A DNA stretch of 63,631 nt, filler included, from Craspedostauros australis (lineage: Eukaryota): assembly GCA_030167865.1 (NCBI GenBank). It is 16 parts of 16 records of this genome, joined end to end, with 100 filler letters (N's around TTAATTAATTAA, not from the genome) between each part and the next. Parts side by side here need not be neighbours in the genome. Positions count along the whole stretch, not along the records: positions 13,042 to 30,050 come from JALAGF010004466.1; 15 more parts are not named here. One strand, given 5' to 3'. Below are positions 1-63,631 of this stretch, piece by piece; the stretch's first letter is position 1, and each line of letters starts with the position of its first letter. The notes under the pieces are model-generated. The model saw nothing but the letters and a program-made list of their open reading frames with translations. It searched no databases and had not been told where the DNA came from. A program made the translations under genes and the position numbers.

Positions 1-470
1 TTCTCATCCGCTCATGCGGGCATGTGCGAGCGTGCAGGGACCGCCTGAAGAGGCGACGATAATACTGGGACCCCGCTCCGAGGGAGGACCGTCACCAAGC
101 CGGCACTGCTTGTAATGTGCTGCATCCTCTTTGACCATGGTGTGTTGACGCAGAGTGACCGGCGTCAACGGGATGCAATCCCACCGTTCGCATTGCGTGG
201 TGTGGATGACACTGGTGGACGCACCGACCGTAGGTTACACGGAAATCCCTACTGAGACACACGCTGTTATCAGCGAAAAGATCGCGTGCCTTGTTGCCCG
301 GTCTGTGTTTCTCATCGCGGGTTGGCACCACGAAAACACACGTTGAAACACTTTTTTACGTCGAAAACACACCATGTCCCAGTGTGATTTTCTTGACAAC
401 ACAATCTCTCTCTCCCTTCACTACTTCCCTCTCATCCTCATCAACAACATCATACACGAACATTAACACC

Positions 471-1964
471 ATGGCAGCCGCTGCAAATCCCAACGTCAAC
501 GAGATACGTGACTATTGCAAGAACGTACTCAGCTTTCCCGATGATGACATCGTCGATGCTTTGGAGGATCAAGGCTTGACCAAATTCGACGATTTTCTCT
601 CCATCACTGACGAAGGCGTTACTGCCCTGTGCAAGCGCATCTGTGACGGTAGCGGGTTCATTGAAAACCCCGCATACAAGGCAGGCGCCAAGGGCAATAT
701 ACCACCGCAAATTAAGGATCCAGGCATCAGCGTTGGTTGGGTTCATGAAACAAAGCTGCGCCAACTTCGCTATGCACGATTCCACTTCCAACGCATTCAA
801 CGTCCTTTCACGGCGGCAGAGGCGCCCATGGATCGCCTCGTTGCGCTATGGGAGCTCTTCCTCGAGGAACAACGCATCAAGAAGGAAACCGAGATGGACA
901 TGCCAGAACGACTGGTCAAAGTGGACCGTGTCCGTGATAGCCTCGAAGACATTCAGAACTACTTGGAGAACACACATGGTGCACTCGACACTCCACTTTC
1001 CTATGTGATCCGTGAGGATTCACGCAAACCCGAAGACCGCACACCGGCCATCAACGACGGATTTGGTGTACCCACCATGAAGGAGGAGTTAATCGATCGT
1101 GCAATCCATGAAGGCATCCGTTATGACGCAGACAACGCCAAAGTGTGGCAGGTTGTTCGCCATGTCACTCACGGCGGACCTGCATGGGCTTGGGTCCAAG
1201 GCTTTGAGCGCGCACGCAATGGTCGTGCAGCATTCATCGCACTCAAGGAGCATTATCATGGTGACTCGTTTCAGGCTCGTACCAAGGCAGCAGCATCCAA
1301 GACAATTGCAACGAGCTTCTATGACGGCAAATCGCGTCAATTCACTTTTGAACGATACGCACAGATCATGAAAGGCGCATTTGAGGATATGGCACGATGC
1401 GGTGAACCACTCGTGAATGCGGCGAAAGTGCGCCACTTCCTTGATGGTATCCGTGATTCTCGTCTCGACAGCGCATGCGTTGCTATCAAGATCAACGAAG
1501 CTCTTCGTGAAGACTTGCCCGGGGCCATCAATGTCCTGAGCGAAGTCATTGATCACAAGCAAATCGCGTCACCCAGACGCTCCATTGGCTCGATGGATCG
1601 CAGCAAAGGCGGTCGTGGCAATCGCAACGGAACACCAAGCAAGGGTGGTCGCGGAGGTCAAGGCAAACCCAAGAAGTATGATCCGAACATGGTCATCACC
1701 GATCGTCATTACTCACCCGACGAATGGTCGGTCATGTCATCCGCACAGAAGACCAAGGCACTGGAGATGCGTGCTGAACGAGACAAACGCCGTGGGGTCA
1801 TGTCGGTGGGCAGAAACACGCCATCGAAACGTCCTCATGAAGAGACGGCTGGTCATTACGGGCCGACTGATGCTGCTAACCAAGGCGGTAGTCCATCTGG
1901 TACCAACAATCAGGCTGGAATTGGCAGCATGGCCACCCGCCGCAACCAGCAAGGACGCTCTTGA
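471..1964 (+). CDS. gag: Gag of a CoDi-type Ty1/copia LTR retrotransposon
   Basis: ATG at 471 follows an AC-rich leader. Gag-like motifs include PLSYVIR, DNAKVWQVV..GGPAWAWV, NGRAAFIALKEHYHG, YDGKSRQFTFERY and KVRHFLDGI, with a basic Gly-rich tail. The retroelement protease follows in the same frame. Confidence 0.85.
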   Translation: MAAAANPNVNEIRDYCKNVLSFPDDDIVDALEDQGLTKFDDFLSITDEGVTALCKRICDGSGFIENPAYKAGAKGNIPPQIKDPGISVGWVHETKLRQLRYARFHFQRIQRPFTAAEAPMDRLVALWELFLEEQRIKKETEMDMPERLVKVDRVRDSLEDIQNYLENTHGALDTPLSYVIREDSRKPEDRTPAINDGFGVPTMKEELIDRAIHEGIRYDADNAKVWQVVRHVTHGGPAWAWVQGFERARNGRAAFIALKEHYHGDSFQARTKAAASKTIATSFYDGKSRQFTFERYAQIMKGAFEDMARCGEPLVNAAKVRHFLDGIRDSRLDSACVAIKINEALREDLPGAINVLSEVIDHKQIASPRRSIGSMDRSKGGRGNRNGTPSKGGRGGQGKPKKYDPNMVITDRHYSPDEWSVMSSAQKTKALEMRAERDKRRGVMSVGRNTPSKRPHEETAGHYGPTDAANQGGSPSGTNNQAGIGSMATRRNQQGRS

Positions 1965-2180
1965 CCGCGAGGTCACACTCGGCGGCTCACATCCGTCAGC
2001 ATGTCTCTGTCATCTGACACCCCACGGGCAGAGCTCGATTCGCATGCAGATACATGTTGTTTTGGTGACACTGCGTACATCGTGCATCAGACCGACCAAA
2101 CCGTCACTGCAACTCCTTTTATTGACTCACTTGGGTCCATCGATAATGCACCAATCGTCACAGCTGCGATAGCATACGAT
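1965..2180 (+). CDS. pol: Pol N-terminus (aspartic protease), truncated by contig end
   Basis: ELDSHADTCCFG active-site motif and the downstream IVTAAIAYD segment typical of CoDi proteases; same frame as gag after the TGA at 1962-1964. Confidence 0.85.
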
Positions 2181-2280
2181 NNNNNNNNNNNNNNNNNNNN
2201 NNNNNNNNNNNNNNNNNNNNNNNNTTAATTAATTAANNNNNNNNNNNNNNNNNNNNNNNNNNNNNNNNNNNNNNNNNNNN
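2181..2280. other. Artificial contig linker (N44-TTAATTAATTAA-N44)
   Basis: The identical six-frame stop linker recurs at about 2225, 12986, 30095, 32098, 34142, 36471, 38824, 41238, 43828, 49681, 51053, 54528, 56823, 59355 and 61599. Confidence 0.98.
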
Positions 2281-2751
2281 ATAGTTGTCGAGGATGTTGT
2301 ACATGCCTGTTGTTGTGGCGACTTGGAAGATGTCAATGCATTGCATCATCATCGCGCGAGTGCGGATGTTGGCGAGGAAGACATTGATGTTCTCTGGAGC
2401 GCCTTCGAACTTGTCGTCGCTGAGCTTCTCTTGTGCTGTCTTGATGAGAGCAGCGCCTGTCTTTGTTGTTGGATCGATGAGAGATCCATATGGAGTTACA
2501 GCAAACTGTGCTGGTTGCTGGTTGGCTGGCGGATTCGGATTGGCTTGGACAACTGGCTGTGCAGCCGCTGCTGCTTGAACTTGTGCTGCCACTTGTTGCT
2601 GGATGATTTGGACGAGCTGTGCCATGTTCAGAGCGATGGGCTGTCCTCCTGCTTGTGGCGGTTGCTGTGCTGCCTGTGGTTGTGCAGCTGCTTGCCCTGC
2701 AGGTGCGGTTGCGGCTGTGGCGTCGTTGGGTTGGTTGCCTTGATCCGCCAT
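2281..2751 (-). CDS. gag: Gag N-terminus of a second LTR retrotransposon family, truncated by contig end
   Basis: Gln/Ala/Pro-rich start, then FAVTPY..LID..TKTG, KFEGAPENINVFL..R.R and NILDNY, resembling diatom copia Gag starts; lies just inside a putative LTR. Confidence 0.6.
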
Positions 2752-2890
2752 GGTCGCTCTTCGAGTTTCGTTGTTGTTGTNNNNNNNNNNNNNNNNNNNN
2801 NNNNNNNACGATCAGAGCGCGTGTTTCACGTTGCGCAGAGGAAGCGTGTGCAGGTTTTTCACGTGACCGGAGGTGTTGGGGGGTGAAACC

Positions 2891-3284
2891 TGTCTGTTCT
2901 GAAAATTATGACTGTGCGGAGCGGTCATTTGCTCAACGTGGATCCTACGCGTGGTTTGTGCGGTATCGTCTGTCCATCGACACTCATTGTTCGGATTCGG
3001 CCAGATTCGGGAATTGGCACTAAATCTGCACAAAGTTGCGTTTCATGAAGTCGTCGTGATCAAGGGCTGTCCTGCATTCGATCTAAACAAAGTACTCCTG
3101 ACCAATCAAGAACGCATGGGTCACTACTAGGCGCACATAGACTACTAGACTATCACTTGTAATCCACTCCATGGCCACCTTACTGCAACGAATAATAACA
3201 AATAGCCAACTAAGTAGGACGAATTGGAATACAAGGTAGTCTAGGACAGTAGAGTGTTGTCGATTAGTTGTCCATAGGCAAACA
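2891..3284 (-). mobile_element. Putative 5' LTR (394 bp) of the element whose gag starts at 2751
   Basis: Minus strand begins TGTTTG and ends CAGACA (near-inverted termini), 140 nt upstream of the gag ATG. No second LTR is available to confirm. Confidence 0.55.
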
Positions 3285-4474
3285 ATCAGTGGCTGTGTTG
3301 CGAGAGCAGTATGCTGGTGTGTTGGAGGTGGGCCCGTTCTGCTGATGCATCCTGCCACCACAAACACAGATGGGTACTACTCAGATCGGTACAGTTTCGG
3401 CCCTCACACACACACCACCACTTGAAGGGCCGATCAGAGAAGTACGCACAAATTGCCACACACGCATGCAAGCTTGGGAAGTCGTGGTAGTGTTGTGCAT
3501 CGCGGTGGGCCATGCTAGTGTTGGCACTGCGACCCCGTTCTGACCGTTTTGCATGCATCACTCCTTGTCCCGGCGAAAAACACAACGGCGGAACAAAAGG
3601 AACAGAACATGCTCCACAAACGTGGAAGCGTATTGGTTAAATGTTACTGTTCTCCTCACCAGTCCCACCTGCAGAAAACCGAGACGTGCAGGTAAGGAAA
3701 GGACCAACAACGAGAGAAAAGCGCTTCCAGCGTCAGTCACTTGAACGATCTTGTAGTCATCCTGGTCGATCTGAGGAAACTGCTGAGCCAAACCGAGGTG
3801 CCGTAGTGTGCCCAATAGCGAGCACGAGTGACGTCACAATGGCATGCTTCACGGGAATGGAGGCCAAACCAGCAGAAGGTGGCAACGACGCTACTGTGTT
3901 GTGTCATGATTGCCTTTGGGGACGAAGAAGGAGGCCAACCAGACAGACATTGTGACACACACTGTCTTCACACGCGTTACGAGTTTTCGTTTCGACAACA
4001 TCCAACGAGATGTGTTGTAGTCGAGTGGGTCAAGAAATGCGCAACAAGTGGAGCAGTGGTGTGGGCGTTGAAACCACGGGATGACCGCACCTCCCAGGCG
4101 TGGGCTACGGATTCCTGTTGTTGGGTGTTTGGGATGAATTGAAATTGTGGAACATGCGAATCGTGGATACGGTGAAACGCAAGCCGTTGTAGCGGGCGTT
4201 ACAAGAATAGATGAATCGAAGGTGTCATACACGACACGACTCATTTATTCAGGGTCGGTGAGAACAAACGCAAATGCGACAGAACGGCAACGAAAGTTGC
4301 AGCAACCACAGCGCAACAACCGAGAATGGTGTGGACGAAAGATCTGGCAGAGCCAAGGAAAGGCACCAACGCACCGACCAAACGACTACACATCCGTGCG
4401 TGCATCCTCACACACGCAGGCATCAACGATTGTGATCCAAGCTGCCGCTGCTATCCCGTAGCGTTTGTTCCAAA

Positions 4475-5782
4475 ATGACGATCCCCAGACTGAATTGGTG
4501 CACGACGTGCCACGAGGCATGCCATCATCACCCGACGGTTTGCAGCGTTTGCGGCACTCCCTTGGGCCCAGCGCCATCGCGATCGACGCAGGCATCGGAC
4601 TCGGTGCGGTCGAATGCGGGTGGCAATGGGAGGACTGAGCAGAGCACCGGGCGTGGTAACGCGGCGGCACGTCCTGATACGGTCGCTTTGTTGATAGAAC
4701 GTGCGCGCAACGCTCAAAGGCTGATCATGTCAGCGCAGTCGCAACAGCGGGTGGAGGCCTTGACTCAGGAAGTACTGGCGAGATTGGGCGTATTGACCGG
4801 AAACATGCAGGAAGTGCCGCAGCAGAGATCAGGCCATCGCCCGACATCCAAAACCACTCTGTCGCGGCTGCCACGGATCGTGCTGGACGAAAACTCCCAC
4901 CTCTTCCATCAGGCGACGGTTCAATTGCATGTGGCGCCTTCGTCATCGTTGCGATCGTCTTCTTCGGGGAACGATTCCGTCGTCTTTGAGGGGATTCGCG
5001 GAGAGTTCGGTGCTGCAAAGACACGCATAAATGATGGCGATGGTGACGATGGTGGTGGTGGCGGCGGCAGGGACAGCACCGGTCAGAGGGAGGGCGTGAA
5101 CGCTCCAACCGAAGAGATGCATCTGGAGAATTTCCAGTTGTACCTTGCAAGTCCTTCGCTGACAGGGAAGCACCCGTTGGACACCGACGTTGATTTCTCG
5201 GGCGCGGATGCCGTGCTTTACATGGAGCGTGGAGATGGAATCACATTCGCGCGCAAGGCCTGCATGGCACAAGACGCAGGCGCGAAGGCACTTGTGATTG
5301 GCAACAACATGCGGAGTCCGTGGCCGTACGTTATGAAGGATTCCAAGAAGGAGGCGGCTGGCGTGACAATACCGGTCGTCATGATACAGCAGAAGGATGC
5401 GCAAGCATTGAAGCGAATTTGCCAGCAGGGGCATGGTCTCAGTGATGTTGGGGAAGGTGGCGCTGCCATGGCCGCCGCAAATGCGAGAGGGGCGTTCAGA
5501 ATCTCCCTCAAACTGCAGCGATCCTCGCGTGAGTGCGTGGTATGCCAGGACGAGCTGCAATGTTCGCAGACATTGCTTCAGATCTCTGGATGCGGCCATT
5601 TATTCCACGAGCAGTGCGCCTTGGCCTGGTTGCAAAATCACAACACGTGCCCATACTGTCGTTTGGAGCTACCGACGGATGACGCCGAGTACGAACATGA
5701 ACATCGACGATTTCAGCGCACGCACGCAGGGAGCCAGCTGCACGATCCGGAAGCTGAGGTCAGCGCAATCTTGTACGGTTAG
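4475..5782 (+). CDS. PA-domain RING-H2 E3 ubiquitin ligase-like protein with an N-terminal zinc ribbon
   Basis: N-terminal WCTTC..CSVC; PA-domain motif ERGDGITFARKA..AQDAGAKALVIGN..IPVVMI; C-terminal RING-H2 CVVC..CGHLFHEQC..W..CPYC; intact single-exon ORF. Confidence 0.88.
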   Translation: MTIPRLNWCTTCHEACHHHPTVCSVCGTPLGPAPSRSTQASDSVRSNAGGNGRTEQSTGRGNAAARPDTVALLIERARNAQRLIMSAQSQQRVEALTQEVLARLGVLTGNMQEVPQQRSGHRPTSKTTLSRLPRIVLDENSHLFHQATVQLHVAPSSSLRSSSSGNDSVVFEGIRGEFGAAKTRINDGDGDDGGGGGGRDSTGQREGVNAPTEEMHLENFQLYLASPSLTGKHPLDTDVDFSGADAVLYMERGDGITFARKACMAQDAGAKALVIGNNMRSPWPYVMKDSKKEAAGVTIPVVMIQQKDAQALKRICQQGHGLSDVGEGGAAMAAANARGAFRISLKLQRSSRECVVCQDELQCSQTLLQISGCGHLFHEQCALAWLQNHNTCPYCRLELPTDDAEYEHEHRRFQRTHAGSQLHDPEAEVSAILYG

Positions 5783-7438
5783 AATCTGATCAATGACATG
5801 TCAAGGTGTACTTTGTACGAACAATCTATCGTGTTGTGCAGACAAACGAGTAGCACGAAAAGTGCGAATGTCGCACGTGTTCACGGAGCGCATGTGTCCC
5901 CGTTCAGAAGACGAATGTATCCCATCGCGAGAAGCAGAGCGTCGTATCGTACTATTATTCTTCGTATACCTGGTATGGCACAGGAAACATCATGTGTATC
6001 AAGATTCGGGACCACAACAAACAGTCGTGAGTTGGAACCTGTGATTGGTGTTGATCGACGATCATGTTCGCAGAAAGTCGGCTTGATCATGATATGCCCA
6101 ATTGGGCTAATCGCGGTCGAATCCATTGATGTGTTGACGCTGCCAAACGACGAGCCTGCCATCACTCTGCTTTGGTGGCATGGCAGGTTCGTTGCTGCTC
6201 CCGCGAGAAGAAGGCGGGTTGAAGCCAAGTGGCATCACGGTTGCTCTACATAGGTGTCTGTGATGATATCTCGTCTTCACTCATGATCTGCAATGAGGTT
6301 ACGACAGACGGTGCGAATCGAGCACACTGGAGCACTTCACCTATATCCACAAACTGGACTTTGGGATCAATGCGTACTCGTACGCGTGCATGTGATGCAG
6401 AGATCGGTTTTGTATGTGTGTGTGAATGCGGAAGCAGCGAAGAAGGACACACAAGTATTCACCACACAACAACAACCTGCTATACGAGTACTTGCGTCGT
6501 CTCTCTCGACGAGCCAATCGAAGATTGTCTCCCTTGTGCTGACTCCATACCGTATCCGTACATGATCAAGCAAGCATTGGTTTTTCCCATTCTCCGCGGA
6601 CTCTTTTCCAAACGGCATTGGCGCACGGAAGGCTGGTGGGTCACGGAAGTGGTTAGTCAAGCAACCAATCAAGTTGGACATGGAAGCCAATTTCCTTCCT
6701 GTCTCATTTCTGCCCCTGGTGACGCGTGCGTATGTGCCTCTCTTGAACACGACTTCAAATAGTGGATGAGTTTCGGGCCGTGCGCGAATCGTTGGTTGAA
6801 CGTGATCATGGTTGCGATGTCCGCAGCTGATTAGGTACCGTCGAAAAGTCGCGTGGGGTGATTCCGCGTCTGTCCATCTGGCACAGGGAGATTCAAGGTT
6901 GATGTCATCGCTCTGGGAACGAAACGAATCCTACAGAAGTGATCTGCTTTTTGCTCTCGCTTGTGTGGAGGTGAGGAGGAGAGTTTGCCGTCTCAGCATC
7001 ATCCATGTTAACTTACCACGTGCTGTGGTCTACGCTAAGTCGTATGGCAACCCTTCCATCTCCTCCTTCGTACGAGTATTGCTGCTTTGATGTTTGGTGG
7101 AGGAGTCGTACGTAATACGATCTATGGTAGGTACATACCTTGCATTGCGTGATGTGCTTGCTGTGAGAACGAGGAATGAAGAGACAGATGACTCATCATT
7201 GATGCCTCGGAGAGAGGGTTCGAAACGGAACCGCTCCATCACAAATGACAAACATTGCACAACAGCCTCTACTCTACCACATGTTCGCATAGACAGGTAC
7301 ATGTAAGAGCCAAAAGTTGCTGAAAGTTACTGTATGATACAATACTATATTAGAATGAAAGTGTGCAGAGCAGTCGGAAAACGTGGGCGTGGTAATATTC
7401 TGGAGTGAATCTGCAGTTCCCCCTGTTGGATGGCGGTC

Positions 7439-8335
7439 TCATGCTGCGGCTGCAGATATCGACCCCTTCATGGCGTAACCGATCACATTTTCGAGGACGC
7501 CATCCATGACCGCGCCGTCGCCGAACTGGCTGTCTTGTTGAAGCGACATTTGTTGCTGTAGCTGCTGCTGCTGCTGCTCGTCCTCCTTTTGGTTTTGCTG
7601 CAGCCAAAAGTACGATTGCAACAGCTGCTCGTTGCACTGCTGCGCTTCCTCCGTGTTGCCCATCGATTGGTGAAGATGGGAGAGGTTGTTCAGAATGGAC
7701 ATGATGCGCTGCAGGAATCGCATTGGGAGTGCGATATCCTGCTGCTCACCCAGCTGCTGCACATGGAGCCTGTGGGCATTCTCGTAGAGCCGGATCGCCT
7801 TCGAGATGGATCCGCCACCTTGGTCGGGGTTGAAGGTTGCCTTGAGATGGCAGGCAAGCGCCAAGTTCGAGACGACGATGGTGGAGACGGAGGATATGCT
7901 GAAGCGGAATCCGTCGTCATTGCTCTGGTTGAGGAACTGGGTGGGACCTGCGCAGATGAGGTAACCATCATCGTCTGGCAGCATGGATGGAGAAGCGTGC
8001 ATGTAGTACTCTTCCTCCACAAGCGAGGTAGGGCCGGCAAGTGCTCCCGTGCACTTGGGATGCCTGTGCGACGGGGTTTGCTGGTTGTTGTTGCTGGCCA
8101 TTTCATGGTGTCCCTCACCGTGGTCCCTCTCCAGCTCTCGTTGTCCTTGCTGAGGGCCGTTGCTCACGGTTGACGTCGAGCTTGACGTCATTGCTACGTC
8201 GTTCGCAATCGATTTGCGCACGAGGTGCAATGATTGCGTCAGAACGGTGCAAGCCTTGGCGTAGAAGCCGTTCTGGATGCAGTGCGCCCCGACGTTGTTG
8301 AGGTGGAGAGCGTGATGGGAAAGTGGGATGGACAT
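7439..8335 (-). CDS. Diatom-type TPR-like helical protein (expanded family)
   Basis: LNNVGAHCIQNG..L..SL, NLALACHL, AIRLYENA, ILNNL.HLH..G and a C-terminal SAAAA. Likely start MSIPL at 8335; the ORF track extends it to 8410. Confidence 0.72.
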   Translation of the reverse strand: MSIPLSHHALHLNNVGAHCIQNGFYAKACTVLTQSLHLVRKSIANDVAMTSSSTSTVSNGPQQGQRELERDHGEGHHEMASNNNQQTPSHRHPKCTGALAGPTSLVEEEYYMHASPSMLPDDDGYLICAGPTQFLNQSNDDGFRFSISSVSTIVVSNLALACHLKATFNPDQGGGSISKAIRLYENAHRLHVQQLGEQQDIALPMRFLQRIMSILNNLSHLHQSMGNTEEAQQCNEQLLQSYFWLQQNQKEDEQQQQQLQQQMSLQQDSQFGDGAVMDGVLENVIGYAMKGSISAAAA

Positions 8336-9987
8336 GTTGATTGTCGTGTTTCTTTTACTGTGGCGTTGACGTTTGCGTTTGCGTTGGAATTGTGTGATCG
8401 TTGTCAGCAATGCGACTTCAGATGCGTGATGTGTGATGTACCTGTAATTGAGAGAGTATTGTTTTTATGATTGTTTCGTGGATACAACCAGAGCGTCATC
8501 TGTGATGAGAGACAGAATAGCGAGTATGATGGAAGTGTGTGTAGAGGACATGTTGAATTTACGAAGTGGCGCCAAAGTCGCCAGCACACCATCCCGTTTC
8601 GCCTGCAAAAGGGCGTTTTCTGTCATACGCCCAATGACGAAACGGTGTTGCTTGACCGTGGACACGATCGAAGGAGAAGAAACCATGGATCGTGACGCGA
8701 AAAACTTTACAAGCCAAGATTCCTGCGTCAACTTCATGTGCGGACGACAATTCTTTAGCGTACTACAATACTATTCAACGCACATGTAACCAGAAAGCGT
8801 CACTGAGCACCGGAAATGGTGACGAACCCAAGATTACTCGAACTTGTGCAATCAAGTGTCCTTCTCTCCGTTTGTACGCAAGAACGGCCACACTTTCCCA
8901 AGGCAAAGCCTCCTGGTAGTCGCACGAACAGAGAAATGAGCATGTGAAGCACTGTTGGGCTTCGTGTGTTCGTTGGTGTTCGTTCCCGGACTTCACTTCA
9001 GGAGATTCGTTTCCCAATGCCGAAGCCTGTCTTCTGCGTTTCTTACGACTTTGGCAGATGCGAAGTGATTGGGCGCACACAGCATTCCCACCATATCACT
9101 TGTGATGATTGCGACATGAGCCAGACAGTTCTCCTTAACGTGGAGCTGATACATGAATAAAATGCGCAGGTCGGATTCATACTACCGGATGTCTTGCCAC
9201 AACGCGGTGATGTCATGACGTTATTTATGTTACAGCGATTGTGGTTTTGTGCGCTCTCGCTCAAGAGAAGCTGATGGAGCATGTGATACCACTAGCCCTC
9301 CAAACGAACTCGTATGAACCCGCGAACAGAAACGAGGTGTCCCCGTGGCACGACCATGGGAGGCAAAAACACCTGTGTGATCGTGATTGGTGGTGCTGGT
9401 TGTATGGAACTGTACACCAGAGTATTGCCCCCTTGCACATCGTAATTCAATGCAAGGGTGGTGGAACAGGGTAGTGCACTGGAGTTCTTGAAGAAGTTGG
9501 CGGGAGTACTTCTCGCGTCAACAATACTGGTGACGAGAGCAACAAACGAGAAGTCGGCGATTCGCCTATTTCCATGTCCGCGTGGTGTGAAGCCTCCTCA
9601 GCGCCCGAGCGCAAAGAAGGCCCAGTATGATGTCATCCTCCGACTAGTGCCGCTTGGTGATGACACAGAGAAACACCACAGGGACACAATCCATGATGTC
9701 ATCATTGCTGCATATGATGCATGTGTCGAATAGCACCAGAGCACAAGAAATGGTGACATCCATACTGTCGTCATTGTTATCAATGCGACAATGCGGTCTA
9801 CTACACCAATGAATCATCTTCGTACTATGCACCGAATGACTTAGCGATAGTCACATCTCCTCCAAATGTGAAGCATTGTATTATATGCAGATTGTCCCCT
9901 GGCTCGTACTCTGCTCTACTCTGCTGTGCTGTCGTCTGCTCTACCTGTGTGCAGATGTTGTAGAAGCTGCGGTAACGCAGGGCAGAT

Positions 9988-10067
9988 CCAACGCACCAAT
10001 GTTCCAATGTGCCAACGTGCCAATGTGCCAACGTGCCAATGTGCCAACGTGCCAATGTACCAACGCA
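9988..10067. repeat. 8-bp minisatellite (CCAAYGTG), about 10 units
   Basis: ccaacgca ccaatgtt ccaatgtg ccaacgtg ... ccaacgca; units alternate AAT/AAC, giving a 16-bp higher-order period. Confidence 0.9.
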
Positions 10068-11075
10068 AAGACATGAAGTGGATTATTCGACAATGACATG
10101 GCTATTCGATAAGGCATTCAGCGAACACCGCCAAAGGTGTCACTCTCGTCCTTGTGGGTGTCTGTTTTGCTGTCCATTACGCACGAGTAGCTCCTATGCA
10201 AGGCACTATACAACATGTACAAGCACTCGATCACTCTGCCACTCCTGGCATCACTCATCGCCATCAACGTCGCAAAGACTGTCGCACCAGTGCATGGGTC
10301 AGGACAGGTCGCAGATTCGCCCGTGCGCCATTGTTTGCTGCGACTCTGGAGAGAGACGACACATCGCGAACTCTCTTTGCGCTCGTTTCAGGTTTGTTGT
10401 CGTTTCTGCTGCAGTAAACAGACAGACACTTGATCAAACACACTGACATTCAAACGCGACACATCCACAAACATGTAAACGGACAATTGATGATCGTTTT
10501 TATTCTATATTTTTCGGGATCAGAAACCCCTTTTAACCACTGTCCCCAAAGGAGTTTGGAAGACGACACGTTTCGGGGGAGGCGATAAAGTCACCGAATG
10601 ACTCGATTGATCCATCCCGCCAAACAAGAATGGAATTTGTGCACCTCAGTTCCGTTGCATCCGAGAAAAACCGCACTCGACACGAAAACAAGCAAAGAGA
10701 CACTGCGCGGTAGCGCACAAAACTACGGCGAAGCAACTTCCACCGAAAACACGCGAACGCACAACACGACGCGGGTGCAGAGAGCGCAACGGGAAACGAG
10801 AAAGGACAGACACACGCTCCCTCTCCAATTTCTGGGAAGCCACCAATTCCTGAAGCCGTCCTGTGCGCGTGATTGCCACAAGAGGACTGCTTCTTTTGGT
10901 CGCACCACTTTCCGCCATCCATTTCCATACCAAACGTCGCCAAGTGGATAGTGACGCCCATCACGGAGGCAGCAGCTGCAGCCTGGAGCAACCTCGGTGT
11001 CAAAAAAGAAGCACCGATTCAAAGAGGAGGCGCAGTCGCCGCCAACCCCGACGCTCGTCGCCTTTTCTTCCCACG

Positions 11076-12941
11076 ATGAACGCGGCGTCGACCGAGAGAC
11101 TTGCGGTATTACGTCAGAAACAAGACGAGGGTGAGCCGTTCGATCTGAGGGAACTATTCGAACTCGAACTACTCGAGGATGACCACAACGACAATGAAAT
11201 TCATGAAGATGACCTCCTCGTCCTTGACATCATCCACAAGAAGCACAGGGGAGACGAACTCACCGACGAAGACCTGGATGAGCTCGACCACTTCACAAGA
11301 GCCAGGCTTGATGTGCTCACGCAAAATGAGCTCGCGGACATGTACGACATGCAGGATGAAGGCGAGAGTATCGATGAAGATCGCCTGTACGAACTGGAGC
11401 TGTTCGAGAAGCGTCGAGCGGAGGAGGAATTGAATGAGGATGAGGAGTACGAGGTGGTGCTATTCGAGCGTCGCATGCTGGGTGAGGAGCTGCAGGATGA
11501 CGAGCTGGATGAGCTTGACATGCTGAGAGAAGAGCGGCAGCGGCTTGCCTTGGATGACGAGGAAAATGGCGTTGACGATGAGGAAGATGGCAACGCAGGC
11601 ATCGAAGATGGCGTCAACACTGAAGGTGCAGACGAAGAGGGGGAGGGGGATAGCAAAAGTGACGATGGTGCTGGTGCGATCCACATCGAAGAGCTGGGAG
11701 AGCTTGAGGAGCTCCGAAGTCGTCGTGATCGAGGAGAGTCATACGATACAGAGCTGCTGTATGAGCTTGAGCTATTTGAACGTGCCGATGCCGGTGAGGA
11801 TCTGACTGACGATGAACTATTTGAGATAGATTGCTTTGAGAGAAGACGGCAAGGCGAAGATCTTGATGAGGATGATCTCGACGATCTCGAGCTTCTGAGG
11901 CAAGGCCGGGCGGAGTCAGCGCCCGACGATGGGATAAACGACGGCGACGGCGACGATGGCTCAACGATGTCCGCGAAGGACATCGCCAGCGATGACGATG
12001 ACAACAATAATGAATCTGACCAAAGCCAATCTTTTCGTTTGGCTGACGATGGTGAGAACGGAGACGACAGCGAAAATTTGCAGAAAGACACAGCGCACGT
12101 GTCGGTGTTGAGCCAGGAATATGATTCGCAAGAATCCGAAGAGTATCATGAGACACAGAACGACCAGAGTTCCAAAGACTTTGGAGATGATCAGTCAGAA
12201 CTTTCAATCGGTGCATCCGATCATGACATCAGTGACTCAGGGCCGCCGATAATACAACAGCTGGAAGAGCCGCCCGATCCAGGCGAACTACGCCAAGAGG
12301 AAGTCCAAGACGCCAGCATCGATACACATCCGAAGACACAGGTTGCATTGCAACTGAATGGAGATTCGTCGACGAATCTGAAGTCATCGCAAGAACTTGA
12401 GAACGACATCCTCGAGGAGATCACCACACTCAAACAACAACTCAGCGACGGACATGACATCGATCATGATGCGCTCTACGAAGCTCAGCTCATCCTGAAG
12501 CACCTCCGAGACGACGATCTCGACGAAGACGAACTGTACGAAGTTGATCTGTTTCAACGACGGAGAGAAGGCGAGGATCTCGCCGATGAGGATCTGGAGG
12601 AGCTTGAGATGTTGAGGATGGAGCGTGAGGAGAGGCGTGCGGCTCAGAGAGCAACTGAGCAGCTGTTGGAGGCTACAGCAAAGCAAGCATTGGAAACAGA
12701 TGAAGCTCGCGATCTGGTCGACGGGATCGATGATGCCTCGAGTGATGGTGAAGGATTCGATGGTAGCAGCCATGTAGATGGCGTTAGCATTGACGAAGGG
12801 ACGGATAGTGGCGGCGTGGATGCGGATGCGGACATAGATATGGATATGGATTTGGATATGCGTGAGGGTGTGGATGATGGACGAAAGTGCGACCCAGATG
12901 ACAGCAGTCATGGTGGATCAATCGAGGCACCTGTTGATGAA
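11076..12941 (+). CDS. Highly acidic protein with ~20-aa helical repeats (GE.L.ED.LYELELFERRR), 3'-truncated by contig end
   Basis: ORF of more than 620 codons with coding-like composition and four clusters of the repeat separated by D/E/S-rich linkers; first ATG at 11076. Confidence 0.75.
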
Positions 12942-13041
12942 NNNNNNNNNNNNNNNNNNNNNNNNNNNNNNNNNNNNNNNNNNNNTTAATTAATTAANNN
13001 NNNNNNNNNNNNNNNNNNNNNNNNNNNNNNNNNNNNNNNNN

Positions 13042-13120
13042 TAATGAAATAGCAAACGAACGACTATCAACCAATACCATCTTCCACGATCGTAGGTTAC
13101 CGTGAGCGGAACTTGCCAAC
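13042..13120 (+). mobile_element. 3' end of an LTR inserted into the gag of family A
   Basis: Ends ...GCCAACA exactly where homology to the intact family-A gag (SGV|VGETLSIKY, seen near 62220 on the minus strand) begins. Confidence 0.65.
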
Positions 13121-16100
13121 AGTTGGGGAGACTCTTTCCATCAAGTACCATGATGCCATCGTCGCATTCCGGCTGGACCAATCCTGGACCAAGAGCCGTG
13201 AGCAGTTCTTTGATGCCTGGGAGACCAAGCTCGATGATATCGAAGAGCTCGACGATGCATGCGTCGATGAGGCGGTCAAGCAGCAATGGCTGCGCACCGC
13301 TATTGGTCCTGACGTTGACTTGACTCGGGCATATACCAACACCAAGTCCAACTCTCGTCAACGCCACAAGCAGTCTCGTGGTTTCATCAAGATTGGTGTC
13401 TCTTTCGAGGACCTTCTCGAGTTCGTCCGTGACGAAGCTCAGTCCCTCGATGCCAACCAACCTTGCACTACATCCAAGCGCAAGGTCAACAACGCAAAGA
13501 CCTCGGACTCCAACAACAAGGGCAACGGCAAGGACTACTCCAAGGATCATCGCTGCTCCATTCCCAACGAAGAGTGGCATGGCATGTCCAAGGACCAGCG
13601 CAAGGCTTTCCTCGACGTAAAGGGGAAGTGGCACAAGAACAAGGGCAAAGGCAAGGGCGATTCCAATCGTTCTGCCAACAATGCCAACACCTCTTCTGGC
13701 AGCGGCACAGTTCCTTCCGGCACCCCTCCCTCGGGTAGCGATCCTTCCAAGGCTGATGACCCATCTACCGCCGTCGACCGCCTTCTCGTGCAGACCAAGT
13801 CCAGCTCTTCATCCAATGACACTCCTCAGTTGGTCTACAAGGGCCAGACCTGGCGTCTCGCGAACTCCACTGTGGTCCGATACAGCTTCAACAAGCTTGT
13901 CAAGGATCACTCCGGATCCCTCGTCGACAGTGGTGCCAATGGCGGCCTGGCTGGCAATGATGTCCTCGTTCTCTGCAAGACAGGACACACGGCCGACGTC
14001 AGTGACATCGGTGATTCCGCCATCGCCAACCTCGACATCGGCACTGTCGCGGGACTCATCCAGACTACCGACGGACCCATCATTGGTACATTCCATCAAT
14101 ATGCGCTCTACGGCAAAGGCAAGACCATCCACTCCACCAACCAGCTTGGTGCCTTTGGGATGGACGTCAACGAACGCCCTCGCCACCTTCCAGGTGGTCG
14201 CCAAACCATCGTCACTCCCAGTGGCCACATCATCCCGTTGGCCGTTTGCCAGGGCCTGTCCTACATGGACATGGCCAAGCCCACTCGCGCGGAACTCGAC
14301 AAGTACCCGCATGTCGACTTCACCGCTGACGATGAGTGGGACCCTTCCTCCCTCGACTGCGAGATGACCCTCGACGACGTCGCCCATGATGACGCCGCAG
14401 CACTTCAGCGTCGCAAGAACAACAACACCGTTCTCGCAACACAAGCTAATGCCCGCCAGGCCGACATCGCAGACAATCCGGGCAGTGTCATTGCTACACG
14501 CCAGCCTGCCGACTACGAGGCACTCCGCCCTCACTTCGGCTGGATTCCAGCTCGTCACGTTCGCGACACCCTTCGGTGCACCTCCCAGTGGTACCGTACC
14601 GCCGAGCGCTTCTCCATGCGCAAGCATTTCAAGTCTCGGTTCCCAGCAGCCAACGTCGACCGCCTCCATGAGACGGTGGCAATGGATACGCTCTTCTCAG
14701 ATACCCCCGCTCACGATGACGGGGTTCTGGGTCATGGCGGGTGCACCATGCTTCAGGTGTACGTCGCCCTCGACTCTCGGTTCACGGCCGGCTTTCCCAT
14801 GCCATCTGAGAGCCGCATCTCCGATACCCTTCGTGACTTCATCCGACGCCACGGGGCTCCCGACCTACTGATGTCCGACAACGCCAAGGCTCAGATCGGC
14901 AACAAGGTCATGGAGATCCTTCGGCAATACCACATCCGGGATCACCAGAGTGAGCCGGAGCACCAGCACCAGAACGGCGCAGAGCGCCGGATCCAAGATA
15001 TCAAGCGCACCACCAATGGTGTCATGGATCGCACGGGGACCCCCGACCAATTCTGGCTGATATGCACGCTCTATGTGATTGATCTTTTCAATCACATCGC
15101 GCAGGTCACCGCCGGTTCCATCACCCCCCTCCAAGCCGCCTTCGGTCAACAACCGGACATCTCCAAGTTCCTCTCCTACCGATGGTGGCAACCGGTCTAC
15201 TACCGGGTTGACAACCCCTTCTTCCCCAGCCAGTCCAAGGAACGCAGTGGACGCTGGGCTGGTCCCTGTCTCCACAAGGGAGACAACCTCACCTTCTGGG
15301 TACTTGATGATGAGACCCAGCGGCTCCTTTCTCGCTCCGCCATCCGACTGGCTGACGACTCTTCCACCTGCAACCTTCGTGCGGACTTTCCCTTCCCCAT
15401 TGTTTGGGAGGATGATGGCTCTGATGCCATGGATACGGCGTCTGGGGAGCCTGACGACGATATCCCCGTTCCTCCGGACCTCGATCCCATTGTTCACTGT
15501 CTCTCCGATTCCATCCTGGCCGACCGCCGTGGCACAGACCCCGAAACAGTGGGGAATGCAAAGGTCCACATCCCAAGGTTCTCTCCTGAGGATCTTGTTG
15601 GGATGACCTTCATCCACGAGAAGGATGGTCAACAGGTCCGAGCTGAGGTGGTGCAGAAGGTCAATGACCTTGACGCCGCCAACCACTAATGCATCAAGAT
15701 GCTCCTCTCATTGGCAGATGGGGAGACACATGACCTGATCTCCTATGTCGAGCTCGCTGACATCATCGAACGTCAGCGAGAGCACAGCGACGATCCTGAT
15801 GCCAAGTGGGAGCTCGACTCCATCGTCGGACATGAAGGACCCCTCACATCTTCCTCCCCCACCTACAAGGGATCCAGATTCAACGTCATTGTGAAATGGG
15901 GAGACGGCTCCACCTCCACTGAGCCCCTTTCCATCATGATTCAAGATGACCCTGTCTCATGCGCTGCCTATGGCCGCCGCCACGAGCTACTCGACGAGCC
16001 TGGCTGGAAGCGCCTCAAGCGCCTTGCCATCCGCACCCACCGTCTCGAGCGCCAGGTCCACAAGTCCAAGACCTTCTCCCATGCCCTGACCTTCCAGTTC

Positions 16101-17797
16101 GGTGTCCAAGTCCCTCACAACCACAAGGAGGCGATGAGACTCGATGACAAGAATGGCAACACTCTCTGGGCCGACGCCGAGAAGAAGGAGATGGACCAAC
16201 TCTTTGGGTACCGTACCTTCAAGACCCTTGGGAAGGGTGCCCCGGTACCCTCTGGCTTCCAGAAGATCCGCCTTCAGTGGGTCTACGCTGTGAAGCATGA
16301 CCTCCGTCACAAGGCGCATTGCGTCGCTGGCGGCCACCTCACCGAACCCTGCAAGGATGCGTCCTATGCAGGCGTGGTCAGTCTTCGCTCCCTCCACCTC
16401 TCCCTCCTCGCCGGGGAACTCAACGGTATTCCAACATGGGTCGGAGACATCGGCAATGCGTATCTTGAGGCCTTCACTCAAGAACGCATCTGCTTCATCG
16501 CAGGCGACGAATTTGGTGACTTTGCTGGTCATACCATGCAGATAGTCAAGGCACTCTACGGCCTGTGCACATCGGGCGCCCGGTTCCACAAGGCCCTCGC
16601 CGACACCCTTCGCGACATGGGGTTCCTCCAGTGCCGCTCCGATCCTGACGTCTGGATGCGAGACGCCCAGTTTCACTGGGAATACGTCTGTGTCTACGTC
16701 GACGACCTCACCGCCACCATGGTGGATCCCAAGACCTTCTTTGACACCCTCTCTTCCAAGTATGGGTATCAGCTCAAGGGAGTTGGTCCCATCAAGTACC
16801 ACCTCGGTGCTGACTTCGACCGCGACCCCGACGGCACCCCAAGCTCTCTCCACAGTCCTACATCAAACGGATGCTGGAGAACTACGAGCGCATGTTCGGT
16901 GAGCTCCCTCGCAAGGCCAGCTGCCCCCTCGACAAGGCCAACAGCCCTGAACTGGACACTTCTTCTGAACTCTGCAAAACCGACAAACGCAAGTTCATGT
17001 CCCTCATCGGTGCACTCCAGTGGTGTATCTCCCTCGGGCGGTTCGACATCTCTGTCGCTGTCATGACGCTCGCACGCTTCCGCTCGGCTCCCCGCCAAGG
17101 CCATCTGGACCGCGCCAAGTGCATCTACGGGTACCTCCGCAAACACCCCGATGCAGCCATCCGCTTCCGCACCTGTGTGCCCCGCTTCGACAAGTACTAC
17201 GAGGTACCCAATCATGACTGGATCTATTTCGTCTACGGGAAGACCTCCGAGGAGATCCCGGATGATGTCCCCGAGCCCAAAGGCAAGCCTGTCCGAACCA
17301 CCACGTTCGTCGACGCCAATCTCCTTCACTGCCAAGTCACTGGCAGATCGGCCACCGGTGCCCTCCATCTGGTGAACCAGACTCCCATCGAGTAGTTCTC
17401 CAAGCGTCAGGGTATGGTAGAGACCGCCACCTACGGGTCTGAGTTCGTTGCCGCTCGACAGGCAACTGAGCAGATCATCTCCCTTCGCCTCGCTCTCCGC
17501 GAGATGGGTATCCCGATCGACGGCCCCAGCTGGATGCTGGGTGACAACCAGTCCGTCATCACCTCCTCCACAGTCCCCAAGAGCATGCTTTCCAAGCGCC
17601 ACAACGCACTGGCCTACCATCGAGTCTGGTCCGCTGTCGCCGCTGGCATCCTCTACTTCATCAAGATCCCCGGCACCCAGAACATCGCCGATGTGATGAC
17701 CAAGTTTCTTCCATGGGCTGTCTTCTGGCCCCTCGTGAAACCTATCCTCTTCTGGAAAGGACACACTGAGCCCGCTTCCTCGACCTCCAAGACCTGA
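13121..17797 (+). pseudogene. gag-pol: Family A CoDi-type copia gag-pol (Gag C-term, PR, IN, chromo-like, RT, RNase H), disrupted
   Basis: PR LVDSGANGG; IN TVAMDTLFSD / LMSDNAK / HQNGAERRIQ; RT WVGDIGNAYL, KALYGL, YVDDL; RNase H FVDAN..TG, VETATYGSEF, GDNQSV, NIADVMTK. Lesions: TAA at 15687-15689, frameshift near 16840, TAG replacing TGG at 17393-17395. Confidence 0.93.
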
Positions 17798-17821
17798 ATG
17801 TCCGGGACACGCTTTGGGGAG

Positions 17822-18246
17822 TATTAGCGCAACGCTATATTCCTAACAATAGCGACACCCGTCGACCAATCAGAAATCTTCACTTTTCTTACCTTTTCCG
17901 TTCCAAACGGAAATTCTGGTCAAAATTCCGTTGTGTCAATTTTGTTTCGCATTTCGCGTCGCAAGAACCGTTTTCCCGTCAATCCCATTTCCAACATGTC
18001 GCGGAAATGAATTTCTTGCCAAGATGAACCACTCTGTCCAATCAGGACAGACTTCGGTCTTGGGTCCAATAAATACGGAACCGTCCCCAACCTTCTCGAG
18101 TGAATACGATCAATCGTGTGATCGTTCTACTCGCAACATCGTGAGGAGCTGCACACTACAACACGGCGTATCGCAGTGTTTGTTTTTCTGACTTTGCAAA
18201 TCTGAACCCACGCAGTAACGCGCACATTTGTCGTGTTGTCTCCGTG
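17822..18246 (+). mobile_element. Family A 3' LTR, truncated; PPT GGGGAG at 17816-17821
   Basis: Collinear with the reverse complement of 59212-58790; homology stops abruptly after ..GTCTCCGTG at 18246. Confidence 0.85.
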
Positions 18247-18401
18247 AGTTGAAGTTCAACGAAGAACCGACTACTTTCCTTTTTAGGGTATCCCGTGTTG
18301 TCGCTTGAAATTGCTTTTGGCGCGCAATTGTCCAAACCCGACAATGGACAGACCTTCCTTGCCCTCCCCTCTTTTCAGTCACGAATCATTCCCGATGCCC
18401 A

Positions 18402-18951
18402 TGCTACGGTCCGTCTAAAGCCTACCAATGCATGTGGGAACTATATGCTCCTCAGATCCTGTCAGATGGACCTCACCTGGATTCCCTTTTGCTGCCACGA
18501 CGCCATCCGGCCATGCCAGCTATATCGTGAGCAATCTAAGCTGCTTCAACCTCAGCAATGGAATCCTGACGGATGTTCAATCTGCTGGCTCCGGCTGTGC
18601 AGCTCCCATCCCTTCAACATCCGCTGAAGCCACAAGACCCACTGCATGACATCGCCAGCGATCCAAGGGAGGAGGACACGGAGGAAAGTACAGCCTCTTC
18701 TCAGCACTGAACCATGCGGGTCAGTGCAGAGCCGTGCCAACACATGACTATCGTTTCTTCATCCTGCCTACAGCTACTAACTCATAATAACAAGTTCGGA
18801 TTAATACAAACACTACTACTCTATTCATCGTTACAAGCCTTGACGGTCATACAACACTCAAGCCCAGTGAACTGCGTCAATCGGCCTCGTTTGAAGCCGG
18901 CAGTCCACACGGCCTACTCCGGTTCGTCTACGAAAGTACACGAATCCTAAC
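18402..18951 (+). mobile_element. Putative 5' LTR of family B (left boundary uncertain; may extend to 18245)
   Basis: Ends immediately before a tRNA PBS; shares ATATGCTCCTCAGATCCT and CACCT.GATTCCC with an LTR-like start at 48529. Confidence 0.55.
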
Positions 18952-18971
18952 TGGTAGCTGCGAGTGGTTTC
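18952..18971 (+). promoter_or_regulatory. Primer-binding site complementary to the 3' end of initiator tRNA-Met
   Basis: TGGTAGCTGCGAGTGGTTTC fits the TGGTAGC......TGGTTTC pattern complementary to the eukaryotic tRNAi-Met CCA end and T-stem; lies upstream of the gag ATG. Confidence 0.78.
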
Positions 18972-19378
18972 ATTATATTCACCCAACTCCATTGAGCGAC
19001 TTCCTCTGCCAACCGCTCGCACGGTCTCTCAGAGACCAAGCCAAAAGGCGCAGCTCGCAAACCGAGCAACCCAACTCAAGCAAGACCCCAAAGGTCTTCA
19101 TTCGAATGCATCTGAAGCATCATCAAACGCCAGCGCTCGAAAACCGAGCAATCCAAGACAAAAGTCCCAACTGCTAGTGACCGACAGAGTCACCTGACAG
19201 CAGCCTCTGCCAAGCAAGCAATCCAACCGCTTGAACACCAAGCGCTTGTCTCCTCAAGAGCTTTCGCCGAGCCTCAGTGCACACCTTCCAAAGAAGTGAG
19301 ACCGAGCGAAATCAGCAGGACGCAAGAAAGATCGATCCTTGAAGTCCGAAGACCTCTCTGAAGCCCACGCCATCCATC

Positions 19379-22300
19379 ATGGCGGATGAGGCTATTCCCC
19401 TCACGCTGGAAGAGCTGCAAGTGCAGCTCCAAGCGCTCACCGCTGAGAATGCGCGCCTCACACAGGCCGCAGTCACAGCCGAAACAGCTGTAGAAGCAGC
19501 AAGGGTGGCCGCGGCAACCACGCAAGCAGCGTCGGGCGCCAGCGCCACCCCTCTCCGCCCTGGTCTGAACCCCGGTGGAACCGGGACAACAACTCGTGAC
19601 GATCTCAACCCTTCCTTCCTAAGCGGGAGTCTCTTTGGCGACATTGAGACTCCAGGAACCAAAAAGAAGATCGACCCCGGAAGCGACAGCGACGACGGAG
19701 ACCCCGACCTTTCCGGCAAGCCCACAGCCCCCATCATGGGGGGTCTCCGCATGCAAGGGCGCAACTGGGTCCCCTGGACAGGAGGAGCACCGAACTCAAC
19801 CTGGACGGGCCTCGAAGACAAATCCCAGACCATGTGGACGAACTCCCAGCAGCAGAGAATCCTTCACAACGGGGCGGACTCCACCAACCAATCCAAGCGC
19901 GAAACTGGGTTGTCCGACAAGTTCAAGAAAGGGAACAGCATTCAGCAGTTCGTTCGCCTTGTGCGAAACCATCTGTCGAAGACTGGACTCATCACCATGG
20001 CCTACATCTCTACCGACACGGCCACACCCAAGATGACCTGTGTTCTCGATGCTCCGGCTTCCTTCACTCTTGAAGACGCCACAAGGCACTTCGATGAGTA
20101 CAGTCCGAGATGGGATCACTACGACGTCCAGAACAACTGGACGGCCGCAGCCTTCTTCCGTGACAGCCTTGACCCAACCCTCGAAGACCAGCTCATGAAC
20201 CGCATCGAGCCAAAGTACCACAACAACTTCATCACGCTCTTCATCGAGTTCATGAATAGTATCACAGCCAACTTGCTGGATGAGCAAGACATGATCACGG
20301 ATCGCATCCGCTCCGTCCGAAGCCACCAGTTTGCTGGTGACAACGTGGGATCCATGGCCGTCCATCTCCGCTCGCTCTGCAAGCACCTCGACGACGCCGG
20401 TCGCTTCGACCTCCGTCTCCTCCGCAACATCCTCGACGCCTTCCTCCAAGCAGGGGGGAAGAGCCTCTCCGGTGAACAGTACCGGCGTCCTCTCTATGTG
20501 ATGAAGGATGACCTTGAGAAGATCCTCATGCGTCTCCCTGTATTCACGTACGAGCACGCCCTACCAAAGCTAGCCGCCAAGGACCTCACATGGATGGCGA
20601 TTTGCAACAAGGCACAGTCCTCGTACGACAACGAGGTACGCGGGGACCGCTGGCACGCCACTCGGCGCGTCAGGGACACCGGTGTCCCTAGAACGTCGTA
20701 CGCGAACAACGCCACGAACAAGCACAGCGCCAATGTCCTCGAACAACACAGAGGGTTCACCAAGAAGAACGGAACGAAGGTGCCACCCAAGAAGGACAAA
20801 GAACAGGACAACAACAGCAACTCCAACCGCGGATGGTCTTCCAAGCCGCCCAAGCCTGGGGAACCACAGCGCAAGCTCGTCAACGACAAGACCTTCATGT
20901 GGTGCGCCAAGTGTCGCCGATGGCGCCTCTCGCACAACACTGAGAGTCACCAGGACAACTTCAAACCCAGGGCTAAGGCGAAAGGCAAAGGAAGCCCCAC
21001 GACTGACAACCTCGAAATCGACATGGCAGCTTGGACGTGCTTCACCGCCGCAGGCAGCCAAGATGAAGACACCTGGTGGTCTCTAATCTGGAACCTCTTC
21101 ACCTCCTTCAGCTACCTCAGCGGAACCATCGGCTCGCTCCTGTTTTTCACAACGCTTCAAGTCGCAACACTAGGAGTTGAACATGGATGGTACATCGCGG
21201 CAACAAACGTCTGGATGGTCACAGCCATCGCGTTGTTGCTACTACACACAAACGTCCCGCGAAGGCCACACACTCTCCGCTCCAACAACCGCGCTTACGC
21301 ACAAGCAAGAGCCAAGGAAGAAGCCAAACGACACCAAGTTCGACCAACCCGCTTCAACGAGGCTGTGACTCGCAGTCTTCATGATGTGATGATCGAGCGG
21401 ACCAAAATGTCCGACCAAACGCCAAAACGCAACAAACGTCGCTGGATTCGCCGAACCCGAACCAAAACTCGCAAATCAAAGCCAAGGCATCCCAACCGAA
21501 GTGATCCAAAATTGTCAACCAAGCCACCCACTTATGGCAAGAGACACCACGCGCCACCTCAAAGATCGCCCTGCGTGACTGACCAGCACTACCATCGCAC
21601 TTTTGGAGGACAACCCCTCTCACATGATTTTTGGCGCCTGTATCCCACACTCGACCTCACGACTGGTGAACGCGAAACCACAGCATGCTCCACTTCGTTT
21701 GAAAATCTCCTAACTCTCCATGGTCTTGCGTCTTTCTTCACCAATCGTCATGCTTTCGCTTCCCCCCAAAAAGCCGAAAGGTATCTGTCCCCCAGTGACC
21801 CTTTTGAGCTAGTGTGGGACAGCGGGGCGTCAATTTCTGTCACCAACGACATCAACGACTTTTGTGACACTCCAAACGCTCCCCCAAAACCGACTTTCCT
21901 CAATGGATTCTTGAAAAAGATCCAAGTGAAAGCGCTTGGGACTGTGGAATGGCATATCCTGGATGTGACAGGCAGCCCGCGTACACTAAGACTGCCCGCT
22001 TTCCATGTACCTCAATCGCGAGTCAAACTAATCAGCACGTCTAGCCTTCTAGAAGAGTACCCCGGAGAAACCATCACCTTTGTCAAAACCTCCTGCAAGC
22101 TCAGCGGAATCAAGGAAGGCAACGAACGAAACGCAATCATCGCAATCTACAAGAAGACAACGAAGCTACCCACCTCCATCGGGTATGGCTCGGACAACAT
22201 CAACGATCTACCGTCGGCGCTCTCTTCCATCGTCTCTACTGTATCGGAACACAACGTGAATATATCTGAACCGCAAAAGGAACTGCTTCGATGGCACTAT

Positions 22301-25300
22301 CGCCTCGGGCACTTATCCTTTAGTCGAGTGAAGTTCCTACTGCGATCAGGTGTGCTCACAGGGTCCGAATCATCAAAGAAGATGCACACGGCAGCTGCCA
22401 AAGTGATAAGTCTCCCCCTCTGCGCTGCATGCCAGTTCGGCAAACTGCACCGCCGCCCATCACCAGGCATAACTCAGCATGTCGTCCATGACAGGCAAGG
22501 AGTTCTACGCACCGACCACTTGTTCCCGGGCCAACAAGTATCCGTCGACCACTTCGTCGGGCGCACGCCAGGACGCCTCTTCTCAGGACGAGGAAAAGGC
22601 GACCCAACTGACATGTATAAGGGTGGAGCCATCTTCGTAGACCACGCTTCGGGCTACATCCACGTGGAACCCGTGGCCGCTCTCACGACTCATGCTACTC
22701 TAGAAGCAAAAGAGAAGTTCGAGCTTATGTGCCGCGATGTGGGCGTACCCGTCAGATCCTACCTCTCGGACAATGCAACCACATTCACATCGCCAGAATA
22801 CACGAGACACCTCGAGGCCTTCCATCAGGTCCACCGGTTCGCTGACGTAGGGGCTCATCACCACAACGGGATAGCTGAAAGAAGCATCCGAACTATTGTG
22901 TCAATGGCTAGGACCATGATGATGCACCAAAGCATCCACTGGCCAGACATCTTCGACGCGCAACTGTGGCCGATGGCCGTGGTACACGCGGCTTACATCT
23001 ACAACCGCGTTCCTAACCCGGCTACAGGACTAACCCCCTACGACATACTTGCCCGTATCCGACTTCCGCTCAAGCAACTACACAACCTACATGTGTGGGG
23101 CAGCCCCGTCTATGTCTTGAACAAAGCGCTGGCTGATGGACGCAAAATTCCACGCTGGGAACCAAGAGGCGAACGATACGTGAACATGGGTCTCTCAACA
23201 AAGCACGCGTCCACGGTTCCTCTGGTACTGTCGCTACGAACCGGATCCATCACACCGCAATTTCATGCCGTGTTCGACGATTGGTTCGCCACTATATCAA
23301 CGGACCCCAAGCACTTGCCCGACTATCAATCCGAAGAATGGACGCGGATGTTTGGAGACACGACGTTCCAGTACCCATTCGACGAAGACGATGCGGAAGC
23401 CATGGAACAGGAGGAAACTTTCGCGTCGGATGCCGTCGATCAGGAAAGACTGCAACGCAATGACGCCCCTGCCCCAGAAACCTCTCCACCAGCTGTATAC
23501 CAACTACCACCCGAAAAACGGGAATCGGGAACGAGTTCGGTACCTCCAAGCGAAGAGCTCCTGGTGACCCTGCCGGTGGTTGACGCCCTCAGCGACACTC
23601 CGACTCCTCCGATGCAAGCCTCAGAGGGAGAGGTGCCACGGATGCAGCCAACTGAGGGAGCCGTAAAGAGCTTTCCAGAAATTGAGCAAGCAGAGCAACC
23701 GACTCCGCGGATTCTACGACCGGAACTCACACCGGTACCGCCGATCGCCTTGAAGCACGAACCGGCTTCCCCAACCTACACGCGAACATCTTCTCCAGCC
23801 CCCATCACCGACGAAGCTGCTCCAGCACAAAGGCCGCGGAGCACACGAGCGCGCAAACAACCCCTGCGTTTCACCTACCAACGCTTAGGAGGCAAAGCCG
23901 CGTGGCTGGACGACGAGGACGCCGAGGAGTACTACTTCTGTCCAGCGGTAGCTAGCATGCATGAGGACGAAAACGATGAGACAGCGATTCAACTACACCC
24001 TGACTCATCCTCTCTGATGACGTTCTCACATGCTATTCTCGATTGCCTTCAAACGATTGAACCCCTCCAACGAAAAGGCACTGACTCTCTCTCCATCGAC
24101 CTTCACCAATTCAAGGTGGACGCCCACTACCTTCTACGTCGATTGAGGCTGCGTTTCAAAACTTTGAACCCGCACGCCCCAAATCGTTCGCTCCCACCGC
24201 TTGAGCCAAAGCACGACAACCGCAAAACGGAAGCCTACGTCAACATGGCCGATTGGTGGGTCCCCGACCCCGACGCCATGAACGATGAAGGCCTCATCAA
24301 CTTCGATGAGGTCTACGAGGGTCTCTATAACGACACGAAAGCGTACTTCGACGAAGGTCTCAACCAACTCATCTGCAGCGAAAGCAACAGGATCCTACTG
24401 ACGAACTACGCAGTAGAGAAGCTCATCAACAAGCTTAGCGAATTCATCCGCACTGGTGCTACAAGCCCTGACTTCGACGCCCTGGACTTCCTGCGACACG
24501 CAAAGAGAGGCGGATGGCACAAAGATGACATCGAGACCTCGCTACGTGCAGGCTTGCTGCCACCGAAGAGCAACACCAACGCCAGCACCCTGTGGAAGCG
24601 AGCACAGTCCGTGTGGACCGAGATCGGCCACCACCCTCGCGCTCGTCTGATGTACGAACTGCTCCGACGACAGATCACCACCCTGCGCCCTGGACCTTGG
24701 CCATTGCCGAATGAACGCGATGTGGATGAGTTTGCTCTTGAGTTGTGGCCTTTCAACGCAAAACCGCTGTTGACAGAACCCAACACACGAAATACGGACA
24801 ACAACGCATCACCACATTCGCTTCTGCGCGTCGACCCGACAACGATCCTCGACACCAAGCACATCATCCCGTCAGCCAACTGGGCCAACATCGAGCAACA
24901 TGCATACGCTGCATCACTCGTCGAACCCAGCTCGGATGCGACCAACTACCCTATCTATGTGGACGGCCACATGATGAGTTACTTCGTTACAGGCGGGGAC
25001 TTCAACATTGCTGAACGCTTGGCAGCCTACAAAGCATCAACCAACGATCCAGACACTCTCTCCTTCGATGAAGCACTGAAGGACAACAACAAAGAAGAGT
25101 GGATGCAAGCCGCAAGCAAGGAGATCAAGGAACTCACCGAAAAGGGTACTTGGGAAGAAGTGGACAGTACCCGCATCTTCGACACAGTCTACCCTGGAAC
25201 GTGGGTCTTCCATCGCAAGCGCCTTCCTGATGGCACCATCAAGAAATACAAAGGACGCTGGTGTTGCCGAGGCAATCTTATGAAAGAAGACGCCTCCACC

Positions 25301-25740
25301 TACACTCCGGTCGTGGCATGGTCGTCCGTCCGTATCTTCCTGAGCACCGCCATCGTGATGGGCTGGCCCACGACTTCGATGGACTTCACCAACGCCTTTG
25401 TCCAGGCCAAGATCCACAAGCCTGTCTACCTCTGTCTCCCGCGTGGGTTCAAATCCAGCAAAGGCGCCAACACGTGCCTCAAGCTCAACAAAAGCTTATA
25501 CGGTTTGACTATTGCTCCACGCCTCTGGTATGATCACCTCATTAAGGCACTCCTTGGTGAAGGCTTCAAGGCATGCGATCAGGAACAGTGCCTGTTCATT
25601 AAGCCGGAGATTATGATCGTACTCTACGTCGACGACGCCGGCATCGCGTCCAAAACGCAAAAGGTGGCAGACGAATTCATCGTGTCGATGCGCGGACGCG
25701 GGTTCAAGCTCACTCAAGAAGGCAGCTTCACAGAGTTCCT
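19379..25740 (+). CDS. gag-pol: Family B Ty1/copia gag-pol polyprotein, uninterrupted but truncated within RT
   Basis: Zn knuckle WCAKC..W..SHNTESH; PR LVWDSGAS; WHYRLGH..CAAC; IN VSVDHF, SDNA, HHNGIAER; RT DPDTLSF, DFTNAFVQA, KSLYGL, YVDDAG. Homology ends at EGSFTEFL (25740). Confidence 0.93.
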
Positions 25741-26007
25741 AATAGAGCCCAAACGTAATGGCTGTTGTCTGGTAGGCTGTTGTTAGCTGTAGGGCAGAGG
25801 CTTGATTGGCAAGCGGTCCGAACGAGAGTCTTCTGTTCCACAAGTAGTCGATTGAGAATACTGGTAGATGGTGAAGAAACGTGCGGATTATGTGATTGTG
25901 CAATTATTCTTGTTGGTGTGACACCCTGTGTGGGTTGCCCTGGAAAATGGTCGTCGGGTTTGCATAGCCCAAGTACCACAGGAGGGGGCCCTTTTGTTGG
26001 GTTGCTG

Positions 26008-29000
26008 TCAGAAACGGGCCGTAGGGTTTGCGTAGCTCCAGTACCATGGGAGAGTTTCCTTCATGGAGTTGGAAGCTGGGCGAAGGTCATCTTGCGTGTA
26101 CTCCCACGTGGAACTGTACCGTCGATCCAGCAGTCTTGTATCGGCATCAAGTTTTTGGTGGGGAGGGGTTCCGGTGACCCAGTCATTGGGACCCTTTTTC
26201 CATGGGTCCTGGACTTCAAAGAGTTTCTTCGAAGACTTGTGCCTGCTCCAAACGTGGTAATGTCCGAAACGTGGTTCAGACCGATTCGTGGGAAAACGAG
26301 TCATGTGTTCCGGGAAATCCTTCCTTAGCCTAACTGCTAGTTTAGCTCTATTACTCCCCTTCATCTCACGTCGCAACGTGAGTTGACTGGAAGCAAGAAA
26401 GCTAATCGTAGCGTTGACCGTGGTGCAGCCCAAGATAGCAGCATGCACATTCCATGCATCAAGTTCGTCGATGTCTTCACACATGGGATCTTGGCTGTCT
26501 TCGTCCGCCAATCGTTCCAGTTCTTCGTTGAGCCTTGTGGTGATGGTGGTCTGTTGGATCTCATTGATGTGGGTCATTCCTCCACGGTGGGGGGTGGCGG
26601 TAATGTCTTGGGTGGCTTGGTCCGATCTGGGATCAGTGCGGGGGACTGCTCTGATCCTGTTGGTAGGGTCAAGGATGGGCAGATGGTTGGGCATGTAATC
26701 CATGGCTGTCGTTCGTGCCCTTGGCATGACGTTGCAGGATTGGATTCGCCTTGGGGACGGATCTGGCTCTAGCATGAGAAAATCCTTTCTGGTCCTCTTC
26801 CTTGGGTTGGTGGCCTCCTTGGCACCTGGTGCCGTCATGGGGAACGATCTTCCGGTCACCGACCCGTCTTGTGGGGTCAATGGCATTGGGTGCATATCCA
26901 AATGCTCCTCTCCCAGCCTTGGTCTGGTTGCTGGGCGTAGAGATGGGCTCGTCGCGATCTTCCTGGGCTGATTGGGAGCATCGAAGATCCTCACCATGAT
27001 CTCTGGGCTCCTGGGTGATAATGGTGTTCCCGCTGATTCATCAAGGGTCTCACCTGGGGAGTCGCCACGGTCGTCGATGTGGTTGCTGGCATGGGTGGTT
27101 TGGGTATGCGCCTGGTTTGGGTTGGCATCGTCTGGTCGGTAGATGGGTGCCGACTCCTTGATGCCCAGAGATTCTGACTCTGGCATGTCCTTCTTGTTGG
27201 AAGGATCTGGGGCCTTCCGGGGCGTTCTAGACTTGTCAATGTAGAATCCCCTATCATGAGTACCGGTCAAGATCTTGGGTGGTGGCGACGCATGTTGGAA
27301 GCGTTGGACTGGTGGCCTGGGGATGGGCAACGACCTGGTGACGATTCCTTGTGCAATTGCAGCTTCCGTGTCAGTGGTTTCCCTTGGCTTGGCTGCGCTG
27401 GTTGCTGCGGGTTCCTGATCAATGTACCCTTCTGGAACCTCTGGTACGAATTGCCCATTGACTGTCTCTCCTTCCTTGAGGCGGGGTTGTCGATCATCGA
27501 TTTCAGGGATGCCGTTGACTATCTCATCCTCGGTGATGGGTAGAATAGGATCCCGTTTGAGTGCTGCTTTTGGCCATTCCAAGTTCACTGCAATGGGGTC
27601 GCTCTGGTTCTGGATACTTTGTGTCTGCTTCGCTCGTGTGAGGATGGCAGGAATGCAGTTCTTCCTCAAACTGAAGACGTGGCAGGTTGATGGTCTCTGA
27701 TTCGTGGATCTATCCATGCTGGGTTTCTCTGCCCATGCGCCATCGTCAGCTGGGTAGGACCACTGTCCATCAGCGATTGCGATGCTGAGGACCTCTGTAG
27801 CCTTGAGGTCTTCATCGGGATATTCGTGGAGGGAGAGCGGGAATACGGATTGGCTGTCTGCATAGGACATGGTGTCAGCGTGGACCTTCCTGTTGCCCTT
27901 GGTACAGGTGATACGGACCCTGTGACCATCGTAGCCTGTGACAATTCCATGGAAGGTTCCCTTCTTCCTTGCAGGGTACAGTACCTGAGAGCTGAGAACG
28001 TGTTCCGGCGTGACGGAAATCCGAGGCGTCAAGCTTTCCGATGTCAATGAAAAATTGATGTCTGGCAGTGGGTTGGGTTCTGTTGCAGGATCCGTCGGAG
28101 ATGCGTCGACGGGTTGGTGACGAACATTGTCCCCTGATCCGTTACTGGGATTGCGATCGGTAGTGGTGACAAGGATGTCGGGCGTCTCGCATGCGACAAC
28201 AAAGCTCGGTGGGGCCCATCGGTTGGATTCGGCCAATGTGATTGCGATCGGTGTGACGGGTCTGGGTGGCCTTCTCTGGGACCTCTCTAGACGGGTCGGC
28301 TCCCGTCGAGTTCTCGTGAGCCAGAGGGTAGTTGACGATGGGCTGATATTCATGCGTGTTTGTTGGTACCGGATGACATTGATGTTTCTTGTATCAGCAC
28401 GTCTCTTGCTGTGGTATGATTGCGCCTCTGGTCGATCGGTTGGCAGGTCGGGGTCGTCTTCCGCTCTGGTGACCTTGGCGCGCGTTTTCGCGGGGAATAC
28501 GATTTCGTGGTGGGGCCCTGGTTCGTATATTGAGTTCCTGAGGACCGTCTTCGATGCGATGTGGCGGAAGGGGTTTTTGGAGAGTGGTTTGGTGAGGATG
28601 TCAGCGGTGTTGTTGATTGAAGCAATGCACCAGAGTACGATGATACCTGCGGCGATGCACTCTCGGGTCTGGTGGAATGCCGAGGAGCAGTGTTTCTTCT
28701 TCAAACGCGATGGAGGGACCATGGTGTTCAGAACCATTGCCTTGTTGTCTCTCATCATAATTGCTGGTCCATCAATGGGTAGTGCGAGGTCCATCAGCGT
28801 ATGTCGTAGCCCGGTTTTTGACTTCGTGGCACTCCTAGCGGGGCCCAGTTTCGATCCATGTGTGGGGTTCTCCACAGTGTCCTGTTGTTTGCAGATGGTC
28901 TTGATTTTAGATCGGTTCGTCCTGTGCGAATTGATCCTCCAAGGGATGTCCTTTCTGGCGTTGATGGTAGAGGGGGGTCGCTTCTCTTGCCTGTTCCTCC

Positions 29001-30050
29001 CATTCCCTCCCCTTTCTTCGGGCTCGTCATCCATTTGTTGGTAGGATGGTGGTCCCGACGAACAAAGAAGGTACGGCGGCCCTGGATCGGGGCCTTCCTT
29101 CTCATGGGGCTTGTGTGCCATTGGTTCGATGGAGCTGGTAGTCCTTGTGAGCTCCCCTGTCCCGGGAGGTTGCTCTTCAATGGTGGGCGCTGCATGCAGT
29201 GAGGTTCCGGCATCGTCATGCATCGGGGTTAGGCCATTCTTGTCTTGGGTTGCAATCGAAAGGTCATATTGGCCATCACGATGGTCACTCCAATTGAAGG
29301 TCTTGTCGCCTCCATCCAGGTCCTCGGTGAGATAGCAACTCCTGGGTATGTTGCATACGTGTCCACCCTGATGGTCTGGTGGGTTCCGTTCCTGTTTCGG
29401 GGTGATGTCATGTGGGGGGAGGTCCTCGTCATCTTCCATGATAGGAAGCACGTCGAATGTCATCAATGCATCCCTCATCTCCAGGTTGATGATCTTGTTT
29501 TCATCAGGCATTAGACACTGTCGTCCTGTTCCTGACATGGGGAACAATGCCCGATGTTCTGTCGAGACCATGTCGAGGACGGTTCTGCTTGCCCCGGTTT
29601 GGTGGTTCACCACTTGAAAGGAAGCCATATCGCTCGTGAACCTGATGGGGTCCAGGATGGGTTGCCGTTTCGCCAACTTGGCTGATGCTGATGGGGTTTC
29701 ACCATGGTTGGCTTCCTGATGGTGAGAGTAATCAGGTACGTGTTGCCCATGGCAAGTACNNNNNNNNNNNNNNNNNNNNNNNNNNNNNNNNNNNNNNNNN
29801 NNNNNNNNNNNNNNNNNNNNNNNNNNNNNNNNNNNNNNNNNNNNNNNNNNNNNNNNNNNNNNNNNNNNNNNNNNNNNNNNNNNNNNNNNNNNNNNNNNNN
29901 NNNNNNNNNNNNNNNGCACGTATCCCATGTGAACAGGGGCTCCAATAGGCGGGAATCCTTCTGGGTGGGGTTGCACATACGCCGTATGTGGTTGGCCATA
30001 TGCGTGAGGAGGCCCCATGTTATGTGGGTATCCATGGTATCCTTCGTTGT
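26008..30050 (-). mobile_element. Internally deleted CoDi-like copia ORF (PR C-terminus to degenerate RNase H) with a long C-terminal extension
   Basis: Post-protease motif G.Q.L..D..INLEMRDALM..LP..DIT; RNase H remnant KQQDTVENPTHGSKL..PIDGPA..RDNK..LKKKH..N.ADILTKPL at 28890-28537; no IN or RT motifs between them; frame open to 26008. An N gap lies at 29760-29915. Confidence 0.72.
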
Positions 30051-30150
30051 NNNNNNNNNNNNNNNNNNNNNNNNNNNNNNNNNNNNNNNNNNNNTTAATT
30101 AATTAANNNNNNNNNNNNNNNNNNNNNNNNNNNNNNNNNNNNNNNNNNNN

Positions 30151-30524
30151 CTGCTCTTGCATCCCAACACAGCCATGAAGGCAACATTGCCTTTGGTGGT
30201 TTCATGGCTAATAGCCATGGTCAGTTCTTCAAACACGTACTTCGCCAATGCCTTCTTGTACTCAGCCTCCTCTTTAGGAGTCATGGCACTTGGCTTCTTG
30301 GCTTCGTCGTTGTCCTTCTTCTTGCCTTTCACGGGGAGGGAAGCAACGGAGGGGACAAACGGTTCTTCCTTCACAACCACATCACCCATGTCCTTGAGAT
30401 ACAAGTCTCCATAGCCCTTGCGGTTGGCGCGGGCCAGGAACTTCGCACTCCAAGCTTTCCAGCTGGACCGCTTGCCGTCGAACATGATCATGTAACGATC
30501 AGTCTTACCTAGGAAGGATGTCAT
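30151..30524 (-). CDS. gag: Family E copia Gag N-terminus, truncated by contig end
   Basis: FDGKRSSWKAWSAKFLARANRKGY motif; near-identical to 49461-49636; downstream of a 703-bp LTR. Confidence 0.8.
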
Positions 30525-30648
30525 GGTGATGATGATGAGAGGATGTTTGTTGCTGTGATGATGGTGGTAGAAACGTAGGATTTCAATCGTAACGTTTCGA
30601 AACGTGTTGGAAATCCGGGGTTATAGTTAGTACTAAGTTCTAATCTGC

Positions 30649-31351
30649 TGTTAGAAACTGTACCGTTTTAGAACTGTGAGNACAATCTCACTTTCTCTTC
30701 NGATNTNGTTTTCTTGACAGGCATCTGTCNCGGTAACGACACGGGGCATCCTGTTGTCTCTTAGGTGCTTCCCTCTTCGTTCATCATGCTCTGTTCTTGC
30801 TTCCTTGTCTCTGCATCATCGTAGCTGTCTACGCTTGCATGGTAGGGATCTGCAGTCTTGAGCACTTGCCTATCTCATGTTTTCCATCGTTGATCTCATG
30901 ACACCGTCGTCTCATGATCGATGTCACCTTTGGTGATGTTCCAAACCTGCGGATATTCTGATCCTTTCTGATGTTCCAAACCTGCNNNNNNNNNNNNNNN
31001 NNNNNNNNNNNNNNNNNNNNNNNNNNNNNNNNNNNNNNNNNNNNNNNNNNNNNNNNNNNNNNNNNNNNNNNNNNNNNNNNNNNNNNNNNNNNNNNNNNNN
31101 NNNNNNNGGGACCTCCTGATCCGCCGTGGGTGTCTTCCTTACATTACCAGAGGACAGGCTATCCTCCTCGCGGTTATACAGGTATCAATCGTGTCCGTAT
31201 GCTTAGTCATAGTCATAATGACATGGTATACAAAGGTGTGACAAATAGTCTCTGAACATGTGATGAATAATATTCAAAGCTGTGACGAACAATGTTGGGA
31301 GGTGCGGCAATTACGGGTATTCCGACAAAGTCGTACCCTCAATTCCTAACA
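30649..31351 (-). mobile_element. Family E 5' LTR (703 bp), inserted into a family-B gag
   Basis: TGTTAGGAA...TTTCTAACA termini; collinear with 48630-49332 and the same length. Confidence 0.9.
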
Positions 31352-31914
31352 GGCCTTCGCGGGACGTTGGTGTGTAGTAGTACCAGCGTGATGGCTGTGA
31401 TCATCCAAACGTTTGCCACTGCGATATACCATCCATGTTCAACTCCCAGTGCGATGACTTGAAGCGTTGCGAAGAACAGGATTTCGCCGATGGTTCCATT
31501 GAGGTAGTTGAAGGAGGTGAAGAGGTTCCAGACTAGAGACCACCAGGTGTCTTCGTCCTGGCTGGCTGCGGCGGTGAAGCACGTCCAAGCTGCCATGTCG
31601 ATTTCGAGGTTATCAGTCTTGGGGTTCGCCTTGCCGGTTGCCTTAGGTTTGAAGTTGTCCTTGTGACTCTCTGTGTTGTGCGAGAGGCGCCATCGGCGAC
31701 ACTTGGCACACCACATGAAGGTCTTGTCGTTGACAAGCTTGCGCTGTGGCTCCCCGGGCTTGGGTGACGTGGAAGACCACCCACGATTGGAGTTACGATT
31801 GCCGTCGTGTTCTCTGCCCTTTTTGGCTGGCACCTTCGTTCCGTTCTTCTTGGCGAACCCTCTGTGTTGTTCGAGGACGTTGGCGCTGTGCTTGTTCGTG
31901 GTGTTGTTCGCGTA
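31352..31914 (-). pseudogene. gag: Fragment of a second family-B gag (Zn knuckle plus hydrophobic segment)
   Basis: High similarity to about 20698-21265 (WCAKCRRWRLSHNTESH, DTWWSLVWNLFTSF); bounded by the family-E LTR on one side and unrelated sequence on the other. Confidence 0.9.
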
Positions 31915-33540
31915 TCAACATCTAGAGCGAAATTAGGTACTCATCTCCCATGACTGAAACGTGATTCAGTATTTTTGATTCGACTCGATTTGAGAGTATC
32001 CCTTCATGACCCAGGGCCTATAGTGAATCCAAATAGCAAAAAAATTTCACGGANNNNNNNNNNNNNNNNNNNNNNNNNNNNNNNNNNNNNNNNNNNNTTA
32101 ATTAATTAANNNNNNNNNNNNNNNNNNNNNNNNNNNNNNNNNNNNNNNNNNNNCTTCAATGTCATCATCGAAGTCCATTTCTCGACCAAACACTGATGAA
32201 AGTTCCTCGCCAAAGTCGCCCATGGCCCAGTCATCGTCAAGGAAGGCATCATTTCGGAACGACCCATTGGTGTTTGATGCCATTTGCAAAGATGGGTTTT
32301 GATTCCCTTCTCCATGGCAGCTCTTGTCTGTGTTGGTGGCAGCGTTTTTGGAGAGTGCTGTCATTGTGGGTGTTGTTGTGGTTTCTGCGACGGCCTTTGC
32401 AGGAGGAGATTTCGAGGGCTTNNNNNNNNNNNNNNNNNNNNNNNNNNNNNNNNNNNNNNNNNNNNNNNNNNNNNNNNNNNNNNNNNNNNNNNNNNNNNNN
32501 NNNNNNNNNNNNNNNACCCTCACAAAAGCAAACAGATGAAGAGATCGAGTGGTTGCTTGTGAGTTGTGATGTGTTTGTGCAGCATGATCAAAGCAAAGTT
32601 CGAGGACAAGAAATGCAACAGGGCAATCGCCACCACCCCAAATGAATGTGTCCACCGAGTGGTCGGGCCCACACGTTGCCTGCATTGGAGTTGACTTACC
32701 AAAGAAGATCTTGTTCTTCACGAGCGTTTTCTTCAGCNNNNNNNNNNNNNNNNNNNNNNNNNNNNNNNNNNNNNNNNNNNNNNNNNNNNNNNNNNNNNNN
32801 NNNNNNNNNNNNNNNNNNNNNNNNNNNNNNNNNNNNNNNNNNNNNNNNNNNNNNNNNNNNNNNNNNNNNNNNNNNNNNNNNNNGAAGCGAGGGGCTCGTT
32901 TCCTTGGTGGCGTCATGATCGGTGGTTGGTTGTGTTTCTGATTTGTGTGACAAAGGGCACCTCTGCTCAACCCAAGGCTCCATTGAAGTGCACCTGCGAG
33001 AGAGCAGCAGTGTTTGGCGCAATGGATGTGTGTACGTTGGTGTGATGTGGTTTGTGTCGTCCTCATTCGCAGAGTTGGCCATGGGGTGCTGCTGTGTGGT
33101 TGCCAAGGACATGGAAGATGCTGTGCTTTGCAACGAGCAAACAACCATCGCAGCAATTTCTTNNNNNNNNNNNNNNNNNNNNNNNNNNNNNNNNNNNNNN
33201 NNNNNNNNNNNNNNNNNNNNNNNGATTGTAATTCGTGGCCATCTGAACATCAGAAAAGAAATGTCAAGAGATACTTGCATTGGCTTGAAGTGTTTTTTGT
33301 GTTCCTGTCCGTGGCAAAAGACACCGGTGCCCAAGAAGGGTGTACTGTTCCCCGTACAAACTGTAACAATGGCCGATGTCAAAGGGGCGTAACCAAGTTG
33401 CTGCAAGCGCGAAAAGCCATTCGCGGGATGGCGACAACGCGAAGGAGGGCCAATGTTCGTCTTCGGAACCACAATGCGTAGGTACAGCATCGGTCCTTCG
33501 TTCACAAGGCACTTTTTNCGCTTGCGTTGAAAGCGTACTT

Positions 33541-33885
33541 GGTCCTACGGTGACAACGCACTTTTTGCGCTTCTGTTAAAGGCATAATCGGTCCTACGAT
33601 CACAACGCACTTTTTGCGCTTCTGGTAAAGGCATACTTGGTCCTACAATCACAACGCACTTTTGCGCTTCTGTTAAAGGCATACTTGGTCCTAGGATCAT
33701 AACGCACTTTTGCGCTTCTGTTAAAGGCATACTTGGTCCTATGATCATAACACACTTTTGCACTTCTGTTAAATGCATAATCGGTCCTACAATCATAATG
33801 CACTTTTGCGCTTCTGTTAAAGGCATAATCGGTCCTACGATCATAACGCACTTTTGCGCTTCTGTTAAAGGCATACTTGGTCCTA
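33541..33885. repeat. 48-bp tandem repeat, at least 7 copies, running into an N gap
   Basis: GGTCCTACGATCATAACGCACTTTTGCGCTTCTGTTAAAGGCATA(A/C)T(C/T) starting at 33541, 33590, 33639, 33687, 33735, 33783, 33831 and 33879. Confidence 0.93.
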
Positions 33886-34197
33886 NNNNNNNNNNNNNNN
33901 NNNNNNNNNNNNNNNNNNNNNNNNNNNNNNNNNNNNNNNNNNNNNNNNNNNNNNNNNNNNNNNNNNNNNNNNNNNNNNNNNNNNNNACGCAATATTTGAG
34001 TGTATGGAGCGCGGGAAAGGATGAATTAACGTCTATGCCGGGTTCACAAGGGCTAATTTGGCCTTATGAATCACTTTTTGAGGGTGAAAATTGCGTTNNN
34101 NNNNNNNNNNNNNNNNNNNNNNNNNNNNNNNNNNNNNNNNNTTAATTAATTAANNNNNNNNNNNNNNNNNNNNNNNNNNNNNNNNNNNNNNNNNNNN

Positions 34198-36426
34198 CGG
34201 AAGAGTGGAACGGAAATTCGCGGTTCTCTACGGTAAGGTCAGGTCAATGCTGAACCAGGCGCACCTACCGAGACAGCTGCGAGGCAAATTATGGGCGGAA
34301 GCAGCAAGGAACGCAACGCAGATCGAGAACATCATCGAGACTAAGTCAAGAGACCCTGCGTGCCTGCTACTCAATGGACAGACCCCAACCTACGCGAAAG
34401 GATTGCGTATCTTTGGGGAGATCGGAATGGTCTACATCGGCAGTCGCGCAATCAAAGCGAAACTGGATGACAGATCCAAGCCAGCCATGTTCGTCGGGTA
34501 CGGACAGTCTCATGCGAATGGAGTATACCGCATGATGAATCTGGCAACCACGAGAATCCTAATCACCAGAGACGTGACATGGATGAACCAGTCGTATGGG
34601 CAATTCAAGGGTGTTGAGAATGCCAACAGAACGCAATGGGTGGATCTGGGAGACGACGACTTCGATGCCGGAGCAGCACTCCGTCACACGAAGGTTACTT
34701 GGGAGCGCGACACGAGTATCGCAAGAGAAGCGAAGGCCGTATCAGCTGATCGAAGCAGAGAGCCCGGAACAGACTACGAAGACACCACAGGCTATGCATC
34801 GAAGCAAGATGAACTGCTACCTGCCCAAGGGGACGAACCATCGGACGATGAAAACGACGACGAATCCGGAAGGGACGACACACGAGTGACTCGAAGACAA
34901 GCCGCCGAAGGCAGAGAGATCGAGCAACCCCCAGCGAAACCTGTGGCAAAGATGTCAAGGATGCTACGGGGTTTGGTCCCGTACAACAATCCGCCAGGAT
35001 ATGAATCCGACTCAGAATCAAGCAGTGGAGACGATGAACCAGCTGAGGCAACTGAGACGATCCCTGCAACTACTGGCGAACGAGACTTCCATTCGAACAT
35101 ATCCATGTTCAATCGAGACGTGGCGAGTCTAATGATCGACACCACGGAAGGGAGAATGAGGCTGGATGAATTCATCGCAGCAAGCCAACGAGTCGAGAGA
35201 GGGGATTGGAACGAGACGTCCGAGCATGCATACACGGCTATGATGCTGGACCCAACCACCTTCGAGGAATGCTGGGATCACGCAGATCCAGCGAGGCGAA
35301 GGAAGTGGCGGGAGGCCATCAATAAGGAGTTCTACGACATGACGAGACGAGGAGTCTGGCAAAAGATCAAGAAGAACCAGATGCCGAGGGATCGGCGATG
35401 TGTGAAGACGAAATGGGTCTTCAAGGAGAAGAGGAATGGAGTCTTTCGCGCCAGGTTGGTTGCCTGTGGATACTCGCAGATTGCTGGAGTGGATTTTTCC
35501 GCTCATCATGCACCAGTGATCCACGATGCAACATACCGAGTGATGCTTACTATGAAGATGTTGTTGAAGACGGACAGCATCATCATCGACTTCGAAACCG
35601 CCTTCCTGCACGGAGACCTCGAGGAAGAGATCTACATGCAATGCCCCAAGGGAATGGAGCATGAACCGGACGAATGCCTGCTACTGAAGAAGACCATCTA
35701 CGGGTTGGTTCAGAGCGCAAGGCAGTGGAACAAGAAGCTTGTGGACATCCTGATCAAGCTTGGCTTCCGGCAGAGCAAGGTGGACCCTTGCCTGCTAATT
35801 CGGAATCGGGAAGGGAACCTCGTCCTCATCGGGACGTACGTCGATGATTGCCTCTGCATCGGAAGCACCCTCGAACTGAAGCGACTGGTGAAGGATATCA
35901 AGCGCGGACGATTCGGAATCAAGATCGAGGATGGACTCGAAGACTACTTGAGTTGCCGGATCGAATTCAATGAGAACGAAACCAACTGCTGGGTGAACCA
36001 GCCTCACATCATCAAGAACATCACGGATACGTTCAAGAGCGACGTGACGAAGCTTCAACGATACGGAACCCCAGGCACACCAGGCCAAGGGATCCAGAGG
36101 AACAGTGAAGCACCCAAGGTCGACAAGGATCGACACAGCAGATACCGCAGTGGTGTGGGCATGCTGCTATACCTGGTGAAGCATTCGAGACCAGACATCG
36201 CGAATGCAGTCCGAGAGCTTACTAAGGTGTTGGATGGACCAACGACCACGGCATACAAGGAGATGCTGAGAGTGATGAAGTTCGTGTCGGACACGAGAGA
36301 ATACGGATTGAGGATGGAGCCCAAGCCGTTGAACAACAACGAATGGAAGATCGTGGTGTACACCGACAGCGAGTTCGCTGGAGACAAGGACAACCGCATC
36401 AGCGTTGGAGGACATCTGGTCCTGCT
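34198..36426 (+). CDS. pol: Ty1/copia pol fragment (IN C-term, SH3-like, RT, RNase H start)
   Basis: GRVERKF..RSML, LWAEAA, KLDDR..MFVGY, KWVFKEK..FRARLVACGYSQ, DFETAFLHG, YVDDCL, RPDIANAVREL, YTDSEFAGD. Confidence 0.95.
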
Positions 36427-36947
36427 NNNNNNNNNNNNNNNNNNNNNNNNNNNNNNNNNNNNNNNNNNNNTTAATTAATTAANNNNNNNNNNNNNNNNNN
36501 NNNNNNNNNNNNNNNNNNNNNNNNNNGTTACCACTGAATAACTCATGTGTTGTAAATGCCGCAGGTATGCAAGCACCTGTGGCAAATAGTTATGGATTAT
36601 AGTCTATAGGGTACAATAACAACAGAAAAAGCACTGTACATTGCATGCAGGGGGAGGAAGAGAGAAGCAACTTGCATTATCAGTATGGTAGGCTGGACTA
36701 CAATTATTTGCTACAGGGAGGACCATGTGGAAGTGTGGATGGAAATTGCGGACGAAGTCGAGATGGATGATGGGCTTGTTGTCCCAAGTCCGAGAACAGT
36801 TACAAATACACGAGGAAAGTAACAGCAAAACCTATGAAATGGCTGATTCCAACGAAGACCAAGAAAATTCGGAAAATGGCAACAATGGACCCACTTTCTA
36901 TTCTTTCTGAGTCGCGATTCGAAAAAAACGCCGTTTTCCCTTCCCCC

Positions 36948-37943
36948 CCAAGCGCAGAAGAGATTGACAAGCTTCTCAATCAAATGCAACAGTTGTTCAA
37001 TATCACCAACGAAGGGGACCTCACGGACTATCTGGGTGTGCACGTCACTCACCTGGAGGACGGACGCATCAAACTATCGCAGCCCCACCTCATCGATCAG
37101 ATCGTAAAGGACCTGAACTTTCGTCCAAACACCAGACCCAGGGACACGTCGGCACTGATGACAAAGATCCTGGATGCAGACGAGAATGGCGAGGAGCACA
37201 AAGCGACCTGGAGCTACCGATCAGTCATCGGAAAGCTCAACTACCTGAAGAAATCCACTCGTGGGGAGATCGGGTACGCTGTGCATCAAGCAGCCAGATT
37301 CAGCGCCAATCCGAAGAAATCGCACTCACAAGCGGTGAACCTCATCGGGCGGTACCTGATGGCAAGCAGAGACGAAGGCATCATCCTGAATCCCAACGAC
37401 AAGGCATTCGAATGCTTTGCAGATGCAGACTTTGCGGGATTGTGGAACAGAGACACAGCAGCCGACGACTCAGCCACAGCCAGATCAAGGACCGGATACC
37501 TGATCCGATTCGCAGGATGCCCCATCGCATGGGCATCGCGCTTGCAGACGGAGATCGCATTGAGCACAACCGAAGCCGAAGTGATCGCACTATCAACNGC
37601 GTTGCGCGACGTGATTCCAATGATGAACCTGCTCAACGAAATGTGCGCCAGGGAGATCGTACCAGAGAAGTACAAGCCCAGGGTGTACTGCAATGCATTC
37701 GAGGACAACTCCGGCGCCTACGAGATCGCCAAGTTTCCGAAGATGCGACCACGAACAAAGCACATCAACATCAAATACCACCATTTCCGATCGTACGTGG
37801 ATCGCAAACTCATCGAAATCTACGCCATCGACACCGACGATCAGCTTGCAGACCTCTGGACGAAGCCACTCGCAGACGATAAGTTCCACAAGTTCACGGA
37901 GCTCTCTATGGGATGGAAGTTCACACAAAGGGATCAAGGTTGA
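36948..37943 (+). CDS. pol: Ty1/copia RT C-terminus plus RNase H (5' part replaced by unrelated sequence)
   Basis: EGDLTDYLGV, LSQPHLI, YRSVIGKLNYL, FADADFAG, IALSTTEAE, FEDNSGA, PRTKHINIKYHHFR, QLADLWTKPL. Confidence 0.92.
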   Translation, partial: PSAEEIDKLLNQMQQLFNITNEGDLTDYLGVHVTHLEDGRIKLSQPHLIDQIVKDLNFRPNTRPRDTSALMTKILDADENGEEHKATWSYRSVIGKLNYLKKSTRGEIGYAVHQAARFSANPKKSHSQAVNLIGRYLMASRDEGIILNPNDKAFECFADADFAGLWNRDTAADDSATARSRTGYLIRFAGCPIAWASRLQTEIALSTTEAEVIALSXALRDVIPMMNLLNEMCAREIVPEKYKPRVYCNAFEDNSGAYEIAKFPKMRPRTKHINIKYHHFRSYVDRKLIEIYAIDTDDQLADLWTKPLADDKFHKFTELSMGWKFTQRDQG

Positions 37944-37951
37944 CAAGGGAG

Positions 37952-38229
37952 TGTGGGAATATTCCAATGACACGCATACTTTGTGACCTTGAGAGTGATC
38001 AAATTGTGTCGTGAATGAATTTTGTTCCTCAATCAAATCAATCACGACTCCAGGAACCATGCGCGCCATTTTTTCAACAATGTTCCTTGTGTGTTATGTC
38101 TAATCAAAACACGGCGAAGATTCGGGATCGATCGTGGATCTGGATAACTATGACCCACTTGAGTGACGGGACCTGCAGTCGGTCCTGAGGGGGTGGGAAG
38201 ATACGGGGTTTTCGACCAAGCCACCCACA
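37952..38229 (+). mobile_element. Putative 3' LTR following PPT AAGGGAG (37945-37951)
   Basis: TGTGGG start directly after the PPT; CCCACA at 38224-38229 gives perfect inverted termini. The right boundary is not confirmed by a second copy. Confidence 0.55.
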
Positions 38230-38879
38230 TATTAATAAACTAGAAACAAATATAAGAATCATAGTGGACGCCGATTTTGGTTTAATGTCTTATTTTGATT
38301 TTTATGGACACCTCGATTTTGCGCTCATCTAGACACGACTAGCGCACTACGGCCAGATTTGGTGTCTTGGTGCCTTGATTCGTGTCGCCAAAAGACAAAT
38401 TATCGATGTCAATTGCAGGGCTAATTTATTTTTTTAGTCCCTCCATTGCGGCTCTGACACGTTCCAACAATTGTGTCCTCACATTTTGTTCCACCAAGTC
38501 AGGAGATTCCGTATTTTCCTTCATCGTGTGTGTCTCGCACGCAATTCGCTCCGAGGCTTCGTTTTCTTCTTGTCGCAGCGCGATTTCTTCCTCTTCTGAT
38601 CTTGTTTGTTGTGCAGGCACGATTCCTGCATCAGCATTATTTGCGTTCGTTGGGAGTGGGGGAATTTTTGTGTTCGATGTGTTCGATGTGTTCGTTGCGT
38701 TCGTTGCGTTTCGTTTGATCGTACTTTCCGGGGTACGGATGTTCGCGGGCTTCGGTTTCGTGCGCTGATATGAAGCGGANNNNNNNNNNNNNNNNNNNNN
38801 NNNNNNNNNNNNNNNNNNNNNNNTTAATTAATTAANNNNNNNNNNNNNNNNNNNNNNNNNNNNNNNNNNNNNNNNNNNN

Positions 38880-41193
38880 AGGTGTAGGTATACCGGACGA
38901 TGGATGTCGGCTTGTACGAAGGCGTTTGAGAAATCAATTGACGTCGTGACCCAGCGAAGCAAAATGGAAAGGATGAGAAAGACGCGAACAGAGGACCAGG
39001 CAACGACCGGAGCGTAAGTTGCTTCCGTTTCAGTCATCATGTCGCCTCTGCAGCACCACCGTCCCTTATACTTCTTTACCGTGCCGTCGGGCATCCGCTT
39101 GCGCCGAAACACCCACGTGCCAGGGAAGATGCGATCAGTAGCGGTGGATTTTGGCACCTCAATCCACGTCCCCTTTTTGGTAAGGTCATGAATTTCTTTG
39201 TGTGCGGCTGCCATCCATTCTTGTTTGTTGTCGTCGTTCATCGCCTCGCTGAAGGAGAGGGTGTCGGGATCGGCCTTGGATGCCTTGTAGCTGACGTGTC
39301 GATCCGAGATGCTGAGATCGCCCCCGGTCGTGAAGAAGTTGAGCAAGTCGTACGTGATGAAGGCTCGGTGGTCGGTGTGGTCGTCGCCATCGTGCTCAAG
39401 GGTTGCTGCCATCGCGTAGTGTTCGTCGGTTTCGTCATTCTCATGTTGTTGTGAAAAATGGGCGTTTGTTGGAGCTGGGGCACGGTGTTCGGCCGGTTCG
39501 AATTCGCTTGGCGGAGCCATGATTGTCGGTGGCACCTCCGGCGCGACGCCGAGTTGGATGTGCAGGTGCAGTATGCCGATTTCAAAACGCTCGTCATGCG
39601 TAATGAGGTGCCAAGCGAAGCCCGTTCGTCGCATGAAGTCCTGCACTCGCTCGTCTTCGTCCGGTGGTCGTAGGCCATTTTCCATGGCGGCGATGGCCCG
39701 TTCCAGAGTGTATCGCTGGCCTTGCGTTCTTGGTATGAAGCCGAAGTATGAAACGGGGAGGTGGTATTCGCCTGTTTCGAGCATTTCTTCGACGGCATCG
39801 ACGAATCGGCGAATAGCGTAGTAAACGCACTGGCTCCTTGCGGCTTCCGTCGGGAATCGAAATTGCACTACATGGTCGAAGTAATGGCCGATGTGTCGAG
39901 TGATGTTGACATGGTGTGGCCAAAGGTGGCCGATGTCGATGGGGCGCATTGTGGTGCCTGGAAGTGGGTCGTCGTCCTCCGAGGACGAGTCGGAGTGATT
40001 GCTCATCATGAGGATGTGGTGCTCGTTGGTTGGCGTTCCTTTGCTAGCTTCCGCTTCTTCTTGTTCCTTGCGCATCCTGGCTCGGATTTCGAGTTGCTGG
40101 ATGCGAAGCATCCTTTCCATCTCGAGGTCGCCCTGCGCCCAATGTCGTTCCTCCCAGGTCAATTCGGTGGTGTCGAGTGTCGCCAGATTTCGGAGCATGG
40201 AGTCAGCGTCGCGCACCAGATCGTGGACCTTCTGTGTTACCATTTCATTTGTGTGGGTTGTGTAGCGCTGAAGGGTCGCGCGGCAGGTCTGGAGAGCGTG
40301 CTTCATGTCTTCCATGGCTTGGTCCTTGCTAGGTTCACTTGTTGCGATGGTGGTTACATTTGCGCTGGTTTCGGATGGTTGTGTGACGTCGTCGGCCCAA
40401 ACCACTTTTCCGCCCAAGGTGTCGTAGGTGAGGCGCTCAACGGTCCGTCGCTCTCGTGGTGTGCGTTTGTTGATGCGTTCAGAGCGGCGCAGTGGAGGTG
40501 TCTTTACTTTCTTCGTCGTGGGTTGCTCTGTCTGTGCGGTGATGGGTTTGCGCAGCGGTGAAGTCGGAGGAGAGTCGATTGGTGGTTGTATGTCGTCGTC
40601 ACTGTTGTCGTTGACAACTCCCTCTGTTGGCGGCAACGGTTCAGCGTGACTTGCTGGGTCTTCTCTGGCTCCCTCTGTCGACGGCATTGGTGGTATTGGC
40701 TTGTTGATATCGGTGGTTGTTGGCGAGCGGTTGATTTGCTGAGGTGGTTGCACTTGGTCGATTGGGGTGGCATCGGTTTTCGTGTGTGATGTTACGGGTT
40801 GCCTCAAAATGTGAGTTGGTGAATTTTGTTCACTCACAATCGGGGTTCTTGTGTTTGGCGTTTCTGGCAACAATTTTGCTGGCGGATCGTCGTCGTGTGA
40901 GGGAAGAAATCGCTGATGATCGGCTTCATCCTCTCGCTCGATGTCCCGCTCTTCCATAGCAATGACATCATCGTCATCGAACGGTATTTGATACGTAGTG
41001 TCGCCAAACATGTGCGCCCATTCCGTTGAATTGTAGTCTGGGAGATCAACCGGATCAGTCGCTATCGTCGCGAACCAATCGTCAAACACAACGTGAAATT
41101 GTGGTGTGATCGATCCTGTCCTCGGCGAGAGGACCAGCGGAACTGTGGACGCGTGACGAGCGGAGAGTCCCATGTTCACATAGCGCTCCCCAC
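38880..41193 (-). CDS. pol: Family-B-related pol fragment (IN C-term, extra domains, RT N-term)
   Basis: MNMGLS..HASTVPLVLS.RTGSITPQFH and DPDTLSF..PGTWVFRRKR..DFSNAFVQA closely match 23180-25430, while the intervening spacer is highly diverged. Confidence 0.92.
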
Positions 41194-41293
41194 NNNNNNN
41201 NNNNNNNNNNNNNNNNNNNNNNNNNNNNNNNNNNNNNTTAATTAATTAANNNNNNNNNNNNNNNNNNNNNNNNNNNNNNNNNNNNNNNNNNNN

Positions 41294-41590
41294 CCACTTC
41301 TGTACAGTTTTCACATCCTTTCCCATTCGTCCTGCCAGCACACCCCATGTTGGATATTGTTTGAGAAACATGAGAGCACATAGCAGGTGCTCCATTGTTG
41401 CATTCCATGGCAGTAAGTCTTCCTCATTCAGTCCGTCCCATGCCATGGCAGCCACTTTGGTGTGGGTTCCGAAGTTGCTTCAGAAACATGTTTGCACACC
41501 GTACGATGGTGGAGTGTGGAGTCTAGGATCAAACGCTTGTCCCAGAAGCTCCATGCCCTTGCATGCAATGGTTGTCTTGGTTGTCTGCGT
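41294..41590 (-). pseudogene. Decayed N-terminal HTH of a Harbinger/ISL2EU-like transposase
   Basis: F*SNFGT..VAAMAW..L....LP.....HLLCALMFLKQYPT..LA..GKDVKTVQKW matches the HLLWAL.FLK.Y..DEKT.RKW pattern of this N-terminal domain; contains an in-frame stop. Confidence 0.55.
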
Positions 41591-41799
41591 GGTCTCCAGT
41601 GCCATTCTGATGTATCTTGGTATGCCAACAGGACGGAGGACGAAAATGTGGCATTCACTAGTGCAATATCTAATTCAGCAACAGAAAGAGGAATGCAGAC
41701 AGGGCAAGCCCTGTTATTGTCGATTTGTGCTGAACATACAATAGCCTGGACAATTCAGTGTGTTGTTTGGCTCGTTGACCTTGGCTGTCTGTGTCGGTT

Positions 41800-43783
41800 T
41801 GGACTGGCACAACAACGATGATCCGAACACGACCGGCGTACACAGACACAGGGGAGGATTGGATGTGTTGGGTCTGATTGCTCACGAGCAATTTGCACAT
41901 GCAATGTTGTTGTTATCGTGCGTGTCGTGTCTGTCATGTCTGTGCAGGACCGTCGCAACAAACCGGGTACGGAGTCATTGAACACAGGGCCCATCGTACC
42001 CAATCATCCAACGTGCAACACCAGCAAAACAGACAGACTAAATCAGGATGAACCAAACATGACCCGCACCCAGACACAGGGGAGGATTGGATGTGTTGGG
42101 TCTGATTGTTTGCGAACACTTTGCACATGCAATGTTGTTGTTATCGTGCGTATCATGTCTGTCATGTCTGTGCAGGACTGTCGCAACAAACCGGGTATGG
42201 AGTCATGACAAACAGGGCTCATCGTACCCAATCATCCAATGCGCAACACCAACAAAACAGACAGACTAAATCAGGATGAACCAAACATGACCGCACCCAG
42301 ACACAGGGGAGGGTTGGATGTGTTGGGTCTGATTGTTCGCGAACACTTTGCACATGCAATGTTGTTGTTATCGTGCGTGCCATGGCTGTCATGTCTGTGC
42401 AGGACTGTCGCAACAAACCGGGTATGGAGTCATTGAACACACAGGGTCTGGTCATAGCATTTTGTCGACTGCACAACACCAACAAAACAGACAGACTAAA
42501 TCAGGGCAAACCAAACATGACCATCGTATATGCAGAGACAGAGAGATGAAGAGCAGGAGGACCATGCCTGTCTATGCACGAATAATTATGCATGTGTGAT
42601 GTTGTTGTTATTGTCAGTGTTGTTATTTAGCCTTGTCTCTCTGTGCAGGGCTATTGCAACAAACCAGTCTCAGAGTAATCGAACACAGCGGATCTGGTCA
42701 TAGCATTTTGTCGACTGCACAACACAAACAAAAACAGACAGGCAAAATCAGGGCAAACCAAACATGACCATCGTATATGCAGAGACAGAGAGATGAAGAG
42801 CAGGAGGACCATGCCTGTCTATGCACGAATAATTATGCATGTGTGATGTTGTTGTTATTGTCAGTGTCATTATTTAGCCCTGTCTCTCTGTGCAGGGCTA
42901 TTGCAACAAACCAGTCTCAGAGTAATCGAACACAGCGGATCTGGTCATAGCATTTTGTCGACTGCACAACACAAACAAAACAGACAGGCAAAATCAGGAC
43001 ACACCAAACATGACCAGCAAACACAGAGACAGAGAGATGAAGAGCGGGAGGACTATGCCTGTCTGTGCGTGAATAATTATGCATGTGTGATGTTGTTGTT
43101 ATTGTCAGTGTCATTATTTAGCCCTGTCTCTCTGTGCAGGGCTATTGCAACCAACCAGTCTCAGAGTAATCGAACACAGCGGATCTGGTCATAGCATTTT
43201 GTTGACCGCACAACACCAACAAAACAGACAGGTGAATTCGTGACAAACAGAACATGACCAGCAAACACAGAGACAGAGAGATGAAGAACAGGAGGACCAT
43301 GCCTGTCTGTGCGCGAATAATTATGCATGTGTGATGTTGTTGTTATTGTCAGTGTCATTATTTAGCCCTGTCTCTCTGTGCAGGGCTATTGCAACAAACC
43401 AGTCTCAGAGTAATCGAACACAGCGGATCTGGTCATAGTATTTGTTGACTGCGCAAGACCAGCAAAACAGACAGGCAAAATCAGGACACACCAAACATGA
43501 CCAGCAAACACAGAGACAGAGAGATGAAGAACAGGAGGACCATGCCTGTCTGTGCGCGAATAATTATGCATGTGTGATGTTGTTGTTATTGTCAGTGTCA
43601 TTATTTAGCCCTGTCTCTCTGTGCAGGGCTATTGCAACCAACCAGTGTCAGAGTAATCGAACACAGCGGATCTGGTCATAGTATTTTGTTGACCGCACAA
43701 CACCAGCAAAACAGACAGGCAAAATCATCACGAACCAAACATGACCAGCATACACAGAGACAGAGGAGGATTGGACAGGCTGG
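41800..43783. repeat. Composite tandem array: about 3 units of ~227 bp followed by about 5 units of ~244-248 bp
   Basis: AACAAACCGGGTA at 41957, 42185 and 42412; AACMAACCAGT.TCAGAGTAATCG at about 42658, 42906, 43149, 43393 and 43636. Confidence 0.92.
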
Positions 43784-45909
43784 NNNNNNNNNNNNNNNNN
43801 NNNNNNNNNNNNNNNNNNNNNNNNNNNTTAATTAATTAANNNNNNNNNNNNNNNNNNNNNNNNNNNNNNNNNNNNNNNNNNNNAAGTGCGTATGAGAGAA
43901 TAACGGGTGAACGATGCACATATACACGTACATCTTGACATATACTCACATGTACATCTCGACACTTTCCATCAACCAACAGAAAAAAGTTGACATCGAA
44001 GAAGAATCGATGCAATTCCCAACTAAACCTCAAATGACAATATCCTCACCAGACCATTGCATCATCAATGGAATTTGGAATCTGAAGAAGTATGGAACAT
44101 GACAGCTGATGTTGACAGGATGTCATCATGTCACCACATGGACAGCTGTCTCCACATCATACCAAGAAGGCGAAGATTTGATGACCGAGTGACATCAAGA
44201 TTGCGGATATGCAAGGAGGAGTTCGGACGAGACATTGACGATTACTCGTGGAGTAGTGGGCCAATAGAGGATGAGATGACGGAATGTGTATCGAATATGG
44301 AGTACATGTCGAGTCCGGAATATTGCATGGTACGAACACACAATATTGAGAGAGCGAGAGAGAATACAAGTAACAGCGAGAGAGGATCTTGTGTGCCGAC
44401 TCATAGTGAGGTGGACCAACGGAAGACACCAAGAGCATCGGACTAACAGCAGAGACTCCAAGGTAGAATCAGACGAGCAACATAATGAAATAGCAGAAGA
44501 AACCATAGCAACCAGCACCACCACCAACACTGTTGTATGAAATCACAAGAGTATCCGTGAGCAGAACTTGCTTACAGGCAAGTCATCCTGATCAAGGTGG
44601 AGGCAAAGGCAGGCATAGATGAAGTTCTGGCTGCCTCTTTCCACATTGCGTTTTGGATCATTGTCTTGCTGGCTTCTGTAGTCTGGACATTTGCTCTTTG
44701 TTGGCTGATCATGATTGGCTCTCCAATGCGTTTGTTGGTGTTGATAGGCAGACTTTCTCTCTGTTTGATGGATGGGTGTGTGCATATGGCAGGTATTGTC
44801 CTGAAGAGATCGCTGTTGGAGATGCGACAGAGCTGCAATTAATTTGTTTCTGCTGGGAGGGAAGGGAATGTTGCTATTTCCAGTCTCCAGAAACCTGGAT
44901 GACCATGGGCAACTCCAAGTGTAAGTGCCAATAAGAGAATGCATGGAGAGGCCATTCAGATATTGGGTGGGGGAGTAGAGTAGTCGAAGACTTCATCATT
45001 TCCTTCAGTTGGTTCTCTTGGGTTGTCTTGGGTTTCCTTGCACTTGGGCATTTGGTGTGTGCTCCTGAGCATGTTTGGGTGATTGTGTTGATGTTGATGT
45101 TGTGCTTGTGAGCGTGTGTCGTTGGATGCGGTGATGTGTGTGTTAATCGTCAATTGTTAACATGAACGTTCACAACATGATTCAGTCGGACGCGTCGACC
45201 GTCGCTTGGTGATGCACAAACAACACAAAAACAAAGATGCAAAATACTACTCGTTCCCATTCAGTGATGCAGGTGATTGTGTGCGTCAGATTTGTACGAC
45301 AAAGGATAGCAGTTGGCAAACAATCCAGGTCTATTCTGGAGAAAAGCAACATCATGCAGAGTAGAATAGTAGGGTGTGAGTAGAGTATGCAGTGCACATG
45401 ATGTTGTGATGAATGTAGAGGAGTATGACACAAGGTCACTCAACAAAAACGCGCAGTGCAGAACATGAGCAACGACGGACTCTCCGCCGTGTTGTGTGGT
45501 GACACGCGTTGCAAAACGCAAATACAGTTGATTTCATTTTCATCGCACGACGAGCGTCCCAAATGCACATTCGAAACGGATTGGCGAACACGCTTCTGCG
45601 ACCCCAAAAAACCGTGAGAATCAGTCTCGATCTGGACCAGGTGGGTCGAAGACATCAAATAAAAAGTCTGTCCAACCACTCGTGGACTTGACGATGTCAC
45701 TCAACATGGAACATGCGACATCACATCGCACTTAACGACAAGAAGCATCACGTCATCACAGTTTCGACTGGGGTTAACGTCCGTAACGTCCAAATCAGCA
45801 CTTCATTTTGTTCCGAATCGAGGGTCCCACCAAGCAAAACACAAAGAAATCGAAAACCAGACAGAAATGGGTTCCACGTGTCGTGACAAGAGCCCCTCAA
45901 AAAGAGAAT

Positions 45910-48351
45910 GAGGAAATTCACTAACCAGGTCGTTTTGGAGGCCAAAGTCCACTAACCAGGTCGTTTTGGTGCCCGACACGATGATTGGGTGACTGAAATG
46001 GCCGGCGTGTCTCTACGACAACATCGAAAATATTAATTTAGCCGTGAAGTAAACACATCAACTGTGTCCCTGTCGAGTAGTGTAGAGTACTCCAGTTTTT
46101 GATGGTGTTGATGAATCCTGTTCTGCGGAAGACGAGGAGAGGGTTAAACCAACTATATTGCATACTGNNNNNNNNNNNNNNNNNNNNNNNNNNNNNNNNN
46201 NNNNNNNNNNNNNNNNNNNNNNNNNNNNNNNNNNNNNNNNNNNNNNNNNNNNNNNNNNNNNGGTCACTGTGTGTACTATGTTGGTCATATGTGCATACAA
46301 AATGTCAAGCATACTTGATTACAACAACTCCACCACTCCGAGAACACCTCAGAGAGTACAGTCACGAAGTATGAGGTCTCCAGTCCATCTGGAAGGCATC
46401 CATATCTGAGAATCTAGATATCATGTAGTGTGGGTGACGGTACTATGAGCTACGCACCATACTGTACAGTAGATTGTCAAAATGTGCATATAAAACGTCA
46501 ATCGCAATGAAATCCAACCCGGCTCCCATTTCCAACACACTCCAAAGGATCTGGTCACGAAGTATGAGGTCTTAGATCCGTCTGGAAGGTAGTCAAATCT
46601 GAGAATCTAGATTTCGAGTGGTGCTGTGGGTGACAGTACTGTGAGCTACGCACCATACTGTGCAGTAGATTGTCAAAATGTGCATATAAAATGTCAATTG
46701 CAATCGAATCCAACCCTGCGAGCACTTACAACACACTCCAAAGGATCTGGTCATGAAGTATGAGGTCTTAGATCCGTCTGGAAGGTAGTCAAATCTGAGA
46801 ATCTAGATTTCGAGTGGTGCTGTGGGTGACAGTACTGTGAGCTACGCACCATACTGTACAGTAGATTGTCAAAATGTGCCTATAAATGTCAATCGCAATG
46901 AAATCCAACCTGACGCGCACTTACAACACACCCCATAGCGTCTGGTCACGAAGTATGAGGTCTCCAGCCCATCTAGAAGGTAGTCAAATCTGAGAATCTA
47001 AATTTCGAATGGTGTTGTGCGTGACAGTACTGTGAGCTACGCACCATACTGTACAGTAGATTGCCCATATGTGCATAGAAAACGTCAATCACAATCAAAT
47101 ACAACCCGGCGAGCACTTACAACACACTCCAAAGGATCTGGTCACGAAGTATGAGGTCTCCAGTCCATCTGGAAGGTATCCATATCTGGATGTGGAGATT
47201 TCGAGTGGTGTTGTGGGTGGCAGTACAACGAGGTACGCACCATACTGTACAGTAGATTGCCCATATGTGCATAGAAAACGTCAATCACAATCAAATCCAA
47301 CCTGACGCGCACTTACAACACACGCCAAAGGATCTGGCCACGAAGAATGAGGTCCTAGATCCATCTGGAAGGTGTTCAAATCGATGGATCTAGATTCCGA
47401 GTGGTGCTGTGGGTGGCAGTCCGGTGCTCCATCTACCTCACAAGACGCAATGTTGCACTTGAAATCTAGATCCATCGATTTGAACACCTTCCAGATGGAT
47501 CTAGGACCTCATTCTTCGTGGCCAGATCCTTCGGAGTGTGTTGTAAGTGCGCGCCAGGTTGGATTCGATTGCGATTGACAGTTTATATTCACATTTTGAC
47601 AATCTACTGTACAGTGTGGTGCGTAGCTCACAGTACTGTCACACACAGCACCTCGATGTCCAGATCCATCGATTTGACTATCTTCCAGATGGACTGGACA
47701 CCTCATACTTCGTGACCAGACGCTTTGGAGTGTGTTGTAAGTTTGCGCCGGGTTGGATTTCATTGTGATTGACATTTATAGGCACATTTTGACAATCTAC
47801 TGTACAGTGTGGTGCGTAGCTCACAGTACTGTCACCCACAGCACCACTCGAAATCTAGATTCTCAGATTTGACTACCTTCCAGATGGACTGGAGACCTCA
47901 TACTTCGTGACCAGATCCTTTGGAGTGTGTTGGAAGTGGGCGCCGGGTTGGATTTGATTGTGATTGACAGTTTATATGCACATATGACCAACTCATTCCA
48001 CACAGTGACCGAATGACAGCACATGAACTGACTAAATGTAATCTGAATCTCCTTGCAGTTGGATGTAGCTGTTCCAAGGTAGGTACATGCCAATGGNNNN
48101 NNNNNNNNNNNNNNNNNNNNNNNNNNNNNNNNNNNNNNNNNNNNNNNNNNNNNNNNNNNNNNNNNNNNNNNAGACTACTTTCCACTGTTCTGCAGTGAAA
48201 TGTTTGTGTTGGCTTCGTGGCTAAATTATTATTTTCGCCGTTGTCACAGGGACGCGCCGGCCAAAACTCCGGCCATTGTGATTGGCCAATACCAAAACGA
48301 CCTGGTTAGTGGACTTTGGCCTCCAAAACGACCTGGTTAGTGAATTTCCTC
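45910..48351. mobile_element. Non-autonomous foldback-type (MULE-like) DNA transposon, 2442 bp, with a 10-bp TSD
   Basis: ~60-bp perfect TIR (GAGGAAATTCACTAACCAGGTCGTTTTGG...) extending imperfectly to ~150 bp; TSD AAAAGAGAAT at 45900-45909 and 48352-48361; internal ~195-bp repeats are direct in the left arm and inverted in the right arm. Confidence 0.92.
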
Positions 48352-48528
48352 AAAAGAGAATTCTGGCCGCTTGCATCACGTTTTGCCTCTAAAACGCTAG
48401 GCTGACGCCATCATAAGTTTATAACCAAGGCCTGGACTCACTGTCTAACACTCNNNNNNNNNTACCAATGTGTTGAAGTATATATGATTAAATTATAGTC
48501 TCTATAGGAGCCCATTTTTTCAGGATCC

Positions 48529-48629
48529 TGTAGCGACCGTACGGTCATTGGCTGACGTGGGTCATATGCTCCTCAGATCCTCTGACTACAACACACCTCG
48601 ATTCCCTCCACGCTGATGACCACTGCACT
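48529..48629 (+). mobile_element. LTR start related to the family-B LTR, interrupted by a family-E insertion
   Basis: TG start; ATATGCTCCTCAGATCCT and CACCTCGATTCCC match 18443-18486. Confidence 0.55.
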
Positions 48630-49332
48630 TGTTAGGAATCGAGGGTACGACTTTGTCAGAATACCCGTGATTGCCGCACCTCCCAACATTATTCATCACA
48701 GCTTTGAATATTATTCGTCACATGTTCGGAGACTATTCGTCACACCTTTGAATACCATGTCATTATGACTATGACTAAGCATACGGACGCGATTGATACC
48801 TGTACTACCGCAAGGAGGGTAGTCTGTCCTCTGGAAACATAAAGACAACACCCATGGCGGATCAGGAAGTCCCGATACCGCGCCAACCATGGCAACCATC
48901 CAGACGACGACGTCGATCAGAACAGCATGTCCATGGGCAAGTGACGCACCTTCTTCAGAGGATAGCACGCGCCCCTCCTGCGGACAAGAACATCCGCAGG
49001 TTTGGAAACATCGGAAAGGATCAGAACATCCGCAGGTTTGGAACATCACCAAGGGTGACATCGGCTATGAGACGATGGTGTCATGAGGATCAACGAAGGA
49101 AACATGAGACAGGCAAGTGCTCAGGACTGCAGATCCCTACCATGCAAACGTAGACAGCTACGACAATGCGGAGACAAGGAAGCAAGAACAGAGCATGATG
49201 AATGAAGAGGGAAGCACCTAAGAGACAACAGGATGCCCCGTGTCGATACCGCGACAGATGCCTGTCAAGAAAACGAAATCGGAAGAGAAAGTGAGATTGT
49301 GCTCACAGTTCTAAAACGGTACAGTTTCTAAC
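48630..49332 (+). mobile_element. Family E 5' LTR (703 bp)
   Basis: TGTTAGGAA...TTTCTAACA; second copy at 30649-31351; followed by a leader and gag. Confidence 0.9.
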
Positions 49333-49460
49333 AGCAGATTAGNNNNTAGTACTAACTATAACCCCGGATTTCCAACACGTTTCGAAACGTTACGATTGAA
49401 ATCCTACGTTTCTACCACCATCAACACAGCAACAAACATCCTATCATCATCATCATCACC

Positions 49461-49636
49461 ATGACATCCTTCCTAGGTAAGACTGATCGTTACATGATCA
49501 TGTTCGATGGCAAGCGGTCCAGCTGGAAAGCTTGGAGTGCAAAGTTCCTGGTCCGCGCCAACCGCAAGGGCTATGGAGACTTGTATCTCAAGGACATGGG
49601 TGATGTGGTTGTGAAGGAAGAACCGTTTGTCCCCTC
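49461..49636 (+). CDS. gag: Family E Gag N-terminus, truncated by contig end
   Basis: MTSFLGKTDRYMIMFDGKRSSWKAWSAKF, as at 30524. Confidence 0.8.
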
Positions 49637-49736
49637 NNNNNNNNNNNNNNNNNNNNNNNNNNNNNNNNNNNNNNNNNNNNTTAATTAATTAANNNNNNNN
49701 NNNNNNNNNNNNNNNNNNNNNNNNNNNNNNNNNNNN

Positions 49737-51008
49737 TAGATGTTGTTGTCCGTCTGCGATGGCTTTGCCGAACGCCAGTGCCTTGCTCTCTGCTGCTGTG
49801 CGCCCGAGTTTTCGCGTCTTATCCGTCTTCCTGAACGATTCGGACGTTATCGGCAGCTTGTCGGACGTGAACGTTCGGTCCTCGATGACACCCAACTCGT
49901 TGATGATCCACCCTTCCCATTCAGCGCTCTTGACCACGACGTCTTCTGTGATACCAGATGCAGCCACCAACCGCGCCTGGTCATCATCATACTTCACCTN
50001 GTGAGTTTGACGTACCTGTTGTCCATTCGCGCGGAATCGTNGTTTTGGTGCGCCAGGAAGCGTGGTGATGTTGCCTTGGAGGGACGACGCGTTGACCAGT
50101 ACTGTGGTGGTACCCGCGATGCTACCAGCTTTCAGTGCTTCGTAGAGTTGGCGGGCGGTCTTGATGTCACGTCCGCTTTGCACGTATTTTCGCAGTACAC
50201 GGGTGATGAACGCGAAGTGGGTGTCCAGCATGCTCTTACCGGTTTGGGCCTCCGTGTAGATCCACGCGATGATTTTGGCTGCTTTTNGTGTCGCAAGGTT
50301 CTTGTTGAGTACCGATGTGATGAGCGCGATGTGCTCGTGACTGGCAAAGCAACACGCNTTATCGCTCTGTAGGATGATTTCAGTCACGGATGGGTGAATG
50401 TCTTTGACCTTTTTTTGCACAATCTCCAGCAGTCCACCAACTTGAAGTGTGTCTTGTGTTGGTCTTCCACCGACCACAATGTCGATGAACCGATAAGTAA
50501 AAATGTCATTGCGACACTTGATGACCATCGCCCCAAGCAGTGACATCCCCTTCTTCCCCCAATATTCTTGTTGGGCTTCGCCTTGGCCGGTCGGTAGAAT
50601 TTTTTGCTTATGGTCGAGTACCACATAGGCTCTTTCAGGCTTTTCGTTGAGCTGGGATTGATAAAAAGCGATTTGTCCGAATTGAACTTTGGCACGCACT
50701 TTGTGAGCCATGTAATTAATGATTTCATCAGCGAATCCCNNNNNNNNNNNNNNNNNNNNNNNNNNNNNNNCCTTGTGTTCTGCGAGTTCGTTGTCCTTAA
50801 GCATTTCGACGAATGGGACAAAACGATCATTCACAAATCGCATTGCTGCGCCACAACGGTTGCATACTTTACGCGGTTGTTCGTTTGTTGTGACCACAGG
50901 AATGTCACTTGTGACGTTTGGAGTGTCGTTTGTGATGGTGGTGGTCTTCTTGCGCTTGTTCTTGTGCTTGTTGGTGCGTGGTTTGCGTTGATTGGTTGAT
51001 GTGGTTGT
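49737..51008 (-). CDS. DDD transposase core, Sola-like (probably Sola3-type), partial
   Basis: LDHKQKILP...EAQQEYWGKKGMSLLG, QSDxACCF and YTEAQTGKSMLDTHF parallel the D..MK.LP..RE.Q..WFGKRG / SDNA.CY / E..GK..D motifs. The superfamily assignment is from memory. Confidence 0.6.
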
Positions 51009-51108
51009 NNNNNNNNNNNNNNNNNNNNNNNNNNNNNNNNNNNNNNNNNNNNTTAATTAATTAANNNNNNNNNNNNNNNNNNNNNNNNNNNNNNNNNNNN
51101 NNNNNNNN

Positions 51109-51600
51109 GACCAGGCCACCATCCAGGCAACTTTGCTACATGTATGCATGGACGCCGATTGGGGTGCTGATACAAGGTGTCGTAAATCCACCTGTGGCAT
51201 TGCGTTGCTTCTTGGCGGCCCTGCTGTCGCGTGGAAAGCCCACGTCCAACCCGCCATTTCTCTCAATACCTCTAAAGCCAAGTTCATTGCCACTGGCGAC
51301 AATGGCAAGATGGCGCTCTGGCTTTGGTCACTCCTGGACNAGATCAGTGTGTGCCAACAGCATGCCATACTTATCTACAAGGACAACCGAGGTGCCAGAA
51401 TGATGGCAAACGCCAACCAACCGCCAAGGAACTCCAGGCATATCGATATACACACATTTGCGGTCTGCGATTGAGTGGGCAGAGATCTCATCCTCATCGC
51501 TGATGTGGCATCCAACCCCAATGCTTCAGATCTGTGCAACAAGCAGATGCCTGTGATTCTGTTATTTTGACATACGGACCTACTCATGGGATGTATTCCA
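51109..51600 (+). pseudogene. Heavily decayed copia RNase H
   Basis: DADWG.D..RKSTCG, AVAWK..QP.ISL.TSKAKF, YKDNRGA, SRHIDI..F, N.SDL..K, with E-to-K changes and a stop codon. Confidence 0.82.
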
Positions 51601-52782
51601 TCATTCTACGTTCGCCGGTGAATGCCGCCAGTGGAGTGTGGTGATCCCAGTCTTCTCTGTATGAAAGAGTGAATTGGTTCCACTAGCTACCACAAGCATG
51701 GGGGTGTTGGCATCTGTACACATNNNNNNNNNNNNNNNNNNNNNNCAGCAGCAATAGCTGACACAACAAACAACATCACAGCTCCGTAGTCTTGAATCCA
51801 TCATCAGCACCAAATCATACACACCGCACACTCACGATACTGACAAATTCAAACAACAATTGGACGACGCCAGGCATTTTGCAGGAATAATAAACCATTT
51901 AGTACAAATACAACACGAGAATTGCACGATTCGGGAAATGGATGAGTCCAGCAATCAGTCAGAAATCACGTTGTTGAGTCGCATCCACAACGACAACACC
52001 AAAAAATTGTGCTTCGAAACGTAAAAACGGAAAAGGAAAATTCACAACACGACCAACGTGACGTGTTGGACAAACCCTTCGGAAGCCCGANGGCGTCATC
52101 AGTCAACNATAACTATGGCANTGCNTGAACNGACCATCATGATTGGCNNGTTGGNTCGTGGCGTTATGTCAAAGTTCTTATTTGGTGGGAACGCAATGAT
52201 GTCTGCGACAGGTCACGAAGACACCGATGTCCACAACACGAGGGAAGTTCTCACGTTTCCTTTCAAACAAATATCGATTGCGTACTTGTGAACACAAATT
52301 ACATGTCAAACAGAAAATCGATGTTTCGTGATTTTGTCATTGCGTCGTTCTTCGCGTGTTGTACCATGTTGTATTTCGCCTGTGAAACCGGAGGATGATT
52401 TGGACTTACGGAACAGAGTGTGATGTCACGATAAGAATTAACCTTCCGACCATTCGGACACGTGAAAGCACACGAACCAACTCTTGCACAGTGTTTCAAT
52501 GACAGAAACGCGGAGGCATGGCGCCAGACAAGCAGTCTAAATGTGGAGATGCTGTCCTCTGTTTTTATGGTACGTTTCATAATGTATCTACATACATTGG
52601 TACATCAACTATTGATGATACTGCGATGGGTACCGAAGGCCAACAAGGATGCGTCAGACCAGGGTGGGAGGCGACTGGGAAATTGGTCTCCCGCAGCTCC
52701 CAAAGTTGGGCACTACGACACGGCGTCGAACCGATGACAAAAACGATAAGTTGCAATCATTTCGGAACGGAGGAATATCCGT

Positions 52783-52941
52783 GAGGAAAATTTTGTGTGG
52801 GCGTTTTCGTAAGTGGACTGGTGAGTCCACTTACGGCCCCCTTGCATTTTTGGGCCTCGTAAGTGGACTCCTCAATCCAGTTACCGTAAGTGGACTGAGG
52901 AGTCCACTTACGACCACAAAAAAAGTAGTCGAATTTTGCTC
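52783..52941. repeat. Palindromic array: three CGTAAGTGGACT-N4-AGTCCACTTACG sites inside GAGGAAAATT...AATTTTGCTC; probable transposon end
   Basis: Perfect 12-4-12 palindromes at 52808-52835 and 52885-52912, and a degenerate one at 52858-52885; lies about 275 bp past the stop of a transposase-like ORF. Confidence 0.75.
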
Positions 52942-53214
52942 ATCTGAGAAAAGACTACTTTGACCACACCACCCTGTCACATTTTTTGGATTCTTCGTGT
53001 TGTTGCGTGTAAACTTGTGCACACAGCGATTTTGCATTGAGACGCACCTCCTCCATTCTTTCCTTCCACAACTGCTCTCGCCATCCCTACAATAACAGCG
53101 ATCAACACTGACTCAACCCTGCATTGTATTGTCTTTCTCTACTGTTATGCCACAGTCATCCTTGCAAGCCGCTTGTGCATGGAATACATCAGTGTGCATT
53201 ATATGTATTGTGTA

Positions 53215-54483
53215 TCATCGTTTCCGCTTCCTTCCGCGCAGACCATGAGTTATGACCTCTGTGTCTCTGCTTTGGATCCTGGCTTTGGCGGCTGCCCTGT
53301 GCGCAGCCTGTATCGCCGCTTCCAGATTCAAGACAGGTGCCCTTGGGCTAATTCTTGTGGCTGCGTTTGCTTGGTTTGTCTCAGCAGTGGTTGCTTCGCC
53401 GTTGGCATCGTCTTTGCTTTTGTTTCTCATCTCTCTTCCTATCTCTGTGGCTGCTTCTGTTGCTGCGGTGGTTGTCTTGTCTGCGCTTGCACTGATAGAG
53501 GCGTTCATTGTCATGGCTTTTTCCCGTTGACGCTGGGCCTTTACCTTATCTGCCCATTCCACGGGCTCCTGGTGCACAATTCGATGGCAGGAGTTCTGAA
53601 TAATGATTGCGTCCGCTCCCTTTGCGATATTTCTTAGTGCCACAGTTGGGGCAATGTCACATTTTGCAAGCCACTCCTGTTTGTCAGGTTCGATGTATCC
53701 GCAGGCATACAAGTTGCATCCTGGACAGATCCAGTGTGTACGTGCTGAACAGACAACACAGGTCCCCCTCACATCTGGACAGTATCTTGCTGCATGCTCA
53801 CCCTGCCGCAACCGTTTGGTCATCTTGATCTCCTCCTCGGACTCCATCGTGGATAGGCTGGCAAGAATTCCTTTCACTTTTGATGGTCTTTGGGGAGATC
53901 CCTGTGGTTGCATCTTGCCATCTTCGACGGCTGGTACGCCTGCTGGAATGATAACAGTTTTGTGGACCACCATCTCCGTGCCTCCCTTTTGTTTCTTGCT
54001 CTTTCTTTTGTCTGCAGCCGCGACTGCGAGCAACTTGCGCAACCGGGCGATGATTCGTCCCATCGACCTGTTCACACTCCACTCATGATTTGCTCTGTTG
54101 CGGTAGTGTTCAATGGTGTCTGTGTGGTCTGTTCCAATTTCACGCTCGGATTGTGCCTCTGTTGTGTGCTGAATCAATCGGTGCAGCACCACAAATATGG
54201 TTTGTAGCTGTCGACCGACTGCTACGCACTGAACCGTTGCAATGGGCGGGGGCGCTTCGTGCTGCCGGATCAGTTTTGTTGTTATGTCGGACCCACCCTT
54301 CAGGCAGTTCCATACAGCGCAGTTCAGGGGGAGGAAGGTCTTCACTGGAGGTACTGGGAAAGCAAGATTGTTGTGGCAGGTTTGCCAAATCTTCTGGTGA
54401 TGGAATAGGTCATCCGCTGTGAGGTTCCACAGGTTCTTGCTCGCTCCACGGAACTTGTTCGTCTTTGGGTTCAGCTTGAGGAA
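53215..54483 (-). CDS. piggyBac-like transposase, C-terminal half (5'-truncated by contig end)
   Basis: WNCLKGGSD resembles the piggyBac YN..MGGVD third catalytic Asp motif; the C-terminal Cys-rich domain CVVC..THWICPGC..AC...CHRIVH resembles the piggyBac CRD; frame is open to the contig edge; basic NLS-like tail. Confidence 0.62.
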   Translation of the reverse strand, partial: FLKLNPKTNKFRGASKNLWNLTADDLFHHQKIWQTCHNNLAFPVPPVKTFLPLNCAVWNCLKGGSDITTKLIRQHEAPPPIATVQCVAVGRQLQTIFVVLHRLIQHTTEAQSEREIGTDHTDTIEHYRNRANHEWSVNRSMGRIIARLRKLLAVAAADKRKSKKQKGGTEMVVHKTVIIPAGVPAVEDGKMQPQGSPQRPSKVKGILASLSTMESEEEIKMTKRLRQGEHAARYCPDVRGTCVVCSARTHWICPGCNLYACGYIEPDKQEWLAKCDIAPTVALRNIAKGADAIIIQNSCHRIVHQEPVEWADKVKAQRQREKAMTMNASISASADKTTTAATEAATEIGREMRNKSKDDANGEATTAETNQANAATRISPRAPVLNLEAAIQAAHRAAAKARIQSRDTEVITHGLRGRKRKR

Positions 54484-54583
54484 NNNNNNNNNNNNNNNNN
54501 NNNNNNNNNNNNNNNNNNNNNNNNNNNTTAATTAATTAANNNNNNNNNNNNNNNNNNNNNNNNNNNNNNNNNNNNNNNNNNNN

Positions 54584-56778
54584 GCCACACGCCACCAGAC
54601 GCGCTCGATAGGTTCCATTGCGCTTTAGTTTAAACACCCATTTGCACTTGCAGCATCTGCGGTCTCTTGGAATCGATGAGCGCTTGATCTTGCTGTAGAC
54701 GGATCGAGCATCCATCGAACCAAACTCCTTTGCGATGGCAGCTCTGTAGCCCTTCCGGTGTGTTGCATTCGGATGGTTGAATGCTTGGTCGAAGGTTGAT
54801 GGCTCGATGTGNNNNNNNNNNNNNNNNNNNNNNNNNNNNNNNNNNNNNNNNNGAAGGTTGATGGCTCGATGTGCGTCGATGTCTCTCCTGTCTCATCTTG
54901 GGTGGTTGCGCAGATCTCTATCTCGAAGTCGTCGGTACTGATTGCGTTGTTGCCGAATAGAGCATCTGTGACTGTGTTGGTGATGTCCGATGGAGGAGAG
55001 TCGCTGTCTTCGTCGTCCGTAGCTTCGTCGTTCTCCTCATTCTCGTCGGTGGTGTCGTCATTGGTTTCGTCATCGTCGTTGGTCTCCTCGCTGTTGTCCT
55101 TGTCGTCGTCGTCGGTGTCGCTTCCCCTGTTGAAGACGGATAGGTTGGTTGCGAAACGCTTGCCTTCACGCTTCTCTTTCTTTCCTGGCTTGTTGTAGTT
55201 TGCAAGGTTGCGCAATTCGCTCTTTCCTTTCACGTTGGATGGCAGCGACGCACGTGACTTCGCATCTGTTTTTGCTTGATGCTTGCTTCGCTCGTTGTAT
55301 CGCTGTTGTCGTTCGCTGCGAGTGGTGTCGCGCTTGCTTGGTCGTTTTGGGGGATCAGCAGTCGTGGTGCGACTAGTTTTCGAATCGTCGTTCGCTTCGT
55401 GCGAACGCTTGCGTGATGTTGGCGGAGTGCGGAGGATGCTTGGTGGGACACTCGGTGGGGCGACATCTTCAATGTCGGTCACTGTGTCGTCGTCGACGGG
55501 AATCGCGTCAACCTCTTCTTCGGACGCAGTCCCTTCGTCCACTGGTGTGGTCGCCGTCTCGCTCGCGAGACCTGGTGAGTTCTTCTTCGCACTCGTGTTG
55601 TTGTTGGTGTCGTCATCGTCCTCGTCGTCGTCATCTGAGAGGACGTGGTAAGAATTCGCGTCAGCGAATGACACAGAGCGTCGCTTCGGCTTGGTTTGAG
55701 CGGTGTGGGACGGCGCTGTCCCTTCCCTTCCGACCAGGATGAATCCATCATCGTCGGTCTCCGTTGGGTGCTCGGCATCGGTTGCGACGATCTGACTCCC
55801 TTCCGGCTTCCCATCGTCCATGCCGTAGGTCCAACCCTTGAAGTGCCCGTACGATCTGTTGAGCCATTTCACGTCTCTGGTGCAGACAATGGACTTGGTG
55901 GATGGACGGTACATGTTGTAGACGCCGGATCCATGCTGTGGAGCATATCCGACGAATAACATCGCCTCGCCTCTGTTCTGGAGTTTCGCCGTCATGCCTC
56001 CGTAGGCTGTCTTGACGACTCCGACTTCACCAAAGGTACGGAGTCCACTTGCATACTTCGGATCCTCTCCGAAGAATAGGTTGTGTGGCGACTTGGTCTG
56101 TCCCTTCGCCACGGTGATGTTGGCGACCGCGGTCGCGACGTTNGCTGCTGCAGCCCATAGACCATGTCTGTGCTCTTCGTTGAGCTGGGCGCCATTCAGC
56201 ATGGATCGCATCTTCGTGTACAAGTATGCAAACTTGCGCTCGACTCTGCCGTTCTGTTGTGGCGTGTTGGATGCCGTGTATTCGAATGAGACGTCGAATC
56301 CGGCTTCGAGCAGATGGACCTCGGATGCCTTGTTCTCTCCGCTGTTGTCGCCACGGAAAATGATTGGCTTGCCGTCCGTGTGTGCACGGATCTTCTGAAG
56401 GAATCGCTTCAGGAAGGCTGGTTGGTCACTCTTGTTGGTGAGGAAGATGCTCCAGCAGTAATCTGTGTGGTCGTCTACGATCAACACCCAGTACCGCTTG
56501 TTTCCNAAGCTCGTGTGCTTTGTGTAGCTGATGTCGATGAAGAATCGCTCACATCGTCGCGATGCTCTTGCGATGGTCGCCTTCGGGACGTTCTTCACCC
56601 GTGCGTTGGCAATGGCACAGTGCTTGCATGGCGGCATGGTGCCGATGATGTTCCATCCGTGATGCGATGCGGTCCGTTGCATTGCTTCCAGTGAGGCGTG
56701 TCCCAACATGCGATGGAGTGTGGACGCGTTGATGCCCTTCGGTGGATCCGATGTGACGGCCGCAGCCGTGATGTCTGT
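54584..56778 (-). CDS. pol: Ty1/copia pol fragment (gag-pre-integrase, IN, SH3-like, acidic spacer, RT start)
   Basis: HRMLGH..CKHC, FFIDIS, VDDHTDYCW, RGDNSGEN, TPQQNGRVERKF, MLFVGY, EPSTF, CKWVFK. Confidence 0.92.
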
Positions 56779-57202
56779 NNNNNNNNNNNNNNNNNNNNNN
56801 NNNNNNNNNNNNNNNNNNNNNNTTAATTAATTAANNNNNNNNNNNNNNNNNNNNNNNNNNNNNNNNNNNNNNNNNNNNGTTGTTGTTGTTGTTGTTGTTG
56901 CTGCTATTTCGAGCTGTGGTCCTCGAAATTGTGTTCTCTCCTTCTCTGACAGGATTCTGTTGCTGACACATGCTCACGTACGAAACTGCTACACCGTTGG
57001 CGCGTAGGAGTCATTGCACAAGACCAGATGACCGCAACGGTCGACTGACAGACGGTACGACCCGTATGATCCCAAAACTCGTTCTNNNNNNNNNNNNNNN
57101 NNNNNNNNNNNNNTCCCCTGGACCGCCCTCTGTGTCTGCCCGACGTCCCCGGTTTTGGCGCGTAGGAAAACGGCATTTTGCCTCCTAAAAACCTCACGCA
57201 TC

Positions 57203-57332
57203 GCGACTCGGTTTGCGACTCTGTGCGCGACTCTGTATGCGACTCTGTGTGCGACTCTGTGTGCGACTCTGTGTGCGACTCTGTGTGCGACTCTGTGCGC
57301 GATTCTGTGCGCGATTCTGTATGTGACTCTGT
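57203..57332. repeat. 12-bp tandem repeat (GCGACTCTGTGT), 11 units, in the 3' UTR of family D
   Basis: Units start every 12 nt from 57203 to 57323, immediately after the pol stop at 57344 (minus strand). Confidence 0.93.
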
Positions 57333-57343
57333 TGGCTATCTCG

Positions 57344-58590
57344 TTAGTACAAGAATCGACCAAGCAGCATCTCACGCTTCGGGGCTGCCATTGTCTTCGT
57401 GAATATGTCCGCCAGGTTTGTCATGGTATCCTCTTTCGCTATGCGAATGACACCGCTGGCAACAGCCTCTCGGCATCGGTGGTAGGAGATGCTGTGGTGC
57501 TTCTTCGACAGTGTCGAGTGGGGTGTTGATGCATTCTTGAAGACTGCCTCGTTGTCGCAGAACGTATTCGTCGGTCCCTCGATAGGTACCCCAAACATGC
57601 GCAGCTTGTATCGAAGCGATGACACCATCTCCACTGCGAGCCTCATCGCAGTGAACTCTGACCCAAAGGTAGAGGTCTCCACCGAGTTCTGCCTCTTGCT
57701 GTACCATAGAACCNNNNNNNNNNNNNNNNNNNNTAGTATCCCCGTTTGCGATCGCCTTGTCGCCTTGTCAGCTGCGTGGTTGGCATCCACGAAGCAATGT
57801 GTCGATGCTGTGTTGCCTCTGGGCTCTGGCATGTCCATTGGCATGGCTTCCTCAGCGTCGTGGTAGAAGTCCTCCCATTCAAATGACTGGAAGCGGTCTT
57901 CTGATATCCTAGGGTGATCAGGGTCCATCAGCATCGTTCGTCGCGAAGTGTTCTTCAGGTATCCGAAGATGTGGTAAGCCTGCTCAAGATGTCCGACCCG
58001 TGGCATGGCGAGGTGGGATGACAGCAGTGACACTTCCAGCAAGATTTCGACTCTGCCAATCTCAATTGCCCATCGCAGCACTCCGATCAGCTCCTGGAAC
58101 CGCCGCAATCCGTCTGATTTGAGTTCTGGCATCTCATCTTCTGCTGGATGGTAGCTGCAAGTGAATGGTGTCCGGCATCCTGATGGTAGTCGTAGTCCTT
58201 GCTTGTCCAGCTTCTCCTCGACGTTCTCGATGGCTGCCTTGCAGTATTTCTCCGATGACACACTCCAACACCGCGTGCCATGTTCATTGCTCTTCTGACT
58301 GAGTGATGCACCAAGATACATGCCTGGTGGCTCAACCTTGTCCCCTTTCAATTTGAAGACAGAAGCAACGCCATCGATGACCTCTCTGGGCTTATGGCTC
58401 ATCGCCATCACGTCGTCAACATAGCAAAGCACGATCTTGTAGTATTCGAAACCGTCGGGTTTGGTAGCCGCTCGTAGCCATACGTCTGGATCAGCCTTCG
58501 ATGATCGGAATGAGCTGTCATGAAGTACACCTGCCAATTTGGCCCGAAATGCTGCTCCAGAGGACTTCAACCCGTACAGAGCTTTGCGCA
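57344..58590 (-). pseudogene. pol: Family D CoDi-type RT C-terminus plus RNase H, interrupted by a family-A LTR
   Basis: RKALYGLKSSGAAF, YVDDV, FVDANHA.D..RRSQTG, SVETSTFGSEF, CDNEAV, NLADIFTK. Confidence 0.92.
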
Positions 58591-59212
58591 TGTTAGAACG
58601 AAATCAAGGATGGGATTCCGCACCGAAACGTAGAGTGATCAGATCGTTGTTGTTGGTGAGGAGAGTGTTTGTTTACTGTATTATTCGTATGAGTAGTAGA
58701 ATGCGGGCGAGCTCACAAGATAGTTTCTTGAGAACTGTGAGCATGAAAGGGGCATGACATGATCTCATGCAATTGCAAGTAAAATTAACACGGAGACAAC
58801 ACGACAAATGTGCGTGTTACTGCGTGAAGAAGATTTGCAAAAGTCAATGAACAAAACACCGCGATACCCCGTGTTGTGAATTATGTCTTCTCACGATGTT
58901 GCTAGTAGTACGATCACACGATTGATCATATTCACTTGAGAAGGTCATGGCAAGATTCGCACGTGTCGCACCCAAGACCGAAGTCTGTCCTGATTGGGCA
59001 GAGAGGTTCATCTTGGCAAGAAATTCATTTCCGCGACATCCGAAATCTATGATTGACGGGAAAACGGTTCTTGCGACGCGAAATGTGACACAAATTTGAC
59101 ACAACGGATTTTCGACCAAAATTTTCGTTCGGAACGGAAAAAAGAAGAAAAGTGGAGATTTCTGATTGGTCGACGGGTGTCGCTATTGTTAGAGATTTAG
59201 CGTGCGCTAATA
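58591..59212 (-). mobile_element. Complete family A 3' LTR (622 bp), preceded by a PPT and the RNase H end (59237-59310)
   Basis: TATTAG...TTCTAACA on the minus strand; matches 17822-18246 and 63442-63631. Confidence 0.92.
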
Positions 59213-59410
59213 CTCCCCAAAGCGTATCCCGGACATTCAGGTCTTGTAGGTCGGGGTAGAGGACTCGGTGTGTCCTTTCCAGAAGAGGATGGGCTTCACG
59301 AGGGGCCAGANNNNNNNNNNNNNNNNNNNNNNNNNNNNNNNNNNNNNNNNNNNNTTAATTAATTAANNNNNNNNNNNNNNNNNNNNNNNNNNNNNNNNNN
59401 NNNNNNNNNN

Positions 59411-60990
59411 AGTCTCCCAACAGGAGCCAAACGTGTCTCGGTGACTCTCACGGAAACCGGCATGATGTGGGACAGCTTCGTCGGATTGGCACAGCCGATC
59501 GATGAGCGCGAAGAACCCTACGACCCAGTGGAGAATCTGCAAGGCGAACTGAGTCTTGAGGAGGCCAAGTGCGCTGCACGGAGATCCCAGCTGCTCGTAG
59601 TGAGTGACGGATCATTCAAAGATTCCAGAGGGACCGCGGCTTCTATTCTGTACGACGAGGCGACAACAGCAAGCATGACATGCCAGACGTTCGTCCCGGG
59701 CCCGTCCGAAGCGCAAAGTGCTTACAGAAGCGAACTCGCGGGAATCTGGGCGTCGCTTACCGTGATTGCCAGGAAGCGAGGTCTGGACGCCTTGTGTGCG
59801 ATTACCATTGCACTTGACGGCAAGCAGGCGATGTTGCAGGCCCAAGAGGATGGGCTACGCCCAGGCCAACGCGACTGGGATGTCCTGACTGAGATTTGAG
59901 AGCTGCAGCACAGGATTCTGGCGATACTGCACTGGAAGTGGGTGAAAGGCCACCAGGATGACACTGGCAAGCAACTGACAACGCTGGAGAAANNNNNNNN
60001 NNNNNNNNNNNNNNNNNNNNNNNNNNNNNNNNNNNNNNNNNNNNNNNNNNNNNNNNNNNNNNNNNNNNNNNNNNNNNNNNNNNNNNNNNNGTTACGTCTC
60101 CGCAACGCCGACTACTCGCATGTGGACGCGAAGGAGCTCCACGAGCTGCTGCAGTCTGCCGACGCAGCTACCTATTGGGCATCAAGTTCCAGTGGGACGA
60201 AGATCAACTGACGCAGGTGGACTGGTACACATACAAGAAGACGCGCGCGGCCAAGAAGAACAAAGAGGTGGCAAAGTTTGTCTCAAAGTGGTCATCAGGC
60301 TTCGTCGGAGTCAACAAGAAGCTGCACCAGGTTGGTCAGCGAGAGACGCCAAAGTGTCAGTTCTGCCAGCAGGAAGAGACGACGATGCATGTGCTCCGCT
60401 GTAGCAAACACCAGGAAGCCTGGCAGACCTCTACGTCAGAACTTCTCGACCGCATGGTGCGGGTAGGCACATGTCCGCGACTGGTGCGAAATATGAGAGT
60501 GGGGCTGGTGAAATGGAGGCGAAAGCTCCAAGTGGACAGGCCACAAAGTTACATCGGTTGGTACCCCCTCCTGCTTGGTTTCATCCATAAGAATTGGGCC
60601 CGCCAGCAGACACAGTGGATGACGACGAAAAAGGGCATATATCCAGACGCGAGAGCGTGAGCGCGAGAGATGGTGCGGTGGATCTGGAAAGTACCGTGGA
60701 CGGTTTGGATTGCCAGGAACGAAAAAGTACATGACGTAGATCAGCATCCGACGATGAAGGACCTGCGCCGACAGGTGCAACGGATGCAACAGAGCGCGAG
60801 CAGCGACATGACGGCATCGGAGCTTCATCTGCTCAGGGATGGCCGGAATATTGAGTATGATACTGAGCTGCAAATGCAGCAGCGGGTGCACTCTATGACG
60901 GCGGTACAAGTGGCAGTGAAGGCCAGACGCAGGGCTCGATCTATGCAGGCAGAACAGCAGGCCATGGCAGCATGGTTGGGAATAGGATGA
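59411..60990 (+). pseudogene. 3' part of an Ambal-like non-LTR retrotransposon ORF (RNase H plus C-terminal Zn motif), disrupted
   Basis: VSDGSFK, QSAYRSELAG, WKWVKGHQD (RNase HI-like); VDW..KW.SG, CQFC..ETTMHVLRC, IGW..LLG, W..RN..VH. Stops at 59897-59899 and 60658-60660 and a frameshift near 60175. Confidence 0.8.
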
Positions 60991-61654
60991 GTGGCAACTT
61001 GATGGCTTGCTCAAAGCCTGGTCCTACAGGGCCGGCGGCGGCGAGGGTAAAGCCTTGAGGCACATCTATGATGTAATCACTGAGTGATTATTATTAGCAG
61101 AGTGAACAGCCATTCTGCCTATCGTGGCTCCGACATTGGGACCTGCTGGGCGAGCTGGCAAAGGTGGGTGGGGATGGGTCATGGTGGCAGCTCTTGGAGT
61201 GTTTGGAAGTAAAATCCCATGCGCTGGGATATCACATCGCGCTCTCCTTCCTCGTGAAGCGCGTGGTTCCGACTAGACCGCTGTTGCAGCATCATGTGCC
61301 ATAGCTCGTGGATCACCTCTGCCTGTCAGTGGATGGGCCAGCAGCGGTCTGGGGATGGAGGAGGGTTGGGGCTGTGCTTTGGGGAAATCTAGAGTGGGAA
61401 CACATACAAGGCAAGTGCTACATATGACCTGTATGACAGAAACACGGAAACGGAACAGTAGACAGTGATCCCAACAAGCACGAACATGCATGTGGAAGCG
61501 TTGAGCATTCATTTTTGTTTGCTGTGAATGGAAACAACAAGTGGAGAGGAAGGANNNNNNNNNNNNNNNNNNNNNNNNNNNNNNNNNNNNNNNNNNNNTT
61601 AATTAATTAANNNNNNNNNNNNNNNNNNNNNNNNNNNNNNNNNNNNNNNNNNNN

Positions 61655-63121
61655 AGCGTTGTTGGCAGCTCGGTGGGAGTCAGCCTTGCCCTTGCCCTTG
61701 TTCTTGCGCCACTTGCCCTTGGCCTCAAGGAAAGCCTTGCGCTGATCCTTGGACATCTCACGCCATTCGTCATTGGGAATGGAACGGCGGTCGTCCTTGG
61801 CATAGTCCTTGCCATTGCCTTTGCCAGCAGAGCCGCTGGTCTTGGCGTTGTTGACCTTGCGCCGAGATGTGGTGCGAGGCTGGTTGGCATCAAGGGACTG
61901 CGCCTCATCACGGACGAACTCGAGGAGGTCTTCGAAGGAGACACCGACCTTGATGAAGCCGCGAGATTGCTTGTGACGTTGGCGGGAGTTGGACTTGACG
62001 TTGGTGTAGGCCCGAGTCAAGTCGACATCGGGACCGATGGCGGTGCGCAACCATTGCTGCTTGACCGCCTCATCGACACATGCATCATTGAGCTCTTCGA
62101 TGTCATTGAGCTTGGTTTCCCAGGCATCGAGGAATTGCTCGCGGGTCTTGGTCCAAGTCTGGTCCAAACGGAAGGCGACGATGGCATCGCGGTACTTGAT
62201 GGACAGAGTCTCGCCGACGACGCCACTGGTGTAGCTGTCAACGAGATCAGCGTAGGCCGCACGTCCATCGCAAGACTTCTTGTAGGCACGGATGATGCGC
62301 CGACTCTTGGAAGTCTTGACATGCTCAGTGAGCACGGCGAAGAGGTAGCGATTCTGGCTCGCGAAGAAGGCCTCGTCCTTGGGTGCTGGCATGAAGTCCA
62401 TATCGAGATGGTGGTTGAGTCCATGAGAGAAGGAAAGAGTCTCGAAGGTCCGCATGAAGGTGAGGAAGTGCTTGTCGTCCTTCAATGTCGGAAGTGACAG
62501 ACTCTCCCGCTTGGTCGCCTTGCTGAACTCCTTGACATAGTCAGCCGGTAGCTCCATGGCTTGGACACCTTGGAAGTTGGAAGAGGGTGCCATGGATGGA
62601 GTCACAGGCGGTTGCGGGAAGGCAGGATCAGGCACCGAAGCCGAAGGATCGAATGCGAAGTTCACATGCGGAGGTTCTTCAGGCACCGGACGGAATGCGG
62701 ATGCTGGAGTGGTGTGGTGGCCCATGCCCAACGGAGACGGAATGGGAGAGCTTGCAGTCGAATGCGATCGCGAAGATGGAAGGGAAGGGTTGTTCTGCTC
62801 AGCCGTGAACGCCATGAACGAGGTACGATCGAGATCGTTCCAGGTGTTGTCGTCGAGGATAGCTTGGGTGAGATACCACTTGCCAAGGTTGAGGATCTTG
62901 CGGATGTGGTTCACTCCGAGTACGGCGACGATGGTTTCGCCATCATCGATATCATCGCGAAGTTGGAAGCTGCGAAGGTCATCTTCGGTGAGCGAGACAA
63001 GGTCAAGAGGACTGACGATGTCCGCATGGGCGATGATGTCGCGAGGAGTGGAGTCCGAAGGGATGCCGATGACACCGAGGATGTGATCCAAGGTGGCGAG
63101 GTCCGTCTCAGGAGTCGACAT
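61655..63121 (-). CDS. gag: Family A Gag, truncated by contig end
   Basis: MSTPETD start; C-terminal part near-identical to 13121-13690; DGRAAYADL motif; downstream of LTR and PBS. Confidence 0.9.
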
Positions 63122-63411
63122 GATTGGCGATGGATGGATGGCGAGGGTGGATGCGGATGCTGAAGGCTGAAGGGTGGTTGAGGCTGGAGTGCACTGACTG
63201 AATCGTCTTCTGGTGCGGGAGGGTGCTGCAGGAAGTCTTGGATGGCTGAGTGGGAAGGCCCGNNNNNNNNNNNNNNNNNNNNNNNNNNNNNNNNNNNNNN
63301 NNNNNNNNNNNNNNNGGAAAGCCGAAATCACGTCGTCACGTGATGGAAGGTGAAGGGATCGCTCGTGGATGGACGAGGGATGAAGGATGGATGGATTGTC
63401 AAGCAATCAAT

Positions 63412-63441
63412 TCAGTAGGTGAAAGCTTGCGACTGTTAATC
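63412..63441 (-). promoter_or_regulatory. PBS complementary to the 5' half of tRNA-Asn(GUU)
   Basis: The plus strand reads TCAGTAGGTGAAAGCT-TGCGA-CTGTTAA-TC, i.e. a D-arm-like stretch, anticodon stem, GTT loop and positions 39-40, abutting the LTR end. Confidence 0.78.
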
Positions 63442-63631
63442 TGTTAGAACGAAATCAAGGATGGGATTCCGCACCAAAACGTAGAGTGATCAGATCGTTG
63501 TTGGGGTGAGGATGAGTGTTGTTATTGAGTATTATTCGTATGAGTAGTGGAATGCGGGCGAGCTCACAAGATGGTTTCTTGAGAACTGTGAGCATGAGAG
63601 AGGCATGACATGATCTCATGCAATTGCAAGT
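63442..63631 (-). mobile_element. Family A 5' LTR (3' part; continues beyond the window)
   Basis: Closely similar to 58591-58780; ends ...TTCTAACA on the minus strand. Confidence 0.92.

Follow-up and report, generated by a model that had tools for sequence, protein, structure and literature searches.

A conserved block within a lineage-specific insertion at the integrase/reverse transcriptase junction of two sister Ty1/copia-type elements of Craspedostauros australis

In two sister Ty1/copia-type elements of Craspedostauros australis, a block of 111 residues sits inside an insertion of ~345 residues that separates two motifs lying close together in related elements, and this location is the new point reported here. 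The block is the sole clearly conserved part of the insertion, and we give about an even chance to the reading that it represents a helical module of the integrase (IN)/reverse transcriptase (RT) junction, possibly one with a tethering role. The insertion is a lineage-specific add-on, with no evidence of a new system; the first-pass annotation, in which the block figured as the best candidate for an undescribed system, overstated the case, because the block is known from two sister elements only. Both of its sequences come from one assembly (GCA_030167865.1), and the window referred to below is the whole analysed stretch of 63,631 nucleotides, filler included.

Element 1, located on the plus strand, is a Ty1/copia (Pseudoviridae) Pol, with the order PR-IN-RT and a copia-type RT (RVT_2). 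Its translated frame, P0003, has the first Met at 19379, and its Pfam domains follow in the order Pol_BBD (825-904, E 0.002, below the curated cut-off), gag_pre-integrs (965-1034, E 1.2e-10), SH3_retrovirus (1245-1312, E 0.052, also below the curated cut-off), and RVT_2, within which the RT ends prematurely. An LTR pair was searched for in element 1 and none was found. Element 2, on the minus strand, is a fragment that occupies its own contig and consists of a single open frame (P0004) leading from the IN C terminus to the RT N terminus, with RVT_2 recognized by Pfam at 703-788 (E 1.5e-8). The features of both elements are as follows.

19343..25786, plus strand: element 1, gag-PR-IN-insert-RT, 2147 codons with no interruption (P0003)
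23168..23392, plus strand: element 1 integrase C-terminal SH3-like block, P0003 1276-1350, 81% identical to P0004 19-93
23837..23878, plus strand: element 1 basic motif RSTRARKQPLRFTY, P0003 1499-1512, upstream anchor of the insertion
23915..24952, plus strand: element 1 insertion of ~345 aa, P0003 ~1525-1870, from 'LGGKAAWLDD' to 'SYFVTGGD'
24344..24676, plus strand: element 1 conserved block of 111 aa, P0001 = P0003 1668-1778
25046..25078, plus strand: element 1 RT N-terminal motif DPDTLSFDEAL, P0003 1902-1912, downstream anchor, kept in relatives
25193..25741, plus strand: element 1 RVT_2, P0003 1951-2133, E 4e-30, profile 17-204 of 244 (Pfam)
38880..41193, minus strand: element 2, own 2.3-kb contig with an N44-TTAATTAATTAA-N44 linker at each end
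40424..40465, minus strand: element 2 basic motif RTPRERRTVERLTY, P0004 261-274
39350..40387, minus strand: element 2 insertion, P0004 ~287-632, acidic, pI 5.1
39551..39883, minus strand: element 2 conserved block of 111 aa, P0002 = P0004 455-565
39239..39271, minus strand: element 2 RT N-terminal motif DPDTLSFSEAM, P0004 659-669

The insertion of element 1 is likewise acidic (pI 5.1), and its GC and GC3 are the same as those of the rest of the element. The basic motif of element 1, judged by position alone, is NLS-like.

The distance from the basic R..R..R[LF].Y motif to the DPDTLSF.EAM motif at the RT N terminus is 389 aa in element 1 and 384 aa in element 2, whereas a strict regular expression that recognized both motifs in 14 of the 150 scanned relatives gave 20-66 aa, with a median of 40.5; by eye, the junction reaches about 95 aa among relatives. 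Measured from the end of SH3 to the start of RVT_2, the corresponding region comprises 639 aa in element 1, whereas 20 of the 25 long relatives have 225-378 aa there. The relatives came from an exhaustive HMMER search with the insertion and the RT N terminus, in which the best 150 of 13181 matches all match the RT part; an HMM of the block run against these 150 gave a best E of 2, none of them carrying the block, and of 17 relatives aligned over the junction none had residues in the block columns. The scan of P0001 and P0002 against Pfam-A, Chromo included, returned 0 families at E <= 0.1. The earlier placement of the block outside the canonical PR-IN-RT-RH set is thus borne out: the block does not belong to the Pol core conserved among copia elements and is a lineage-specific insert. 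Since the nearest relatives are devoid of it, the block is dispensable for basic retrotransposition. A quick maximum-likelihood tree of 110 RT N termini places elements 1 and 2 as sisters (SH-aLRT 99), their RT N termini being 67% identical to each other and at most 60.5% identical to any database relative, and the insertion probably had a single origin in the two.

The gap-free match of the two blocks proposed in the first-pass annotation was recovered in full, with 22 identities in 111 residues, 0 gaps, and the identities exactly at the positions listed there. As a single comparison, BLASTP of P0001 against P0002 yields 36.6 bits and E 5e-9, with 20/99 identities and 0 gaps. The gapless BLOSUM62 score of 73 compares with a mean of -111.7 (sd 21.7) for shuffled sequences, corresponding to z 8.5 and reached by 0 of 5000 shuffles; the Smith-Waterman score of 75 is likewise reached by 0/5000 (mean 24.2, maximum 56), and the shuffles have on average 6.3 and at most 16 identities. 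Among the 22 invariant residues are aromatic and Gly/Pro turn positions (YFD, TG, GL.PP). The block is present in two copies within the window, the next tblastn matches having E >= 2, and a two-sequence HMM run against 968 six-frame pieces of the window gives a next-best E of 0.21, so that the two blocks are reciprocal best matches and the sole match there. Both elements have the matching stretch in frame and in colinear order between the same pair of anchors. The remainder of the insertion proved barely alignable, much as had been claimed, with z 2.3 for the upstream part (105/3000 shuffles reach the score) and z 2.1 for the downstream part (129/3000). The description of the flanks as low-complexity applies only in part, since a stretch rich in Pro (a fraction of about 0.2) does exist but sits farther upstream, before the basic motif, whereas the sequence directly beside the block is acidic and abounds in His, with no simple repeats. 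In terms of composition, residues 1366-1500 of P0003 are Pro-rich and disorder-like, and residues 1636-1710 are order-like.

As a segment of the polyprotein, the block is read in the pol frame. This is the sole frame open in both blocks, and it has a BLOSUM62 score of 73, compared to 7 or less for the remaining five frames. Identity at codon positions 1, 2, and 3 amounts to 38, 52, and 36 of 111, respectively, position 2 being the highest. The hydropathy profiles of the two blocks correlate at 0.48, a value reached by 0/10000 shuffles; the correlation persists at the 89 non-identical positions (0.376, reached by 2/10000) and falls to between -0.14 and 0.22 when the register is shifted by 1-4 residues. 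In the neighboring domains, the IN C terminus shows pN 0.128 and pS 0.785 between the elements, and the RT N terminus pN 0.22 and pS 0.70, with 11/31 and 18/45 four-fold sites identical, respectively. The ratio dN/dS was computed for the two copies, and pN alone was used because synonymous sites are saturated; for the block, pN is 0.60 and dN about 1.2, compared to dN of 0.14-0.25 in IN and RT. Since similarity has been retained in spite of this saturation, and since 20% identity without indels is found beside indel-ridden flanks, purifying selection acts on the block protein, although IN and RT experience it far more strongly. That the block is under selection, as suggested earlier, therefore agrees with its open pol frame and with the conservation of codon position 2 and of hydropathy despite saturated synonymous divergence. 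The net charge of the block differs between the copies, with pI of 9.25 and 5.63.

The structural part of the earlier proposal, a folded helical domain, fared less evenly. AlphaFold2, supplied with a two-row alignment, places six helices in the block of element 1 modeled alone (mean pLDDT 56), and helices are also found in the block when the whole insertion is modeled from such an alignment, with pLDDT of 36, low throughout. Helices are thus predicted, but a claim of a stable fold is withheld because the confidence is low both for the isolated block and in context. Foldseek of the low-confidence block model against the PDB gave 0 matches at E <= 0.001, and in a wide VIA-align search the best Z of the same model was 4.9, below the background stated for helical models by that tool.

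Searches for homologues of the block were largely empty. Word-indexed searches with P0003 1560-1800 against proteins of 1180-3758 aa and of 30-1179 aa, and with the two-row block alignment against proteins of 196-2000 aa, had no matches at the set thresholds; among PDB sequence profiles the best E was 0.76, to a ribosomal protein. Metagenome contig scans with the block alone and with the block plus the RT N terminus confirmed no relative. Comparison of the block with the rest of Pol for an internal duplication detected no self-similarity (best E 0.047 over 26 aa). In a protein-language-model atlas, the block of element 1 had no usable match, and the first match of the block of element 2 scored 0.95 (166/256 features), a score obtained with shuffled proteins about once in 100; it is a cluster of 147 unnamed eukaryotic proteins of 188 aa, the commonest phylum being Bacillariophyta, and is taken as a lead only. 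Several candidates were discarded. Four IMG/VR loci encode a phage protein that has only the seeded octapeptide in common with element 1, with an hhalign probability of 17% and no match to element 2, and were attributed to chance. The similarity of P0127 1026-1163 to the block of element 2 (BLAST E 0.31) was dropped at an hhalign probability of 0.06%. A chromodomain suspected by eye in a neighboring element (15804-15992) found no counterpart in Pfam and PDB sequence searches.

Several other explanations of the block were weighed. The block may be a weakly constrained linker, a tolerated expansion of a length-variable junction, conserved for no other reason than that it has to remain soluble, helical, and in frame to leave folding and processing of Pol undisturbed, with no partner or activity of its own; we regard this as somewhat unlikely. 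Such a linker would fit the varying length of the junction among relatives (20-66 aa by regular expression, to about 95 aa by eye), the high pN of 0.60, the low AlphaFold2 confidence, the unconserved net charge, the empty word-indexed searches and the best 150 of 13181 HMMER matches, in which no homologue was found, and the nearest relatives, which do without the block. It would account less readily for 111 gap-free residues beside flanks that align at chance level, for a hydropathy pattern kept at non-identical positions, and for invariant residues at aromatic and Gly/Pro turn positions; because of these three features, the block resembles a specific structure more than a passive spacer. Similarity by chance or through an alignment artefact has a negligible probability: identity is only 20% and both sequences have a helical-biased composition, but 0/5000 shuffles reach the score (z 8.5), and the match is colinear, in frame, between the same anchors, reciprocal best, and the sole one in the window.

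Two further explanations assign the block an independent existence, either present or past. As a separate accessory protein, it would be freed from Pol by the protease, which would cut on either side of it, and would act in trans, in anti-silencing, packaging, or targeting. According to the available part of PMC6952103, the Ty1 IN/RT cut is bracketed by anchor motifs of the same two kinds, and for that reason a second cut within the 345-aa insert is conceivable; the poorly conserved, likely flexible stretches on either side of the block are also in keeping with it. However, the block lacks a start codon of its own, neither a frameshift nor a separate ORF is present, no free-standing homologue was found in the word-indexed searches (proteins of 30-1179 aa and of 196-2000 aa), and a fifth Pol product is not reported for any known copia element in the accessible portions of the copia literature, making this explanation distinctly improbable. 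Highly improbable, in our estimate, is a captured host sequence, in which a fragment of a cellular gene was transduced into pol and the block is the remnant of its domain. A precedent is the chromodomain that, in the accessible part of PMC2774666, CoDi-A is proposed to have captured at the same place, and the 0.95 atlas match of the element 2 block to the Bacillariophyta-rich cluster might, as a lead only, point in the same direction. Against it, GC and GC3 of the insertion equal those of the rest of the element, the Pfam, PDB, and word-based searches are empty, the block of element 1 has no usable atlas match, and the cluster of 188-aa proteins could equally consist of fragments of the same element family.

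In the preferred reading, that of a helical module at the IN/RT junction, the insertion between the R..R..R[LF].Y and DPDTLSF.EAM motifs would contain an amphipathic helical module, probably still attached to the integrase C-terminal tail or to the RT N terminus, that may act via protein-protein contact. Its likeliest role would be to tether the integration complex to a chromatin or nuclear factor of the host, biasing the integration sites, with IN-RT cooperation as a second possible role. Attachment and tethering are suggested because of the position of the block, as this junction holds the NLS, the targeting domain, and the RT-activating tail of Ty1, as well as the chromodomain of CoDi-A. 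We can speculate further, although we consider it unlikely, that the block forms the heart of an accessory module not described before, which an algal copia lineage gained at the IN-RT junction and which would be unrelated in sequence or fold to the CoDi-A chromodomain. On this view the module would bind a nuclear or chromatin protein of the host, in order to direct integration or to dampen silencing, and the junction would serve diatom-type retrotransposons as a docking site used repeatedly by targeting modules of independent origin.

The landing sites of LTR retrotransposons depend for the most part on what the integrase C terminus carries, such as the chromodomain, the targeting domains of Ty1 and Ty5, and the CR motif. 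The genomes of microalgae are densely packed with genes, and stress activates their copia elements (PMC2806351); for that reason a new module at this junction could underlie insertion preferences that are specific to a family. Such a module would also provide a means of testing how elements gain targeting modules. In itself, a well-delimited insertion that is confined to one lineage and contains a single constrained block helps to annotate and classify these elements.

Among the known systems nearest to this one is the tail of Ty1 integrase, a disordered stretch with an RT-activating segment, a bipartite NLS, and a Pol III targeting domain. In the available excerpts describing it, the C-terminal 260 aa contain an RT-activating region, an NLS, and a targeting domain (PMC8487063), the NLS includes KKR at 596-598 and 628-630 (PMC2490736), and the IN/RT cleavage site is RSKKRIHLIA*AVKAV (PMC6952103). 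As far as these excerpts go, the Ty1 tail, like the insert, follows an SH3-like domain and a low-complexity stretch, lies by a basic cluster, and precedes the RT N terminus (PMC8487063, PMC2490736, PMC6952103), and both follow the general pattern of lineage-specific sequence added to IN, likened by position and not by sequence. In contrast, experiments show the Ty1 tail to be disordered, with function residing in short motifs, whereas the block comprises 111 gap-free residues with conserved hydropathy and predicted helices.

Another accessory module at the IN C terminus is the chromodomain, described, in the accessible parts of the sources, as putative in the integrases of CoDi clade A and also present in the Ty3/gypsy chromoviruses; in algal copia elements, where this location corresponds to the IN-RT junction in the copia order, a role in directing integration is ascribed to it (PMC2774666; bioRxiv 10.64898/2025.12.07.692804). 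The clade A chromodomain is the one CoDi integrase C-terminal domain found in print, within the available part of PMC2774666, and a match of the block to a domain of this kind, envisaged in the first-pass annotation, did not emerge, the block having no Chromo match and an all-helical prediction. A chromodomain is a three-stranded beta sheet packed against a C-terminal helix, whereas the block is predicted to be all-helical (at mean pLDDT 56) and is about twice as long. The integrase of Ty5 reportedly carries a short or novel targeting determinant of non-chromodomain type at its C terminus. A determinant of this kind is also found in the CR motif of CRM elements, according to the accessible part of 10.64898/2025.12.07.692804. 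Both of these determinants are short motifs for which a partner is known or has been proposed, whereas the block is likened to them by its position only.

In two sister copia-type elements, the junction between integrase (IN) and reverse transcriptase (RT) carries a lineage-specific insertion, of which the 111-aa block forms the conserved core. The block is the sole clearly conserved part of this insertion, which comprises approximately 345 residues in each element. The features of the two elements and of their surroundings are as follows.

Open frames, insertions, and motifs
19343–25786, plus strand: element 1, uninterrupted 2147-codon open frame (P0003)
23837–23878, plus strand: basic motif RRS.R.R..P.R[LF].Y(D..G) of element 1, located by regex
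23915–24952, plus strand: insertion of element 1, ~345 aa, from after LGGK..W.DD to F.TGGD
24344–24676, plus strand: block of element 1 (translation P0001)
38880–41193, minus strand: element 2, a 2.3-kb contig with a single open frame (P0004)
40424–40465, minus strand: basic motif RRS.R.R..P.R[LF].Y(D..G) of element 2, located by regex
40387–39350, minus strand: insertion of element 2, ~345 aa, from after LGGK..W.DD to F.TGGD
39883–39551, minus strand: block of element 2 (translation P0002)
26011–29757, minus strand (region 25741–30102): 1249-aa open frame 3′ of element 1, without a Pfam match
13053–17063, plus strand: other copia-like element, PR-like and IN-like by eye, then RVT_2

The window is a pseudo-scaffold with 15 joints, each of them N44-TTAATTAATTAA-N44 (for example, 2181–2280, 38780–38879, and 41194–41293); because these joints are six-frame stop linkers, contigs lying side by side need not be genomic neighbors. 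The DNA is eukaryotic, with several Ty1/copia-type elements recognized by Pfam. The frame of element 1 carries, in this order, the Pfam domains Pol_BBD, gag_pre-integrs, SH3_retrovirus, and RVT_2, and stops at 25786 within the latter, at profile position 204 of 244. The frame of element 2 spans from the IN C-terminus to the RT N-terminus. A hydrophobic stretch of ~59 residues (21074–21250, plus strand; P0003 578–636), located between gag and protease of element 1, is the TM-like segment of the first-pass annotation. In the frame at 26011–29757, a copia-type RNase H C-terminal motif is visible by eye, followed by a long unmatched region, and this frame may come from an element of a different family, either nested or abutting. 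Elsewhere, the window includes a host-like gene (4436–5779, plus strand) with a PA domain (PF02225, E 4e-10) and a RING-H2 finger (PF13639, E 1e-11), as well as three tandem repeat arrays (33564–33885, with a period of ~48 nt; 41837–43740, 228–247 nt; 46270–47983, 195 nt). An extremely acidic 696-aa open frame with no Pfam family (10854–12941, plus strand) contains many copies of a motif resembling L(Y/F)E(L/V)(E/D)LFE(R/K)R..GE.L.D(E/D)(E/D)L.

The similarity of the two blocks is real and extends beyond chance. Their pol-frame translations align without gaps, with 22 of 111 residues identical, at exactly the positions proposed from the sequence at first pass, and BLASTP assigns them 36.6 bits (E 5e-9 as a single comparison). 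When one of the two sequences was shuffled 5000 times, no shuffle reached the gapless BLOSUM62 score of 73, which lies 8.5 standard deviations above the mean of −111.7, or the Smith–Waterman score of 75, against a shuffle maximum of 56. Each block is the only match of the other in the window by tblastn (E ~4e-5, the next at E of at least 2), and the next-best match of a two-row block HMM among 968 six-frame pieces of the window has an E of 0.21.

The pol frame is the sole one open in both copies of the block, scoring 73, with none of the five others exceeding 7. At the nucleotide level, 126 of 333 positions are identical, with 38, 52, and 36 of 111 at codon positions 1, 2, and 3, respectively, position 2 being the most conserved. 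Kyte–Doolittle hydropathy correlates at 0.48 across the block (0/10000 shuffles as high) and at 0.376 over its 89 non-identical positions (2/10000), with values of −0.14 to 0.22 after a register shift of 1–4 residues. Synonymous sites are saturated between the two elements: the IN C-terminus has a pS of 0.785 and 11/31 identical four-fold sites, the RT N-terminus a pS of 0.70 and 18/45 identical four-fold sites. An unconstrained region would therefore be expected at chance (~6/111 identities) and rich in indels, like the flanks of the block, which are barely alignable, as previously noted (z 2.3, 105/3000 shuffles, for the insertion 5′ of the block, and z 2.1, 129/3000, 3′ of it). Since the block is above chance and gap-free despite this saturation, it is under purifying selection as a protein. 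The enzymes are constrained far more strongly, with pN of 0.128 (IN C-terminus) and 0.215 (RT N-terminus) versus 0.60 in the block.

In relatives found by the region-profile search, the basic motif RRS.R.R..P.R[LF].Y lies closely 5′ of the RT N-terminal motif DPDTLSF.EAM. A strict regex was applied to the 150 nearest relatives by RT match (P0006–P0155) and to the two elements. Both motifs were located in 14 of these relatives, spaced by 20–66 aa (median 40.5) versus 389 aa in P0003 and 384 aa in P0004; three more relatives have, by eye, junctions of ~75–95 aa. Similarly, in Pfam coordinates the distance from the end of the SH3-like domain to the start of RVT_2 is 225–378 aa in those long relatives whose SH3 match is near-full (20 of 25) and 264 aa in another copia element of the window, versus 639 aa in P0003. 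Because these spacings far exceed those of the relatives, both elements share the insertion. It is acidic in both (pI 5.1), while the block itself differs (pI 9.25 versus 5.63). In this copia clade, the basic motif is widely conserved directly 5′ of the RT N-terminus. It may correspond to an NLS or to the region of IN/RT processing, and it serves as a convenient anchor to delimit inserts at the junction.

The RT N-termini of the two elements are identical at 91 of 136 positions (67%), their best database relatives reaching 56.5% and 60.5%. A quick maximum-likelihood analysis used 110 RT N-termini, leaving out the 42 of the 150 relatives with fewer than 125 aligned residues, and placed the elements as sisters (SH-aLRT 99). 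These results point to one origin. A HMMER profile of the insertion and RT N-terminus gave 13181 matches at E ≤ 0.001 among 1.84 billion representatives; in the best 150 of them, a ranking in which block-only matches would fall lower, the best stretch never begins before profile position 341, which is 3′ of the block. The block HMM did not find the block in those 150 relatives (best E 2). The matches of whole-spacer BLAST and phmmer were confined to the part with the Pro-rich stretch and the basic motif and to the last 35–40 residues before RT. No block relative appeared in two metagenome scans or in three word-indexed searches, where the element-2 words covered proteins of 196–2000 aa. An IMG/VR phage protein was rejected, as it shares only the seeded octapeptide. 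A language-model atlas returned no usable match for the element-1 block; for that of element 2 the first match (0.95, 166/256 features, a level that shuffled proteins reach about once in 100) is a cluster that groups 147 unnamed proteins of 188 aa, most commonly from Bacillariophyta, which we treat as a lead only.

A folded helical domain had been proposed for the block, and the helical part of this proposal is retained at low confidence. The AlphaFold2 model from the two-row alignment has six predicted helices, with a mean pLDDT of 56, pTM of 0.49, and the best-scored part at residues 21–40 (pLDDT 71–75). The model of the whole insertion (mean pLDDT 36) is coil apart from helices in the block and in a single stretch upstream of it. 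A defined fold did not emerge: Foldseek gave no PDB match at E ≤ 0.001, the best VIA-align Z among 48161 chains was 4.9, less than this tool gives as background for helical models, and the Pfam and PDB sequence profiles were blank.

As to novelty, the CoDi description (PMC2806351) covers, in its available text, only PR, IN, RT, RH, and gag zinc fingers; the terms "spacer", "C-terminal", and "unknown function" are absent from that text, the image supplement, which may list ORF sizes, being apart. Algal copia elements with a non-chromodomain module at their IN/RT junction are described neither in the accessible part of a 2025 diatom TE preprint (10.1101/2025.10.24.684338) nor in the open-access text searched. 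Nothing shows the undescribed system suggested in the first-pass annotation; what is present is a lineage-specific insertion in two sister elements.

We infer that the block may be a helical protein-contact module, which would stay on the IN tail or on the RT N-terminus and, in its most likely role, would tether to a host factor. The data themselves show its position, its in-frame translation, and the constraint on it, while its attachment, partner, and effect are inferred. Among the rival readings, chance is refuted by the alignment scores, which no shuffle reached. A passive linker would be compatible with the low pLDDT and the high pN, and less so with the gap-free register. A separately released protein, as in the earlier suggestion of an accessory product freed by the protease, is unlikely; the block is translated within the pol frame. 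A captured host fragment is also unlikely, the GC3 of the insertion being equal to that elsewhere in the element. The insertion has no similarity to the rest of Pol.

The contact-module reading draws on the position of the insertion. In Ty1, the equivalent of the RT motif DPDTLSF.EAM presumably lies within ~20 residues 3′ of the IN/RT cut. The C-terminal 260 residues of Ty1 integrase are described as disordered; the targeting domain, the NLS, and a segment that RT requires for its activity all lie within them (PMC8487063). The NLS includes KKR at 596–598 and 628–630 (PMC2490736), and the cut, RSKKRIHLIA*AVKAV, falls just past the last basic cluster (PMC6952103). In diatom CoDi clade A, the integrase is reported to end in a putative C-terminal chromodomain (PMC2774666), the same position as that of a segment in the IN–RT interval of the element at 13053–17063 (15804–15992, plus strand), which is chromodomain-like by eye (..VKWGDGS.S.EPL.. 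pattern) and had no match in Pfam or PDB sequence searches. Based on the layouts of Ty1 and CoDi clade A, the insertion sits in the interval where the IN/RT cut of copia elements and their lineage-specific targeting and import determinants lie.
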